A program made the translations under genes and the position numbers. The notes under the pieces were generated by a model. It searched no databases and was not told the origin of the DNA. It saw only the letters and a program-made list of their open reading frames with translations. A stretch of 64,000 bases of DNA from Spirochaetia bacterium (lineage in GTDB: Bacteria; Spirochaetota; Spirochaetia; SZUA-6; Bin103), in NCBI GenBank assembly GCA_965198005.1, contig CBDAOI010000004.1, forward strand, positions 32,001 through 96,000. Reading direction: 5' to 3'. How positions within the stretch are numbered: the first letter of the stretch is position 1; each line of letters opens with the position of its first letter. Positions 1 to 64,000 of the stretch are shown here, piece by piece.

Positions 1-1417
1 CCCCCTTCTGCGACCGTTCCGCCACCTTGAATTCGAACAGGTAGACGTTCGCCCCCAGAAACACCGCCATGTCCAGCCGGCCGCGGCTCGTGGGTTCCTC
101 CACCACCACCCCGTCCATGGAGGCCTGGAACCAGGCATAGAACACGCTCGACCAGTAGCCCTCATAGCGGGCGATGTCGTTGCGCCGGTGCCAGTCGTGG
201 GGGATGCCCGCCAGCAACTTGCGGAACAGCGCCTCCACGCCGGCCCAGTCCTCCGCCGCCAGCAGCCGGCGTAGCGCGCCGCCGCTCCCGGCCAACCGCC
301 AGTTCGGCGCCAGCGCGTCCAGCAGGCTCTCGTTCAAGCCCCGCCGCACCTCACGGTTCGGATACCTCAGCCGGTACTCCGGATAGCCGTCCACGTCGTC
401 TTCCTCGGCGATCGTCAGGTAGCCGGTCTGGAACAGCAGCGCCTCCGGAGCGATGTAGTCCACGTCGAATGACGACAGCAGCGCCTCGCTGGCGCGGGTG
501 CGTTCGAGGTCCGGCGCCGCGAAGCCGCGCCTGACCAGCGTGTCGATCAGGAACCGCGGCGTGGCGGTCTCGAACCAGTGCGCGCGGAACCGGCGGGTGC
601 CGAACAGCTTGAGGATGCCGAAGGGGTTGTAGACCTTTTCCTCGCCCAGCCAGTTGTAGCCGTCGTACCACTCGCCGATCCGCTCTCGGTCCAGGCCCGG
701 CAGCTCGGGCGCGAATACCTCGTCCAGATTCGCGTTCGTGTACCCGCAGATTGCAGAGTACCGCGGGTCGAGGGTGAGGTCGGTGAGGTTGTTGAGGTCG
801 GAAAACAGGCTCACCTTGGAGAACTTGCTCACCCCGGTGATGAAGGTAAGCTCCACGTGGGCGTCGCATTCCTTGATGGTCCCGTACAGCCCGCGCAGGT
901 CGTCGCGGTTGGTGGTCGCGAGCTCCCGGTCCTCCAGGGCGTCCAGGATCGGTTTGTCGTACTCGTCCACCAGCACGACCACGCGCTCGCCCGCCGTGCG
1001 GTGCAGCGCCGCCAGCAGCCGCGAGAATCGCCCCGTCGGCGTGGCGCCCTCGGAAGCGGGCACCCCCGCCTCGCTCTCGATGTCCGCCAGTTGCTCCGCC
1101 ACGCGTGCGAGCAACTGGCCCGGCCTCTTGAAGTTGCCGCCGCCGAAGCTCAACCGCACCACGGGGTGGCGTTTGGACCAGTTCCATCCGTCGTGGACGG
1201 CCAAGCCGCGGAACAGTTCTTCGCTGCCTTCGAACAGCTCCTTGAGGGTGTCCACGAACAGGCTCTTGCCGAAGCGGCGCGGGCGGGACAGGAAGTAGTG
1301 CTTGCCGGCGTCGTCCACGAGTTGGCGGGCGTAGCCGGTCTTGTCCACGTAGTAGAAGCCCTCCTCGCGGATTTGGCGGAAGGTCTGGATGCCGACGGGG
1401 AGCTTGCGTTTGACCAT
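1..1417 (-). CDS. AAA-ATPase-like protein with C-terminal PD-(D/E)xK domain; runs off window start
   Basis: Not in ORF track. Manual translation from ATG at 1417: MVKRKLPVGIQTFRQIREEGFYYVDKT...FLSRPRRFGKSL (Walker A), later LVDEYDKP and ...LDMAV...VYLFEFK at the window edge. Confidence 0.9.
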   Translation of the reverse strand, partial: MVKRKLPVGIQTFRQIREEGFYYVDKTGYARQLVDDAGKHYFLSRPRRFGKSLFVDTLKELFEGSEELFRGLAVHDGWNWSKRHPVVRLSFGGGNFKRPGQLLARVAEQLADIESEAGVPASEGATPTGRFSRLLAALHRTAGERVVVLVDEYDKPILDALEDRELATTNRDDLRGLYGTIKECDAHVELTFITGVSKFSKVSLFSDLNNLTDLTLDPRYSAICGYTNANLDEVFAPELPGLDRERIGEWYDGYNWLGEEKVYNPFGILKLFGTRRFRAHWFETATPRFLIDTLVRRGFAAPDLERTRASEALLSSFDVDYIAPEALLFQTGYLTIAEEDDVDGYPEYRLRYPNREVRRGLNESLLDALAPNWRLAGSGGALRRLLAAEDWAGVEALFRKLLAGIPHDWHRRNDIARYEGYWSSVFYAWFQASMDGVVVEEPTSRGRLDMAVFLGANVYLFEFKVAERSQKG

Positions 1418-1685
1418 GGCGTCACGGAATTCAAGCATACGCGCCCCCGGCACGCAACCGGGCGATCTTCGCACCACTCTTGTGCCCCGCGACCCGCGGG
1501 TTGACCGAAACGTCGATCCGGCGAGCCAGTTCGGCCGCGCTCATGCCAAGTTGCACCGTAAACGGCATTCCGCCGTCCATCGACGCACGGCCGCACGATT
1601 GTCGCGGGCTATCGACTGGCTGAAGGCGTGGACGGCGTGAGTGGCGCGGGACGTCGACCAGGTTTCTCATCGCGGCACCGGTCCG

Positions 1686-1715
1686 TTGACATTCATATGC
1701 GGCGCCGCGCATGAT
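1686..1715 (+). promoter_or_regulatory. Putative sigma70 promoter for the 1752 gene
   Basis: TTGACA (1686-1691), 18-nt spacer, CATGAT (1710-1715); AGGAGG upstream of ATG 1752. Confidence 0.45.
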
Positions 1716-1751
1716 TAGGCAGCGGGGCGGATGCCCCAGGAGGGATGAGCG

Positions 1752-1991
1752 ATGACTGACGCTGAACGGGACGAGTTGCTCGACCGAATGGACCGGCGGC
1801 TCGTCCGGATCGAGAACAAGGTAGACCGGCTGACGGAGCGGTATGAGACCGATATACCGGCGCTTGAACCTGCCGTATCGACAATCCAGGCAGACGTGTC
1901 GAAGCTGAGCGCATCCGTTGACTCTATCGACCGGCGGGTCGCCAGCATCGAGGGCCGGCTAAGCGGTGAACCGATCGGGGTGGCCCGATGA
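1752..1991 (+). CDS. Small coiled-coil hypothetical protein
   Basis: 79 aa with heptad-like pattern (LDRMDRRLVRIENKVDRL; VSKLSASVDSIDRRVASIEGRL); SD present; ATGA overlap with next ORF. Confidence 0.65.
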   Translation: MTDAERDELLDRMDRRLVRIENKVDRLTERYETDIPALEPAVSTIQADVSKLSASVDSIDRRVASIEGRLSGEPIGVAR

Positions 1992-2140
1992 GCGACGAGC
2001 GGGACGAGGGCGGCCAAGCAGCGCCGCGCAAGGGGCCGGGGCGGCCACGGAAGCCGATGCCGGAGCGGATACCGGACACCCCGGAGAACATCATGCGGAT
2101 ACTGATGAATACCCCACGGGAACCGCGCGAGCGCTCATAG
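1988..2140 (+). CDS. 50-aa protein MSDERDEGGQAAPRKGPGRPRKPMPERIPDTPENIMRILMNTPREPRERS
   Basis: Manual translation; ATGA-coupled to the 1752 gene. The GRPRKPMPExIPDTPENI motif resembles small ORFs I recall from the right end of IS1595-family elements. Confidence 0.55.
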   Translation: MSDERDEGGQAAPRKGPGRPRKPMPERIPDTPENIMRILMNTPREPRERS

Positions 2141-2172
2141 CAGCGGCGGGGTGCGCGTCACTCCCCAAGAAA

Positions 2173-2238
2173 AGGTGCTACAAAATGCAGTACCCAAGCT
2201 GCGAAAACCACACCAGGTGCTGCAAAATGCAGCACCTG
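2173..2238. repeat. Two copies of a palindromic 21-25 bp motif
   Basis: AGGTGCTACAAAATGCAGTACC (2173-2194) and CAGGTGCTGCA-AAA-TGCAGCACCTG (2214-2238; perfect 11-bp arms). Confidence 0.7.
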
Positions 2239-2440
2239 CCGCGCGTATTCAGCGCCGTATCTGCTGTCGTTGCGGTGTCGTTGTCGCCGTTGTAGCCCTG
2301 GACCCACGGCGGCGAACACCTGATCGGAACGGAAGTAGAAGGTGTCGTAAGGGGTGATGTAGTCGGCCCGCATGCGTCCGATCAGCTCACGGCCAAGGCA
2401 GGCCAAGCACGACGACCAACGCTTGTGCGTCGCCTGTGAA

Positions 2441-2764
2441 TTACCATCGATTCGCACCTCCAGTGATTTGGGAAGTCTCCTCGGCCGTGTCCGGCACGGG
2501 TCGCCGGCACAGATCGTTCCTCCGCAGCAGCCGCCTATGACTATCCTGAAGATGTCCTCCGGCTTGCGTAGAGTAGATCTTGCCTCGTGGGTTGTCGATT
2601 ATTCCCCTGTGTTTGAAGTCCTGATGCAAGGCGAGGTCGTTCGAATACAAGAGGCGTGCCCCGCTCATCTGCGCCAATGCGAGAATGTGAGCGTCTTCGC
2701 CCGCCGGAGGACGCGTCAATCCAAATACTTCGTGGGCCACATTCACGTCGAGAATCGCACACAT
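2441..2764 (-). pseudogene. PIN-domain protein with in-frame internal deletion
   Basis: PIN N-terminus MCAILDVNVAHEVFG...RPPAGE joins directly to C-terminal DAHILALAQMSGARLLYSND; the middle of the domain appears to be missing. Confidence 0.6.
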
Positions 2765-2767
2765 CAG

Positions 2768-3280
2768 CTACAGCCCCAGGGATCTTCTGGTTGCCTCCAT
2801 GAAGAACTGGCGATAGCTGTCGGGCGCTCCCAGGATATTGCCTTCGCCATCGATTCGTAGCGAGTGAATGAGCACATCCAGCCTGCTTGCGCAGGATTTC
2901 AACTATGACCGGCAACACCTGACTGACGCCGTAGCCGACGTCGATCAAGTTGCGCCGCGGGCCCCTCAGTTTGCCGCTGTACTTCCTGACTTGTACCTGA
3001 AACGGCTCGCTCTCCCTTCGTCCGAGCTGCTTGATGCAGACTTCGTCGAACAGCCCTGCCGACTGTCCGAATCTCTCAAGCGCAGGCTTGAGACGTTCCC
3101 ATTCTCTTCGATTCCGGTAATAGGCATCGGCAAGGGATCCACAGATCGCCGCTCTTGAGAAGCTTGCGTACCGGAACTGGGGTGGTCCCGTGCTTGCTGA
3201 ACGCAACCTCAAAGTGATAGGCGCCGAGGTCGAACCCAGCTTCGAAAGTGTCCGCGTGGCCACCCCGCCCGCCGCGATTC
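2768..3280 (-). pseudogene. AAA_21/DUF3696-type ABC ATPase remnant
   Basis: Three segments in different frames: NRGGRGGHADTFEAGF...; ...NLIDVGYGVSQVLPVIVEIL (ABC signature region); LIHSLRIDGEGNILGAPDSYRQFF...* (C-terminus). Walker A and Walker B are absent. Confidence 0.7.
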
Positions 3281-3454
3281 CATTACTACAAAGGCGGCCA
3301 AGCCACCGCCAAGTGTAGCGTAAGCGCCGCCAGCCTTTCAACCAGGGTGCGCAGGACCAGGGTACCCAGCCGCGCCAGCCGGCGGTCGGCCCGGTCAGCC
3401 GGTCAGCGGGCGCGATGGTGGCCGCGCCCGGCGCCGTGCTACACTTGCGGCCCG

Positions 3455-3643
3455 GTGAATCGGCTGGAGGTCAACGCGACCATCAATCTGCTGCGCGAGC
3501 GCGGGCTGCTGCCGGCGGACTACCGTGCCGCGCTCGAAGTCGACGATCTGATCGCCCACGTCTACGACGCCTGCGCCCGCAACGGCGTGGGGGCGGCGGC
3601 GTTGCGCCGCGAAGTGGCGGCCATTCTGCGCGAGCGGGTGTAG
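3455..3643 (+). CDS. Small hypothetical protein
   Basis: GTG start 9 nt after TACACT; protein-like helical sequence (NRLEVNATINLLRERGLLPADY...). Confidence 0.4.
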   Translation: MNRLEVNATINLLRERGLLPADYRAALEVDDLIAHVYDACARNGVGAAALRREVAAILRERV

Positions 3644-3943
3644 GCGCCCCGGCGGGTGCCGGTGTCCGGCGCGTAGGCGCGCAAAAAAAGGAACTTATAT
3701 ACGATAATGAACGCGCAGGGGGCACAAAGTGAGCAAGCGTAAGCAATTAGCCCGCCTCCGGGCCGGAGCCATCCGGCCCGCGCTATCGCGTTAGCACTGC
3801 TTCGGGCCCCCGTCCCGCCGTAATTCCTTACAACTGCGGTGGTTACCTGGTAACCAGTGCCGAGCCGACATGTGTGTTGACGTGGCCGGCTATCTTTCAT
3901 ACTATGAGCGTCATGAAAGTCAAGAGTTGGCGAGGCGGAGAGC

Positions 3944-4321
3944 ATGACTAGTCACGACCTGCAACAGATCGAAGCGCTACTGGACCGGAAGGTGGGCGGG
4001 CTCAAGGACGACGTGGGCACGCTCAAGGATGACGTAGGTACGCTCAAGGATGACGTAGGCACGCTCAAGGACGACGTAGGCACGCTCAAGGACGACGTAG
4101 GCACGCTCAAGGACGACGTAGGCACGCTCAAGGATGACGTAGGCACGCTCAAGGATGACGTAGGCACGCTCAAGGATGACGTAGGCACGCTTCACGAAAA
4201 AGCAGACCACACTCTGGAGCTGCTGCGTGGGATGAGTGGAGGGCGCGTCGAGCGAGACGAGTTCGTGTCCGCCGAGTTGCGAGACCATGACAGACACATT
4301 ACCGCTTTGGAGAATGGCTGA
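3944..4321 (+). CDS. Heptad-repeat coiled-coil protein, (LKDDVGT)x9
   Basis: 125-aa ORF with SD (GGAG); putative promoter TTGACG-17-TACTAT at 3877-3905. Confidence 0.75.
   Translation: MTSHDLQQIEALLDRKVGGLKDDVGTLKDDVGTLKDDVGTLKDDVGTLKDDVGTLKDDVGTLKDDVGTLKDDVGTLKDDVGTLHEKADHTLELLRGMSGGRVERDEFVSAELRDHDRHITALENG
4001..4189 (+). repeat. 21-bp coding tandem repeat, 9 copies
   Basis: Unit CTCAAGGAYGACGTRGGYACG; variation only at third codon positions; no spacers. Confidence 0.95.
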
Positions 4322-4381
4322 GGCGGATCATGCACGCGGTAGTACAAAGGACGCTGGTGGAGGCCATCAGGATGGCGGCCG

Positions 4382-4498
4382 CTCAGGGTTACCGTCTGTC
4401 ACTACCCCAGCGGTGCCTCCAAGTGGAACCCGATCGACCATCGCCTGTTCAGCGAGGTCCGCAAGAGCTGGGCCGGCCATCCGCTACGCAGCTACTAG
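4382..4498 (+). pseudogene. ISAzo13-family transposase fragment
   Basis: Manual translation LRVTVCHYPSGASKWNPIDHRLFSEVRKSWAGHPLRSY* matches the HYPxGxSKWNxIEHRLFS motif of this family. Confidence 0.8.
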
Positions 4499-4663
4499 TC
4501 CTCCGTCAATCTTTGATGACGGGATAACGGGATATAGATAATTCCCCAAAAAAAGTGCTTGCCCCGTGCGGCGGGCACGGCCCATACTGAGTCTTCGAGT
4601 GCCGCTCCCGGCCGCTCGGCCGGCCGGCGCGTTCTCAAGCAGTGATCCCGCTACAGACATGAC

Positions 4664-6160
4664 ATGATTGGTATCGGACTCGATTTCGGCACCACCAACA
4701 CCACCGTCGCGGTGGCCGACGGTGACCGGATAACCTATCTGGCCCTCGACCCGCTCACCACGCCGGCCACGGTAATGCCCACCGCGCTCTACATCCGGCG
4801 TGCGATGGACCACACCGTGGGGGCGGCCGCCATCGCCAGCTACCTGGGCGACAACGTCGGCCGGGTGGTACGCCTGCGCAAGGTCGACCTCGGCGCCATC
4901 GCGATGATGGTGAACACCACCGACACCGTCGGCGCGCCCGGATACGCGGCCGGCGACGCCGTGGAAGTATCGGTCCGGGTGCGCGGCGACGATGACGCCG
5001 AGCTGCCCGGCCGTCTGTTCCGCGGCCTCAAGAGCTATCTCGGCATCCGCTCGCACGAGCGGTTCAAGGTGTTCGACCGTCAGTTCCGCACGGTGGCGCT
5101 GGTGACCCTGATTCTCGCCGAGCTGCGTGCGACCATCGCCGCACAGGGCCGCGCCGACGTGAGCGACACGCTGCACGTCGGCCGGCCGGTGCGGTTCGTC
5201 GGCGACGAGGACGCCAACGAGATCGCCATGGCCCGCCTGGAGGAGGCGTGCCGCAACGCGGGCTTCAACTCGTTCACCTTCTACCCGGAGCCGCTGGCGG
5301 CCAGCCTGAACTACCTGCACGCGCACCAGCCGGTGGCGCAGCCGGCCGGGGCCGCGGCCGGCGCGGCAGCCTCCGCCTCGCAGGGAACCGCCACCGCGGC
5401 CAACGGCCGGTTCGGTGAATCGGACCTGCTGCTGACCTTCGACTTCGGCGGCGGCACGCTGGACCTGTGCCTGCTGGAGAGTCGCGCCGGGCAGTTTCGC
5501 GTGCTCGGCACGGCCGGCCTGCCGCTCGGCGGCAACCGCATCGACCAGTTGATCATCAAGCACCTCGTGTTCCCGGAGCTGGGCGAGGGGAGCCGGGTGA
5601 AGAGCGCCCGGCACCTGGCCGAGGCGGATACGGTGTTCCCGTTCTACCGCTACTCGGACTACCTGTTGAACTGGCAGATGGCGTACATGATGAACCAGCC
5701 GGACCTGATGGACACGCTGTTTGCCGGCCTGCGTTCCGGCGCCGAGCAGCAGCTCAAGCTGGGCCGGTTGTGGCGGCTGATCCGCGGCAACTACGCTTAT
5801 GCCCTGCTGAACGCCACCGAGCGCGCCAAGGCGCGCCTGTCGGAGGCGGAGCACGCGGCGATCTATCTGCCGGAGATCGATCTGGACATTCCGCTCGACC
5901 GCGGCATGCTGGAGCGCATCCTGGCGCCCGCGGTGGACGAAATCGAGACCGCGGTCACCGCGCTGCTGGAACGGACCGGGGTGCCGGCGGAGCGCATCCA
6001 CCGGGTAGTGTGCACCGGCGGGTCATCGCAGCTGCTGCCGGTGCAGGCGCTGCTGGAGGAGCTGTTTCCCGGACGGATCGAACGGTTCGACTTCTACCGC
6101 AGCATCGCGGGCGGGCTCGCCCTCGCCAATGCGCGCGGCTATCAGTATGCCCTTCCCTGA
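4664..6160 (+). CDS. Hsp70-family protein, YegD-like
   Basis: GLDFGTTNT, PEPLAA, FDFGGGTLD, CTGGSS motifs; no substrate-binding domain (498 aa). Confidence 0.88.
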   Translation: MIGIGLDFGTTNTTVAVADGDRITYLALDPLTTPATVMPTALYIRRAMDHTVGAAAIASYLGDNVGRVVRLRKVDLGAIAMMVNTTDTVGAPGYAAGDAVEVSVRVRGDDDAELPGRLFRGLKSYLGIRSHERFKVFDRQFRTVALVTLILAELRATIAAQGRADVSDTLHVGRPVRFVGDEDANEIAMARLEEACRNAGFNSFTFYPEPLAASLNYLHAHQPVAQPAGAAAGAAASASQGTATAANGRFGESDLLLTFDFGGGTLDLCLLESRAGQFRVLGTAGLPLGGNRIDQLIIKHLVFPELGEGSRVKSARHLAEADTVFPFYRYSDYLLNWQMAYMMNQPDLMDTLFAGLRSGAEQQLKLGRLWRLIRGNYAYALLNATERAKARLSEAEHAAIYLPEIDLDIPLDRGMLERILAPAVDEIETAVTALLERTGVPAERIHRVVCTGGSSQLLPVQALLEELFPGRIERFDFYRSIAGGLALANARGYQYALP

Positions 6161-6169
6161 CCGCGGCCG

Positions 6170-6928
6170 GTGACTGTTACCGCCGTCCGCACCCCGCTGA
6201 TCGACCCCGGTGCCGACCTGGCTGCCGTGATCCGCGCCAGCCTGACCGGCCCGCTGCCGGACCGCTGCGTGGTGGTGGTGGCGTCGAAGATCGTCAGCAT
6301 CGCGGAGGGGCGCCTCACCGGCACCGCCGGCGACCGGGAACACCTGCACCGGCTGGTGCGCGCCGAGGCCGAGCACTACCTGGAGCCGCACAGCTCGCGC
6401 TACGGCGTGATGCTCACGATCAAGGGCAACTGGATGTTCGTGAACGCCGGCATCGACCAGTCCAACGCCGCCGGCCGGCTGGCGCTCTGGCCGCGCGATC
6501 CGCAGCGCAGCGTCAATGAGCTGTGGCGGCAGCTCCGGGAGCACACCGGCGGGCGGCGCCGGCTGGGGCTGGTGATGGCGGACAGCGGCGGCGTGCCGCT
6601 CAACTGGGGCGTCATCGGCCGCGGCATCGCCCACTGCGGATTTCAGGCGCTGCGCAGCTACGTCGGCGCGCCCGACCTGTACGGGCGGCCGATGACCATG
6701 GAGAAGACCAATCTCGTCCAGTCGATCGCCGCCGCCGCGGTGCTGGAGATGGGCGAGGGCAGCGAGCAGACGCCGGTCGCGGTGGTCGGGGGGATCGGCA
6801 ACATCCGCTTCCAGCAGCGCGAACCGACCGCGGCGGAGCTGTGCGCGCTGCGGATCGCGCTCGAGGACGACGTCTACGCGCCGCTGCTCACCAGCGTACC
6901 GTGGCAGCGCGGCGGCGGCGGCGCCTGA
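6170..6928 (+). CDS. CofE-family gamma-glutamyl ligase (F420 ligase-like or folate-associated)
   Basis: VVVASKIVSIAEGR, NAGIDQSN, DLYGR and MGEGSEQTP motifs. Confidence 0.85.
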   Translation: MTVTAVRTPLIDPGADLAAVIRASLTGPLPDRCVVVVASKIVSIAEGRLTGTAGDREHLHRLVRAEAEHYLEPHSSRYGVMLTIKGNWMFVNAGIDQSNAAGRLALWPRDPQRSVNELWRQLREHTGGRRRLGLVMADSGGVPLNWGVIGRGIAHCGFQALRSYVGAPDLYGRPMTMEKTNLVQSIAAAAVLEMGEGSEQTPVAVVGGIGNIRFQQREPTAAELCALRIALEDDVYAPLLTSVPWQRGGGGA

Positions 6929-7016
6929 CGCTCCCGGAAGACGTCAGCGGTCGTAGTCGGCCTGCTCCGGGAGATAGGCGTGCCGAAGCGCCAACAGTTC
7001 CGGGTCCAGGCAGGCG

Positions 7017-7577
7017 TCAGCGGTCGCTCTCCGCCTGCTCCGGGAGTTCCCGCTCCGGGAGCTGGCCGCGCAGCCGTTCGGCCAGCGACTCGCCCTGTTC
7101 CAACGCCAGGTCGTGCGGTGCCACGTGGCGCCGCAGATCGTCGTGCAGCGGCCGATAGTTCTCGAACTCCGGGGAGATGGTCAGCAGCCGGTCGTCGCGT
7201 TCGACGTAGGCGTACGCCAGCTCGCGGCCGTCGTGCGTGCGCGCCCGGCCGGCGAAGGTCACCTCCGGCCACGCATAGCTGGTGGTCTCCTCCCCGAATT
7301 CACAGACCGTGATCCCGGCCTCGTCGGTGGCCACGTAGCTCGCCAGGTGCTTGCGGGTGATGCGCACGATGCGGAAGCACAGGTAGCCGAGCGGTACCAG
7401 CGCCAGCAGCCCCACCACCACCTGCACCAGCGCCGCGACTACCAGCGCCGCGACCACCAGCGCCGCCATCACCGCCACCGGCACCAGCATGCGCGGGTGG
7501 GACTTGATCGTTACGCGGGCGGTTACCATGTGCACTCGGACCATAGGCGCCGCCGCCGCCGCCGTCAACGCGGTCAA
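7017..7577 (-). CDS. Hypothetical membrane protein (true start may be ATG 7544)
   Basis: Two hydrophobic segments followed by a PH-like soluble region; GC3-rich codon usage. Confidence 0.6.
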   Translation of the reverse strand: MTALTAAAAAPMVRVHMVTARVTIKSHPRMLVPVAVMAALVVAALVVAALVQVVVGLLALVPLGYLCFRIVRITRKHLASYVATDEAGITVCEFGEETTSYAWPEVTFAGRARTHDGRELAYAYVERDDRLLTISPEFENYRPLHDDLRRHVAPHDLALEQGESLAERLRGQLPERELPEQAESDR

Positions 7578-7654
7578 GCGGCCGGGCCGGCGCTGGCGCC
7601 CACGACAACGTCTTGCAGCGGATTCACCCGCTGCTGCATTGTGAGCGCGAGGAG

Positions 7655-7828
7655 ATGGCCATGCAGCTTTACGCCGGGGTGGATCTGGGCGGCACCAAGA
7701 TCGCGGCCGTCGTGATGACCGGCGACTGGCGCGTTCTCGCCCGCACCAGGGTCGCCGCCGACGCCGGAACCGGGGGCGCGCACGGGGCGGTGGCGGCGGT
7801 GCGCGCGATGCCGGGGGCGGCGGACTGA
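7655..7828 (+). pseudogene. ROK-family sugar kinase N-terminal fragment
   Basis: YAGVDLGGTKIAAVV phosphate-binding motif; stops after about 57 codons, overlapping the ppx start. Confidence 0.65.
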
Positions 7829-9387
7829 TGGCCGCGGCACGTCGCGCCGGCCCGACCGGCCTGCTGGCGGTGCTGGACGTGGGCTCCAGCGCCTTCCGCC
7901 TGCAGATCGTGGACCGCCACGCCGACGGGAGCTGGGACGTGGTGGATCGGGCCGAGAAGCCGGTGGCGCTGGGGCGCGACGTATTTTCCTACGGGCGCAT
8001 CAGCGGCGAGACACTGAGCCGGGGCGTCCAGGTGCTGAGCGGGTTCCGCGAGCTGCTGGCCGGCTGGCGCATCCCGCCGGAGTCCACCTTCGTGATCGGC
8101 ACCAGCGCGCTGCGCGAGGCGCCCAACGGCGACAGCTTCGTGGATCGGGCGGCGGTGCGAACCGGGCTCAAGATCGAGCTCATTTCGGAGGCGGCCGAGA
8201 GCCAGCTCACCTACCTCGCAGTGCGGTTTGCGATCGGCCGGGTGCTGCCGCAGTTGTTGCGCTCGACCGCATTGATCATCGAGGTGGGGGGCGGCCACAC
8301 CACGCTGGTGCTGGTCAAGCGGGGCCGCATATCGGCCCTGCGCACCCTGAAGGTGGGCACCGTGCGGATGGAACGGCCGTTGCGGGTGGCCACCGGGGTG
8401 CACATGCCGCCGCGCCAGGTCGTGCAGGAGGCGATCGGACCGACCCTGGCCACGGTGCGCAAGGATCTCCAGTTGGGCAGCGTCAGCACGGTGATCGCGG
8501 TCGGCAGTGACGTACGGTTCGCCGCCGACGCCGTGGGCGAGGACGTCGGCCGGTACGTCTCACGGGTGGGCGGCGCCGCCTTCGATCGGTTCATCGAGCG
8601 GATCGTGGCGCTGCCGGTGGCGGAGGCGGTGCGCGAATTCCAGATCTCGTACAGCGACGCCGAGCTGCTCGTGCCGGGACTGCTGATGTACCGGTTGTTC
8701 CTGGATCAGACCGCCGCGGACGAAGTGATCGTGGCCCGGGTCAGCATGCGCGAGGGCGTGCTGGTAAGCAACGGCGCCACTGCCGGCGGACCGCCGGGTG
8801 AATTGCGCCCCCAGAAGATCGCCAATGCGATCAGTCTCGGCCGGCGCTATCGGTTCGACGAGCGCCACGCCCGGCACGTGGCGCTGCTGGCCTGCCGGCT
8901 GTTCGACGAACTGCAGACGGATCACGGGCTGGGCGCACCGCAACGGGTACTGCTGGAGATGAGCGCCATTCTGCACGACATCGGCATGGCGATCCGGGCG
9001 AGCGGGCACCACAAGCACGGCCACTACATCGTCAGCAACTCCGAGATCTTCGGTCTCACCGCCCGCGACCAGGCGATCGTGGCCAACGTGGTGCGGTACC
9101 ATCGCCGGGCACTGCCGTCACCGTCACACCAGAGCTACATGGCGCTGGCGCGCGCCGACCGCCTCGTGGTGACCAAGCTGGCGGCGCTGCTGCGGGTGGC
9201 GGATGCGCTGGACCGCAGCCATCAGGCGCGGGTGCGCGACCTCAAGGTCGAGACCGGGCCGGACGAGGCGATCATCTACTGCGACTACGGCGGCAACCTG
9301 GCGCTCAAGACGCTGGCGCTGGAACGCAAGGCCGACCTGTTCCAGGAGGCGTTGGGGCGGCGCGTGCGGCTGGAGCGGCTCGGCTGA
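7828..9387 (+). CDS. ppx: Exopolyphosphatase / pppGpp phosphohydrolase with HD domain
   Basis: DVGSSAFR, GTSALREA, EVGGG, LHDIG and ADALD motifs. Confidence 0.9.
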   Translation: MAAARRAGPTGLLAVLDVGSSAFRLQIVDRHADGSWDVVDRAEKPVALGRDVFSYGRISGETLSRGVQVLSGFRELLAGWRIPPESTFVIGTSALREAPNGDSFVDRAAVRTGLKIELISEAAESQLTYLAVRFAIGRVLPQLLRSTALIIEVGGGHTTLVLVKRGRISALRTLKVGTVRMERPLRVATGVHMPPRQVVQEAIGPTLATVRKDLQLGSVSTVIAVGSDVRFAADAVGEDVGRYVSRVGGAAFDRFIERIVALPVAEAVREFQISYSDAELLVPGLLMYRLFLDQTAADEVIVARVSMREGVLVSNGATAGGPPGELRPQKIANAISLGRRYRFDERHARHVALLACRLFDELQTDHGLGAPQRVLLEMSAILHDIGMAIRASGHHKHGHYIVSNSEIFGLTARDQAIVANVVRYHRRALPSPSHQSYMALARADRLVVTKLAALLRVADALDRSHQARVRDLKVETGPDEAIIYCDYGGNLALKTLALERKADLFQEALGRRVRLERLG

Positions 9388-9431
9388 CCGGCGCTCCCGC
9401 GCCGCCGCTGCCCGCGCCCGGCCGCGCGGCC

Positions 9432-10235
9432 TCACATCTTGTTCGCGCAGCCGCCGTCGACGTTGATCACTTCGCCGGTGATGAAGCGCGCTTCGTCGGA
9501 CACCAGGAACAGCACCAGGTTGGCGACGTCGGCGGGGTAGCCCGGCCCCTGCACGATCTGGGCCAGGTCGAACATCTTCTCGAACACGTGATGGCCGCCG
9601 TCGGGATCGTTGATCGTGCCGCGCGTGGCTCCGGGGGTCATGATCTGGCCCGGCCGTACGCCGTTGACGCGGATGGCGTGCTCGCCGCCGATCCCGGCCA
9701 GATAGCGGGTGAACGCATCCACCCCCGCCTTGGCCGCCCAGTACGAGGAGCAGGTGGCGCCGAATTCGGCGCGCATGCGCGGACTCATGCCGCGCTGGGC
9801 GGCCAGCGACGACATGTTGACCACGGCGCCGCCGCCGGCCGCGATCAGGTGCGGCCACACCGCCTGGCTCATCAGGAACGTCCCCACCAGGTTCAGCTCG
9901 ACCACCCCTCTGAAGTCCGCCACCGTTTCGTCCGGAAAATTGCCGCGCGCGCCGCCGCCGGCGTTGTTGACCAGGAGGTCGATCCGGTCAAATGCGTCCT
10001 TGGCGTCGGCCACCGCGTCGGTCACCGAGTCCTGGTCGGTGACGTTGCAGGGAATGAACATCGCGTCGCCGCCGTTGTAGCGGATCGAGGCCTCCACCGC
10101 GCGCCCCAGCGGCTCGCGCCGCGCCATCAGGATGACGCGCGCACCCTCGCGCGCGAACAGATGCGCGATACCCTCGCCGATGCCGCTGTTGCCGCCGGTG
10201 ACGACCGCTACCTTACCGTCAAGTCTGCCTGTCAT
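9432..10235 (-). CDS. SDR-family oxidoreductase
   Basis: TGGNSGIG, NNAG and YWAAK motifs. Confidence 0.92.
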   Translation of the reverse strand: MTGRLDGKVAVVTGGNSGIGEGIAHLFAREGARVILMARREPLGRAVEASIRYNGGDAMFIPCNVTDQDSVTDAVADAKDAFDRIDLLVNNAGGGARGNFPDETVADFRGVVELNLVGTFLMSQAVWPHLIAAGGGAVVNMSSLAAQRGMSPRMRAEFGATCSSYWAAKAGVDAFTRYLAGIGGEHAIRVNGVRPGQIMTPGATRGTINDPDGGHHVFEKMFDLAQIVQGPGYPADVANLVLFLVSDEARFITGEVINVDGGCANKM

Positions 10236-10254
10236 GGGCCTACCATACCCCGGT

Positions 10255-11897
10255 TTACAGGTTCATCTCCACCTGCGCGCCGAAGGTGTGGTTGGTGGCG
10301 GTTGCGCCGCTCTCCAGGTTGCGGTTGCGGATATGCTCCAGACCGTAGTTGACGCGCCCGCGCACCGTCGCCGCCGGCAGCACCAGCCGGCCGACGACCG
10401 CGAACTCGAACTGGAACACCTCCTCCAGCAGGTCCTGCGTGAGGAAGGTGGCGCGGCGGCCGACGAAGGACGCCCTGCGGTCGACGTAGCCGTCGTCCCA
10501 GATCGTGCCGTCGTGGCCCGGGCGGTCCGACGCGTTGCCGTGACGAATGGCGCGGGCGCGCGCTTCCAGGTCCACCTCCGGCAGCGGGGTCACCACCGCC
10601 GCCAGCGTCCACTGGTCGGAATTGGGCGGCAGCCGGCTGCCCAGCGGCTGCGAGCGGTGGGTGTAGGTGAGGTAGTTGATCGGCTGGTGCCGGGAGTGGG
10701 TGTAGGTGTAGGGGGCCACGAACAGGTAGTCGAGCGTTATCACCCCGGGCAGCGGGTACGGCGCCCAGGCCACTGCCGCCAGTCCGGCGGTCTTGTTGTC
10801 CAGCGGGTTGGGGTTGAAGGTGGTGCCTTCGAACAACTGGAAGTCGTCGACGTACAGGGTGGCGGACAGGCTGAGATCGAACGGCAGCCGCAGGCGCGTG
10901 CTGATGCCACCGAACACGTTGTCGTAGTTCAGATTGTAGGGTTCGGTGAGCGCTGCGGTCGGCAGCAGCGCGTACAGCGAGATGCGCCCTCCGAACAGCG
11001 TGGCGGTGAACAGGTCGAAGCTCAGCCACGGCGACGGGTGCCACTGCACCGCGTGCACCATCAGGTACTTGGAGGGAAAGCGCCCGCCGTCGGTGAGCGA
11101 GCCTCGGAGCGAGTACCTCTGCCCCGGCTGTTCGCAGGCCCCGTGCGGTTTATTTTCCCACTGCAGACCGCCTGGTCGGCCAGCAGGTCCAGGAACGCGG
11201 CGGAGTAGATGAACGACTCGCTCCGATAGGTCACCGTCAGTTGCGCCGCCGGCGCCGCGCCGGCGCCCAGCACCACGCTGTCGTGCAGCGCCGAGCCGAA
11301 CGCGCGCTGCACGAAGCCGGCCTGCACGTGCACCGTGGGCGTCCCGAACGCGGCCAGCGCGCGCAGGTCGGCGCGCGCCTCGAACGGCTCGAAGTCGGGG
11401 CCGACGTTGTCGAACATGTAGGCGGGCGGCACCTGGTAACTCAGGCGCGGCTGGCGGATGCTCTCCCACCAGTAGCGGATGCCGCCGGCATAGGCGAACA
11501 GGCCGGGGCCCAGCGCCGTGGACTCGAGCCCGGCGCCGAACGCCACCCCCGACGCCGGCGTGTCGGTGCCGCCGGCCATCGCGATGCCGCCGAATCCGGT
11601 CACCGCGAACGGCGGACCGGCGTCGAGCAGCCGGCCGCGGGCGCGCGGCTCCAGCGCTCTCAGGTAGACCTCGGCCAGCGCCCGCGCCCGGCGGTCTCCG
11701 ACCCTGGCCACCCGCCGCAGCATCGCCGCCACCGCCTGCGGCGCGTAGGGGCGCAACGCCGGCAACGGCGCCAAGTACCCCTTGAGCTCCCACACCGCCA
11801 AGTGGCGGTAGATCGCGTCGTCCGGATCGTACAGCGACTGTGCGCCCAGCGCCGCGGCCAGGCCCAGGAACAGCCCCACGCCGGCCGCGGCCATCAT
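10255..11897 (-). pseudogene. Outer-membrane beta-barrel protein (Wzi-like), split by one frameshift near 11155
   Basis: Signal peptide and N-half lie in ORF 11061-11978; the C-half lies in ORF 10255-12045. The frames join at TGC AGT GGG AAA A|TAAA, one base short. Confidence 0.65.
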
Positions 11898-12045
11898 CCA
11901 GCGGCGAATCGTCACTCCCCAACTCACTGCCCCGTACCCTACACCGCCACGCCCCCGCCTGCACCCCCCGGCGCGCACGACGCTCGTCGTCCCCGCGCTG
12001 CAGCACGCGCTTAGTGGCGTCGCGTTGGGCGGGCCACCGGCGCAT

Positions 12046-12273
12046 TTATCGAGTTTGGGTCATCCGTTCCCGGAGTGCGGCGTTGATCAGCGTCTGGTAG
12101 CCCACCTTCTTGATCCCGGCGAGTTTCCGAAAATACAGCACTACGTCATCGTCCAGCCGGATCGTCACCGATTTCTTCTTCCGCGAATAGAAGCGTCCGC
12201 GCATCGCCTCCTTGCCGGAAGAGTCATACTCCTCCGGGAGTTCATAGTCATCCCAGTCAGATCGATTCTTCAT
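12046..12273 (-). CDS. brnA: BrnA-family antitoxin
   Basis: ELPEEYD...KKSVTIRLDDDVVLYFR...GYQTLINAALRE. Confidence 0.85.
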   Translation of the reverse strand: MKNRSDWDDYELPEEYDSSGKEAMRGRFYSRKKKSVTIRLDDDVVLYFRKLAGIKKVGYQTLINAALRERMTQTR

Positions 12274-12439
12274 ATTGCCGCTGCTCCCGCGGTGTCGCTC
12301 GACGTGCACTGATCAATCGCACGATTCCTTCGCCGCTCAGATGCAGCGGATCGCCGAACACCTCTGACGCCTCCTCCAACGAGACGCCGCGCTTGCGCTG
12401 ATTTGTGCGATTTTTGCGCTCATCCCATTCGAAGCGCAC
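12257..12439 (-). pseudogene. brnT: BrnT-family toxin with internal deletion
   Basis: VRFEWDERKNRTNQRKRGVSLEEASEVFGDPLHLS|GEGIVRLISARRAT; only 60 aa, central strands missing, KHG motif reads KRG. Confidence 0.75.
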
Positions 12440-12456
12440 ACTATTCGTTACGGCGC

Positions 12457-12547
12457 CAGGGTCAGGCCGAGCGCGCGGCGCACGCGCTGCGGCAGGTCGA
12501 GGCGCCGGGCGGCGGCGAAGTAGCCGGCCTTGAAGGCGAACCGCTTG
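12457..12547 (-). repeat. Internally deleted duplicate of the oppF-like gene at 26351-27160
   Basis: 12457-12502 matches 26525-26570 (41/46 nt); 12501-12547 matches 27088-27134 (45/47 nt); same orientation. Confidence 0.9.
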
Positions 12548-12586
12548 AAACGCTTGGTTGACGATCCACCCCATAGCCCGGCCAGA

Positions 12587-15500
12587 ATGGAGCCGGTGGG
12601 TAAACAGGGCGCGGCCAGCCAGCAGACGGTAAAGCACGCATGTACTCCCCGGCCGGGGACGTTTGACCCGAGCCGCCGTGACACGGTGCTCGATTTGACG
12701 GATCTGGTCGATGGGCGCATCGATCCGGCGGAGTTCTTCGCCGAGAACTACATTACCGAGGGTATGCGCACGCTGCTCACCGAGGGATCCCGACGGCTGG
12801 AGGGGAAGTCCACTCAAGGCGTGTTCAAGCTCACGCAGGCGATGGGCGGCGGCAAGACCCACAACCTGCTTGCCTTCGGACTGCTGGCGAAGCACCCGGA
12901 GTACCGCCCCGAGGTAATGGGCGGTTTCTACACTCCGGACGCCGACCTGGGGCCGGTGCGCGTCGTCGCCTTCTCCGGGCGTGAGAGCGATGCGCCGTTC
13001 GGCATCTGGGGGGCCATCGCCGACCAGCTCGGCCGGAAGGAGCAGTTCAGCGACTACTATGCGCCCCTGTCCGCGCCGGGACAGACCGCGTGGGTGAAGC
13101 TGCTCCAGGGTGATCCGCTGGTCATCATGCTGGACGAGCTGCCGCCGTACTTCGTGAACGCGGCGGCGAAGAGCATCGGCAACTCGGACCTGTCGGTGGT
13201 CACGACGACGGCCCTGTCCAATCTGCTGGTCGCCGTAGGCCGGGATGAGTTGCGCAACGTCTGCGTGGTGATTTCCGACCTCAAGGCGACCTACGGCGCC
13301 GGCGGCGCCCAGATCGTCGCGGCGCTGGGCGATCTGGAAGCGGAAACCGGGCGTAGCGCGATGAACCTGGAGCCGGTGCGGATGAACTCGGACGAGTTCT
13401 ACCACATCCTGCGTTGCCGCCTGTTCGACCGGCTCCCGGATGAAGCCGGGATCGAGGCCGTGGCGCAAGCCTACCGGAAGGCCGTCCGTGAGGCGAAGCA
13501 GATGGACGTCACCAACGCCTCGCCCGAGCAGTTCGCCGTCGACGTCAAGGAATCCTACCCGTTCCACCCGGCGATCCGCGATCTCTACGCCCGTTTCCGG
13601 GAAAACCAGGGCTTCCAGCAAACCCGCGGTCTGATCCGCCTGATGCGCATCGTGGTCTCGCGCATCTGGGCGTCGGACCACGATCCCTACCTGATCGCCG
13701 CCCACGACATCGACCTGGGGAGTCAGGAGACGCTCACCGAGATCAACCAGATCAACAACACGCTCGGCAACGCCATTGCCCATGACATCGCCTCCGGCGA
13801 TAGTTCGGTGGCGGAGCGACTGGACGCCAGCCAGAGCGGCGCCAAGGACGCCCAGGACGTAATGCGCCTGCTGCTGATCGCCTCGCTCGCCAACGTGCCG
13901 AACGCCCTAAAGGGCCTTACGGTGCCCGAGATCGTGGCCGCCCTGTGCGCGCCGGGCCGCGACGTGTCGCGCATCAAGAACGAAGTGATCGCGCGTCTGG
14001 CCACCGCCGCCTGGTATCTGCACAGCACCAACGACGGCCGCCTGCACGTGCGCAACGTGCAGAACCTGGTCGCCCGCGTCACCACCACCGCCGGCGCCTA
14101 TCTGCGCGACCAGGCCACGCGCGAAGTCACGGAACGGCTGAGGGAGATCTTTCGCCCTGACGAGGGCTCCTGCTATCAGCGGCTGTTACCGCTGCCGGCC
14201 GTCGACGAGATCGACGTCGGCGCCGAGCGCGTCACGCTGATCGTGGCGGAGCCGCACCCGGCCGGTCTGCACCCGGACCTGCGCACCCTCTACGATCAGC
14301 ACACCTACCGGAATCGGCTGTGCTTCCTCACCGGTCAGCGGGCCTTCGACTCGCTGCTCGAAAGCGCGCGCGAACTGAAGGCCGTTAACCAGATCATCAA
14401 GGAGATGCACGAGGAAGGCGTGGCCGACGGCGATACGCAGATGCAGCAGGCGCGGGATGATCTCCTGCCCCGGTTCCTGAACCGGTTCCACAGCGCCATC
14501 CGGGAGACCTTCACCACGCTGTACTACCCGACGCGTGACCGGCTCGCCACGGTGGACCTGCTGATGGAGTTCCGCGACAATCACTACAACGGCGAGGAAC
14601 AAGTGCGGGAGGCCCTTGCGGGCAAACAGAAGTACACCACCGACGTCGCCAGCGACACGTTTCGCCGGAAGGTGGAGGCGCGCTTGTTCACGCAGCAATC
14701 GATGCCCTGGGCGGAGATCAAGCGGCGCGCCGCGACCTCGCCGGGGTGGCAGTGGCACCGTGCGGACGCCCTCGACCGGCTCAAGGCGGACTGCCTGCAC
14801 AAGGACCTTTGGCGCGAGGAAGGCAGCTACGTCAACAAGGGTCCCTTCCCCAAACCGGCGTCGACGGTACGGATCCGGGAAGAGGATCGCGATGACGAGA
14901 CCGGGGAGGCGAAACTGCGTCTGCGCCCGATCAACGGCGATAAGCTGTACGCTGAAGTCGGGGCCACCGCCACGCCGGCTTCCCGCCGGCTCGATCCGAC
15001 GCAAGCCTTCGACACGGCAGACCTCCGTGTGTCGTTTCTGGCCGTGGACTCGACCGGGCAGCACGAAACCGGCGAACCGGTGGAGTGGACCAACCGCATC
15101 ACGCTCCGATCCCGGCAATACGCAGACGGCGAGTCGCGCATGGTGGAGATTCGTTCGGCGCCGCCGGGGACGCCGATTCGCTACACTACCGACGGCTCCG
15201 ATCCGGCGATCGCGGGTGGGGTGTACGACGGTCCGGTCGCCGTGCCGGAAGGCAGCCGTGTGGTGCTCGCTATTGCGGAGAAGGACGGCATCGTCTCCGA
15301 GCAGCTACACCGTGAAGTCGCCGACGCTCCGGTCAGCAGACCGATCGACCGGGCCGCGCCAACCACCTGGACGCCGGGGAACCGCCTCGAATTCACCGCT
15401 ACACGTTCGACCTACGACTTCATCGCTCGCTTGAAGAAGCACGACGCACGGGTCGGTGGGCTGCGGGTCACCATCCAGACCGCTGGCGCACAGACCTGGA

Positions 15501-15697
15501 GCGAGTTGAGCCTGTCCGACGACATCGAGCTGAACGGCGATGAACTGGAGCGGATCATCGAAGCGCTGCGACCGCTGGTCGACGCTGGTGAAGTGGCCAT
15601 TGACGCCAAGCGCGTGGGCTTCGAGACCGGCCAACGGTTTCTGGACTACGTCGCCGACGCACGGTTGCAATATGACCGGGACGACGTGACGCCATGA
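12587..15697 (+). CDS. DUF499 AAA+ ATPase of a restriction-like defence system
   Basis: QAMGGGKTH (Walker A), MLDELP (Walker B), YPFHP, FQQTRG, C-terminal IRYTTDGSDP; start taken as ATG 12587. Confidence 0.9.
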   Translation: MEPVGKQGAASQQTVKHACTPRPGTFDPSRRDTVLDLTDLVDGRIDPAEFFAENYITEGMRTLLTEGSRRLEGKSTQGVFKLTQAMGGGKTHNLLAFGLLAKHPEYRPEVMGGFYTPDADLGPVRVVAFSGRESDAPFGIWGAIADQLGRKEQFSDYYAPLSAPGQTAWVKLLQGDPLVIMLDELPPYFVNAAAKSIGNSDLSVVTTTALSNLLVAVGRDELRNVCVVISDLKATYGAGGAQIVAALGDLEAETGRSAMNLEPVRMNSDEFYHILRCRLFDRLPDEAGIEAVAQAYRKAVREAKQMDVTNASPEQFAVDVKESYPFHPAIRDLYARFRENQGFQQTRGLIRLMRIVVSRIWASDHDPYLIAAHDIDLGSQETLTEINQINNTLGNAIAHDIASGDSSVAERLDASQSGAKDAQDVMRLLLIASLANVPNALKGLTVPEIVAALCAPGRDVSRIKNEVIARLATAAWYLHSTNDGRLHVRNVQNLVARVTTTAGAYLRDQATREVTERLREIFRPDEGSCYQRLLPLPAVDEIDVGAERVTLIVAEPHPAGLHPDLRTLYDQHTYRNRLCFLTGQRAFDSLLESARELKAVNQIIKEMHEEGVADGDTQMQQARDDLLPRFLNRFHSAIRETFTTLYYPTRDRLATVDLLMEFRDNHYNGEEQVREALAGKQKYTTDVASDTFRRKVEARLFTQQSMPWAEIKRRAATSPGWQWHRADALDRLKADCLHKDLWREEGSYVNKGPFPKPASTVRIREEDRDDETGEAKLRLRPINGDKLYAEVGATATPASRRLDPTQAFDTADLRVSFLAVDSTGQHETGEPVEWTNRITLRSRQYADGESRMVEIRSAPPGTPIRYTTDGSDPAIAGGVYDGPVAVPEGSRVVLAIAEKDGIVSEQLHREVADAPVSRPIDRAAPTTWTPGNRLEFTATRSTYDFIARLKKHDARVGGLRVTIQTAGAQTWSELSLSDDIELNGDELERIIEALRPLVDAGEVAIDAKRVGFETGQRFLDYVADARLQYDRDDVTP

Positions 15698-16347
15698 GCG
15701 CAGCGTCCCGTGACCGGCCGCAGGGATTCGGGTTCCAACCCGAACAGTCGGAACACCACTTCGTCGTCACGATACCGGGCCGGGGGCGCGAGGAGGTGCT
15801 GATCGCCGAGTACCTGACTTTCGCGGCGGGAGGCGGCTACGCTCCACCGTCGCTCGGCATCGGCATCCAGGACGCCAAGCTGCGCGTCGCGCTGGCACGG
15901 CTCAAATGGGACGAGATAGCGGACGCGGCGCGGGTCGAGTTCAACCGGCGGCTGAAGAAGCACGGCTTGCCGAGCGGGCGCTGGAAACGGGGCGAGAATC
16001 CCGTGGCGCGGCTGCTCGGCAAGGAACTGACATTGCTGGCCTGGGCCGTTGAGGACGCTGATCCGGCACTCACTCCCACCGCCATCCGGAACTGGTTGGG
16101 CTTGGCGCCGGAGGAACGGTGGTGGCTGTTCACCATGACCAACGCTGCCACCGGCCATGCCCTGCACGGCAGGAACCGAGGCTGGCGCAAGGCGGTGCGC
16201 TTCGCACTCACCGAGAACCCGATCACCGCCGACAGTCGCGAGCGTCAGGCTGACCTGTTCCGACTGGTCGCGGCAGACCACGACGACTGGACCAACGGCC
16301 ATGGCCGCCGAACGCCGTCCGCCGCGGCGCCTCGGGCACCGACTTGA
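15694..16347 (+). CDS. DUF3780 protein
   Basis: GFGFQP...HHFVVTIP, LLGKELTLLAWA, EERWWLF and GWRKA motifs; ATGA overlap with DUF499. Confidence 0.88.
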   Translation: MSAASRDRPQGFGFQPEQSEHHFVVTIPGRGREEVLIAEYLTFAAGGGYAPPSLGIGIQDAKLRVALARLKWDEIADAARVEFNRRLKKHGLPSGRWKRGENPVARLLGKELTLLAWAVEDADPALTPTAIRNWLGLAPEERWWLFTMTNAATGHALHGRNRGWRKAVRFALTENPITADSRERQADLFRLVAADHDDWTNGHGRRTPSAAAPRAPT

Positions 16348-19300
16348 GGATGGCGGTTGCCCAATCCGAGCTCGGCTTGGGTGAACCGGCGCTCGCCGCC
16401 GAGTGGCCCAGTTTCATCGAAACCCAGCTCCCGGTCTCCCTGCTTTCCAAGGAGAGCTACAAGGAGCGCAAGGCAAACTACAGTCAGACGCTGACCGGCT
16501 TGGGCAAGTGGTGGGGCCGAAAGCCGTTGATCCTGGTGCGCGCGGTGATCCTGGGGCTGCTCCTGCCCGCATCGGGCGACGCTCAGAAGGATCGAGAGGT
16601 CTTTCTTACGCTGCTGACCATGGACGCCGAAGGACTGCGGCGCCGGAAAAACCAAAACATTCCCTTGAAGGACGTGTACCGGCGGCTCGATGAGCACGAA
16701 CGCGACGCTTGGTTCGCCGCTGATACGGACGCGCGCAGGTTCAGACTAAGGAAAGGTACGACCGCCGAGAAGCGGCAGCGATTGCAGCTACTGGTGTTCG
16801 ATCGGCTCAGCTACGACGACAAACTCTCCTACTGCCATCGTCCCGAGCACATTGACGGCCTTTCCGCCAGCGCTTGGGAGGAGGTCAATGCCCACCTTGG
16901 CACCACCGCCGCGAGCCTTCCCGATCTGGTGCGCGAGCTGGGGATGCGGCGGTTCGGGCGCGTGCCCCGCGTCGGCGACGCCTTCTGCGGCGGCGGCAGC
17001 GTGCCGTTCGAGGCGGCGCGCATCGGCTGCGACGCGTATGGCTCCGACCTGAACCCGGTGGCGGCGCTGCTCACCTGGGGCGCGCTCCACCTCGTCGGCG
17101 GCGGCGAAGCGGTAGCCGCCGCCGTGCGCCGCGCTCAGGAGCGGGCCTACGGCGCAGTGGATCGACAGATCACCGCGTGGCGCATCGAACACAACGAGGC
17201 CGGCTGGCGCGCCGATGCCTTTCTCTACTGTACCGAGACACGGTGCCCGGAGTGCGGCTGGATGGTGCCCCTGGCGCCAACCTGGATGATCGGGGAAAAG
17301 ACCCGCACCGTGGCCGAGTTGGAGCCGCAGTCCGAGCAGCGGCGATTCGCCATTCACATTCGTTCGAGCGCGACTCCCGCATCGATGGCCGCCGCCCGTC
17401 GCAGCGGGACGACGCGGCAGTCGCGCCTCATCTGCCCCAATCCGAACTGTGGCGCTTCGACTCCCATGGCAGCGATCCGCGGCGATCAGCGGGGCGAGGG
17501 TGGCCGCGGCTACGGGTTGCGGCCATGGGACAGCGGCGATCTGCATCCGCGCCCCGACGACGTGTTTCAGGAGCGTCTGTACTGCGTGCGCTGGCGGCTG
17601 CCGCGCCTGGACGAGTTGCTGTGGGCCGAGCAGAAGAAGGACGCGCAGGACGCACCGCTCCCGGACTGGGTGTCCCTGGAACACGCCATCGGTGAGCTGA
17701 CCGCCTTCCTCGATCCTGGCGGCCGCAGGGAGCTTGCCCGCCTGCGCAAGCGTGACTGGCTGGCCGAAGACACCGCGCTCGCCGCCGTGCGCCGCGATCT
17801 GCAGGACGCGCGGCGGAACTCCGTTACCCGTGATGTCGACCGGCTACGGTGCCGCGTGAAGGACCTCGAATCAGCCCGGAAGCGGCGTACGGCACTGGTG
17901 GCCGCACTGACGAAGGCGGTGCCGGGCGCGCTGTACCGGGAGGTTCGATATGACGATCTGGAGCGGGAGGCCGCCGTACTCGCTCTGTTGCGGAAGAATG
18001 TTGCCGATTGGCAACGACGGGGCGTTCTGCCGAGCCGCGCGATTGCACCCGGAGACGAGACCACACGTTTGATTCGCGAGCGCGGGTGGACCCACTGGCA
18101 CCACCTGTTCACACCGCGCCAGTTGCTGACCAACGGGCTACTGCTCAAGCAGCTTGAGATAGCGTCCACGGATCCGGAACGCGTCGCCATGCTCCTCGGG
18201 GTGGGCCGCTGTGCCGACTGGAACAGCAAACTGTCCAGGTGGTGGACAGACAGTGGTCATGAGAAGGTCGTTCAGACGTTCAGCAATCAAGCGCTGAACA
18301 CTCTGATGACCTTCGGTAGTCGTGGCTACGCCGCTCTGTCAGATTCCTGGTTCTTGGAAGGCCGTCCGCTGCATCTTCATGGACAGTCCGCCGTTACGGC
18401 AACAGATGTTCGTGCCGTCGATTGTCCTGCCGACATATGGATTACGGACCCACCCTATGCGGATGCGATCAACTATCACGAGCTGTCGGAATTCTTTCTC
18501 GCTTGGTACGAGAAAGCGCTACCCGCACGGTTCCCGGATTGGTACGCGGATAGTAAGCGCGCGCTCGCGGTTCAAGGAGCCGGTGGTGCGTTTCGTCGCG
18601 CCATGGTGGACAGCTATCGTAATCTAGCGGCACGGATGCCCAAAGGCGGTCTGCAGGTCGTCATGTTCACGCATCAAGATGCCGCCATCTGGGCCGACCT
18701 GACGCTGATACTGTGGGCTGCCGGTCTTCGCGTAACTGCTGCCTGGACCATCGGCACCGAGACACCCTTCGGCGCGAAGGAAGGCAACTACGTACAGGGC
18801 ACGGTGCTCATGGTGCTGCGCAAGCAGACCACGGACGACACCGCCTTCCTGGACGAGGCCGTGCCCGAAGTGGAAGCCGAGGTCGAGCGCCAGCTTGCCT
18901 CGATGCGCGATCTGGACGACCGCGACGCGCCCAACTTTTCCGATGCCGACTACCAACTCGCCGCCTACGCCGCAGCGCTGCGCGTGTTGACCGCCTACCG
19001 CGCCATCGAAGACCTCGATGTATCCTACGAACTGTCGCGCGAGCGTCGGCGCGGCGAGGCCAACCCACTCGCCCGGATCATCGAAGATGCGGTGCGAACC
19101 GCCAGTAATTTCCTCGTTCCCGCCGGCCTGCCGGCGCACGTATGGCGTCGCTTGACGCCGGAGGATAAGCTCTATGTCAAGGGTCTGGAGGTGGAGTCCC
19201 ACGGTGACTACCGCGCCGGCGTCTACCAGGAGTTCGCCCGCGGCTTCGGCGTCGCCGACTACCGCCGCCTGCTGCACACCGGCAAGGCCAACCAGACCCG

Positions 19301-19574
19301 GCTCAGGACCGCATCCGAGTTGCAGCGTGCCGACCTGGCCGACGCCGGGCTGCTCCGGCACGCCCTCTACGCCGTTTGGCGGGCCGCCGAAACCGGCGAC
19401 GTAACGGACAGCCTTACGTGGCTGCACACGGAACTCGCTGACGACTACTGGCCGCAGCGCGAGGCCCTGGGCGATCTCCTGCGCTACCTCGCCACTCGGG
19501 ACATCGACCACTGGCGCACCGACGCCGACGCCGCCCGCATGGTGGCCGGAGCCGTGGAGAACGATCATGTCTAA
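16344..19574 (+). CDS. DUF1156 adenine DNA methyltransferase
   Basis: KWWGRKPL, DAFCGGGS (motif I), CPEC and CPNPNC Zn ligands, TDPPY (motif IV). Confidence 0.92.
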   Translation: MRMAVAQSELGLGEPALAAEWPSFIETQLPVSLLSKESYKERKANYSQTLTGLGKWWGRKPLILVRAVILGLLLPASGDAQKDREVFLTLLTMDAEGLRRRKNQNIPLKDVYRRLDEHERDAWFAADTDARRFRLRKGTTAEKRQRLQLLVFDRLSYDDKLSYCHRPEHIDGLSASAWEEVNAHLGTTAASLPDLVRELGMRRFGRVPRVGDAFCGGGSVPFEAARIGCDAYGSDLNPVAALLTWGALHLVGGGEAVAAAVRRAQERAYGAVDRQITAWRIEHNEAGWRADAFLYCTETRCPECGWMVPLAPTWMIGEKTRTVAELEPQSEQRRFAIHIRSSATPASMAAARRSGTTRQSRLICPNPNCGASTPMAAIRGDQRGEGGRGYGLRPWDSGDLHPRPDDVFQERLYCVRWRLPRLDELLWAEQKKDAQDAPLPDWVSLEHAIGELTAFLDPGGRRELARLRKRDWLAEDTALAAVRRDLQDARRNSVTRDVDRLRCRVKDLESARKRRTALVAALTKAVPGALYREVRYDDLEREAAVLALLRKNVADWQRRGVLPSRAIAPGDETTRLIRERGWTHWHHLFTPRQLLTNGLLLKQLEIASTDPERVAMLLGVGRCADWNSKLSRWWTDSGHEKVVQTFSNQALNTLMTFGSRGYAALSDSWFLEGRPLHLHGQSAVTATDVRAVDCPADIWITDPPYADAINYHELSEFFLAWYEKALPARFPDWYADSKRALAVQGAGGAFRRAMVDSYRNLAARMPKGGLQVVMFTHQDAAIWADLTLILWAAGLRVTAAWTIGTETPFGAKEGNYVQGTVLMVLRKQTTDDTAFLDEAVPEVEAEVERQLASMRDLDDRDAPNFSDADYQLAAYAAALRVLTAYRAIEDLDVSYELSRERRRGEANPLARIIEDAVRTASNFLVPAGLPAHVWRRLTPEDKLYVKGLEVESHGDYRAGVYQEFARGFGVADYRRLLHTGKANQTRLRTASELQRADLADAGLLRHALYAVWRAAETGDVTDSLTWLHTELADDYWPQREALGDLLRYLATRDIDHWRTDADAARMVAGAVENDHV

Positions 19575-22509
19575 ACTCGCCGCCCCGTTGCGGGACGTTC
19601 TGGAACATACGGGCTACTTGGCCGGCGGCGAGCCGGCAGCGCCCAGTGTTGCGCTCCACGGGTCCGACAATCACGTTCGGCTCCCCTCGTTCCGGCCCGA
19701 CGCATGGTGGCGGAGCAGCCCGGAGGCGACCGCTTGGCCGGGACGCTCCGACCTCAAGGTGTACTTCAAGTTCGTCGAACAGCCCGATCCCGTTGTCGTC
19801 GCGGAGTGGCAGCGGGAGGTTTGGAACCAGGGTTTCTGCCCCCTGCTGTGGCTCGTGTCCCCGGAGCGGATCGAGATCTACAACGGCTTCGGAGTCCCCC
19901 GAGAGCGCGAATCGGCCAGGCGACACGTGCTCGACACCTTCCAGTTCGTAGAGGATGAACTGGCGCGGCTCGACCGGTTGGCGGGGCGTCTGGCCATGGA
20001 GACGGGCCAATTCTGGCGACAAAGACCGGACGTGAATCGCGCTTCCAGCGTCGACCGCCAGTTGCTGCGCGCTCTGGCCGCACTGAAGGGCGATCTGGAG
20101 GCATCCCCAGCCGGGCTCTCCGGTGCTGATGCGCAGGCGCTTATAGGCCGCTGCATCTTCACACAATACCTGATCGATCGGCGGATCGTGGATCAGGATC
20201 GGCTGGAGCAGATCTGCGGCCACCGGGAGTTGCCCGGGGTTCTGCTCAGTCCCGATGCCACCGCGCGCTTGTTTGGCTGGCTGAGGGCGAGATTCAACGG
20301 CGACATGTTCTCACCGACCGAAGAGTCGGTTCCTGCCGTCCGGCATCTCCGGCGGATGCGCGACTTCCTCACGGCAACCGATCCGGTCAGCGGTCAGCGG
20401 TCTCTATTCCCCTACCGCTTCGAGGTCATTCCGGTGGAGCTGATCAGCGCGATTTACGAGCAATTCGTCCACTCGACAGGCACCTCCGAGCAGGCGACCG
20501 GGCAGCAGGTTGACGTGTTCTACACACCGCTCACCGCCGTTTCGCTGGTGATGGACGAAGTGTTCGCCGACCTGACCGGCGCCGAGAGCGTACTCGACTT
20601 GACCTGCGGGTCGGGAGTCTTTCTGGTGGAGGCGCTGCGCCGGCTGGTCTACCTGAAGGCCGATGGCGGTGTACCGACCCGCGCCGCGATCAGGCAGACG
20701 CTGCACGAGCAGGTCTACGGCGTCGACGTAAGCCCGGAAGCGGTGAACATTGCCGCGTTCAGCTTGTACTTGGCGGCGCTGGAGCTCGATCCCGACCCCC
20801 GTGACGCCGATGGCGTCAAGTTCCAGCCCCTGGTAGATCGCTCGCTGCGCGTGAGCGACGCATTCCACGTGGACCTGGGACCGCGGAAGTTCGACGTCAT
20901 CGTTGGCAATCCACCGTGGAGCTTCCAAGGACGAATGGGGACCAGCGTCCGGCGCACACGTAGTCCAGGGGCTGCCCGGTCACCCCGCGGCGAGAGTCTC
21001 GACTTCGTTACACATGCCATGCGGTTCGCTCACGGCCGCACCAGGTTCGGCGTCGTTCTGAGCGCGACGCCGTTCTTCACCCGGAGCGCCACCGGTATCG
21101 CCGCCGCGCGGAGGCTGGTCGAATCGCTCGGCCCGGTGACGCTGGTCAACCTGTCGGAATTGTCGAAATGGCTGTTTCCGCGGGCCAACATGCCGGCGAT
21201 GGCGCTGGTCGCGCGGCACACGCGGCAGCGGGCGGACCGTATGACCCTGGTGCAGGCGCGCTGGTCGCCTGCGGGCGAGCTCAGTCACACCATCGAGATT
21301 GCGCCGGGAGACGTTACGACGCTGCCCATAGCCAGTTGGCAGCGCAACCCCGGCTTGTTCAAGGCGGCGTTCCTCGGGCGCCGTCACGACCTGCTGTTGC
21401 TCGACGACCTGTGGGAAAACCTCGAACCGCTGGACGCCCGGCTTCGCGCGCTCGGTACCGCGTTGAGGTCTGGCTTGATCTTCGGCGACCGCAGCCGCGA
21501 CTCGGAGTTTCTGAAGGGGCTTCCATTCGTCCAGCGGAGGGACATCGGTCACTTCATGCTGCCGCCAAGCCTGCCAAAGTTCGATCAGGATCGCGCGGAG
21601 AGGCCACGAGGAATTGACACGTATCGTGCTCCTCTTCTGCTCATCAAGGAGTTCCTACTCAAAAAACGCCCCCGCCTGTTTGTTGCGGTGGCTGAGCAAG
21701 ATACAGTGTATTCCGACGCCTGTTTCGGCGTGTCGTTTGGTGCCGCCGGGTCGGATGCAGCCCACCTTGCTGCAGGAATCCTCGGTTCAGCGCTGGCGAC
21801 ATGGTACTTCCTGATGACCGGTTCGGCATTCGGAATATGGATGCGGCGCGTGAAACGCTCGGACATCGGGGCCTTGCCAGCGCCCGACCTCGAGCAGGCG
21901 CTGGGGTCCGAAGCTGGGATACGCATCGTACGGCTCGTGCGCGCGTTCCATGACCGTGCGGGCGAGCCTGAATGGAGGTCGCTCGATGACGCGGTTTTCG
22001 ACCTTTATGGGTTCGACGACGAGGATCGTGTCGTCGTCCGGGACGGGTTATTTCAGGCGAGTTGGCAGTGGCAAAAAGGGAAACTGAACTCCGTCGAACC
22101 TGCCGATGAAGCTGACCTGAAGAAATACGCTCGAGCGTTCCTTGCGACGATGGACGCGTGGCTGGGCGTGGCGAATCGCAGACGGATGCGAGCCGAAATA
22201 TATCGTGTGCCGGATGAGGCGCCGCTCCGCGTCATCCGTTTCGTGCTGGAGGAAGCTCCCGGGCCGTCCCGCGAGGTGAAGGCCATCACGCCGAATGGGC
22301 CACTGAGCAGCGTGCTGGCCAGCATCGGCGAGCGAACCAGCGTGCGGATCACGGACGAACTGGTTGGACTGCGCGACCTGCGCGTCCACGCGGAGGACGA
22401 AGTCTCGATCATCAAACCGGCCGCGCGCCGCAACTGGTTGCGCGTTCAGGCGCTGGAAGATGCCGATGGCGTAGTGAGCGCCAGCGTGTACACCGGCGGC
22501 GCGCCGTGA
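19567..22509 (+). CDS. Type IIG/Eco57I-like N6-adenine methyltransferase with TRD
   Basis: ISAIYE, FYTP, LDLTCGSGVFL (motif I), GNPPW (motif IV); N-terminal REase-like region has no canonical E-x-K. Confidence 0.88.
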   Translation: MSKLAAPLRDVLEHTGYLAGGEPAAPSVALHGSDNHVRLPSFRPDAWWRSSPEATAWPGRSDLKVYFKFVEQPDPVVVAEWQREVWNQGFCPLLWLVSPERIEIYNGFGVPRERESARRHVLDTFQFVEDELARLDRLAGRLAMETGQFWRQRPDVNRASSVDRQLLRALAALKGDLEASPAGLSGADAQALIGRCIFTQYLIDRRIVDQDRLEQICGHRELPGVLLSPDATARLFGWLRARFNGDMFSPTEESVPAVRHLRRMRDFLTATDPVSGQRSLFPYRFEVIPVELISAIYEQFVHSTGTSEQATGQQVDVFYTPLTAVSLVMDEVFADLTGAESVLDLTCGSGVFLVEALRRLVYLKADGGVPTRAAIRQTLHEQVYGVDVSPEAVNIAAFSLYLAALELDPDPRDADGVKFQPLVDRSLRVSDAFHVDLGPRKFDVIVGNPPWSFQGRMGTSVRRTRSPGAARSPRGESLDFVTHAMRFAHGRTRFGVVLSATPFFTRSATGIAAARRLVESLGPVTLVNLSELSKWLFPRANMPAMALVARHTRQRADRMTLVQARWSPAGELSHTIEIAPGDVTTLPIASWQRNPGLFKAAFLGRRHDLLLLDDLWENLEPLDARLRALGTALRSGLIFGDRSRDSEFLKGLPFVQRRDIGHFMLPPSLPKFDQDRAERPRGIDTYRAPLLLIKEFLLKKRPRLFVAVAEQDTVYSDACFGVSFGAAGSDAAHLAAGILGSALATWYFLMTGSAFGIWMRRVKRSDIGALPAPDLEQALGSEAGIRIVRLVRAFHDRAGEPEWRSLDDAVFDLYGFDDEDRVVVRDGLFQASWQWQKGKLNSVEPADEADLKKYARAFLATMDAWLGVANRRRMRAEIYRVPDEAPLRVIRFVLEEAPGPSREVKAITPNGPLSSVLASIGERTSVRITDELVGLRDLRVHAEDEVSIIKPAARRNWLRVQALEDADGVVSASVYTGGAP

Positions 22510-23177
22510 GCTTTGGTACCTTACATCCGGATGTCGGCCCCCGGTTCGTCGACATCGGGCTGGAGCGTAGCATCACGACGATGTACATCGTTGAGGCCGG
22601 CTGGCGCCGGGCGATGGGATCGGAGTCGGTTAGCATGCAGTCCGGCGAAGTAGAAATCACCGAGTGCCTACGCGAAGGAATGAGAGCGGAACTGAACGAA
22701 CGAACTGGAACTTGGTGCAAAAGGACGACGATTCTTCCCGGAACTGAATCCCGCTCCAGTTCGGCAACCTCGAAGCCGGACGGTCGCACGGACATACCCA
22801 TCTATTTCCAGGAGGTTCGCGAAACATTCGATGACCACGATCCGCATGCGATCATCGAGTGCAAGCGAGTGGCAGGGCAGGACGCGGCACTCTGCCGGCT
22901 CTACGTGGTCGACGGGATAGATCGCTTCGCAAGGGGGAAGTACGCCGAACGACATGCCGTCGCGTTCATGGCCGGGTACGTGCTGTCCGGCACCGTCGGC
23001 GCCGTAACCAGTAGGATCAACCGCTACCTGTCCGGCCGCGGGCGTGCCGCCGAGCACCTGAATCCGTGCACCGTTCTGGCCCAAGCATGGGCGCGCAGCA
23101 GTCGTCATCCCCGGCACCCACCGGCTGCGCCGATCGAACTGCACCACGCGTTCTTAACGGTTCAGGCGGTTCCCTGA
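22506..23177 (+). CDS. Putative PD-(D/E)xK nuclease-fold protein
   Basis: GRTDI...IIECKRV...YVVDGIDRF..GKY; GTGA overlap with the MTase gene. Confidence 0.7.
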   Translation: MSFGTLHPDVGPRFVDIGLERSITTMYIVEAGWRRAMGSESVSMQSGEVEITECLREGMRAELNERTGTWCKRTTILPGTESRSSSATSKPDGRTDIPIYFQEVRETFDDHDPHAIIECKRVAGQDAALCRLYVVDGIDRFARGKYAERHAVAFMAGYVLSGTVGAVTSRINRYLSGRGRAAEHLNPCTVLAQAWARSSRHPRHPPAAPIELHHAFLTVQAVP

Positions 23178-23189
23178 CGGCTGCGCCGC

Positions 23190-25874
23190 ATGCTCAATCG
23201 CTACTCGTCCCGCCGCGAACCACTTGACGCTGGCTTTCTGAACGCCCGGCTCGCTGGCGCCCGGAGCTACGACCGCATTGCCGGATACTTCTCGTCGTCG
23301 ATCTTGGAAGTCGCGGGAGAGGCGCTGCAACATGTGACCGGGCAGATTCGCGTGGTCTGCAACTCGGCGCTCACGCGGGAGGACGTGGAGGTCGCGAAGG
23401 CCGCGCAGGCGGCCATGCGGCGAGAGTGGTGTGACTCCCGTCCCGAGCAGTTGGGTGATGGGGCCAAGCCGCGCTTCACACGGCTCTACCAGTGGTTGCG
23501 GTCCGGCAAGATCGAGATTCGCGTGCTGCCCGATGACGCCTTCGGGCTGATTCATGGCAAAGCCGGCGTGGTAACGCTGGCGGACGGTCGGCGTACGTCA
23601 TTCCTCGGCAGCGCGAACGAGACCGGGGCGGCGTTCCGCCTCAACTACGAACTGATCTGGGAGGACGATTCGTCGGACGCGGTGGCGTGGGTGCAGGAAG
23701 AATTCGACTCGCTGTGGTCGTCGCCCCACGCAGTGCGGCTGACCAATTTCGTGATCCAGGATCTGGAGCGGCTGTCACGTCGCGAGTCGGTAGGCGACGT
23801 GAGCCGCTGGCGGGAGGAGCCGGATCCCGCCTCGGTCGTGGTCGAAGCGCCGGTCTACCGGAAAGAAGTCGGGCTCTGGGAACATCAGAAGCACTTCGTA
23901 AAGCTTGCCTTCGACGCTCATCGCGGCCCGCACGGCGCCCGCTTCGTGCTGGCCGATCAGGTAGGGCTCGGCAAGACGCTGCAATTGGCGATGGCGGCTC
24001 AGCTCATGGCGCTGGCGGGGGACGGGCCGGTGCTGGTGCTCGCTCCGAAGCCGCTGCTGCAGCAATGGCAGGACGAGCTTGATACGCTGCTCGGCCTGCC
24101 GTCGGCAGTGTGGGACGGCTCCCAATGGGTAGACGAGCGCGGCGTCGAGCATCCCGGTGCGGGCGACGAGTCCATCCGGCGCTGCCCGCGCCGCGTCGGC
24201 ATCGTCTCCACGGGGTTGATCACGCGCGGCTCCGAGGTGGTGGAGTGGCTCGCGAACATGCGCTTCGAGTGCGTGATTCTGGACGAAGCACACCGTGCCC
24301 GGCGACGCTTCCAGCCGGGGCAGCCCGGCAGGGGCAAGCCAAACAATCTGTTGCGGTTCCTGCGGCGCATCTCGCCGCGCACGAAGAGCCTGCTCCTCGC
24401 CACTGCCACGCCCGTGCAGCTTCACCCCATCGAGGCGTTCGATCTGCTGGATGCGCTGGCTCAGAGCTCGGATGCGGTGCTGGGGTCCGCCGGCAGCCGC
24501 TGGCGCCAGCCGCAGGCGTCGCTCGACCTGCTGCTGGGAAAAGCGACGCTACCGACGGATTTCCACGAGCGTTGGGACTGGTTTCGCAATCCGTTGCCCC
24601 CACGTTCGGAAGGGGCTCAGTTCCAGATCCTCCGCCGTTCGCTGCCGTTGACGGACGAGCACGCCTACGCCCCCGGCGCCGCGGTGGACCGGCTGCGTCC
24701 GGCGGACCGGCAGCGCATCGATGACGGATTCGCACGCTTCGTAGAGCGCCACAACCCCTACATTCGGAGCATCATCCGGCGGACGCGCGAGTATCTCGAA
24801 TCGACGCCAGATCCGCAAACCGGCGAGCCGTACCTCACGCCCGTGCGCGTTCGGCTGCACGGGGAAGCGGCTGCCGATGCGCTCACGCTGCCGCCGTTCC
24901 TTGAAGATGCCTACGAACGCGCGGAGGAGTTCTGTCGGCTGATCGGCGCGCGCGCCAACGCCGGCTTGTTCCGCACCATGCTGCTCCGTCGCATGGGCAG
25001 CACGATCGAAGCAGGACGTCTCACGGTGGCCCGGATCCTCGGCGGCTGGCAAGGCCGTGACGACGAGGAGGAGGACGAAGACCGGGATAGTCAGCTTCGC
25101 GCGTTGACCAACGAGGAACGGCGGGCGCTGCTTCGTCTCATTCAGGCAATGGAGGCGAACCTGGAGCAAGACCCGAAGCTGGCCGCAGTGACACGCTTGC
25201 TCGTAGACGACGGGTGGCTGGATCGTGGATGCATCGTCTTCAGCCAGTATTACGACTCGGTTTGGTGGCTTGCCACCCAGCTCACGCATGAGCTGTCGGA
25301 CATGGAGATCGGCATCTATGCCGGTGCGAACCGCTCCGGCGTAATGCACAACGGCACGTTCGCACGGAAGCGACGGGACGAACTGAGAGACGCGGTGCGC
25401 CGGGGCGAAGTCCGGCTTCTCCTCGGCACGGATGCGGCGTCAGAGGGACTGAATCTACAACGCCTCGGCACGCTCATCAACCTGGACCTTCCGTGGAACC
25501 CCTCTCGTCTGGAACAGCGCAAAGGGCGCATCCAGCGTATCGGTCAGCTTCGGTCCGAAGTCGATGTCTACAACATGCGTTACGCCGGCTCGGTAGAGGA
25601 TCGCGTCCACGAGCTTCTCTCTGAGCGCCTGGAGAACATATCCCGCCTGTTCGGCCAGTTGCCCGACACGCTCGAAGACGTCTGGGTGCAGGTCGCGTTG
25701 GGACAGGCGGAAGACGCGAAGCAAACTATCGACGCCGTACCGCAGCAGCATCCCTTCGAGCTGCGCTACCGTGAAGTGAGCCACATCGACTGGGAGTCCT
25801 GCGCCAGGGTGTTGGACGACGCCGCCAGGAGGCAAAATTTGTCTCGAGGATGGCTTGATCGCAGAGCAGAGTAG
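23190..25874 (+). CDS. PLD-nuclease / SNF2 helicase of the restriction-like system
   Basis: IHGKAG...GSAN (PLD), LADQVGLGKT, DEAH, ATATP, SEGLNLQ and EQRKGRIQRIGQ motifs. Confidence 0.93.
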   Translation: MLNRYSSRREPLDAGFLNARLAGARSYDRIAGYFSSSILEVAGEALQHVTGQIRVVCNSALTREDVEVAKAAQAAMRREWCDSRPEQLGDGAKPRFTRLYQWLRSGKIEIRVLPDDAFGLIHGKAGVVTLADGRRTSFLGSANETGAAFRLNYELIWEDDSSDAVAWVQEEFDSLWSSPHAVRLTNFVIQDLERLSRRESVGDVSRWREEPDPASVVVEAPVYRKEVGLWEHQKHFVKLAFDAHRGPHGARFVLADQVGLGKTLQLAMAAQLMALAGDGPVLVLAPKPLLQQWQDELDTLLGLPSAVWDGSQWVDERGVEHPGAGDESIRRCPRRVGIVSTGLITRGSEVVEWLANMRFECVILDEAHRARRRFQPGQPGRGKPNNLLRFLRRISPRTKSLLLATATPVQLHPIEAFDLLDALAQSSDAVLGSAGSRWRQPQASLDLLLGKATLPTDFHERWDWFRNPLPPRSEGAQFQILRRSLPLTDEHAYAPGAAVDRLRPADRQRIDDGFARFVERHNPYIRSIIRRTREYLESTPDPQTGEPYLTPVRVRLHGEAAADALTLPPFLEDAYERAEEFCRLIGARANAGLFRTMLLRRMGSTIEAGRLTVARILGGWQGRDDEEEDEDRDSQLRALTNEERRALLRLIQAMEANLEQDPKLAAVTRLLVDDGWLDRGCIVFSQYYDSVWWLATQLTHELSDMEIGIYAGANRSGVMHNGTFARKRRDELRDAVRRGEVRLLLGTDAASEGLNLQRLGTLINLDLPWNPSRLEQRKGRIQRIGQLRSEVDVYNMRYAGSVEDRVHELLSERLENISRLFGQLPDTLEDVWVQVALGQAEDAKQTIDAVPQQHPFELRYREVSHIDWESCARVLDDAARRQNLSRGWLDRRAE

Positions 25875-26005
25875 TTCCCATCGTAATGACAATGTCCTAT
25901 AGAAATCACGTCCCCCGAACGAGAAGTCTACTTTCATTGGAAAGGGTGTCGAAAATTGACAGAAACGTGGTCGTCATGCCGTTGGTGGAAGTGCGCGGGT
26001 AGAGC

Positions 26006-26200
26006 TTATCGCCACGAGAGTTTCTGATCCTCCTGCGCGGCCTTGATTGTCTCCTCTCGAATCTGGTCGAGCTCCTTCAACGCCTTGTCGCTGATCGTCA
26101 GCGTGACGCCGACTTTGCTGGCGGGGATCGTTGTCCTCTTTGAGTGGTCCGCGCCCTCTCGGGACGGCAGGGCGCTGTCACGGGCTTTTTGCGTTGGCAT
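26006..26200 (-). CDS. Small hypothetical protein
   Basis: ATG 26200 with GGAGG upstream; MPTQKARD...VTLTISDKALKELDQIRE (RHH-like pattern, weak). Confidence 0.45.
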   Translation of the reverse strand: MPTQKARDSALPSREGADHSKRTTIPASKVGVTLTISDKALKELDQIREETIKAAQEDQKLSWR

Positions 26201-26350
26201 AGAGTGAACCTCCGGGTTCGCATTTCGGTGACCGAGACGCATGCGCCGCCGGCCCCTCCAAGCGGTTCAGTTTGAATGTTATAGCATGTCGGTCTCTGCG
26301 CCAAGCCGGGTTGGCCGGCGGGGGTGCATGTTTTGGTGTGGTTAGCCCAA

Positions 26351-27160
26351 TCAACGGGAGTGGGTGAGTTTGGGGACGGCGGCGTAGAGGCGTTGGGTGT
26401 AGTGGTGGCGGGGGTTGGTGGCCAGCTCGCGGGCGGGGGCTTCTTCGACCAGGCGGCCGGCCTGCATCACGCCGACGCGGTCGCAGAAGTAGGTGACCAC
26501 GGCCAGGTCGTGGGAGATGAACAGCAGGGTCAGGCCCAGCTCGCGGCGCAGGCGTTGCAGCAGGTCGAGGATCTGGCTGCGGATCGACACGTCGAGGGCG
26601 GAGACGATCTCGTCGCAGATGATGGTCTCGGGCTGGACGATCAGGGCGCGGGCAATGGCGACGCGCTGGCGCTGGCCGCCGGAGAAGTCGGGTGGGCGGC
26701 GGCTCAGGTGGCGGGCGGCGAGCCCCACCGCCTCCAGCGCGGCCAGGGCGCGTTCGCGGCCGTCGTCCAGGCCGCGCCAGCTCGAGGTGTAGCGCAGGCC
26801 GGCGAGCAGGATCGACTCGACCCGCATGCGCGGGTTGAGGGAGCGGGCGGGATCCTGGAACACGTAGGCCAGCCGGGTGCGCAACTCGCGCCGCGCGCGG
26901 GCGCCCGAGCGGACGACGTCGTGCACCTCACCGGCGCGGTCGCGGTAGGTGATGGCGCCGCGGTCGGGCCGGTACATGCCCACCGCCAGCCGGGCGGTGG
27001 TGGTCTTGCCGCTGCCCGATTCGCCCACCAGCCCGTAGGTTTCGCCCGCGCCGATGCGCAGGCTCACCTCGCGCACCGCGTACACGTGGCGCCGGGCGGC
27101 GGCGAAGTAGCCCGCCTTGAGGGCGAACCGCTTGCTGACCGCGTCCAGGGTCAGCATCAC
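26351..27160 (-). CDS. Peptide ABC transporter ATP-binding protein (OppF/DppF-like)
   Basis: GESGSGKT, FSGGQRQR, CDEIVSALD. Confidence 0.93.
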   Translation of the reverse strand: MMLTLDAVSKRFALKAGYFAAARRHVYAVREVSLRIGAGETYGLVGESGSGKTTTARLAVGMYRPDRGAITYRDRAGEVHDVVRSGARARRELRTRLAYVFQDPARSLNPRMRVESILLAGLRYTSSWRGLDDGRERALAALEAVGLAARHLSRRPPDFSGGQRQRVAIARALIVQPETIICDEIVSALDVSIRSQILDLLQRLRRELGLTLLFISHDLAVVTYFCDRVGVMQAGRLVEEAPARELATNPRHHYTQRLYAAVPKLTHSR

Positions 27161-28227
27161 GCTTCCTCCGGCTGCGCCGCGGCCAGGGCGCCCGGCTTGG
27201 CCCCCGGCAGCAGGCAGCGATGGCGGATGCTGCCGGCAGCCCAGGGGGCGGCGACAGGCGCGTCCGCCCTTTCTGCGACCAGCGGCGGTATGCCGCCGGT
27301 GCAGCGCTCTTCGGCCAGCGCGCAGCGCGGCGCGAACGGGCAGCCCGGTTCCGGGTGCAGCGGATCGGGCACGTTGCCGGGGATGGCGTACAGCGGCTGC
27401 TCGGTGTAGTGCACCCCGAGCGGCAGGTGGGCGTCGAGCAGCGCGCGCGTGTAGGGGTGGCGCGGCGCATGCAGGACGGCGGTCGCGGGACCCTGCTCCA
27501 TCACCAGCCCGCCGTACATCACCACCAGGCGGTCGGCGATCTGGCCGACCAGGGCCAAGTCGTGGCTGATGAACAGGATCGCCAGCCCGCGCGCGGCGCG
27601 CAAGTGCAGCAGCAGCTCCACCACCTGCGCCTGCACCGTGACGTCGAGCGCGGTGGTCGGCTCGTCGGCGATCAGCACCTCCGGGTCCGCGGCCAGGGCG
27701 TGGGCGATCATCACCCGCTGCAACATGCCGCCGGAGAACTGGTGCGGGAAGCTGGCCAGGCGGCGCTCCGCCTCGGCGATGCCCACCTCCTCCAGCAGCG
27801 CCACCGAGCGGGCGCGCAGCGCTGCCGGCTCCAGCTCCGGGCGGTGCGTGCGCAGGGTCTCGGCCAGGGAGCGCTCGATCGAGTAGATCGGATCGAACGA
27901 GCGCGCCGGCTCCTGGAAGATCATGCCGACCCGGCCGCCGCGCAGCCGCTGCAGCTCCGCCGGCGTCATGGTCACGACGTCGGCACCGCGGAAGCGCAGC
28001 CGGCGCGCGCTCACCCGGGCGTGCGGCAGCAGCCGCAACAGCGCCTGCGCGGTCACGCTCTTGCCCGACCCGCTTTCGCCCACCACGCCCACCACGGTGC
28101 CGGTGTCGAGCTCCAGGTCGACGCCGCGCACCGCGTACAACGGCCCGCGTTCGGTAGTGAACGTCACCGTGAGCCCCGCCACCTCGTACAGCCGTGCAGC
28201 GTCCCGTGCAGCGTCCCGTTCAGCCAC
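27157..28227 (-). CDS. Peptide ABC transporter ATP-binding protein (OppD/DppD-like)
   Basis: GESGSGKS, FSGGMLQR, ADEPTTALD, HPYT, GCPFAPRC. Confidence 0.93.
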   Translation of the reverse strand: MAERDAARDAARLYEVAGLTVTFTTERGPLYAVRGVDLELDTGTVVGVVGESGSGKSVTAQALLRLLPHARVSARRLRFRGADVVTMTPAELQRLRGGRVGMIFQEPARSFDPIYSIERSLAETLRTHRPELEPAALRARSVALLEEVGIAEAERRLASFPHQFSGGMLQRVMIAHALAADPEVLIADEPTTALDVTVQAQVVELLLHLRAARGLAILFISHDLALVGQIADRLVVMYGGLVMEQGPATAVLHAPRHPYTRALLDAHLPLGVHYTEQPLYAIPGNVPDPLHPEPGCPFAPRCALAEERCTGGIPPLVAERADAPVAAPWAAGSIRHRCLLPGAKPGALAAAQPEEA

Positions 28228-29398
28228 GCGCCGGCTCCCGGTGATAGGGATCGAACAGGTCGCGCAGGAAGTCGCCGAGGAAGTTGAACCCCAGCGTCAC
28301 CAGCAGCAGCGCCACGCCGGGGTAGAGGAACCAGGGGAAGCTGCGCAGGTTGCTGAGCGAGGTGACGTTGCGGTTCAGCATCGAGCCCCAGCTCACGGCC
28401 GGGTCGGCGATCCCCAGCCCCAGGTAGGAGAGTATCGTCTCCCCGAGGATGAAGCCGGGGATGCCCAGGGCGACGCTGACGATCAGGATCGAGGCCATCT
28501 GCGGAATGATCTGGGTGACGATGATCGCCAGCGGCGGGATGCCCTGGAGCTGCGCCGCGGCGACGAAGTCCTCGGTCTTGATGCTGTGCACCATGCCGCG
28601 GATCAGGCGCGCGGTGCCGGGCCAGCCCACCAGCGACAGAATCACGGTCATGATGAAGTACGACTGCCCGGAGTCCAGGTCGTGCGACAGAACGGAGCGC
28701 AGGAACAGGATCAGGTAGAGGCCCGGGATCAGGATGAAGAACTCCGCGATGCGCATGATGGCCCAGTCGACCGCCCCGCCGTAGTACCCCGCCAGCCCGC
28801 CCAGAATGATCGCTGCGGTCAGCGACAGGGAGACGCCGATGAAGCCGATGGTCAGGGAGATGCGCGAGCCGTACAGGATGCGCGAGAAGAGGTCGCGGCC
28901 CAGGTGATCGGACCCCAGCAGGAACACCGGATACGCCTGCCCGCCGCCCTGCCAGCGATCCGCGCCCACCCCGCCCGCTCCGGCCGGCGCGCGCACGGTC
29001 GCGCCCTCCGCGTCGACGTAGGGCGCCGTGGTGCCGAACAGGTGCACCCGCAACGGCACCAGCCCCCACAGCCGGTACTCGGGCCCGGGCACCAACAGCC
29101 GCACCCGATAGTGCTGGCCGCGGATGCGCGCGTAGCGGCGGCTCACTTCGTCGACCAGGACCCGATGCTGCACCTGCGGCCCGAACCCCAGTTCGCGCGA
29201 GTAGAAGCTCAGCGCGGGGGGCTGGTGGGTGTGGAAGCGGAAGGTGGTGGTGGGGTGGTAGGGCGCCAGGAACTCCGCCAGCAGCATCGCGCCGTACAGC
29301 AGCGCCAGCACCAGCACCGAAGCCGCCGCTACCGGCCGCGCCCGCAGCCGGCGCCACGCCGCCGCCCCCCGCCTGCGGCGGCCAACCGGCTCAGCCAT
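28220..29398 (-). CDS. Peptide ABC transporter permease (OppC-like)
   Basis: LGSDHLGRDLFSR, FVAAA..G, ETILSYLGLG, SWG. Confidence 0.93.
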   Translation of the reverse strand: MAEPVGRRRRGAAAWRRLRARPVAAASVLVLALLYGAMLLAEFLAPYHPTTTFRFHTHQPPALSFYSRELGFGPQVQHRVLVDEVSRRYARIRGQHYRVRLLVPGPEYRLWGLVPLRVHLFGTTAPYVDAEGATVRAPAGAGGVGADRWQGGGQAYPVFLLGSDHLGRDLFSRILYGSRISLTIGFIGVSLSLTAAIILGGLAGYYGGAVDWAIMRIAEFFILIPGLYLILFLRSVLSHDLDSGQSYFIMTVILSLVGWPGTARLIRGMVHSIKTEDFVAAAQLQGIPPLAIIVTQIIPQMASILIVSVALGIPGFILGETILSYLGLGIADPAVSWGSMLNRNVTSLSNLRSFPWFLYPGVALLLVTLGFNFLGDFLRDLFDPYHREPARG

Positions 29399-30404
29399 CG
29401 CCGCTGCCGGAAAAGCGGATGCGCGGATCGACCAGCGCCAGCAGCACGTCGGCGGTGATCATGCCGAGCAGAATGAGAAGGCTGATGAACATGATGTTGG
29501 CCAGCACCAGGTTGATGTCCTCCTGGCGCACCGCCTCGTACATCAGCCGTCCGATGCCGGGGTAGGAGAAGATGATCTCCATGATCAGCGACCCCGAGAA
29601 CAGCGTCGCGAACAGATCGGCGCTGCTGGTGACGTAGGGGTTGAGGGTGTTGCGGAAGGCGTGCACCACGTACACCCGCCGCTCGCTGATGCCGCGCGAG
29701 CGCAGCGCGATCACCCAGGGCTGGCCGAGCTGGTCGAGCATGGTGGCGCGGATGTAGCGCATGGTGCCGCCCACGCCGCCCAGGAACGCGCCGAGCAGCG
29801 GCAGCGCGATGTGGTGCAGGTAGCTGAAGGAGAAGCGTAGCGGCGCCTCCCGGAACGGGAAGTTGGGGTAGGCGGTGATCGGGAACCAGCCGCTGACCGC
29901 GGCGAAGAGCTGCAGCAGGATCAGCAGCAGGATGGCGGGAAAGGCGTGCAGCACCAGCGCCGTGAAGGTCGCCGCCAAGTCCACCCGGGTGCCCACCTTG
30001 GAGGAGAAGTAGAGGCCGGCGCCGAACGACAGCAGGGTCAGGAACACCAGCGAGATCAGGTTGAGGATGAGCGAGTTGATCATCCGCGACTGGATCAGGA
30101 ACAGGATCGGGGCGCGCGAGATCAGCGACCGGCCCAGGTCGCGCTCCACCACCACCTGGTAGAGCCAGCGCCCGTACTGGGCGTAGAACGGCAGGTCGAG
30201 CCCGAGGCGCGCGCGCGCGGCGGCGATCTGCTCCTCGGTGTAGACGTTGTCCGTCTGCCGGTCGGCGGAGATCAGCATCTGGCTGCGGACGTAGTTCTCC
30301 ACCATGTCGCTGGGCGCCAGCTTCATCAGCCCGAACACCGCCAGCCCCAGCACCAGCAGCATGGCCACCAGCGACGCCAGCCGGCTGGCCAGAAAGTACA
30401 GCAG
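29391..30404 (-). CDS. Peptide ABC transporter permease (OppB-like); start uncertain (CTG 30404 or ATG 30362)
   Basis: C-terminal part of ORF 29391-32126: LGLDLP..QY..W, DLGRS, HAFRN, EIIFSYPGIG, DPRIR. Confidence 0.9.
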   Translation of the reverse strand: MLYFLASRLASLVAMLLVLGLAVFGLMKLAPSDMVENYVRSQMLISADRQTDNVYTEEQIAAARARLGLDLPFYAQYGRWLYQVVVERDLGRSLISRAPILFLIQSRMINSLILNLISLVFLTLLSFGAGLYFSSKVGTRVDLAATFTALVLHAFPAILLLILLQLFAAVSGWFPITAYPNFPFREAPLRFSFSYLHHIALPLLGAFLGGVGGTMRYIRATMLDQLGQPWVIALRSRGISERRVYVVHAFRNTLNPYVTSSADLFATLFSGSLIMEIIFSYPGIGRLMYEAVRQEDINLVLANIMFISLLILLGMITADVLLALVDPRIRFSGSGDG

Positions 30405-30466
30405 CGGAAAGCGGCGTCCGCTCGGGTAGCGGCGCCGGGCGGCCGCGGCGTGCGGGCGCGCGCTCC

Positions 30467-32152
30467 CTACTCGCGGTCGAGCAGATACAGGTAGGTGGCG
30501 TCGAGACCGTTCAAGGTGTCGTAGAATACGTTCCCCCACTTGTTGCGCACCGCCACGAACCGGAGCGGGTAGACGATGTACGTCATGGGCGCCTGATCGA
30601 GCAGGAGCTGCTGGTACTCGTCGTAGATCGCCTTGGCCTTCTCCTCGTCCAGGGTGAAGCGCCCTTCGTTGTAGAGGTAGTCGACGCGCGTCTCCCACTC
30701 GGTGTACGGCTCCTCCTGCAGCGGGTGCCACAGGTGGAAGTTGCCCTTGGACTGCCACACGTTGCTGCCTCCCTCGGGCCAGTAGTTGGAGCCCAGCGAG
30801 GCGGTCGCCACGTGCCAGTCGTAGGTGCTGGTCAGCATCTCCACCAGCTTCTGGAAGTCGATCGGCCGCACGTTGCCGGTGATGCCGAACGCCTTGAGCT
30901 CGTCGGCGAAGATGTTCATGACGTCGATCCCTACGTTGTTCTCGGCGCCGACGTGGATGTCGAACTCGACGTGGTTGCCGTCGGCGTCCTCCATCAGGCC
31001 GTCCGCGTTGGGGCGGATGCCGATCTCCGCCAGCAGCGCGCGCGCCCGATCCGGGTCGTAGCTGAACCGTTGCCGGACCGACTCGTCGAAGTAGGGGTTG
31101 GCGCGGGCGAAGAAGTGCAGCGCGGGCTCGGCCAGGCCGCGGTACACCTGGCTGGCGACGCGGTCGCGGTTGAGCACCGCGCTCATCGCCTGGCGGAACC
31201 CGGTCTGGCTGAACCAGCTGTACACCAAGGGGTCCATGGTGTCGGGGTTCTGGTTGAAGGAGATGAAGGCGGACCCCAGGGTCGGACCGCCATTGTATAC
31301 GGTGTAATCCGGATCCTCGGCGTTCAGCAGCTCGTCCAGGTCTTCGGGGCGCAGCGTGAAGGAGTCTTTCTTGCCTTCCTTGAACAGCAGCAGCTCGGTG
31401 TTCCGGTCCGGCACGATCTGGTAGATGAGCCGCTCGACGTACGGCAGCGTGACGCCGGCCTCGTCTTTCTTCCAGTAGTTGGGGTTGCGCTCCATCACCA
31501 CGCGCACGCCGGGCTCGTACTCGGCGACGTAGTACTCGCCGATCGAGGGAATGGTCGTCGGGTCGGTGTCGATGCTGAACAGGTTGAACACGCCTTCCAC
31601 GCCGCCGTCGCGCTTGGCAGGTTCGTAGAAGTAGCGCGGACCGAAGTCCATGTTGGTGGACAGGATCGGGTTGGCGACGATGCGCGGGTAGTGGAACGCC
31701 ACCGTGCGCTGGTCGATCTTCTCCACCTCGATGCGCGCCTCGGAGCCGTCCGGCATCTCGATGAACTGGCCGGCGTAGCCGGGCTGCTGCAGCTCCTGGT
31801 CGCCCTCGATCTCGTCGTACCAGAACACGACGTCGTCGGCGGTGACCTGCACCCGGGTGTCGGGATCGGCGAGCGTGGTCCAGTAGAGGTCGTCGCGCAG
31901 GGTGTAGGTCACCGTGAGCGAGTCGGCCTCCTCGTCCACCTCGACCTCGAAGCTGGCCAGGTTGGGGATGAACTCGCGCGTGTAGGGGTCGTAGTCGGCC
32001 AGCGGATCGAACAGCACGCCGACCACGGCGACGGTGTCGCCGTCGCGCGCCAGCAGGGTGTTGAAGCTCTTGGGGTCGTTGTTGATCGAGCCGAGCCAAG
32101 TGCCGCCGACGGTGCCCAGCTCCCATTCCTGGCCGCCGGGGCGTTCCACCAT
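30467..32152 (-). CDS. Peptide ABC substrate-binding protein (OppA-like), no signal peptide, probably 5'-truncated
   Basis: DPKSFN, VTADDVVF, ERNPNYWK, FRQAMS. In-frame stop at 32207-32209 with no start codon or hydrophobic leader between it and ATG 32152. Confidence 0.85.
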   Translation of the reverse strand: MVERPGGQEWELGTVGGTWLGSINNDPKSFNTLLARDGDTVAVVGVLFDPLADYDPYTREFIPNLASFEVEVDEEADSLTVTYTLRDDLYWTTLADPDTRVQVTADDVVFWYDEIEGDQELQQPGYAGQFIEMPDGSEARIEVEKIDQRTVAFHYPRIVANPILSTNMDFGPRYFYEPAKRDGGVEGVFNLFSIDTDPTTIPSIGEYYVAEYEPGVRVVMERNPNYWKKDEAGVTLPYVERLIYQIVPDRNTELLLFKEGKKDSFTLRPEDLDELLNAEDPDYTVYNGGPTLGSAFISFNQNPDTMDPLVYSWFSQTGFRQAMSAVLNRDRVASQVYRGLAEPALHFFARANPYFDESVRQRFSYDPDRARALLAEIGIRPNADGLMEDADGNHVEFDIHVGAENNVGIDVMNIFADELKAFGITGNVRPIDFQKLVEMLTSTYDWHVATASLGSNYWPEGGSNVWQSKGNFHLWHPLQEEPYTEWETRVDYLYNEGRFTLDEEKAKAIYDEYQQLLLDQAPMTYIVYPLRFVAVRNKWGNVFYDTLNGLDATYLYLLDRE

Positions 32153-32206
32153 CTTGGCGAGGATCCTGCGCGTGAATCTCGAAATGGATGACTGGTGGCC
32201 TCGCCG

Positions 32207-32590
32207 TCAGGCAACTCGACCGCGTTTGATGTTGGACAAGTGCTTGTCGAGCGTTGCTTCGACTTCCGGTTTGCCGCCTATGGTGTCATCGTAGAAGATC
32301 ACCCGATAGCCGCTGATATCGAATGGCAGATCCCCCCCGCGTCGAGCCAGTAACACCGTTGGCTTGTCGAGGGCATGAGCATACCCAAGCTCATAGAACA
32401 CGTTGGCATTGGACGGCGATATTTCGGCGATCACGACATCCGAGTCCAGCAAACCGTTAATGATATCTTGCAGAATTATCCCAGGGCGAAACACGTCATC
32501 GGCACGCTGCACCTGGAAGCCGCTTTTTTCACAGACAGGCCGAATCACTTCTCTATACAAGTTGTCGTAGGTGTCCTCGAACTTCATCAC
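32207..32590 (-). CDS. Nucleoside 2-deoxyribosyltransferase-like domain, probably a 5'-truncated gene
   Basis: RADD, SDVVIAEIS..NANVFYELGYAHAL, PFDI. Protein-like frame (VEFRDFLVDGTRPKAFIV) continues upstream with no start; lower GC. Confidence 0.75.
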   Translation of the reverse strand: MMKFEDTYDNLYREVIRPVCEKSGFQVQRADDVFRPGIILQDIINGLLDSDVVIAEISPSNANVFYELGYAHALDKPTVLLARRGGDLPFDISGYRVIFYDDTIGGKPEVEATLDKHLSNIKRGRVA

Positions 32591-32838
32591 TATGAATGCT
32601 TTCGGACGTGTCCCGTCGACCAGAAAATCGCGAAACTCGACGACTCCATCCCCGAGATTTGACCTTGCGCCCCATTACCAAGTCATCTCCAACCATACAC
32701 GACAACCCAGGCCGCCGCACGGCGCTGCCGACGGGGCACAGAAGCACGTCCAGACGGGCGCTGGGTTTGTCGGGCGCCAGCAGATCGGGCTCCCGCGAGC
32801 CGGGCGCCGGCCCGCGCACGTCCAAGACTCGGTGTACT

Positions 32839-32922
32839 TGCCCGGAAGAGGACTCGAACCTCCACAGCCGTACGGCCACTAGACCCTGAACCTAGCGTGT
32901 CTACCAATTTCACCATCCGGGC
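32839..32922 (-). tRNA. tRNA-Leu(CAG)
   Basis: GCCCGGATGGTGAAATTGGTAGACACG-CTAGG-TTCAGGG-TCTAG, long variable arm, GGAGGTTCGAGTCCTCTTCCGGGCA; CCA not encoded. Confidence 0.97.
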
Positions 32923-33047
32923 GGGATGGGCGGCGCGCCGCCTATCCCGCAACATAGCGCCGGAGGCCGGTTGGTGTCAACTCCTGCGCCGCCGGCGCCG
33001 CCGGCGACGGCGGCGCAACGCGCGCGGCATGATATGGTACGGGATAG

Positions 33048-34205
33048 ATGGAAAGAGGGATGGAAACCGGCGTGCGCATTCTGTTCATCGGGGAGATCGT
33101 CGGCCGGGCCGGGATCTACTGCGTCAAGGCGCTGTTGCCCGGCCTCAAGCGCGAGTTGGGGATCGACCTCACGATCGCGGCGGCCGAGGGCGCCACGGGG
33201 GGCTTCGGGATCGGCAAGGGCCATGCGGTGTACCTGCACAAGCTCGGGGTCGACGTGATCACCACCGGCGACTTCGCCTACTTCAAGCGCGACCTGGTCG
33301 GCCACTTGGCGCAGGCGCCCTACATGCTGCGGCCGGCCAATTACCCGTCCAGCAACCCGGGCCGCGGCTGGCTGGTGACCGGCCGACCCGCCGCCCGCAC
33401 CCGGCAGCCTGACCCGGCACCCGCGCCCGCGCAACCGGCACCGGCAGCCGCCCAGCCGCCACCGGCGCCCGCCCAACCGCCACCGGCGCCCGCCCAGCCG
33501 CCACCGGCAGCCGCCCAGCCGCCACCGGCGCCCGCCCAACCGCCACCGGCCGCCCCCCCAACCGGCGCCCGCCGCCAACCGGCACCCGCCGCCACCCAGC
33601 CGGCGCCTGCCGCCACCGCGCCTGCTGCCGGGGGCGGAGCGGCGCCCGGTCCCGGCCCCCGCCCGCGCGTGGGAATCATCACGCTGCTCGGACAGGCCGG
33701 GTTTCACCGGGTGCACCTGCGCAGCCCGTACGAGTTCGCCCTCCAGCTCGTCGAGCGGGTAAGGCGGGAAACGCCGCTGGTGCTGGTCGACTTTCACGCC
33801 ACCACCACCTCCGAGAAGACCACCATGTGCGCCCTCCTCGACGGCAAGGTGTCGGCCATCGTCGGCACCCACGTGCGTACCCTGTCGGCCGACGCCCGGC
33901 TGCTGCCGCGCGGCACCGCCGCCATCACCCACAGCGGGCGCACCGGCAGTCTGCACTCGGTGGGGGGTCTCGACCCCGTGGTCGAGACCCGCATGCTGAT
34001 CAACCAGGTGCACGAACAGTCGCGCGACGCCTGGGGGTTGCTGGAGCTGCAGGGGGTGGTGCTGGAGCTGGGCGCCGACGGCGCCGCCCGCAGCATCGCC
34101 TCGCTGCGCCGCCAGACCCGCGCTTCGGAGGCGGAGCAGGCGGCCGCCGAAGGTCCGCCGCAGCACCATCCGCGCGCCGGCCGGCGCGGCGACCGGCGCC
34201 GTTGA
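33048..34205 (+). CDS. YmdB-family metallophosphoesterase-like protein with Pro/Ala/Gln insertion
   Basis: RILFIGEIVG, LRPANYP..NPGRG, VDFHA..TSEK, VGTH, GRTGS..SVGG. Confidence 0.85.
   Translation: MERGMETGVRILFIGEIVGRAGIYCVKALLPGLKRELGIDLTIAAAEGATGGFGIGKGHAVYLHKLGVDVITTGDFAYFKRDLVGHLAQAPYMLRPANYPSSNPGRGWLVTGRPAARTRQPDPAPAPAQPAPAAAQPPPAPAQPPPAPAQPPPAAAQPPPAPAQPPPAAPPTGARRQPAPAATQPAPAATAPAAGGGAAPGPGPRPRVGIITLLGQAGFHRVHLRSPYEFALQLVERVRRETPLVLVDFHATTTSEKTTMCALLDGKVSAIVGTHVRTLSADARLLPRGTAAITHSGRTGSLHSVGGLDPVVETRMLINQVHEQSRDAWGLLELQGVVLELGADGAARSIASLRRQTRASEAEQAAAEGPPQHHPRAGRRGDRRR
33429..33554 (+). repeat. 21-bp coding tandem repeat, about 6 copies (AQPPPAP/A)
   Basis: Unit GCCCARCCGCCACCGGCRSCC. 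Confidence 0.9.
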
Positions 34206-34218
34206 GGAGTCGGCCGGC

Positions 34219-34872
34219 GTGAGCGCAACCCGCCTGCGCCGCGGTGGGAAGGGGCGCCCGCCGCGCGGCGTTTCGGGGCGCCGCTGCCGGGACCGCGGTC
34301 GCGCCGCGGCCCGGGCGCGGCGTACGGCGTTCGCCGCCGCGGCCGCCGCGTTCGCGGTCGCCGCCTGCAGCTTCGACTATCCCACCAAGGGCGCCGACGA
34401 GCTGGCCGAGCAGGTGCCGAAGACGGTGCTCACCGGCGTCACCTACCGGATCGTACGGGACGGTCGGGTGCGGGCGGTGATCGGGGCGCGCCAGGTTGAG
34501 CACTACCCGAGCACCGGCACCGCGCTGCTGATCGGCGCCCACTACACCGAGTTCGACGATGCGGGAACCGTGGTCGCTACCGGCAGCGCCCAGCGCGCGG
34601 TGTACTACACCGAGAGCGAAGACGCGGAACTGGCCGGGGCGATCGACCTGCGGTCCGAGTCGGAGCAGACCGCGGTGCACGCGGGCGTGCTGCGCTGGGC
34701 GAGCAAGCCGCGGGAGCTGAGCGCTCCGGCGGGGGAGGTGGTGGAGCTGGCCCGGGACGATGGCTCGCAGGTACGCGGCGCCGGGTTCACGGCCGACCTG
34801 CGCCGCAAAGCGGTCCGGTTCGCGGCGCCGGTGACCGGCAGCTTCGTCGTCGACGGCGCCGAACATGAGTGA
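34219..34872 (+). CDS. lptC: LptC-like lipoprotein
   Basis: Lipobox AVAAC-SFDY, beta-jellyroll-like sequence, position upstream of lptA and lptB. Confidence 0.7.
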   Translation: MSATRLRRGGKGRPPRGVSGRRCRDRGRAAARARRTAFAAAAAAFAVAACSFDYPTKGADELAEQVPKTVLTGVTYRIVRDGRVRAVIGARQVEHYPSTGTALLIGAHYTEFDDAGTVVATGSAQRAVYYTESEDAELAGAIDLRSESEQTAVHAGVLRWASKPRELSAPAGEVVELARDDGSQVRGAGFTADLRRKAVRFAAPVTGSFVVDGAEHE

Positions 34873-35653
34873 CCCAGGCCGCAGCCGCCGGCCTGCCGGC
34901 CCGCGCGCCGGCGGGTGGTGGCGTCCGGCCGCGCTGGCCGTGCGTGCGGCCGGAGCCGCCGCGCTGTTGCTGCTGGCGGCGGCGGCCGCGGGCGCTGACG
35001 AGGCCGCCGGCGCTGACGAGGCCGGTGCCGCTGCCGGCAGCGGCGCCGACAACGGCGCCGACCGGTTCTCGTTCGCCGCCGACCTGATGGAGACCGTGCT
35101 GGCGGAGGGGCGTGAACATACGCTGCTCAGCGGTCATGCCACGCTGACCTCGCGCGACACGCGGATCACAGCCGATACCATCGAGCTGTTCGGCGAAGAG
35201 TTCGGCGCGGTCCGCGCCGCCGGCGAGGTGCGGGTGGTGAACGCGGTACGCGGTATCGAGATCAGGAGTCAGACCCTGATCTACGACCGCGACCAGCAGA
35301 TCGTGCGCATCCCGGCCGAGGCCCTGCTGGTGGACCGCGAACACGACCTGGTGATCAAGGGTGGCTACCTCGAGCACTGGGAGGAGCGCGACCAGACGGT
35401 GATCCAGATTCAGGTGCGGATTCTGGGCGACGACCTGGTGGCGCGCGCCGAGCACGTGCGCTACGACCGCGCCCGCCAGCTCCTGGAGCTGAGCGGGCTG
35501 CCGCGGGTGACCTGGAAGGGCGACGAGTTCCGGGCGGCGCACATCGCCATCGACCTGGAGACGGAGCGGATCGAGCTGGAGGGCGCGGTCAGCGGGCTCA
35601 TTACCCGTGACGAGGATGGCGGCGAGGCCGGCGGTGAGGCCGGCGGTGAGTGA
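34865..35653 (+). CDS. lptA: LptA/OstA-family protein
   Basis: Signal peptide; FSFAAD, ITADTIELFG and LELSG motifs; gene context. Confidence 0.75.
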   Translation: MSDPGRSRRPAGPRAGGWWRPAALAVRAAGAAALLLLAAAAAGADEAAGADEAGAAAGSGADNGADRFSFAADLMETVLAEGREHTLLSGHATLTSRDTRITADTIELFGEEFGAVRAAGEVRVVNAVRGIEIRSQTLIYDRDQQIVRIPAEALLVDREHDLVIKGGYLEHWEERDQTVIQIQVRILGDDLVARAEHVRYDRARQLLELSGLPRVTWKGDEFRAAHIAIDLETERIELEGAVSGLITRDEDGGEAGGEAGGE

Positions 35654-36380
35654 CCCGGCGACGCTCGAGGTGGCCGGGCTGCGCCGGCGGTTCGGCCGCA
35701 AGGAGGTGGTGCGGGGGGTCTCGTTCGCGATGCAGGCGGGCGAGGTGGTGGGGCTGCTGGGCCCCAACGGCGCCGGCAAGACCACCGTGTTCTACATGGT
35801 GGTCGGCTTCATCCGCCCGACTGCCGGGCGCATCTTCCTTGGCGGCACCGACATCTCGCGCCTGCCGATGTTCCGGCGCGCGCGGCTCGGCATCTCCTAT
35901 CTGCCGCAGGAAGCGTCGGTGTTTCGCAAGTTGACCGTGGAGCAGAACATCCTGGCGGTGCTCGAGCTCCAGCGCGGCATCTCCCGCCGCGCCCGGCGCC
36001 GGCGCTGCGATGAGCTGCTCGACCAGCTCGGCATCGGTGACCTGCGCCACCAGCGCGCGCAGACCCTGTCCGGCGGCGAGCGCCGGCGTACCGAAATCGC
36101 GCGCGCGCTCGCTACCGGCCCGAAGTTCCTGCTGCTGGACGAGCCGTTCACCGGCGTCGATCCGATCGCGGTGCAGGAGATCAAGCGGATCATCCTCAGC
36201 CTGGCCGAGGCCGGCATCGGCGTCCTGATTACCGACCACAACGTGCGCGACACCCTGGAGATCACCAGCCGCAGCTACATTCTGCGGCTGGGCAGGCTCA
36301 TGGTCAGCGGTACGCCGGCCGAATTGCTCGACAATGCCGAGGCGCGCGCTCTCTACCTGGGGCGCGACTTCAGAATGTAG
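35646..36380 (+). CDS. lptB: LPS export ABC ATPase
   Basis: GPNGAGKTT, YLPQEASVFRKL, LSGGERRR, DEPF.GVDP, TDHNVRDTL. Confidence 0.95.
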   Translation: MSDPATLEVAGLRRRFGRKEVVRGVSFAMQAGEVVGLLGPNGAGKTTVFYMVVGFIRPTAGRIFLGGTDISRLPMFRRARLGISYLPQEASVFRKLTVEQNILAVLELQRGISRRARRRRCDELLDQLGIGDLRHQRAQTLSGGERRRTEIARALATGPKFLLLDEPFTGVDPIAVQEIKRIILSLAEAGIGVLITDHNVRDTLEITSRSYILRLGRLMVSGTPAELLDNAEARALYLGRDFRM

Positions 36381-36499
36381 CACCTGCCGGCGCTCCGCCG
36401 CGCGACCGGCGCCTACCGGCGCGACCGGCGCCGGCCGTACCGGCGCGACCGGCGCCTCGTTGACAAACAGGTGGCCCGCACCCCCACCATGCAGGCGAG

Positions 36500-37900
36500 A
36501 TGTTGTCGCAACGGCCCGTCCTGCGCCAGGAGCAGCGCCTCAAGATGACGCCGCAGCTCTACCAGGCGATCCGCATCATGGCGCTGCCGGTGCAGGAGCT
36601 GAAGGCCACGATCGAGGACGAGTTGGAGCGCAACCCGGCGCTCGAGGTGATTGCCGACAACTCCACCACGTCGCTGGACACCGGTCCCGAGCGGCGGGAG
36701 GAGGAGAGCGTGTTCGCCGAGTCCTCCGACCCCGGTTACCTGAACGGGCGCGGCGGCACCGACGACGACGCCAAACGGAGGTTCCTCGAGGGTGCGTTGG
36801 CGCGGCCCGATTCGTTACAGGATCACCTGCTGTGGCAGCTCCGCCTGCAGCCGCTGCACCCGCAGGAGTTCGCGCTCGGCGAGCTTCTGGTCCACAATCT
36901 CGATCACAACGGGTTCTTCCTGGAGGAGCCTTCGACGCTCGATCCGGCCGCGCCCGCGGCCCGGCTGCAGAAGCTGATCGAGCTGATCCAGGGGTTCGAT
37001 CCGACCGGGTGCTGCACGCGCGACTACACCGACTCGCTGCTGGCCCAGATCCGGGTCCATCCCCATCCCGAACCCGGCAGCGCCGAGCTGGTGTGCGGCC
37101 AGATGGAGCTGGCGGAGCGCGGCAAGATCCCCGAGATCGCGCGCAACCTGAAGCTCCCGGAGGCGCAGGTCCACCGGATTCTCGCCTTCGTGCGCGAGCT
37201 CGATCCGATTCCGGGCCGCAATTTCAGCGCGGAGCAGGTCCGGTACGTGACGCCCGACGTCATCGTGAAGGAGACTGGCGGCGAGTTCACGCTGCTGGTC
37301 GACGACGAGCAGATCCCGGTGCTGGGCGTGAATCAGTTCTTCGACGAGCTCAGCCGCGCCAGCGACGATCGCGACCTCAAGAAGTTCGTGAACAACGGAC
37401 TGCGCGACGCGCGCTGGTTCATCCGCAGCATCGACGAACGCCGCCGATCGCTGATCAAGGTCGCGCGCGCGGTGGTCGAGTTTCAGCGCGCGTTCTTCCG
37501 CGGCGGCCCCAAGCACCTGGTGCCGCTCACCCTCAAGGACGTGGCCCACGAGGTGGGGGTGCACGAGGCCACCGTATCGCGCCTCGCCAACGGCAGGTAC
37601 GTGCAGACCGAGTTCGGGACGTTCGAGCTGCGCTATTTCTTCACCAATTCGATTTCCGGCTCGGGATCGAAGGGGTCGCGCTTCTCGAAGCAGGGCGTAA
37701 AGGAAATGATCCGTGAGGTGATTCTGGACGCCGACGCTCCCGGCGGCGGCGCACCCGGAGGCGACGGCAAACCGTTATCGGACAGTCGGATCGCGCTGAT
37801 TCTGGCCGAGAAGGGTGTCCACATCGCGCGGCGCACGGTCACCAAGTATCGCCGCGAGCTGGACATCGACAGCTCGTACCGGCGCACCGGAAGCGCCTGA
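36500..37900 (+). CDS. rpoN: RNA polymerase sigma-54 factor
   Basis: Q-rich region I, HEATVSR, RpoN box ARRTVTKYR; TTGACA at 36460. Confidence 0.97.
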   Translation: MLSQRPVLRQEQRLKMTPQLYQAIRIMALPVQELKATIEDELERNPALEVIADNSTTSLDTGPERREEESVFAESSDPGYLNGRGGTDDDAKRRFLEGALARPDSLQDHLLWQLRLQPLHPQEFALGELLVHNLDHNGFFLEEPSTLDPAAPAARLQKLIELIQGFDPTGCCTRDYTDSLLAQIRVHPHPEPGSAELVCGQMELAERGKIPEIARNLKLPEAQVHRILAFVRELDPIPGRNFSAEQVRYVTPDVIVKETGGEFTLLVDDEQIPVLGVNQFFDELSRASDDRDLKKFVNNGLRDARWFIRSIDERRRSLIKVARAVVEFQRAFFRGGPKHLVPLTLKDVAHEVGVHEATVSRLANGRYVQTEFGTFELRYFFTNSISGSGSKGSRFSKQGVKEMIREVILDADAPGGGAPGGDGKPLSDSRIALILAEKGVHIARRTVTKYRRELDIDSSYRRTGSA

Positions 37901-37914
37901 AGAAGGAGGCAGAC

Positions 37915-38238
37915 GTGCAATTGAACCTGAAGGCGGTCCACTTCGATCTCAATCCCCACCAGCGCGAGCATATCGACAAACGGCTGCAGCGGCTCACCTA
38001 CGGGCGCGACTATCTGCACGATCTGGCGATTACGCTGACCCGCGAAGGCAGCATGTTTCACGCCGACGCCTCGCTCCATTTCCGGTGGGGCCCTACCACC
38101 CACTTGCGGGTCAGCGGCTACGACGTGCTGGAGGCGTTCGACCGGCTGTTCGACAAGACCCAGGCCAAGATCAGCAAGGAAAAGGACAAGATCACGCACG
38201 TCGCCCACCGCGACCCCGAACGGGATTCCCGAGCATGA
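37915..38238 (+). CDS. hpf: Ribosome hibernation factor (short HPF/RaiA)
   Basis: Downstream of rpoN; SD AAGGAGG; HPF-like size and pattern. Confidence 0.85.
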   Translation: MQLNLKAVHFDLNPHQREHIDKRLQRLTYGRDYLHDLAITLTREGSMFHADASLHFRWGPTTHLRVSGYDVLEAFDRLFDKTQAKISKEKDKITHVAHRDPERDSRA

Positions 38239-38245
38239 TCGCCGC

Positions 38246-39208
38246 ATGACCGTGCTCGACCTGCTGCAGCTCGACCTGAAGGAGCACGAAGCGCTGGAGC
38301 TGACCTGCATCGGCGGCCGGCGCGGCCTGACCGCCGAGTTGACCGGTCCCGAGCTGAACCGGCCGGGGCTCGCCCTCGGCGGCTTCTACGACAGCTTCGC
38401 CTATCAGCGGATCCAGGTGTTCGGCCGCGGTGAGAGCGCCTATCTGCGCAAGCTGGCGGCCGAGGGCTCCACCTCGTCGCTGGAGCGGTTGGTGCGCTAC
38501 GACCTGCCGTGCAGTGCGTTCACCCACGGCATTGATCCGACTCCCGACTTCATGCGCCTGTCGGAAGCGGCCGGACGCGCGGTGCTGCAGACCTCCCTCC
38601 CGACCGCCGACTTCACCGCGCGCGTGGCGCGCATCCTGTCCTTGATGTTCGCGCCGTCGGTGCGCGTGCACGGCGTGATGCTCGAGGTGTTCGGTCTCGG
38701 CGTGCTGATCCAGGGACCGAGCGGAGTCGGCAAGAGCGAGGCGGCGCTGGCGCTGGTCGAGCGCGGCCACCGGCTGGTGGCCGACGACGTGGTGGAGGTG
38801 CGTCTGGTCGGCGGCAACGTGCTGCGTGCCAGCGGCACCCGCGTCGCCAGCCACCACATGGAGATTCGCGGACTCGGGATCATCAACATCTCCCACCTGT
38901 TCGGCGTCGGCGCGGTGCTCGATTCCCAGAACGTGCAGCTCGTGGTGCGGCTCGAGGAGTGGGACGCCAACGAAGCCTACGACCGGTTGGGGCTGGAAGA
39001 ACGCACCGTGGGGTTCCTCGGCGTAGGCGTGCGCGAAGTCCTGATTCCGGTGCGCCCGGGACGCCCGATCTGGATTATCATAGAGACCGCGACCATGAAT
39101 GAACGGTTGAAGCACATGGGGTACTACTCGGCGGCCGAGTTCAACCGCAACGTGACCCGCTGGATCGAAAGCCGTCAGCCGCACGCGGTGTCGATCGAGG
39201 AGTGGTAA
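38246..39208 (+). CDS. hprK: HPr kinase/phosphorylase
   Basis: NRPGLAL.GF, GPSGVGKSE, LVADD, MEIRGLGII. Confidence 0.97.
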   Translation: MTVLDLLQLDLKEHEALELTCIGGRRGLTAELTGPELNRPGLALGGFYDSFAYQRIQVFGRGESAYLRKLAAEGSTSSLERLVRYDLPCSAFTHGIDPTPDFMRLSEAAGRAVLQTSLPTADFTARVARILSLMFAPSVRVHGVMLEVFGLGVLIQGPSGVGKSEAALALVERGHRLVADDVVEVRLVGGNVLRASGTRVASHHMEIRGLGIINISHLFGVGAVLDSQNVQLVVRLEEWDANEAYDRLGLEERTVGFLGVGVREVLIPVRPGRPIWIIIETATMNERLKHMGYYSAAEFNRNVTRWIESRQPHAVSIEEW

Positions 39209-39209
39209 C

Positions 39210-39476
39210 CTGCAGGAACAGGACGTGCTGATCACCAACCGGGCCGGGATTCATGCCCGTCCGGCGGCCAAGCTGGTACAGACCGCCAGCCGGTTTTCTG
39301 CCGATATTTTCTTCGAGAGCAATGGCGAGCGGGTCAACGGCAAGTCGATCATGGGGATCATTACGCTCGGCGCCACCTACCGGACGACGATCCGGATCAT
39401 CGCCGACGGGGCGGACGAACGCGACGCGGTGGCGGCTCTCGCGGCGCTGTTCGAACACCGCTTCGAGGATGGCTGA
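39210..39476 (+). CDS. ptsH: Phosphocarrier HPr; probable CTG start at 39210 (GTG 39225 alternative)
   Basis: GIHARPA (His15), KSIMG (Ser46); GAGGAG 7 nt before the in-frame CTG. Confidence 0.93.
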   Translation: MQEQDVLITNRAGIHARPAAKLVQTASRFSADIFFESNGERVNGKSIMGIITLGATYRTTIRIIADGADERDAVAALAALFEHRFEDG

Positions 39477-39577
39477 GCTACGGTGAGCACGGTGAGCACG
39501 GTGAGTAGGGTCAGTTCGGTCAGAGGTGCCCCTTGGCACGAACCGATCCGGGTGCGTAAACTACGCGCGGGAACGCG

Positions 39578-40183
39578 ATGAAGGGCCTGACTTCCCGCCA
39601 GCTCGAGTTGATCGCCTGGATCGGGGGATACATTGAGGAACACCGGTATTCGCCGTCGGTTCGCGAGCTGTCCGAGCACTTCCGGATTTCGACTGCGGGC
39701 GCGTACGACCACCTCATTGCGCTGCGCAAGAAGGGCGCCATCAGTTTCGGCAACGGCCGCTACCGCGCGCTCGAGGTGCTCGCCGGGGATCCGGCCCAGC
39801 GCGCGCAGCAGATGGTGCGCGTGCCGTTGCTCGGGCGCGTCGCCGCCGGCGTGCCGCTGTTCGCGGAGGAGAACTTCGAAGGCACCGTCGGCGTCTCGCG
39901 CGAGCTGCTCGGGTCGGGCGACTACTTCGCTCTGCGCGTGCAGGGCGACAGCATGCGCGACGCCGGTATCCTGGAGGGCGATACCGCCGTGGTGCGGCAC
40001 CAGGAGACCTCCCGCAACGGCGACATAGTGGTGGCGATGATCGAAGAGGCGGTAACCCTGAAGCGGTTCTTTCTCGAAACCAACCGCGTGCGGCTGCAGG
40101 CGGAGAATCCCGCCTATCCTCCCATCTTCACCCGCAATCTCAGGATCCTCGGCAAGCTGCGAGCCCTGCTCCGTGCCTACTAA
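39578..40183 (+). CDS. lexA: SOS repressor
   Basis: PSVREL, RVAAGVP cleavage site, GDSM (catalytic Ser), VTLKR (catalytic Lys). Confidence 0.96.
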   Translation: MKGLTSRQLELIAWIGGYIEEHRYSPSVRELSEHFRISTAGAYDHLIALRKKGAISFGNGRYRALEVLAGDPAQRAQQMVRVPLLGRVAAGVPLFAEENFEGTVGVSRELLGSGDYFALRVQGDSMRDAGILEGDTAVVRHQETSRNGDIVVAMIEEAVTLKRFFLETNRVRLQAENPAYPPIFTRNLRILGKLRALLRAY

Positions 40184-41225
40184 GCCGGCGCGACCCGCGC
40201 GGCCGGCCGCCGCCGGACCCGGCGCGCAGCCGGGGGGCGTGCGCCTGCTGCTCGGCCCCGATACCGGCAAGAAAGGGGCGTTCGTCGACCGTGTCGTGGC
40301 CGCCGCCGAGGCCCGCTTCGGCGCCACCGAGGTGCTGCGCACCTTCCCGTACGACACCGACCTGGTCGACCTGGTCGCAACCCTGCGCACCCCCGGGCTG
40401 TTCACGGCGCACCGGGTGGTGGTGCTGCAGGAGGTCCAGGACCTGCGCGCCGGCGCGCAGCTCGACGCGCTGCTCGCGTACTGCCGGGACCCCGCGCCCG
40501 CCAGCACCCTGCTGCTCACCGCGGGCGGCACCGCGCGCGACCTGCTGGTCGCCCTCCCGCGCGCGGTGGGCAGCGCCCGCACCACGATGTTCTGGGAGAT
40601 GTTCGAGAACCAGCGCCAGGGCTGGCTGGTGAACTACTTCCGCGCGCGCGGCAGCGTGCTCGAGCCCGCCGCGTGCGCGCTGATCCTGGAGATGCTGCCG
40701 GCCAACACCGCCGACCTGGAGGCGTTGTGCGGCAACCTGGCCAGTTTCCTGGGGCGCGGCGCGACCATAACCGTGGCGGAGATCGAGCAGTACCTGTTCC
40801 ACAGCCGCCAAGAGAACGTGTTCACGCTGTTCGACCGGGTGGCGGAGCGCGACCTGCAGGGCGCGCTGGAAACCGTGGCCACCCTGCTGCTGGCACGCAG
40901 CGGCGACGCGGTGCAGATCGTCGGCGTCCTGCTCAGCCAGTTTCAACGCCTGACTCAGCTCAAGGAGTTGCTCGCGGAGCGCACGGCGGAGAGCGTCGCG
41001 TACCAGAAGCTGCGCATCTCCAGCAAGCGGATGCAGCACACCTACCGCACCGCTCACCGCCAGTACCACGCCGCCGAGATGGCGCCGATCCAGCGGCTGC
41101 TGGTGGAGTTCGACACCCGCACGCGGCTGTTCAATCAGGAGCTGACCGAGCCGCTGCTGCAGCTCCTTCTGTATCATCTTGTCGTGCGAGGTGGGCGAGG
41201 AGGGTGGCGGCAGTTTCGCGTGTGA
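40173..41225 (+). CDS. holA: DNA polymerase III delta subunit
   Basis: LLLGPD.G.K, TPGLF, ENVFTLFD; follows lexA as in spirochaetes. Confidence 0.85.
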   Translation: MPTKPARPARPAAAGPGAQPGGVRLLLGPDTGKKGAFVDRVVAAAEARFGATEVLRTFPYDTDLVDLVATLRTPGLFTAHRVVVLQEVQDLRAGAQLDALLAYCRDPAPASTLLLTAGGTARDLLVALPRAVGSARTTMFWEMFENQRQGWLVNYFRARGSVLEPAACALILEMLPANTADLEALCGNLASFLGRGATITVAEIEQYLFHSRQENVFTLFDRVAERDLQGALETVATLLLARSGDAVQIVGVLLSQFQRLTQLKELLAERTAESVAYQKLRISSKRMQHTYRTAHRQYHAAEMAPIQRLLVEFDTRTRLFNQELTEPLLQLLLYHLVVRGGRGGWRQFRV

Positions 41226-43029
41226 GCCCGGTGCGCACCGCCACCGTTTCCGGCGCCGCGGCCCGGATCCGCTCCAGCGACCCGAACTCCTCCAGCAGGC
41301 GGCGGCTGCGCACCCGCCCTACGCCGCGCACCGCCTCCAGCAGGGACAGCGCCACCCGCTTGCTGCGCAGGCGCTGGTTGAAGCCGGTGGCGAAGCGGTG
41401 CGACTCGTCGCGCGCCCCCTGCAGCACGCGCAGCGCGGCCGAGGCCGGCGGCAGCACGATCGCCGCCGAGCGGCCCGGCACGAACACCTCCTCGTGGCGC
41501 TTGGCCAGCCCCGCCACCGGCAGCCGGTCCAGGCCCAGGGCGCGCAGGATCTGCACCGCCGCGCTCACCTGCCCCTTGCCGCCGTCCACCAGCACCAGGT
41601 CGGGCAGCGGCCGGTTGTCGTTCAGCAGGCGGGTGTAGCGGCGCGCGATCACCTCGCGCATCGCGGCGAAGTCGTCCACCCGATCGCCCAGGGTGCGCAG
41701 CCGGAACCAGCGGTAGGACTGTTTCTCCGGCCGCCCGTCCACGAACACCACCATCGACGCCACCGTGTCGCTGCCCTGCAGATGGGAGATGTCGAACGCC
41801 TCGATCCGGCGCGGCGCGGCGTCCAGCCCGAGCGCGTCGCGCAGGGCGTGCAGCGCCGCCACCCGCTGGTCCTGGTCGGCGCGCTGCTTGCGGCCCGTCT
41901 CCCAGTCCACGCGTGCGTTCTGGTGGGCCATGCGCAGGAAGCGCGCGTGCTTGCCGCGCTGCGGCACCCGCACCGTGATCTGGCGCCCGCGCCCGCCGCG
42001 CGCCGGGCCGAGCGTGCGGTCCAGCGCGCGTTGCAGCAGCTCGACGGCGGCGGCCGGGAGCTGCAGGTACACGCCGCGCGGCCGGGTCTGGATGCCGGCG
42101 TAGAACTGCAGCAGAAAGCTGGGCAGCACCTCGTCCGGCGACGCCGGGTCGACCAGGCGGAAGTGCTCCCGGCCCAGGAGCTGCCCGTGCCGGATCTGGA
42201 ACACGGCGAGCGTGTAGTGGCTGCCGTCGTGGTGGACGCCGACGTAGTCGCGCGCCTCGCGCGAGAAGTCGACCACGTCCTGGTCGCTGCCGCTCACCTC
42301 GCTGATCGTCCGGATGCGGTCGCGGTACTCCGCCGCCTGTTCGAACCGGAGCGCGGTCGAGGCCTGCAGCATCCGGGTGCGCAGCTCGCGGATCAGGTCG
42401 CTGCTGTTGCCGGTCAGGAGCTGGCGCACCGCGGCCACCCGCTCGGCGTAGGCGGCGGCGTCGATCCGGCCCACGCAGGGGGCGGCGCAGCGGCCGATGT
42501 GGAAGTTCAGGCACGGCTGCTCGCGGCGCTTGAACACCTCGCCGCGCTTGCGCAGCGGGAACAGCTTGTCGATCAGGTTGAGGTAGACGTCGATCTGGTT
42601 GACCTTGGGGAAGGGGCCGAAGTACTCCGAGCCGTCGAGCACGATGGTGCGGGTGCGGAACACCTTGGGGTATTCCTCGTTGGTCAGGCGGATCACCGGG
42701 TAGGACTTGCCGTCCTTGAGGTTGATGTTGTAGCGCGGGCTGTGGTGCTTGATCAGCGAGTTCTCGAGCAGCAGCGCCTCGAACTCGCTGTGGGTGACGA
42801 TCACCTCGACGTCCGCGGTCTTGCCCACCAGCACCTGGGTCTTGACGTCGCGCACCGCCGCGGGCCCGGCCGGGTTGAAGTAGGTGCCGACGCGGGCGCG
42901 CAGGTCCTTCGACTTGCCCACGTAGAGCACGCTTCCGCGGCGGTCCTTGAGCAGGTAGACTCCCGGCTTGCGCGGGAGCTGCCGGGCGAGCCCGGTCAGG
43001 TCGGCGGCGGGCTGGGCGCTGGCGGCCAT
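41131..43029 (-). CDS. uvrC: Excinuclease ABC subunit C
   Basis: PGVY..YVGKSK (GIY-YIG), FDISH, VDGGKGQ, RDESHRFA, HhH; start ATG 43029. Confidence 0.97.
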   Translation of the reverse strand: MAASAQPAADLTGLARQLPRKPGVYLLKDRRGSVLYVGKSKDLRARVGTYFNPAGPAAVRDVKTQVLVGKTADVEVIVTHSEFEALLLENSLIKHHSPRYNINLKDGKSYPVIRLTNEEYPKVFRTRTIVLDGSEYFGPFPKVNQIDVYLNLIDKLFPLRKRGEVFKRREQPCLNFHIGRCAAPCVGRIDAAAYAERVAAVRQLLTGNSSDLIRELRTRMLQASTALRFEQAAEYRDRIRTISEVSGSDQDVVDFSREARDYVGVHHDGSHYTLAVFQIRHGQLLGREHFRLVDPASPDEVLPSFLLQFYAGIQTRPRGVYLQLPAAAVELLQRALDRTLGPARGGRGRQITVRVPQRGKHARFLRMAHQNARVDWETGRKQRADQDQRVAALHALRDALGLDAAPRRIEAFDISHLQGSDTVASMVVFVDGRPEKQSYRWFRLRTLGDRVDDFAAMREVIARRYTRLLNDNRPLPDLVLVDGGKGQVSAAVQILRALGLDRLPVAGLAKRHEEVFVPGRSAAIVLPPASAALRVLQGARDESHRFATGFNQRLRSKRVALSLLEAVRGVGRVRSRRLLEEFGSLERIRAAAPETVAVRTGLTRETAATLLAHLARQDDTEGAAAAARSAPD

Positions 43030-43184
43030 CGGACGGCCAGTATACCAACGGCACGGCTGCGGGGGGGGGGGCCGGGGCCGGGGCGGTGGCGGCGGCCTCG
43101 GCGGCCTGCGGGCCTTGCGGGGCTGCGGGGGCTGGTCATTGCACGCGATATCGGGCATGGTATACCGGCAGCGCACCTGCACCG

Positions 43185-43257
43185 GGGGGATTAGCTCAGG
43201 TGGTAGAGCGATTGGTTCGCAATCAATAGGTCAGGGGTTCGAGTCCCCTATCCTCCA
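43185..43257 (+). tRNA. tRNA-Ala(CGC)
   Basis: GGGGGAT/ATCCTCC acceptor stem with G3-U70; anticodon arm ATTGG-TTCGCAA-TCAAT; GGTTCGAGTCC. Confidence 0.97.
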
Positions 43258-43647
43258 CTGTAAACATTGGGTGTAGGTCTCGTATTGAGTGAATCAGAGG
43301 GGCAAGATCTGGTTTGGAGGACGATTGCAGCGCAGGGGTGATAAAGTGTCACGCAGGGCGGTGCGAGCGCGTGCGACCGCTGACCTCCTCGGGCGCGTCC
43401 GAGCGTGCGCGGGGCTCTCTCAAAAAAAATCGAAAAAATCGCTCTTGGGCGGCGTTTGGAGCTTGACACGGTTTTCACAGCCCACCTCGGTCCCGCGCCA
43501 ACCCACGCCACCATCTCCCGCACCCGGGCCCTAGCCTGCGCTGGAGCGGCCGCCAACCCCAATCCGGCCACGAAACTCCAAAATCGCCGAACCAAGCCCG
43601 CCACGGCCGCGTACGGCCCCGTCCAAAACCGGGTGTACCATACAGCC

Positions 43648-45369
43648 ATGGAAACCGCCATGGAACAATCAGCATCCCGCACGGCGCCGCCACCGGCCCC
43701 GCCCCCGGCGCCGGCCGCCCCGCTCGACCTGGATCAGCTCGGCGACCGCATCGCCGAACTCTCCGCCCGCATCCAGGCCGCCACCTATGACCTGCTCTGT
43801 GACCTACGCGTATTCGACCGCCGCCACGGCTGGGAAGGCTTCCGCTCCTGCGCCCACTGGCTCAACTGGCGCACCGGCCTCGACCTCGGCGCCGCGCGCG
43901 AGAAGCTGCGCGTGGCCGCCGCCCTGGCCGACCTCAACCACGTGAGCGCCGCCATGGCCTGCGGCGTGCTGTCCTATTCGAAGGTACGGGCGCTTTCTCG
44001 GGTGGCGACCCCGCGCACCGAGGCGCGGCTGCTGGCGGTGGCGTGCGGCGCGACCGCGGAGCAGGTGGAGCGGCTGGTGCGCGGCTGGCGGCGAGTGGAC
44101 CGGGAGCAAGCGGCGGCCGGCGACGATGGCGCGCAGGTGCGCCTGGCGCGGCGCGGGTTGAGCCTGCGGGTGGACGAAGACGGGACGGTGGTGCTGCGGG
44201 GGCGGTTGCTGCCGGAGGTGGGGGCGGTGGTGCTGCGGGCGCTGGAGGCGGCGCTGGAGCAGGTGCCGGCGGCGGCGGCGGACGGCACGGAGTGCACTGC
44301 CTCGCAACGGCGCGCGGATGCGCTGGGGGTGGTGGCGGAGAGCGCGCTGGCCGGCAAGCTGGACCCGGGCGCCGCCGGTGACCGCTACCAGGTGACGGTG
44401 CACGTGGACGCGGCGGCGTTGGCCGCCGGTGAGACTGCCCGTGAGACTGTCCCCGAGACTGCTCGCGACACTGCCTCCGACGCGCCGGAGATTTCCGCGG
44501 AAACGTGCGCCGGTGCTCCGGCCGCGGCAGCGAGCGCCCCGGCTGCGTTGGCAGCCGGCTGCGCTGACGCTGACGCCGGCGCAGTTTCAGCGGAAACGCG
44601 GGGCACCGGCCGGACTGCGCCACCGGCGATGCCGGCAGCACCGTGCGCCGCCGGTGAGACTGCCGCCCAGCCGGTCGCGCCGCCGGTCACGGCTCCCGTC
44701 GCGGACGCCCCTGAGCACCCCGACGCTCGTCACCCCGCCGCCGGCGCGCAGGTCCCCGCACCGGTGGCACCGGCGCCGACGGCCGACTCCACCCGCGCCG
44801 CCGACGCGGCGGTCATCGAACAGGCGAATGGCATTCACCTCGCTGCGACCGCAGCCCGCCGCATCGCCTGCGACGCCGGCCGCGTGCTGGTGGCGCACGC
44901 TCCCGACGGCGCAGTCCTGGAGGTCGGGCGCAGAACGCGCACGGTGCCGACCCCGTTGCGCCGCGCGCTGGAGGTCAGAGACCACCATCAGTGTCAGTTC
45001 CCCGGCTGTCAGCTCCGCCACTGCGACGCGCATCACGTCGTGCACTGGGCGGACGGCGGGGCGACGCGGCTCGAGAATCTCGTTTTGTGCTGTCGCTACC
45101 ACCACCGGGCGGTGCACGAGGAGGGGTTTCAGGTGGTCTCTGGCGCGGATGGGCAGTTTCTGTTCCGGCGGCCGGATGGTACGCCGCTGCCGGCGGTGCC
45201 GGTGGCGCCTCGCTGGGAGGGGGCGCCGCTGGAGCCGACCGAGGCGCGGCTGCGGCAGGCGGGGATCACGATCGGCCCGCATACGGCGACGCCGGAGTGG
45301 TACGGGGAGTCGCTCGACGTGGCGGGGGCGCTCGACCTGTTGTGGGAACCGCCGCCGGCCGGCGGTTGA
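43648..45369 (+). CDS. DUF222 + HNH endonuclease with low-complexity insert
   Basis: SCAHWLNWR, LSYSKVRA, RRIACDA, RDHHQCQFPGC...DAHH..HWADGG.T...NLVLCC..HH..VH. Confidence 0.9.
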   Translation: METAMEQSASRTAPPPAPPPAPAAPLDLDQLGDRIAELSARIQAATYDLLCDLRVFDRRHGWEGFRSCAHWLNWRTGLDLGAAREKLRVAAALADLNHVSAAMACGVLSYSKVRALSRVATPRTEARLLAVACGATAEQVERLVRGWRRVDREQAAAGDDGAQVRLARRGLSLRVDEDGTVVLRGRLLPEVGAVVLRALEAALEQVPAAAADGTECTASQRRADALGVVAESALAGKLDPGAAGDRYQVTVHVDAAALAAGETARETVPETARDTASDAPEISAETCAGAPAAAASAPAALAAGCADADAGAVSAETRGTGRTAPPAMPAAPCAAGETAAQPVAPPVTAPVADAPEHPDARHPAAGAQVPAPVAPAPTADSTRAADAAVIEQANGIHLAATAARRIACDAGRVLVAHAPDGAVLEVGRRTRTVPTPLRRALEVRDHHQCQFPGCQLRHCDAHHVVHWADGGATRLENLVLCCRYHHRAVHEEGFQVVSGADGQFLFRRPDGTPLPAVPVAPRWEGAPLEPTEARLRQAGITIGPHTATPEWYGESLDVAGALDLLWEPPPAGG

Positions 45370-45492
45370 TGACGGCCGCGCCACCTGCCGGCGGGATGCA
45401 CCCGCGCCCGCGCATGGTCGAGCTGGCACACGGCCGTGCTGCCTTGACCGGTCAATTTGAGACCTACGCCCTAAACATTGATACATGCTCCG

Positions 45493-45581
45493 CTACTGGG
45501 CGCGAATCACGTTGCGGCCCGGGATGCCGACCGCGGGCGCCGCGGTCAGCAGGCGCTGGTCGCGGTATCGAAATAGGTCAT
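45493..45581 (-). pseudogene. vapC: VapC/PIN toxin remnant (both ends only)
   Basis: MTYFDTA (ATGA-coupled to the antitoxin) joined out of frame to DQRLLTAAPAVGIPGRNVIRAQ*; 89 bp in total. Confidence 0.7.
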
Positions 45582-45820
45582 CCGCGGTCGCGGTCCTCCG
45601 CGACGTAGACGCTGGAGTCCCCGGACACCGGCGGCAGGGCATCGAACTCCGGCAACGTGCGACGCTGCCCGAACGGCGTGCTCAGGTCGCCTGGGCGAAC
45701 CGGCAGCAGAGAGGCGAGCGGGCGCCCGCGGTCGGTGATGACCACCCCCTCACCAAGTGCAGCGCTGCGCACCCACTCGCCGGTTTTCAGGTGCAATTCC
45801 CGGATCCCGATACGCTTCAT
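45578..45820 (-). CDS. Phd/YefM-family antitoxin
   Basis: MKRIGIRELH...VVITDRGRPLASL...VAEDRD. Confidence 0.85.
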   Translation of the reverse strand: MKRIGIRELHLKTGEWVRSAALGEGVVITDRGRPLASLLPVRPGDLSTPFGQRRTLPEFDALPPVSGDSSVYVAEDRDRG

Positions 45821-45951
45821 GTGCACAATGGGTACCATCAATCTGGCCGCAGTCAAGGCGTGTGAGGCGTGTGGCCTTGATACGTGTGAGCCGAGCGTTT
45901 ACGTTGTTTGTCACTTTAGGTGAACAAGATGAAACGTCAAGGAGCGGTACA

Positions 45952-46491
45952 ATGATCGTCTCGCAGGAAACCCTGCAGCGGCTGCTGCAGGAGGGCAGGA
46001 TCGTGGTCGAGCCGCTGCAGCCGGAGCAGCTCCAGCCTGCCTCGGTCGACCTCACGCTCGGCGACCAGTTCCTCAAGGTCGACGAGAACGCGGTCGACCG
46101 GATCACGCTGGACACCGAGGTCCGCTACCTCAACCTGCACGCCGAGGAGATCGTCATTCCCCCGCTGTCGTTCCTGCTGGCGGTCACGCGCGAGCGGATC
46201 AGGCTGCCCAACGACGTCACCGCGTTCGTCGAGGGCCGCAGCTCCATCGGCCGCATGGGGCTGTTCATCCAGAACGCCGGCTGGGTGGATCCGGGCTTCG
46301 ACGGCACCATCACCCTGGAGCTGTTCAACGCCAACCGCCTGCCGATCCGCCTGCGCGCCGGCCGCCGCATCTGCCAGATCGTGTTCGCCCAGCTCGACCG
46401 CGCCACCGGCCACCCCTACCGCGGCAAGTACCAGCACCAGTCCGGCGCGGTCGGCAGCCGCATCCACCTCGACACCCCCGGAGCCAAGTGA
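45952..46491 (+). CDS. dcd: dCTP deaminase (trimeric dUTPase fold)
   Basis: QPASVDL, EGRSSIGR, DPGFDGTITLE, Y.GKYQ.Q; SD AAGGAG. Confidence 0.95.
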   Translation: MIVSQETLQRLLQEGRIVVEPLQPEQLQPASVDLTLGDQFLKVDENAVDRITLDTEVRYLNLHAEEIVIPPLSFLLAVTRERIRLPNDVTAFVEGRSSIGRMGLFIQNAGWVDPGFDGTITLELFNANRLPIRLRAGRRICQIVFAQLDRATGHPYRGKYQHQSGAVGSRIHLDTPGAK

Positions 46492-46629
46492 GCGAGCGAC
46501 ACTTCTTGAATCTGTAGACACTCCGCGTTTCACCGTGACATATCTCCTACGGCGGTTATGAGGATGACAGAGATTACAAGAGCGGCGTAGAACAAGCCGC
46601 TTCATCCACAACTCCGGCGACGGGCATCT

Positions 46630-47409
46630 TCACGAAGACGGCAGGAGGTGCAGCAGACCCTGCTCGATCAGGGTCTGGAAGTGCAGCACCGTGGTCGCCG
46701 CCAGAGTGCGATCTCGCACCAGGAGTCCCAGCTCGATGTTGCGGTCGAATGCGGCTTCGGTCAGGTTCGCGGAAGTGATGAACACCGCTTCGTCGTCTGC
46801 CACCACCGCTTTGGCGTGGAGCACCCCGCCGGGCCCGTCATCTGCGACGGAACGCGGGTCGTAGTACACCCTCGGGCGGGTCTTGCCGGGCCACGCCTTT
46901 CCCCAGAAGTGATCCGCGAAGCGGCGCACCAGGGTATCCGCCGCGGTAGTGTCGCCGCGCCGGCGTTCGATGTTGAGTAGCAGCGTAACCTTAAGCAACG
47001 GGTTCGCATCCAGCCGCCCGGCGAGCGTCGCAAACGCGGTCGGCCCATCGAAGAACGCGTAGCTGCACACCCAGATCGAATGTTGCGCTGAGCCGATCAA
47101 CTCCTCGTACACCCGGCGCGTGTCGCGCGCGTGCAGCCCGACGACCTCCGGGCCGGTCCAGACGAAGTCGGGCGCCGGCGCTCGGTCCGCCGCGCGCGCC
47201 AGACTGTTCAGCCAGATGACTCCCGCCTCCGGCGAGACGCCGATGCGCTGCCACTCCCGGAGCACCTGCAGGATCCCATCCTGATGGTCGCCGCCGACCG
47301 TCGAGCGGACGGCAACCTCCGAGTACGGTGGGACGAGTTGGCGGGATTCCAACGCGCTCAACAGCCTACTGCGCACGTACGGCGGTAGCGCAAGAAGTGC
47401 GGCGATCAC
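46630..47409 (-). CDS. drmC: DISARM PLD nuclease
   Basis: VWTGP, RDTRRV, LHAKAVVAD, TSANLT..A..RNIELG; follows drmB. Confidence 0.9.
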   Translation of the reverse strand: MIAALLALPPYVRSRLLSALESRQLVPPYSEVAVRSTVGGDHQDGILQVLREWQRIGVSPEAGVIWLNSLARAADRAPAPDFVWTGPEVVGLHARDTRRVYEELIGSAQHSIWVCSYAFFDGPTAFATLAGRLDANPLLKVTLLLNIERRRGDTTAADTLVRRFADHFWGKAWPGKTRPRVYYDPRSVADDGPGGVLHAKAVVADDEAVFITSANLTEAAFDRNIELGLLVRDRTLAATTVLHFQTLIEQGLLHLLPSS

Positions 47410-47419
47410 GGAGCGCCGA

Positions 47420-49219
47420 TCATGGCACGCCGAAGAACGCGGCTTCCGGGGCGTACAGCGCCGGCGCCACCAGCGCACGGTCCAGGTACTCGTTGCGCAT
47501 CTCGCACGAGGTTTCCGCGATCAGCGCGCAGCCATGGCACGCCGCCCCGTGCAGCCAGCGTTCCTCCATGCTCTGCCCCGGTACGTGCTCGGCGCAGACC
47601 GGATCGTTGGAACACAGCGCCGCGGAATCAAGCGCGTATCGCAAGTGGTCTTCCACGCGGCGCGCTTCCTGGACCAGCCCACCCAGCGTGCCTTCGGCGT
47701 CGGGGCTCGCGGTGTACAGCAACAGGGCGAATCGCTTGCCGTCGTAGTCTGCGTAAATTCGTTCCCGTATCGACGCGGCGGGGTAGCCGCAGCGCATGGA
47801 CAACGACTGGATCAGAAGGTGGGACAGTGTGTGCAGCAGCACATAGGGTCCGCCGGGAAAGTGCCGCTCGCTGTTCCGCTGACGCGCCCAGGCGACGTGG
47901 CCGTCGACAAGCTGGCTCAGCCGCTTCTGCACCGGCTCCCGGCCGAGCCAGTCCATCACGGCGTCCCCGCGGAGCTGCAGAACAATCCCCTCCCCGCGGT
48001 TCTCCACTGCCGGGAACCACGTCGGTTCCAGCGCGATGTCCGCCCTCTCCACCTCGGCTTCGTACTCTCCGTCCACGTTGGGCATCACCGGTTCCAGCCG
48101 GGTGAACCCGGCCAGCGCCAGCACTTCGCGCAGCCGGTGCACCTGGATGACGGACGCGATGCCGTCGCTACGCGTCGACCGGCGCCACACCGACTCTGGC
48201 AGACGCCGAGCATGGAAGTCGGGATCCACGGGCACGTCGTCGCCGAAGCCCTCGGGGACCGCGAGCAGCGCATCGAGCTCTGCGTACTTGATCGGTCGCT
48301 CTGCCCCACCGCCGCCCGAACGCCGCGCCGCGATCGCGTTCAACACCTCGTCGTCCGAAAACGCCGCCAAGCGACCCGCCACGCCCGGGTACTGCTTCAC
48401 GAAGCTGAGCTGTGTCAGATCGTTGACGATCTGCAGTTGTTGCCAAAGCTCTTCGACCGCCTGATCGACCTCTGTGCCGCGGTCCGGCAGAGCGAGGACG
48501 CTCAGCACCTGCGGGAACCAGGCATTCGACGCTGTGCGGATCAGCAGCCGGCTGGGCTGATCACAGGGCTCGTTCGCGTGGCGTCCCAGCCACGGTCTGG
48601 CGCCGCTGCAGGTGCCGAGGGGGAACTTCGCCAGGTCCGTCGCCTCGTGCATGCGGCGCGACTTGCCACACTCGCAACGCACGATCTGCTCCGCCAGATC
48701 GCCGCTGGTGCCGCGCTCGTCCAGCCTGAGTTGGCGGCGGCATTGGTCGCCCGGCCCATGGACGAACCGATGCCAGTCGATGTCGTCCACGTGGCCCCTG
48801 GAGCAGGCACGGACGAATCGGGTGGCCACCACGGGCCTCCTGTCGAACTTCCCCCGATCAAGCGCGGTCCGGCGCACGATGCGCCGCGATCGCGAGCCGG
48901 TCTGTCCCGTCGAGCCGGGGTTGGATTCCTGCACCACGAACCACTCGGGGAACCGCCACGCGCCGATGCCCCGTTGCCGATCCTGCCAGTGCTCCGGCTC
49001 CGGCGGGGGAGCGTACAGCCTCGGACCCTGCACGCCTGTCATGGAGGTCAGCTTGGACGCCAGGCGCGGCTCTTCTATCGATTCCAGGCTGGTCTCGGCA
49101 CCCCAGGTGTCGAGACCACCCACAATGGCCGATTCGTCGGGCAGATCGATCAGCGCTCCCGGCCCGAACGTGGTGATGACCTGGCTGCGCCGCAACTGGC
49201 CGTTGACCTTACCGTTCAC
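47420..49219 (-). CDS. drmB: DISARM DUF1998 protein
   Basis: RSQVITTFGPGA, LLHTLSH, CSNDPVC, AACHGC..IAETSCE. Confidence 0.93.
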   Translation of the reverse strand: MNGKVNGQLRRSQVITTFGPGALIDLPDESAIVGGLDTWGAETSLESIEEPRLASKLTSMTGVQGPRLYAPPPEPEHWQDRQRGIGAWRFPEWFVVQESNPGSTGQTGSRSRRIVRRTALDRGKFDRRPVVATRFVRACSRGHVDDIDWHRFVHGPGDQCRRQLRLDERGTSGDLAEQIVRCECGKSRRMHEATDLAKFPLGTCSGARPWLGRHANEPCDQPSRLLIRTASNAWFPQVLSVLALPDRGTEVDQAVEELWQQLQIVNDLTQLSFVKQYPGVAGRLAAFSDDEVLNAIAARRSGGGGAERPIKYAELDALLAVPEGFGDDVPVDPDFHARRLPESVWRRSTRSDGIASVIQVHRLREVLALAGFTRLEPVMPNVDGEYEAEVERADIALEPTWFPAVENRGEGIVLQLRGDAVMDWLGREPVQKRLSQLVDGHVAWARQRNSERHFPGGPYVLLHTLSHLLIQSLSMRCGYPAASIRERIYADYDGKRFALLLYTASPDAEGTLGGLVQEARRVEDHLRYALDSAALCSNDPVCAEHVPGQSMEERWLHGAACHGCALIAETSCEMRNEYLDRALVAPALYAPEAAFFGVP

Positions 49220-49279
49220 TCGCCGCTCCCGCTGAGCCGGCTGCACAGCTGTCGACCGGCGCCCTTACTACCTCTTGAA

Positions 49280-49864
49280 CTATGCATGGTCAACGCCATT
49301 GAGGAGCGCCTCCAGAAAGCCTCTGAAGCTCGGACTGCGACGAGCGATGGTCTCCGCATCCAGAGTGCGGGCGATCTCCTCCGAGACGCGAGCGGTATAT
49401 CCCTGGCTGAGAATGTTCTTCAAGTGAAGCTTGGGGTTCTCTATCTCGTCCGGACGCGAGTCATCGACTCTTCCCAGGTCGCGCTTGAGATAGCCTCGGA
49501 GATTCCCACCGTCAGCGAAGTACCATGCTTCGAGATGCCGTTGCGCGTGTGCGTATTGCATCTTCTTCTCGATCTCATCGGGTAACCGACGGGATAGTTC
49601 GTCTCTTATCTGACGCACAACCTGATCGGGTGAGTTCCTATCGACATCTACCAGCAGGACGATTTTGTCCAGCTCGGCACCCAGGTTCTCATACCATAGC
49701 GACTTGATGATCTTTTCTGCCACGCCGACATCAAGTGCCTTGTTTCGTGGTGGAATACGCACGTCATCCACCGAAGTGCCCTGCTGCTGGAGATGTGACA
49801 CAAGTTGCGGCAGCGAACGCCGCTCGGTCTCGCCGGAGGCAACGACGACCACGTGACCAGCCAC
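49280..49864 (-). CDS. DUF4276-like (TOPRIM-type) protein
   Basis: VVASGETE, LVDVD, EAWYFAD, SPSF; directly downstream of an ABC ATPase. Confidence 0.75.
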   Translation of the reverse strand: MAGHVVVVASGETERRSLPQLVSHLQQQGTSVDDVRIPPRNKALDVGVAEKIIKSLWYENLGAELDKIVLLVDVDRNSPDQVVRQIRDELSRRLPDEIEKKMQYAHAQRHLEAWYFADGGNLRGYLKRDLGRVDDSRPDEIENPKLHLKNILSQGYTARVSEEIARTLDAETIARRSPSFRGFLEALLNGVDHA

Positions 49865-49865
49865 G

Positions 49866-50999
49866 TCAAGGCGCCCCGAAGCCCTTCGTCTGATGAAATT
49901 CGCCCAAGCTGAATCCTGAAGCGTTCAGAGCACGGCGAACTCCGTCGGGATTCGCTTCGCGATTGACGGCTGTCCCCTCCCGGTCACCACGTTGTACGAC
50001 GCATACGGAAGCCGGATCGTCCAGTAGATCGAGCAGCAGGGGCGAGTGCGTCGTCACCATGAATTGTACACGGTACTGGGAATCGCGCAGATACTCGACG
50101 AAGGCAGACAGAGCGCTCGGGTGGATGTAGTTCTCCGGCTCCTCGATTCCCAACAAGTTCGTCTCCGGTTTTCCGAGGAGCGCCGTCATCAGTGCTAGCG
50201 TTCGCAGTGTCCCGCTAGACACTCCCATCTGGTGGACAGAGTAATGGAGACCCGGCTCCGACTGCACGAAATAAAACCGATCTTCCGACTCGCGCGTTTC
50301 GATGCCCACCGGGAGACCGACGATGTTCTGAGTCGCAGAACGGATACGGTCTACGATCTCGGGAGACGAACTGGCAAGGGCATGAAGCGTCTCACCCAGG
50401 TTGCGCCCGTAATGATCGAGTCGGCTCGATTCCAGTCCTGACCAGTCACGGCGGAGCAGAAACGGATTCGGATCGAAGAAGCCCCACCGACGCACGAAAT
50501 CAGCGATTTCGCGTGCGGGAAAGGACGCGTCCGCTGCGGCGGCCGCGAGCGCACAGACCGTCGCCGGCTGCTCCATCTCGACTCGCTCGCTCGTGGTGTT
50601 TGACCACCACCAGCCGGTTCCACCGTCGGCCTCCAGCAACACGACTGGTGGAGACTGGGACGGGAGCCGTGCAACACGCTCCCCGACGCGAAAGTGATGT
50701 CCTTGTCTCGTGATCTGAATCGACCATTCGGTAGACTCTTCATCGTCCTGCAGAATCACCGCCAAGTCGATCTGATGCGCTTGCTCACCCTTCCACGCAA
50801 GATTGAGGATACCCCCGCGCGTAAACACCGGTGCTTCGAAGTCACGGGCATGCATTCCTTCATGGAGAAAGCGCAGCGCATCGAGGATGGTGCTCTTTCC
50901 GGCGGCGTTGGCGCCAATGAACAGGTTGAAGTCCTCCAACTTGATGCTCACGTCGCGCAGACTGCGATAGTTCTTCGCCTTGAGGCTCAACAACTTCAT
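49866..50999 (-). CDS. AAA_21 ABC-type ATPase
   Basis: IGANAAGKS, SSGT, IEEPEN.IHP, TTHSP. Confidence 0.9.
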   Translation of the reverse strand: MKLLSLKAKNYRSLRDVSIKLEDFNLFIGANAAGKSTILDALRFLHEGMHARDFEAPVFTRGGILNLAWKGEQAHQIDLAVILQDDEESTEWSIQITRQGHHFRVGERVARLPSQSPPVVLLEADGGTGWWWSNTTSERVEMEQPATVCALAAAAADASFPAREIADFVRRWGFFDPNPFLLRRDWSGLESSRLDHYGRNLGETLHALASSSPEIVDRIRSATQNIVGLPVGIETRESEDRFYFVQSEPGLHYSVHQMGVSSGTLRTLALMTALLGKPETNLLGIEEPENYIHPSALSAFVEYLRDSQYRVQFMVTTHSPLLLDLLDDPASVCVVQRGDREGTAVNREANPDGVRRALNASGFSLGEFHQTKGFGAP

Positions 51000-51067
51000 C
51001 GATCAGACACTCCTCTCAAACAGACTGGCGTAGTGCCCAGCGCTGATTCGTATCGTCCGCTGTCCGT

Positions 51068-54000
51068 TCACGCGCCGTTCCTGGCGAGGCGGCTGGAGAG
51101 GTCCTGCAGGAACAGGTTCACCTGCGGCTCGACGTCGCGCAGCGACCGGTTGGTGCGGAACTTCTTGTGATGGGCGGACTCGAAGTCGGTGTCCAGCATC
51201 TCGCGCAGGAGCGGCCTTCTGGTCCGGACCTCATGCTTCTGATACTGCATCGTCACGCCGTCAGCGCGGTAGTCGTCAAGGATCGCCCGCCACGAGTCGA
51301 GCAGGTCACCGATCCGGTTCTGAACGCTGCGCCGCCGCTCTTCGCGTTCGTCGTCGTCCTGCAGAGGCTGTTCGTTGATCCGGGCGCGGAAGACATCGAG
51401 CAACAGTCGTTCGAGCTCCACTCGCTCTGCCTCGATCGCCTCCACCCCGGCCGGCGGCGTCATCGCCGGGCGTGAGTGACGGGCAAGCGTCACCACTGCC
51501 CCCGCGAAGCCGCGATCCAGGGCGCGGGCCGCGAACGGCGTCACGCTGGCGACCTCGACCGAGCGGTAGAAGGTCTCGTGGTAGTGCCGGAAGCGTTCGT
51601 AATGCGACCGGTCACGCGGGCGGTGCACGTTGTAGAGCGTCACCACCAGTCCGGGGCGGCGATCATCGCGTCCGACCCGGCTGGTGGCCTGGATGTACTC
51701 CGCATTGGTCTTCGGCTGGCCGTAGACCAGCATCAGCCCGAGCCGCTGAATGTCCAGGCCCACCGAGATCATGTTGGTGGCGATGGCGCAGTCCACCCGC
51801 TGCTTGCGGTCGTGGAAGGTGGTTTGCAGCCGCCGCCGCGCCTCGGCCACGCGGTCGGTGCTCACCCGCGAGGTCAGCTCGACCACGTCGGAGAAGCTGG
51901 AGCGGTCGCGAAACAGACCCTGCGCCTCGCCGAGCCGCTTGCGGTCGCCGTAGCGCTTGAGCGTGTTCTGGACCTCTTCTTCCAGGATGCGCCGCGCGCC
52001 GCCGAGTTCGCGCAGGCTGTTGAAGTAGCCGAGCACGGTCATGTAGGGATCGGCCGGGTTGTCCGGATTCCGGGGACCGCCGGCGTCGCGCCACGCCCGC
52101 TCGGCCGCGCCCATGAGCGTCAGTACTACCCGGCGCATCGCCTCCTTCGGGTTGCGGCCCTGGGAGGCGATCCCTACGTACTCGCGCGCATTGCGCTCCG
52201 ATGCGGGCATGGTGCGGGCGAAGAACGAATCGCTGCGTGCCGGTCCCGGCGGCGGGAAGACGTGCGTCGCCGGTCGCCCGAACAGCCCCTGAATCTGTTC
52301 CCGCGCGCGGCGAACCGTGGCCGTGGAAGCGACGATCTTCGGCTTCACCTGCCGGCCGTCGATCTCCCGCACGCACAGCGCTTCGATCGCCGCCTCGTAG
52401 AGGCCGGCCATGGTCCCGAGCGGCCCGGAGATCAGGTGCAACTCGTCCTGGATGACGAGGTCCGGCGGCGGGAGCGGACGGCTCAGACGGTTGCCGCGGC
52501 GCGGTTCGGCCGCGCCGTAGAACCCGACGTCGTCATGGCGGTCGGCGCCGCCGAGGAGCGCGCCGGATTCGCCCACCCACGGCAGCGACGCGAACTTGTC
52601 CACGGTGGCGACCAGAAAGGCGGGCAGGCGCCGGTACAATGGCTCGTCCACGGCGACGATCGGCAACGGCGTGTCGCCAGAGAAGTCGCACTCCCAGTCG
52701 GCGCAGACGATACGCAGCTCGGTGGGATGGTCGGCGTCCGGCAGCAGCGTGAAGGAATTCGGGGTGAAATCCTCGCCACACCAGGGGCAGGCCTCCAGCG
52801 GAATGGGCGCCGGCTTGCCCTGCGGATTGTTCTTGTACTGGCTGACCTTGCTGCGCGCCGAGTCCGAACGGTTGTCGCCGCGTTCGCCGAGTCGGTTGGG
52901 CGTGCCCGCCTTGCCCACCCACAAGCCGATTTCGAACGGCCACCCGCCGTACCGGCCGGCGTCCTTGCGCCGCTCCAGCTCCAGTGCGCACACCAGGCCG
53001 GCGGCGCGTCCAAGCTGGTCCAGGGTCAGCAGCCGCAGGGTGTATCGCATGATGACGCTGACTCCGGCTCCAGCCCGGCCGCCGTCTTCCGGATTGCGCA
53101 GCCGCCGCAACACCATGGTAAACGCGGCGAGCCCGAGATACGCCTCGGTCTTGCCGCCGCCGGTCGGAAAGAACAGCAGGTCCACGAACTCACGTTCCGG
53201 ATTGGCGGGGTCGGCGAGACCGGGGAGGTTCAGCAACAGGAAGGCGAGCTGAAAGGCGCGCCAGCGTGGCGGCTCGGAACCCCTTTCGCGGGCCAGGCGC
53301 CGCGCCAGCGCCGCGGCAACGGCGCGGTTCGCGACGCGGAAGGCATCGAGTGCGTCCTGATCCTGAGCCAGCACGCGGATGCCCCGTTCGATGCGGCCGG
53401 CGGCGGACCGGGCATGGAACAGAAGCTCCTCGGCGGTGTCACGTGCCTCACCCGCCGGGTCGGTCAGCGCGGCGTGCTGCTGCTTGATCCAGGCCTGGTA
53501 ACCGGTAGCCAGCGGCGTCAACGCACGTTCCGCGGCGGCGCCGTCGGTCAAGTCGCCGAGCGCCGCCATGCCGAGTTCCACCCGCGGCATCTCGACGGTC
53601 TCCGTCTTCTCGACGTGGGCCGACGGAATCCACCTGGTGAGAATGAGGCGGCAGGCTGTGTCGGCCAGCTCCCAGTCCGCCGCAACCCCGTGGCCGGCCG
53701 CGTATTCGGGCGTATCGGCGTAGTGCAGATCGGCGACGCGCTCATCGGGATCGTCGCCGGTCCCTCCGCGCGGATCGGGCCGCGGGACGAACGGCGCTGG
53801 GCCGGTCACCTCCAACTGGGCCTGAAAGGCGAACGCCTCGTCGCGCACAGCCTCCGCTGACGGGGGCCGTTCGTTCACCAGGAACACCGACACGGAGCGC
53901 GTCCCCGGAGCGATCCGGCCCGCAAGGCTCTCAGCGTTCACAGGACGGGCGACCACGTGGAGGAGCAGCCCGCGCGAACCGGGGACGCGGTACTGGCGCG

Positions 54001-54556
54001 TATCGTTCGCAGCCGGAATCATCACCGGGACGGCCTCCTGATGGGGCACACGTTGCCACCAGGTCGACGCCGTACGGCTGTCCCCCGCGGCAGCCTCGTC
54101 GTCCGTGCTCTCCGTCCCGTCGCGCGACTCCCCGGTTTCGGCCGCGCCATCCGAGCCTTCGGCCTCCGAGGCTCCTTCCGTGACGGGGCGGTAGTCGCCC
54201 CAGCAGACCGTCAACTCGAGGTCGTCGACTTCCGCCGCAACCAGAAAGCTCAAGCCCATCGAAGACGGAAAGAAGCCCTTCTTGGCCGGTCGGCGGTCTT
54301 CCGTGGAATCATCGCCGAGACCGCCTTCACCCGCGACCTCCGGATCGAAGTCATCGTCCGCGTCGGCGTCCGCGCGCTGTTCCGCCGGCGCCCCTCGTGG
54401 GACCAGAAACCCCGTAAGGTACCAGTTGGACGGCCGCACCCACCCCGGCAGCCGCTCGTCCGCCAGTGGATGCCAAGCCCCGGGACCAACCAGGTCGAGC
54501 TCCAGCGCCTCCCGCAGCCGGAAGCGCACGCCAACCGGTCGGGTCACCTGCCCCAT
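51068..54556 (-). CDS. drmA: DISARM helicase
   Basis: LDLVGP, PSSMGLSF, FPTGGGKTEAY, QDELHL, ASTAT, QATSRVGR. Confidence 0.94.
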   Translation of the reverse strand: MGQVTRPVGVRFRLREALELDLVGPGAWHPLADERLPGWVRPSNWYLTGFLVPRGAPAEQRADADADDDFDPEVAGEGGLGDDSTEDRRPAKKGFFPSSMGLSFLVAAEVDDLELTVCWGDYRPVTEGASEAEGSDGAAETGESRDGTESTDDEAAAGDSRTASTWWQRVPHQEAVPVMIPAANDTRQYRVPGSRGLLLHVVARPVNAESLAGRIAPGTRSVSVFLVNERPPSAEAVRDEAFAFQAQLEVTGPAPFVPRPDPRGGTGDDPDERVADLHYADTPEYAAGHGVAADWELADTACRLILTRWIPSAHVEKTETVEMPRVELGMAALGDLTDGAAAERALTPLATGYQAWIKQQHAALTDPAGEARDTAEELLFHARSAAGRIERGIRVLAQDQDALDAFRVANRAVAAALARRLARERGSEPPRWRAFQLAFLLLNLPGLADPANPEREFVDLLFFPTGGGKTEAYLGLAAFTMVLRRLRNPEDGGRAGAGVSVIMRYTLRLLTLDQLGRAAGLVCALELERRKDAGRYGGWPFEIGLWVGKAGTPNRLGERGDNRSDSARSKVSQYKNNPQGKPAPIPLEACPWCGEDFTPNSFTLLPDADHPTELRIVCADWECDFSGDTPLPIVAVDEPLYRRLPAFLVATVDKFASLPWVGESGALLGGADRHDDVGFYGAAEPRRGNRLSRPLPPPDLVIQDELHLISGPLGTMAGLYEAAIEALCVREIDGRQVKPKIVASTATVRRAREQIQGLFGRPATHVFPPPGPARSDSFFARTMPASERNAREYVGIASQGRNPKEAMRRVVLTLMGAAERAWRDAGGPRNPDNPADPYMTVLGYFNSLRELGGARRILEEEVQNTLKRYGDRKRLGEAQGLFRDRSSFSDVVELTSRVSTDRVAEARRRLQTTFHDRKQRVDCAIATNMISVGLDIQRLGLMLVYGQPKTNAEYIQATSRVGRDDRRPGLVVTLYNVHRPRDRSHYERFRHYHETFYRSVEVASVTPFAARALDRGFAGAVVTLARHSRPAMTPPAGVEAIEAERVELERLLLDVFRARINEQPLQDDDEREERRRSVQNRIGDLLDSWRAILDDYRADGVTMQYQKHEVRTRRPLLREMLDTDFESAHHKKFRTNRSLRDVEPQVNLFLQDLSSRLARNGA

Positions 54557-54572
54557 GTCGACTCCTGCACCA

Positions 54573-54755
54573 TCAGCGCGGTCGAAAATCCGCTCGCCTC
54601 ACCGCCAGGAGCGTGAATCGAGGCCGTGGCCAGAATGATGCGCGCCGGGCGCATCCCGGTGGACTCTTCGTAGAGCCGGCGCTTGCGCTCCGGATGGGTC
54701 TGAATCGTACGTCCGACGCTGTCGGCGATCTCGACGAGAACGTGCTGTCGATCAT
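54573..54755 (-). pseudogene. Collapsed copy of the HEPN gene
   Basis: Starts MID and ends FTLLAVRRADFRPR*, like 55934-56482 (MID...FTLLTVRRADFRQR*); the same spacer and drmA start follow. Confidence 0.65.
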
Positions 54756-54758
54756 GGA

Positions 54759-55082
54759 TCACGACGTGGAACCGCTCGCCGGCGATGGTGCCCGATGGAG
54801 GGTTGAAGCCGGCCGAATGCCGTCGATGAGCTGATGTCTGTCCCTCGCGAGCTTGCGAAAGTCGCATTCCACCTGGAGTCCGTGCCAGAACTGATCCGAC
54901 TGACGGAAGAAGGCGCCGAAGCGAATAGACATGGCCGGCGTAATCGACCGCCGGCCATGTACGATCTCATTGATTGCACGAGGGGCAACGCCTAGCGCGC
55001 GACTCATTGCGTTCTGAGAGATCCCCATCGGCTTGAGGTATTCCTCAAGGAGAATCTCACCGGGTGTAATCGGAATGTTCAT
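54759..55082 (-). CDS. higA: HigA-family antitoxin
   Basis: [20 protein letters not shown]...[12 protein letters not shown]...FW..LQ. Confidence 0.9.
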
Positions 55083-55120
55083 CTATTTGACTCTCATACC
55101 AATACGCCATGTGACCATTG

Positions 55121-55168
55121 TCAATGGTAGTCGATCATGACCACTTGGTCGGGTCCGGAATCGGTCCA
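55121..55168 (-). pseudogene. higB: HigB toxin C-terminal remnant
   Basis: Manual translation WTDSGPDQVVMIDYH*, the typical HigB C-terminus, just upstream of higA. Confidence 0.7.
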
Positions 55169-55917
55169 CTTCCAGCTCGGCTTGGAAGGCGAACGCCTCG
55201 TCGCGGGCGGCGTCGGCTGCGGGGGTCCGCCCGTTCACCAGGAACAGCGACACGGATCGCGTCCCCGGCGGAATCCGGCCCGCAAACGTCGTAGCGCTCA
55301 CTGGGCGGGCGACCACATGGAGGATCAGCCCTTGAGAGCCCGGCACCGGCTCCTGGTACGGATCGTCCGCTGGGGCAAGCGTCACCGGGACGCTTTCTTC
55401 ACAGGCCGCGCGTTGCCACCGCGTCGACGCTTTTTCCTCACTCTTCACAGCCGCCCCGTCGACCGCGCCCTCCGTCCCGCCGGACGACTCCCCGCTATCG
55501 GGCGCATCGTCGGTCCTTCCGTCGTCCCGGGATGCGTCCTCGACGTAGCGGTAGTGACCCCACCGGACGGTCACAGCCGGCCTGTCGACGCCCTTTGCGA
55601 CCAAAAAGCTCAGGCCCATCGACGACGGAAAGAAGCTCTTCTTGGCTGATCGGCGGTCTTCCGTAGAGTCATCGCCGAGACCGCCTTCAACCGCGACCTC
55701 CAGATCGAAGTCATCGTCCACGTCGGCATCCGCGCGCTGTTCCGCCGGCGCTCCACGTGGTACAAGCAAACCCGTGAGATACCAGTTGGACGGACGCATC
55801 CACCCCGGCATCCGTTCCGCCGCCAGCGGATGCCCGGCCCCGGGACCAATCAGGTCCAACTCAAGCGCCTCCCGCAGCCGGAACCGCACGTCAGCGGGTC
55901 GGGTCATCTGCCCCCAT
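55169..55917 (-). pseudogene. drmA: Truncated second drmA (N-terminal ~250 aa)
   Basis: Colinear with drmA up to FAFQA.LEV, then fused to the higB remnant; extra G after the ATG. Confidence 0.9.
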
Positions 55918-55933
55918 GCCGACTCCGGCACTA

Positions 55934-56482
55934 TCAGCGCTGGCGAAAGTCGGCTCGCCTCACCGTGAGAAGCGTGAACAGCGCCTCGCGTGCTGCGTCC
56001 GAGGAGTCACGAAGCCGTGTTCGAGCAAGTCGAGCATTCCGACATGCCTCGAGGAGATGCCACTTGACGAACATGACCTCATGATCGTAGTCCGCCAAAT
56101 GCCGATGTTCCTGCATGTCGTTGAACAATCGAAGGCTCTCAACGAGTGCAACATCTTTGGCGACCACGTCAAGCAAAGGTCCGAGTTTCTCAAGCCGTCC
56201 CGGTAGTGGAGCGTCGGGGGCGTGCGTCAGAGTGATGGATCGCTCGACGACGTGCTCCGCAAGCTCCGAGATCTCTCCATGTGACCATGAGCGGCGAATC
56301 TCGTTCTGAATATCGCGAGCGCACGAGGCGACCAGATGATCTGCAGCGTGACTGGTAACGTCATGAAAAACGGCATAGTACGCCGTGCTGATGCCGCGCC
56401 TGATGGCCGCGTCCGTCAGACGCACCGGACGATTGTCCGCAATCTGCTCCGCATGGTCCATAAGGCCGTCGGGGTCAATCAT
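55934..56482 (-). CDS. HEPN-like protein
   Basis: RRGISTAYYAVFH and QEHRHLADYD motifs; overlaps the upstream partner gene. Confidence 0.75.
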   Translation of the reverse strand: MIDPDGLMDHAEQIADNRPVRLTDAAIRRGISTAYYAVFHDVTSHAADHLVASCARDIQNEIRRSWSHGEISELAEHVVERSITLTHAPDAPLPGRLEKLGPLLDVVAKDVALVESLRLFNDMQEHRHLADYDHEVMFVKWHLLEACRNARLARTRLRDSSDAAREALFTLLTVRRADFRQR

Positions 56483-56840
56483 GCACAGTCACCCTGGGGC
56501 GTCCGGCAACCGTGACCACGTAGACACCCCATTCATCGACCTTGGTGCCGACCAAGCGCCGCCGCAGGTCGTCGATCGCGCTTCCGGCTGCTTCATATGG
56601 ATAGTCACGTGTGTCTGAGTCGTTGTCGAGATCAAGCACTACCGCGAACACGAAGATCAAGCGATCCTTGCTGCCGTACCGGGTGGTCCATTCGGCGTCG
56701 TAAGCCGGAGAGTCCGCCGGCAGGTTCTCGACGAACTCCGTCCTGACCCGCTCGGCGTCCTGCTTCGCCGCGTCCAGCGCCGCCTGGAACTCGGCGGCAC
56801 TGAGCTCATCCTGCCACGGGTACACGCTCGGGTAGCTCAT
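56475..56840 (-). CDS. Unknown HEPN-partner protein, copy 3
   Basis: 121 aa; near-identical N-half to 57138-57506 and 57517-58002. Confidence 0.75.
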   Translation of the reverse strand: MSYPSVYPWQDELSAAEFQAALDAAKQDAERVRTEFVENLPADSPAYDAEWTTRYGSKDRLIFVFAVVLDLDNDSDTRDYPYEAAGSAIDDLRRRLVGTKVDEWGVYVVTVAGRPRVTVHD

Positions 56841-56847
56841 GGTCCTC

Positions 56848-56876
56848 AGCCTACCGGGCTATTGCCTCCCTCTCAA
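56848..56876 (-). promoter_or_regulatory. Putative leaderless sigma70 promoter, copy 3
   Basis: TTGAGA-17-TAGGCT-7 nt-ATG; hexamers conserved in three copies while spacers diverge. Confidence 0.65.
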
Positions 56877-56989
56877 GCTCGATGCCGACGGCTCCGACGG
56901 GTGTGCTGCCTCTCGCCGGTGCCGCTCACCGCTTCGCCCACGCTCGCGGTCGTGCCGAATCCGACCGTTCGTAATCCTGCGGCGAAGCC

Positions 56990-57145
56990 ACCAGATGAAA
57001 TGATTCGCGGCGTGTCCGGTCAGGTCATGACAGACCGCTCAGTAGGCAGCGCTGCGCGATGCCTGAGAGCCCCGTCCGTCGGACGACCTCCGCCGGCGCC
57101 CGCAAGCTACTCCGCGTGCCCGAGGAGTCCGTCGGGGTCAATCAT
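56990..57145 (-). pseudogene. Degraded HEPN copy
   Basis: MIDPDGLLGHAE*LAG...RPTDGALR, frameshift, SAAY*AVCHDLTGHAANH. Confidence 0.8.
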
Positions 57146-57506
57146 CGGATGACGATCGGGGGCGACCGGTCACGGTGACCACGAAGACGCCCCACTTACC
57201 AACCTTGGTGCCGGCAATTCGCCTGCGCAGGTCAGTGGTAGCGTTATCCGCCGCTTCGCCGGGGTAGTCACGTATATCGAAGTCGTCACCGTCGAGATCA
57301 AGCACCACCGAGAACACGAAGATCACTCGATCCTTGCTGCCGTACCGGGTGGTCCACTCGGCGTCGTAGGCGGGAGAGCCGGGCGGCAGGCTCTCGACGA
57401 ACTCCTTCCTGACCCGCTCGGCGTCCTGTTTCGCCGCGTCCAGCGCCGCCTGAAACTCGGCAGCACTGAGCTCATCCTGCCACGCATACACGCTCGGCCA
57501 GCCCAT
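57138..57506 (-). CDS. Unknown HEPN-partner protein, copy 2
   Basis: 122-aa intact paralogue. Confidence 0.75.
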   Translation of the reverse strand: MGWPSVYAWQDELSAAEFQAALDAAKQDAERVRKEFVESLPPGSPAYDAEWTTRYGSKDRVIFVFSVVLDLDGDDFDIRDYPGEAADNATTDLRRRIAGTKVGKWGVFVVTVTGRPRSSSDD

Positions 57507-57513
57507 GATCCTC

Positions 57514-57542
57514 AGCCTACCGCGCTATGCCGTCCCTCTCAA
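57514..57542 (-). promoter_or_regulatory. Putative leaderless sigma70 promoter, copy 2
   Basis: TTGAGA-17-TAGGCT-7 nt-ATG. Confidence 0.65.
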
Positions 57543-58002
57543 GCTCAGATGGGCATGTGCGTTCTTGTTGGCAGCTCGTCCGTTCCTCGTCGTTCGCTCG
57601 ACGCTCCCCGAGCGTCCGCTCAGGCGAGACACTCAGTGCATCGGATGACTGTCTGGGGCGACCGGTTACGGTGACCACGAAGACACCCCGTTTAGCGACC
57701 TTGGTGCCGAGCAGGCGTTTGCGCAGGTCAGTGGTCGCGTTACGTGCCGCTTCGTAGGAATAGTCACGTATATCGAAGTCGTCACCGTCAAGATCGAGCA
57801 CCACCGAGAACTCGAAGATCAATCGATCCTTGCTGCCGTACCGGGTGGTCCACTCGGCGTCGTAGGCGGGAGAGCCGGGCGGCAGGCTCGCGACGAACTC
57901 CTTCCTGACCCGCACGGCATCCTGCTTCGCCGCGTCCAGCGCCGGCTGGAACTCCGTGGCACTGAGTTCATCCTGCCACGCATACACGCTCGGCCAGCCC
58001 AT
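57517..58002 (-). CDS. Unknown HEPN-partner protein, copy 1 (stop lost, read-through tail)
   Basis: Matches copy 2 up to ...GRPR.SSD, then 40 unrelated residues where the HEPN gene would be. Confidence 0.7.
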   Translation of the reverse strand: MGWPSVYAWQDELSATEFQPALDAAKQDAVRVRKEFVASLPPGSPAYDAEWTTRYGSKDRLIFEFSVVLDLDGDDFDIRDYSYEAARNATTDLRKRLLGTKVAKRGVFVVTVTGRPRQSSDALSVSPERTLGERRANDEERTSCQQERTCPSELERDGIAR

Positions 58003-58009
58003 GATCCTC

Positions 58010-58039
58010 AGCCTACGCAGGCCATCTCATCCCTCTCAA
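58010..58039 (-). promoter_or_regulatory. Putative leaderless sigma70 promoter, copy 1
   Basis: TTGAGA-18-TAGGCT-7 nt-ATG. Confidence 0.6.
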
Positions 58040-58051
58040 GCTCGATACTAC

Positions 58052-58155
58052 GCTGCTCGTTCGCCAGCATATGCCTGGCTCCCGGACCTATCAGCTCGAG
58101 CGCACGCGCGTGCCGCAGCCGGTACCGTGTCATCGGGTTGGACCACCTGCTCCAT
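58052..58155 (-). pseudogene. drmA: Third, degenerate drmA 5' end
   Basis: GGAG-5nt-ATG GAG CAG GTG..., then RYRLRHARALELIGPGARHMLANEQ versus drmA RFRLREALELDLVGPGAWHPLADER. Confidence 0.75.
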
Positions 58156-58176
58156 GTCATCTCCAGAAGCCATCCG

Positions 58177-58740
58177 CTACCGCAGCAGCGCGCTGACCGC
58201 ACGCCACAGCTTGTCGAAGGAGGCCGAACGCCGGCGCGCCAACGGCATGTCGAATCTGGCGGTAAAGGCAGCCTGATCTGCGGTCGGTCGGTAAGGCGTC
58301 TGCATATCATATGCCGGCCGAGCCACTCCTTGGCGCCGCGAATCGACTCCGGGTCGGGCGGTGCAACGAGGTCGCGGGCGAGTGTGCGGCTGCCCGCGAT
58401 GGATTCAACGGAAGCGAGAAGCCATGCTTCGTACTCGTACTTCGCCAAGACGGCTTCGATACGCCGATCCGGGCGTGCTCTGCGGGCGCGTGCAAGGAGA
58501 GCGGGACCGAGACGCGCAGGACACGCTCCGTTGGCGTCGAGCAGGATCAGGATACCGCCGCCGGCGCCAACGCGTTGCGCGGCGAGACCGACGTATCCTC
58601 GATCGAGGGACGCGGATGGGCTTCAGGACTGCCGGAGGACTGACCGGGGCGAGTTCCTGCACGATCCGCCGGAGCAGCACCGGTACCGCCTGGACTTCGC
58701 CGTTGCCTTCGACGACCGTCATGATGGCCGCCAAGATCAA
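58177..58740 (-). pseudogene. DUF4276 protein with two frameshifts
   Basis: VVEGNGEVQAVPVLLRR / ILILLDA...EYEAWLLAS...RGAKEWL / YRPTADQAAF...RSASFDKL in successive frames. Confidence 0.8.
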
Positions 58741-59963
58741 GCCTTACGGAACAGGTCGACCCGTTGTGATGCCGACACGTCGGAAGCCGGGTGAAGCTGG
58801 TCGATGCGAAGCAACTCGCCGGCGGTGAAGGTTCCGTCTTGCAGTACCGAGCTGCCTACATCGTCCAGCGGGCCGATCTTCGATTCCCCGTCGACGTACA
58901 CGACCGGTAAGATCGACTTTATGGGAACCGAGTCTCGATCCAGGAGATCGGCGCTATGGGTAGTGACGACGACCTGAGTGTATTCGCTCGCCTCCAGCAG
59001 CACGTCCATCAGTACGCCGGCGCTTTCGGGATGGAGTGCGACCTCCGGTTCCTCGATACCGACCACGTGAGTGTGGATCCCGGCCCCTGATTTCTGCAGG
59101 AGCGCGAGGAGAACGCCCAGAAAATGCAGCGTCCCGTCCGACATGCTGTCGCCAAAATACGTCACAAGGTGTGCCTCACCAGGCACCCGTTGGTGGAACC
59201 GTAGCACGTGTCTGTTGCCAACGCCGTGGGCGTCCACTCCTGCGATTTCGGGAACGACCGCTGCGAGATAGTCGGCAAGGCGTTGGACGCTGCCGGGACG
59301 CTGGGACTTCATGTTTGCCAGTACGCCGGCGGCGTTACTGCCGTCGGGCGCAAGCGCACAGTCGCCGGCCGGAGTCTGAAATCCTCCGAGGCTGCGCGGA
59401 TCAATATGGTAAAATGCCATACTCGACAGTGCATCGTATACCGGACGGAACTCCGGTACGCTCGAAGCGCGCACCAGATACAGCGATCCGCGGTCTACCA
59501 GCGGTGGATATGCGAGCGAGCTGGCAGTACAGCGACCGTTCTCGATCCGAAAAAACTGCTCCGCGCCGTCGCCGTTGGTCCTCACGTGGCACTCTTCGCG
59601 TCGCACGACGTAGCCGCCATCGTCGTGCGCCCCGATGTCGAATGCATACCAGCCGGGCGTGTCCGCCAGCCGAAAGTCAAGACGAATGCCGAAATAGTGT
59701 GGCTCCGGCACCCCTCGGTGGCAGACTTCCGCAATGCCGCCCCGCTCCCGCAAGGCGTGTTCCAGCGAGATGCCCAGCGCCTCGACCGTGAATCTCAGCG
59801 CGTCCAGAAAATTGCTCTTGCCCGCACCATTGCGGCCCACTACGATGGCCAATGGCCCCAGCGAGACATCGCACGCGGCAATGCTCTTGAAATTTCGCGA
59901 CGCCACATGCGTGATCAATCGGCGAGCAGCGACTGCGACGAGGGGGCGCTGTTCCACCATCAA
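58737..59963 (-). CDS. AAA_21 ABC-type ATPase
   Basis: VGRNGAGKSN, MSDGT, IEEPEVALHP, TTHS. Confidence 0.9.
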   Translation of the reverse strand: MMVEQRPLVAVAARRLITHVASRNFKSIAACDVSLGPLAIVVGRNGAGKSNFLDALRFTVEALGISLEHALRERGGIAEVCHRGVPEPHYFGIRLDFRLADTPGWYAFDIGAHDDGGYVVRREECHVRTNGDGAEQFFRIENGRCTASSLAYPPLVDRGSLYLVRASSVPEFRPVYDALSSMAFYHIDPRSLGGFQTPAGDCALAPDGSNAAGVLANMKSQRPGSVQRLADYLAAVVPEIAGVDAHGVGNRHVLRFHQRVPGEAHLVTYFGDSMSDGTLHFLGVLLALLQKSGAGIHTHVVGIEEPEVALHPESAGVLMDVLLEASEYTQVVVTTHSADLLDRDSVPIKSILPVVYVDGESKIGPLDDVGSSVLQDGTFTAGELLRIDQLHPASDVSASQRVDLFRKA

Positions 59964-60415
59964 GCTGTCTCCAGTGATGCTGTCACAGCGTCCGATCGTT
60001 CGTTCAACGCTCGGAACAGTCCACTCTCCGGTGCAACACGTGTATAGAACTGTGGCGGATGAAAGGAACGGGCTACGCGCCTTATGCTTCTTATCGGCAT
60101 CGGATCATCCAGCCTTCTCACTCCCTCTAGCAACAAGGCAGACACTTGAGGTCGATCGCCGACGTAGTGCTCGAATCCCACCCAGTCGATACACATTTGA
60201 CTGCGGAAGCGTCTCCATATCGCCACGGGACTATCATGGACTACCGACTTTACTTCTGCCATAGCGACGATTTCGCCTACTGGGCGTGTGACGTAGATCC
60301 AGATCGTCGTACCTGGCTCGATCCTGACGATCCTGTTTCGAAGCTCCACCGTCTTGGAACCACACAGCACCAGTTTGCCGTATGCAGGCTTGAGTGATAT
60401 GATCACCTGCTTCAT
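59960..60415 (-). CDS. ASCH-domain protein
   Basis: ISLKP.Y...G.KTVELR, IYVT.PV, PPQ.Y. Confidence 0.85.
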   Translation of the reverse strand: MKQVIISLKPAYGKLVLCGSKTVELRNRIVRIEPGTTIWIYVTRPVGEIVAMAEVKSVVHDSPVAIWRRFRSQMCIDWVGFEHYVGDRPQVSALLLEGVRRLDDPMPIRSIRRVARSFHPPQFYTRVAPESGLFRALNERSDAVTASLETA

Positions 60416-61017
60416 CACACTACAGCCTCTCCGAATCCTTCCTTAACGATACCCATAAGTGCCTCCGATGAGACGCTCCGAGCAGTCCTGAGATTGGCGC
60501 CCCCAACGCAGTCCATTTGCTTGAGCTTCTTGAAGTCGATGCTCACAGGAAACTCCAATACATTATCGAATGTGAATATCGTAATCTCGTTACGATCGTT
60601 TGCGCGTTGACCTATTTCGTCCTCCGTCAACACTCCTTGTCTGTTCAGGTTCGTCACTGCCTGAGTTTTCGTAATGGTGTCCGAGAATGTCACCCTGGCT
60701 AGTGCAACTGCTTGCCCGCGCTTTCCACTCGCATAGAACACGACTATCGTTCCTCGCGGAAACAGTCTATGCACTCCAGCTCTGAGGTAGTAGACTCTCT
60801 CGATCCGCAAGGCGGACTCGCTCTGCCAAAACACTCCTTCGGACCGTGTTTGGGGAAGGAGTTCGTCCGAATACCGTTCCTTGATCGGGACAACCACCGC
60901 GGATCGTCCCGGCCCAATCAAGTACCCCGGAGAAATGAACGTCTCAAAATCGAAGAGTGTCATCGTGAAGGATGGCTGACCACTATCGCGCCCGAGGACG
61001 ACACCGGTGTTGCTCAT
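60415..61017 (-). CDS. PUA/ASCH-like domain, probably the C-terminal fragment of a larger protein
   Basis: VVPIK..Y...L, ERVYY, VVFYASG and RQGVL motifs; begins at the point where the SIR2 gene is cut. Confidence 0.55.
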   Translation of the reverse strand: MSNTGVVLGRDSGQPSFTMTLFDFETFISPGYLIGPGRSAVVVPIKERYSDELLPQTRSEGVFWQSESALRIERVYYLRAGVHRLFPRGTIVVFYASGKRGQAVALARVTFSDTITKTQAVTNLNRQGVLTEDEIGQRANDRNEITIFTFDNVLEFPVSIDFKKLKQMDCVGGANLRTARSVSSEALMGIVKEGFGEAVV

Positions 61018-63347
61018 CTCGACAGGATTTCCGGTACGACCTTGGCGAGTAGAATGCCAAGGTTTTGGTCCCAGAAATGAGTTCCCGCTTGTATGTCAGC
61101 GAGAGCGAGGTCCAGAGCTCTGAGGTAACGGTCGACCATGCCGTCAACCGACGCGGTATCCATGCGGGCCACGGACGCGCGATCGAAGAGACATTCGACC
61201 GCTTTCGCATCGTTAAGGCGAATCAGCGTCGCCATCGCCCAGTACGGAGAGTGAGGAGCGACGCGAGACAAGGCTCCCGCCGCGGTCCTCGTGGCGATCG
61301 TACATCCGGGCATTCGAAAAGGTACGCCGGCTTCCTCACAAAATCGCAAGAATCGGTACGCGGTCAACGTCTCCGTGTCCTCGCGTTGGAAACTGCGACC
61401 CTGGGTGACCCTGCCGATGTCGAACGTGAACTTGCGCGTCGTGTTCTGTTTGTGCTCTGGCGGTCGATCTAGAGCGAGTTCAAATACTTCGAACTCCCCC
61501 CACGGGTCGCAACCGAATTGCCGAAGCGTATGCCAGCGGTCTGTGAAATCCTTGGCGGACTCCTCATACTTGGAGAGCTCTCCTGCCGGGAAGACCAACG
61601 CCAGTTGCACAGAGCGAAGCAGGAGCATGACGATCGACTCCTGCGAAGCAAGAGAATAGTCCGTTGTAACGGGCTTGAGGTTCGACCTGGTACGGATCGC
61701 TGCAAGGGAATTCTCAAGAATCCTCGCGGCATCTCGCAGTTGACCGATTTCTGCGAGCAGACCGGCGCGTTTCGCTTCCCAGAACGGTAGCGAGTCGTCT
61801 ACCGGCCACTCCTCGATCTTCTTCTTGACATCCTGCGGGTCAGGAGCGAACAGCGCGGCGAGCGCTCGTTCGTAGTGGAACCGGGCTCTATAGTCGGGGG
61901 ACATCGTTGTCACTAGGCCCTCGATCCTTTCGCAAGTGCCGTTCCACTTCTCCTGCAGGCCCTCTTCGCGGAAGTACCGCAACACCGCAAGTAACAGGTG
62001 ATGACACATGTCGCGAACCCCGCTTTGAGGGAGGCTTCGCCCATTCGTGTCCTTCGAGCTCGACGGCGATGAGTCGGTCGGAGCGTCAGCACCGGTCAGA
62101 GGTAAGTACCGATTCAGAGTGAGCTCAAGAAACTCGATCTGATTGTCGAAGATGGGGCACTGGCACTTCTCCATTCGCCAGATCAGCTCGAACGCAAACT
62201 CTAGATCGAGACTATCTGAAAAGCTGTCCGGGACTGGCAGTTTTCGAACCCACTCGCGAGTGGACCGCCAGAGAGCGACACGACGGTCGTCGGGAACGAT
62301 AACCCAACCCGGATACGAGCGCCGCTGGTCTCTCCACGTTGGCACGAGGCTGGAGATCTGGGAAGCTATTGCCTTATCCTTTCCACTGGTGTGAGCGTGA
62401 TCATCGTGTGGCCATCGAAGCCGACTGTAGTCTCTCTGTCTGGAATCGAAATAATCGGAGAGTCTCCGACTATGGTCTCTCCTTCTGGAGTCGAAAAAAT
62501 CGAAGAGTCGATGGAGCGCCTTGTTGTGGTCATCGGCGCCAATGTCCGGATACTGGGACAGGTCCACGCATACGATGTTTCGTTCGTCGAGTAGTTTCTT
62601 CTGGGAGTCGGACAGCCGGTATACGCCGACGAGATACATCTTGGGAGCGTCTCGGCGGCCGAGGTTGTCTGCGATCCATCCAATCCAATCCAGGAAATTG
62701 CGATCGTCGCCGGAGAAACCGATCAAGCATAGCGTGTTTTCCAGAAGTGCCTGACGAATCGTATTAACGAACGGTGCATGATCTTCCCGATAGCGGCGGT
62801 AGTCTTCGTCGGTGACGATCAGCCGAGAGGCGGGTGACAAACTGCCATGGAGTTTGACGATTCGTGGCCGGTCCGAGTTGATGAGATCCTGTTGATCGAC
62901 TACGATGCCGTATTTCTGCGAAGCGACCGATCTGCACGCTCTCTCAAGGAGAGTATCGTAATTGGTTGTGAAGACGTCCGACCACGGAAGACTGAGCAAC
63001 GCTATGTGTAATTCTGCTGGCTCGTGGTCCTCATCCGGAATGGCAGAGTTCAGGATCCGATCCAGAGCTGGCCGACCGAGGGTGGCTTCAACCTCTTTGG
63101 CCAAGGTTGGGACGCTGAGATACTTGGCTCCAGCGTCAGGCTGTTTGTGGTGAAGTTTCTCGTAGAACAGGTCTCCCAGCCCGGACCAGTCCGGAAACTG
63201 GGGAGATGAACCACCCCGCGGTTGCGCGTTCCGGCTAAAGCCGGATCCGATCATGACGGCCGCATGACCGGAGAACAGACGCTCGGCAATTTCGTTCAGA
63301 TACGGATAGAGATCGGAAGGAACTGGAGGGGATTCCGGTTCACTCAT
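61014..63347 (-). CDS. SIR2-domain defence-associated sirtuin (Dsr1-like), probably C-terminally truncated
   Basis: MIGSGFS, TTNYD, VKLHGS, LIGFSGDD; helical region with YPGW and LPFWEAKRAGLLAE; ends abruptly at PEILSR. Confidence 0.8.
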   Translation of the reverse strand: MSEPESPPVPSDLYPYLNEIAERLFSGHAAVMIGSGFSRNAQPRGGSSPQFPDWSGLGDLFYEKLHHKQPDAGAKYLSVPTLAKEVEATLGRPALDRILNSAIPDEDHEPAELHIALLSLPWSDVFTTNYDTLLERACRSVASQKYGIVVDQQDLINSDRPRIVKLHGSLSPASRLIVTDEDYRRYREDHAPFVNTIRQALLENTLCLIGFSGDDRNFLDWIGWIADNLGRRDAPKMYLVGVYRLSDSQKKLLDERNIVCVDLSQYPDIGADDHNKALHRLFDFFDSRRRDHSRRLSDYFDSRQRDYSRLRWPHDDHAHTSGKDKAIASQISSLVPTWRDQRRSYPGWVIVPDDRRVALWRSTREWVRKLPVPDSFSDSLDLEFAFELIWRMEKCQCPIFDNQIEFLELTLNRYLPLTGADAPTDSSPSSSKDTNGRSLPQSGVRDMCHHLLLAVLRYFREEGLQEKWNGTCERIEGLVTTMSPDYRARFHYERALAALFAPDPQDVKKKIEEWPVDDSLPFWEAKRAGLLAEIGQLRDAARILENSLAAIRTRSNLKPVTTDYSLASQESIVMLLLRSVQLALVFPAGELSKYEESAKDFTDRWHTLRQFGCDPWGEFEVFELALDRPPEHKQNTTRKFTFDIGRVTQGRSFQREDTETLTAYRFLRFCEEAGVPFRMPGCTIATRTAAGALSRVAPHSPYWAMATLIRLNDAKAVECLFDRASVARMDTASVDGMVDRYLRALDLALADIQAGTHFWDQNLGILLAKVVPEILSR

Positions 63348-63431
63348 GCAGTTTCCATGATAGCATCCAGTCACGACTTCCAGAAGCGTCGCTATTCATT
63401 GAAATCGGCGTCAGAGCGCGGTCGAACTGAG

Positions 63432-64000
63432 TCAGGTGCCGGCGTCACGCAGCGACGTCTGGCCTGCCGCTGGCGTCTCTCCTCGTCTTGGGCGCACGTC
63501 AGGCGCGCCGCGGACGACCTCGTCCGCAGCGCGTTCAGCGTTGAGGGCGAGGAGGCGGGCGAGCACCTCGTCGCGGACGGGGTCTGGCCAGCGGTAACGG
63601 TATGGCTTCCTTTTTTGGCCCCAGGTTGCCTCGTCGATTTGGTAGTCGAGGAGGAATTCGCAGTCGGTGCGAATGTCGTCCCAGCCGTAGGCATCGAGCA
63701 AAGCGCGGTCCATGGCCGTGTGCAACTCGCGGAGCTGGACGATCCGCGGATCGGTCTCATAGATGTCGTGAAAGCGGTTGTACGTACGCGTCATGCCTTC
63801 GGTGTTCGCCACCATGATCGCGGCGCGGTACTCGTAGTAGGAACGTCCAGCGGCTTCGAGCGAGCGATCGGCTTCCCAACCTCCCGGGAATGGAAAGGTT
63901 TCGAAACAATCGGATGGAGAGTAGTTCATATCGTCTTTCATCGTGGAGCTAAAGAACCTTGCCCAGACTTCGTGCGCGTTCGATTGCAGCGCACAGAAGG
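63432..64000 (-). CDS. C-terminus of DISARM class I adenine methyltransferase (DrmMI-like); starts beyond window
   Basis: HEVWARF.SST, YSPSDCFETFPFP, YNRFHD, LRELH..MD..L.AYGW, EVLARLLALN; upstream of drmABC. Confidence 0.8.
   Translation of the reverse strand, partial: FCALQSNAHEVWARFFSSTMKDDMNYSPSDCFETFPFPGGWEADRSLEAAGRSYYEYRAAIMVANTEGMTRTYNRFHDIYETDPRIVQLRELHTAMDRALLDAYGWDDIRTDCEFLLDYQIDEATWGQKRKPYRYRWPDPVRDEVLARLLALNAERAADEVVRGAPDVRPRRGETPAAGQTSLRDAGT

Follow-up and report, generated by a model that had tools for sequence, protein, structure and literature searches.

Remnants of drmA alleles within a putative class I DISARM operon of a spirochaete, and a possible route to its embedded cargo

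Integron cassette arrays are ordered accretions of small genes, with the newest found at one end, and the core of their attC sites follows the pattern RYYYAAC-N40-130-GTTRRRY. The locus considered here, which lies within a 64,000-nt stretch of a spirochaete contig (the whole of what was analysed, hereafter the window), resembles such arrays in holding a putatively promoter-bearing two-gene module (X-HEPN, as described below), but differs in that there is no IntI, no attC, and joints which are variable and fall within coding sequence. An initial annotation of this DNA had seen neither integrase nor attC, and both observations stand: the above pattern has 0 matches on either strand of 54500-58800, and there is no tyrosine recombinase match within about 170 kb, among the matches listed, with 46 found in the genome overall. 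The best genome-wide match to IntI (TIGR02249) scores 109 bits versus a cut-off of 265, this for a genome which is 90% complete.

Nearer in gene content are the class I DISARM systems of Payne et al. (10.1101/2024.01.29.577857), which possess the same core and likewise have cargo set between its genes in the same orientation, with HEC-01 and PDC-M11 (so named in PADLOC) and a Dsr2-like gene among it. That survey places thousands of defence genes within DISARM, BREX, Hma and type I RM operons, speaking in its main text of a 'genomic sink' and of selfish linkage, without an insertion mechanism and with the word 'recombination' appearing there 0 times; systems with pseudogenes were filtered out, and HEC-01 gave no defence in the assays reported (10.1101/2024.01.29.577857). 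What differs here is that core-gene remnants record events.

A further point of comparison is the orphan arrays of T6SS effector-immunity, Rhs and CDI genes, which, as described by Kirchberger et al. (2017, PMC5361080), arise by displacement via homology-facilitated illegitimate recombination (HFIR). They are integrase-free with a one-sided homologous anchor, their members resemble genes of other strains more than their own neighbours, their flanks are mosaic, and remnants of displaced genes are kept. Those arrays, however, are always upstream-anchored, retain 3' modules (immunity genes) and are of clear benefit, whereas here anchors would lie on either side, it is the 5' ends of a core helicase gene that are left, donors are other species (75-90% nt identity), and the remnants are without evident use. 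HFIR is described as rare (PMC5361080). Two marks of HFIR arrays are found at this locus, namely members closer to others' alleles than to neighbours and illegitimate joints at which, versus proxy parents at 80-87% identity, a short microhomology is seen. Merodiploids generated by transformation (Johnston et al. 2013, PMC3784515) are similar as well, in consisting of tandem second copies from incoming DNA with no integrase, but those are identical duplications of 100-900 kb bounded by IS repeats rather than, as here, few-kb eroded blocks of divergent alleles. Cargo embedded in DISARM has been described, and so have HFIR orphan arrays (T6SS/Rhs); in the mostly open-access literature searched, their combination was not found, nor was any description of core-gene stubs or of HFIR in DISARM or similar operons.

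In the genome under study (G000; other G numbers denote relatives, with G001 a congener), the gene content would assign the locus to class I DISARM, with a drmD-drmMI-drmA-drmB-drmC core and with the features mapped here from 46630 to 64000 all on the minus strand. At its downstream end are drmC (PLD; 46630..47478; PADLOC DrmC, 1e-79), drmB (47420..49246; DrmB, 5e-82), a HEC-01A'/HEC-01B' pair (ABC ATPase plus DUF4276; 49280..50999; PADLOC HEC-01A/B) located between drmA and drmB, and the intact drmA (51068..54556; 1162 aa; DrmA, 1e-278; PDB 7s9v, 2e-170). Both drmD (SNF2 helicase, 2e-302) and drmMI (adenine methylase, E=0) are upstream, by PADLOC. A tRNA-Ala at 43185 is 3.4 kb from drmC, and the flanks match no relative's flanks; no integration site therefore is identified.

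Three drmA 5' ends had been reported at the drmMI-drmA junction, each opening with GGAG-5 nt-ATG, and these are indeed present, at 54556, 55917 and 58155. The second and third, termed here stub 2 and stub 3, both align to the intact gene, the one over 818 nt at 78.7% identity (53803-54617 against 55162-55978, E=0) and the other over 128 nt at 72.7% (E=1e-12). Equally real is the sharing of ~60 nt ahead of the first two copies (85% identity), this being a 3' remnant of an HEPN-like gene with spacer and RBS (54557..54617), common to stub 2. Missed had been a nested array of three gene X copies plus an HEPN 5' stub within the same interval. The further claim, that decay increases with distance from the intact gene, is right for stub 3, which looks decayed (a 2-nt deletion; end branch 0.24 versus a median of 0.087), but not for stub 2, where the identity gradient mostly is one of allelic distance.

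Stub 2 (55171..55978) consists of codons 1-250 of a G001-like drmA allele plus 60 nt upstream. Its native start codon, at 55917, has lost the reading frame (5 G vs 4 G), and an in-frame ATG at 55907 opens an ORF of 274 aa (55083-55907) ending in a 27-aa foreign tail. That the neighbouring gene was duplicated and the copy then decayed, as had been proposed, is not supported for this stub, which is closer to the intact drmA of congeners (G001 89.9%, G006 85.1%, G003 84.4%) than to the neighbouring intact gene itself (78.7%). Over codons 101-250 it falls in a 100/100 clade with G001, G006 and G003, and its grouping with the neighbour, to be expected of an in situ duplicate, is rejected (AU test, p-AU 5e-105). 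A decaying duplicate would also evolve neutrally; changes unique to the stub number 20 N and 15 S, and their pN/pS of 0.40 is below neutral (p=0.007) and comparable to three intact alleles (0.32-0.60). (G012 drmA, a split gene, was left out of codon alignments, and the G027 and G053 loci, which are short fragments, were set aside.) By its sequence stub 2 is a congener-like allele, probably displaced, instead of a decayed neighbour copy, and its purifying signal is accounted for by the time when the gene was still intact. As its 90% identity to G001 exceeds the 84% seen between G000 and G001 in the rpoB region, drmA alleles therefore move laterally.

The operon as a whole is mosaic. Codons 1-600 of drmMI are sister to G001 (100/100) and codons 120-272 of drmC group G000 with G001 (98/97), so that drmMI and the drmC 3' half, the resident backbone, share by these trees the ancestry of stub 2. 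Intact drmA, by window identities and trees, is congener-like over codons 1-~100 and a foreign allele over ~105-700, the switch being near codon 100-105; for codons 251-700 a sister relationship to G001 is rejected (p-AU 1e-42), and for 701-1150 a G000+G001 grouping stays compatible (p=0.26). The drmB trees are weak (G000+G001 72/37), and the drmB region is a likely place for the presumed homologous crossover. The HEC-01A'/B' pair, absent between drmA and drmB in G001 and G003 and with its best nt match in G023 (87%), is candidate cargo gained along with the foreign drmA allele.

That each round stacked a defence gene between stubs is not what the gap between stub 2 and drmA indicates, as this holds only a PD-(D/E)XK internal fragment (PDDEXK_10; 54613..54791; a multicopy gene, three contig C3 copies of which match it at 80%), an orphan higA-type HTH antitoxin gene (54759..55082; Pfam HTH_3; 84-87% to higA in 10 relatives), and the last ~16 codons of higB (55121..55170), with the G007 higBA locus aligning from the joint onward. 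These 545 bp are debris rather than a defence system. This filler is a patchwork with three joints, at which, as well as in G018, overlaps are 4-7 nt (raw lengths, with proxy parents 80-87% identical). The overlap is TTCAC where the HEPN remnant meets the PD-(D/E)XK fragment, and the joint of stub 2, at ~55170, likewise has short microhomology. None among 30 relatives has the filler-drmA arrangement that a donor would possess.

Upstream of stub 2 are an intact HEPN-like gene (55934..56482; 182 aa), gene X copy a (56475..56885; 121 aa, no family assigned), a 5' stub of the HEPN-like gene (57000..57145), X copy b (57138..57551) and X copy c (57517..58046), each X copy having a promoter-like leader. 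Homology of copy c stops at 57639, its ORF continuing to 161 aa, and that ORF is found exactly on 4 contigs. The three copies (~121-122 aa, 83-89% nt identity) as one clade are rejected (p-AU 0.008), and an X-HEPN stub-X unit is found also in G006 (84%). As aligned across relatives, X copies open with a conserved GAGCTTGAG leader, which has promoter geometry (TTGAGA-17 nt-TAGGCT-7 nt-ATG at copy a) and is a putative promoter; a sigma-70 scan of 54000-59000, the X leader included, returned 0 promoter matches. The leader motif occurs twice genome-wide, both times at this locus.

Gene X has no Pfam and no PADLOC match (Atlas best 0.76), and a family name is carried by none of the 120 listed of its 182 homologues; its model (pLDDT 69) gives a best Z of 8.2 (rmsd 5.7, 99 aligned) with mixed OsmC/KH/CDF-CTD-like matches, none of them clear. 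MNT-HEPN toxin-antitoxin pairs, with which X-HEPN may be compared, have a nucleotidyltransferase-fold gene upstream and an HEPN-domain gene downstream. The HEPN-like gene also is without a Pfam match, and its Atlas cluster (0.91) has PF05168 on 14% of members, so its 'HEPN' label is offered as a lead only. A metagenome scan with the HEPN-like protein yielded 6 loci, one with X-HEPN-drmA and two with X-HEPN outside DISARM, and none of the 6 with stubs. Stub 3 (58052..58155), i.e., codons 1-~35 of a third drmA allele (79.5% to G001 versus 72.7% to its own drmA), follows directly after HEC-01B, as in G012, and then, by junction alignments, is joined to the X leader. The associated HEC-01A (intact, 58737-59963) and frameshifted HEC-01B (together 58150..59963; PADLOC) are found on read contigs with identical letters.

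The drmA start had been viewed as a special anchor, which it is not, since relatives possess stubs of drmMI, drmC, PIN, HEPN, X and HEC-01, and drmA stubs also are found downstream of drmC; three other G000 defence loci, too, have eroded core copies. Particularly, G018 has a separate 38-nt drmA stub continuing into the X leader via GAGCTTGA, in G001 new cargo is followed by a drmMI 3' stub, and an unrelated locus, L106, has a drmA 5' stub, two genes and then an intact drmA. G014 holds two tandem drmMI-cargo-HEC-01-HEPN blocks, one drmMI with an internal deletion, and pieces are found after drmC in G022/G023 (X-HEPN-drmA) and in G003 (X-HEPN-drmC). In G003, G006 and G018, profile matches to the acidic central part of the drmA 5' profile are probably due to low complexity and were disregarded. 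Across 16 loci, at least one copy was closer to another genome than to its partner in 35/35 within-locus repeat pairs, and both copies were in 29/35, these counts being a best of 15 genomes over non-independent pairs, with old shared duplications giving an equal pattern. Outside of the family, a drmA stub upstream was seen at 1/72 loci and a cargo gap at 39/55; most embedded cargo there leaves no stub trace.

What the initial annotation held at its core, that is, repeated, integrase-free, recombination-driven accretion with stubs left behind, is supported, with the drmMI-drmA interval ranging among relatives from about 3.9 to 20 kb and differing in defence cargo; neither of the outcomes that would have told against it, a strain chimera or a single old, invariant duplication, is borne out. 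On balance, the locus probably, if by no means securely, has grown via one-sided homologous insertion of relatives' DISARM blocks, an HFIR-like insertion-deletion in which a stub is the displaced allele. One end of the incoming DNA would pair with the conserved core, the opposite end joining by microhomology inside a resident gene, the displaced allele therefore persisting as a stub. In an earlier round, a promoter-X-HEPN-drmA block would have joined codon ~35 of a drmA directly after HEC-01B, giving stub 3. In what would be the latest round, a block consisting of higB tail, higA, PD-(D/E)XK fragment, HEPN tail, foreign drmA and HEC-01A'B' would have entered with its anchor on the downstream side (late drmA or drmB), the illegitimate joint falling at codon 250 of the G001-like drmA then resident and giving stub 2. 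Upstream-anchored events would leave drmMI 3' stubs instead, as in G001. As to how such DNA may have entered, recA, dprA, comEC and Ku are present in the genome, and mutS, which tells against the reading, is present too; comEC and dprA matches occur as well in 10-11/14 control genomes, and their presence therefore is no proof of transformation.

Internally deleted second copies (G014, G022/G023, G003 and two other G000 loci) need extra deletions, and these fit also a two-step route, one we regard as rather doubtful, in which a whole DISARM block of a relative enters by single crossover, or arises by transformation-triggered unequal crossing-over, to form a tandem merodiploid of two alleles (for precedent, PMC3784515), with microhomology deletions then eroding the redundant core to stubs and sparing some cargo. 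The G014 tandem blocks, the pieces after drmC, the collapsed second copies at the G000 ResIII-type and DUF1156/DUF499 loci (84-98%), the three-joint filler, and truncated G001-type DrmA ORFs which, in a protein collection, stop at many positions, all would be accommodated. No locus with two full drmA genes exists, however, among the 16 family loci or 72 others, and the resident-foreign-resident ancestry of the G000 operon follows from one insertion-deletion with no further steps. Quite unlikely is that HEPN tail and drmA 5' end were duplicated in situ long ago, capturing the filler, with codons ~105-700 of the intact gene later replaced from a foreign allele by ordinary double crossover. The mosaic switch near codon 100-105 and the best tree for codons 4-100, in which stub 2 and intact drmA are sisters (55/82, unstarred), are in keeping with this, as is the stub's somewhat raised dN over those codons (0.075-0.10 versus 0.04-0.06). 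But dS between the two there (0.33) does not fall below that to G001 (0.26-0.36), dN is only 0.076, and a dead copy so old should be near-neutral, which is rejected as noted, with the frame open for 250 codons and the arrangement absent in 15/15 relatives compared.

Retention of stub 2 because its putative 274-aa product (DrmA N-terminal chassis with trigger-loop region, no helicase) acts as decoy or regulator would go with whichever origin is preferred, and is very improbable. The open frame downstream of a promoter-like leader and the pN/pS of 0.40 would suit it, and the Serratia DrmA trigger loop, at 176-232 with RecA modules at 600-1150 (PMC9142583), aligns weakly to residues 71-128 here; yet a frameshift follows the native start, 0/15 relatives share the stub, and 32 close truncated DrmA ORFs comprise 15 scattered frameshifts, 4 foreign tails, and 13 with short or no tails. 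An integron-like alternative, in which a trans-acting site-specific recombinase would use a site at the drmA start or X leader, draws upon the conserved leader and the 46 tyrosine recombinase matches. It is largely refuted by scattered stub ends (codon ~20 in G018, ~35 and 250 in G000, ~67 in L106), to which the leader's promoter geometry and two occurrences and the absence of attC and above-cut-off IntI may be added, leaving it extremely improbable. Least credible is an assembly chimera of co-occurring strains. The letters of the locus do come from a metagenome-derived genome, 90% complete and 3% contaminated, drmA attracts many strain variants, none of the listed contigs covers the stretch from end to end, and the 32 pieces listed, with 5027 more beyond these, do not include the 55170 joint. 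Contigs of 3/4 runs nevertheless bridge stub 3 with 0 differences and those of 2/4 bridge the higA-PDDEXK-HEPN tail (54561-54945, 0-1 differences), and the 274-aa chimeric ORF is exact on 5 contigs, its tail recurring on a separate 50-kb contig, though some of these may derive from one sample. Shares in runs X1-X5 were small, and no habitat is drawn from them.

With remnants kept at such loci, how embedded genes enter becomes testable under the insertion-deletion reading, the stub pointing to the allele, the ancestry switch to the anchor, and the joint to the illegitimate end. The Rhs/T6SS displacement model would extend to anti-phage operons, core helicase alleles would be exchanged between species together with cargo, and core-gene fragments near defence operons would be signals, not annotation noise. 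It is possible, and suggested here only tentatively, that 'embedded' systems generally arise, with no need of an integrase, from one-sided recombination between the conserved defence cores of co-occurring species. In this spirochaete family, between species at 75-90% identity, the process would run at such a rate that displaced core alleles form an ordered and datable record in DISARM, restriction and Hma-like operons, each round exchanging core along with cargo. The genome-wide stub scan was noisy (antisense ORFs, transporter paralogues), its 437 pairs in 78 clusters not being usable as a stub count, and four loci were followed.

In the upstream part of the operon, PDC-M11B (ASCH) and the PDC-M11A 3' part (59960..61017) are preceded by a Dsr2-like SIR2 gene (61014..63374), truncated at 786 aa versus about 1260 aa in relatives and fused to the M11A 3' part, a joint bridged by one contig of run X10. 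Next is the drmMI 3' end (63432..64000; PADLOC), the gene running past the window edge, with drmD and two tandem ATPase-PIN pairs farther upstream, beyond the window. The tail of drmMI is formed by a 70-nt fragment of the drmD 3' end (63417..63487), an old remnant that is common to G001, G019, G020 and G022.

The genome carrying the window (4.89 Mb, four contigs, 90% complete) encodes, on the minus strand, a class I DISARM operon in which drmD, drmMI, drmA, drmB, and drmC all were identified. In the direction of transcription, drmMI is followed by a Dsr2-like gene, which ends at 786 aa fused to the 3' part of PDC-M11A, and then by ASCH, HEC-01A, a frameshifted HEC-01B, and a truncated drmA 5' end (stub 3). 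Next come two copies of a small gene, X, a 5' stub of a HEPN-like gene, a third X, the intact HEPN-like gene, and a second truncated drmA 5' end (stub 2). Beyond 545 bp of filler and a HEPN tail come intact drmA, another, distant HEC-01 pair (HEC-01'), drmB, and drmC. As initially annotated, GGAG-5 nt-ATG plus drmA codons indeed occur three times, at 54556 (intact drmA), 55917 (stub 2), and 58155 (stub 3), and repeat comparison bears out that the upstream 60 nt are common to the first two. By self-BLAST, stub 2 matches intact drmA over 818 nt (78.7%) and stub 3 over 128 nt (72.7%, E 1e-12). One G puts the ATG at 55917 out of frame, while an in-frame ATG at 55907 opens 274 codons, the last 27 of them foreign; by the DrmA domain layout in PMC9142583, stub 2 is without both RecA modules.

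Such a stub array could be an assembly chimera, which is unlikely given contig bridging along with recurrence of the 274-aa ORF and its tail. That is, among Logan contigs from four runs (two studies) compared with the window, stub 3 is bridged in three of four runs with 0 differences, the stretch from higA through PDDEXK to the HEPN tail in two of four, and the Dsr2/M11A joint in one of four. No bridging contig for the 55170 joint is found among the 32 pieces listed; the 274-aa ORF across that joint is exact on five contigs, and its foreign tail recurs in a 238-aa form on another contig, of 50 kb, though some of these contigs may share a sample.

Searching 61 genomes yielded drmA in 18, this one included, with 15 relatives analysed. 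Stub 2 is more similar to the intact drmA of relatives G001 (89.9%), G006 (85.1%), and G003 (84.4%) than to its own neighbour (78.7%), and stub 3 similarly is 79.5% identical to that of G001 versus 72.7% to its own intact drmA. Over codons 101-250, stub 2 falls in a 100/100 clade with G001, G006, and G003, its grouping with its neighbour being rejected (p-AU 5e-105). Over codons 4-100, both stub 2 and intact drmA are congener-like and weakly sister (55/82). Intact drmA is thus itself a mosaic, its affinity changing near codon 100-105. The dN/dS of stub 2 with G001 is 0.38, as compared with 0.30-0.37 for intact-allele pairs, and its private changes (20 nonsynonymous to 15 synonymous) lie below neutral expectation (p=0.007), with pN/pS of intact alleles at 0.32-0.60; stub 2 was thus a working gene for most of its branch. 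The suggestion that decay grows with distance from intact drmA is retained, therefore, only for stub 3, which, judging from a 2-nt deletion and a branch of 0.24 (median 0.087), does look decayed; the divergence of congener-like stub 2, with its purifying signal, is not decay. Furthermore, the 90% identity of stub 2 with G001 exceeds the 84% rpoB-region identity of the same pair, which points to lateral flow of drmA alleles.

The surrounding operon is similarly mixed. Both drmMI 1-600 (100/100) and drmC 120-272 (98/97) are sister to G001, whereas for intact drmA 251-700 such a placement is rejected (p-AU 1e-42). Grouping with G001 is not rejected over drmA 701-1150 (p=0.26), and drmB trees do not settle grouping. 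HEC-01' after drmA is missing in G001 and G003. The simplest reading, from sequence comparison, is that a foreign block of drmA plus HEC-01' was inserted into a G001-like resident operon, with stub 2 the resident's remnant. Among relatives, the DrmA N-terminal third (codons ~100-400; gene at 51068-54556) is mosaic and far more divergent than the helicase core (third-position identity of about 50-70% vs about 70-85%), and may face phages and be subject to allele swapping. Elsewhere in this genome, at C3:968348-969757, lies another, distant fragment resembling drmA (aa 285-798, 41%). Other assemblies hold chimeric truncated ORFs, one running from DrmA 1-379 into a HEC-01B' tail (P0157) and one from DrmA 100-254 into drmMI 3' sequence (P0173).

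How might such a locus have been built? I lean, if modestly, towards homology-facilitated illegitimate recombination (HFIR), whereby incoming DNA would be anchored one-sidedly in the conserved core, its other end being joined illegitimately inside a resident gene. A downstream anchor would leave a 5' stub and an upstream anchor a 3' stub; in what order the events came, where the crossover lay, and how the DNA entered I infer rather than observe. Joint overlaps, as estimated with proxy parents, are about 4 nt for drmA/higB (AGTG), about 7 nt for higA/PDDEXK, and 5 nt for PDDEXK/HEPN (TTCAC), and drmA stubs break off at widely differing places (codons ~20, ~35, ~67, and 250). Present in the genome are recA, dprA, comEC, mutS, and Ku, with comEC and dprA found also in most control genomes. 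A tandem merger of two blocks, followed by deletion, is a rather doubtful yet serious candidate, as it accounts for the internally deleted copies no less well than HFIR. Quite improbable is an ancient in situ duplication followed by replacement of the allele, which agrees with the weak sister signal between stub 2 and intact drmA over codons 4-100 but disagrees with the low dN. Consistent with the absence of attC and integrase previously noted, pattern searching found no attC near the stubs and profile searching no IntI, nor was any tyrosine recombinase near the locus among the matches listed. Integrase-free accretion, as first proposed, is real, but what accretes is alleles of relatives that were displaced, not duplicates in decay. 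Nor is the drmA start a special anchor, given stubs of drmMI, PIN, X, HEPN, and drmC in relatives.

Those relatives vary, as anticipated, in their drmMI-drmA interval, from about 3.9 to 20 kb. Matches to 52 selected interval ORFs include Dsr2-like, IetAS, PDC-M38, GmrSD, KAP NTPase, AbiE, ThsB, PD-Lambda-4, an HNH effector, and transposases. The stub 2 or filler arrangement occurs in none of the 15 relatives. Stubs of other genes are frequent among them. G001 has a drmMI 3' stub downstream of Dsr2, and G014 an internally deleted drmMI plus PIN stub upstream of intact drmMI. X and HEPN stubs are seen in G003, G006, G014, G018, and G019, X-HEPN-drmA pieces downstream of drmC in G022 and G023, and a drmC piece in G003. 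G018 carries a separate 38-nt drmA stub (E 1e-5) continuing into the X leader via GAGCTTGA, and in G012 HEC-01B and drmA still adjoin, an arrangement kept at stub 3. In all 35 within-locus repeat pairs, at least one copy resembles some other genome more than it does its partner (both copies in 29), a count that is only supportive and no test, as the best of 15 genomes was taken and pairs are not independent.

Beyond this family, an upstream drmA 5' stub was found in just one of 72 loci, L106 (E 4e-28, against 0.46 for the best reversed-sequence control), where two genes separate the stub from intact drmA; gaps of at least 300 nt occur in 39 of 55 loci with drmMI in view. Stub-leaving accretion, that is, is frequent in the window's family and rare in other taxa sampled. 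L106:1-4360, from an unrelated bacterium, holds a pAgo system, the stub, two unknown opposite-strand genes, and intact drmA. Four more loci were checked in the window's own genome, three with eroded, collapsed partial core copies downstream (75-98%): ResIII-type (C2:120001-140000), type IIG/DrmMI-like (C3:1128001-1148000), and DUF1156/DUF499, i.e., HmaC-like (C4:1200001-1220000). The fourth locus consists of two 2OG-Fe(II) genes in tandem.

Cargo embedded in DISARM already has been described by Payne et al. (10.1101/2024.01.29.577857), who, in the portion of that work available, give no insertion mechanism, drop systems with pseudogenes, and see no defence by HEC-01. HFIR displacement arrays have been described for Vibrio T6SS and are cited for Rhs and CDI (PMC5361080), the members of the Vibrio arrays resembling genes of other strains more than those beside them; merodiploids made by transformation have also been described (PMC3784515). 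A literature search, with most subscription papers outside its reach, returned nothing on stubs of core genes, or on HFIR, in anti-phage operons. This is a known recombination route, here in a new class of locus, where it speaks to the question of how embedded defences get in.

The three X copies (56475-58046; 121-122 aa; 83-89% nt to one another by self-BLAST), absent from the initial annotation, do not form a single clade (p-AU 0.008). X has no family match among those listed from Pfam, Atlas, homologue, and fold searches. Each copy opens with TTGAGA-17-TAGGCT-7-ATG, of promoter-like geometry, with spacing conserved across aligned relatives; this leader is under threshold in a promoter scan. 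With the HEPN-like gene, X forms a conserved two-gene module in this family, with a putative leaderless-type promoter, sited before drmA and after drmC, and the pair is a candidate toxin-antitoxin or defence pair. Loci of note include also L168 and, outside DISARM, distant pairs in L166 and L167 (about 31% / 53% aa). The filler is debris and no defence system, consisting of the last 16 higB codons, higA, and 180 nt from a PDDEXK_10 gene that exists in multiple copies, with a G007 higBA locus matching it from the stub 2 joint onward. Several PDDEXK_10 coiled-coil genes, with Dam-like methylase pieces, lie also in a patchwork of shuffled 50-1500 nt repeats, 80-99% identical, at C3:50000-100000.

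The drmMI C-terminal tail (63417-63487) is a 70-nt drmD 3' end piece in another reading frame, a repeat common to G001, G019, G020, and G022. The drmD-drmMI interval (L001:5407-9112, C4) holds the ATPase-PIN pair twice in tandem, both pairs intact and 68% nt to each other but unlike in allelic origin (one matching G022 best, at 83%, the other G023, at 72%), versus one pair in relatives with that stretch in view. In G012, a group II intron-like reverse-transcriptase gene splits drmMI (L041:18366-19703). The drmMI-drmA intervals of G015, G010, and G009 (L036, L040, L042) contain a KAP NTPase plus NACHT/LRR pair with 66-nt repeats, its LRR gene having no PADLOC match. Within the window, a DUF222-HNH element (43405-45480) sits beside tRNA-Ala (43185-43258), with many near-identical copies on all four contigs.
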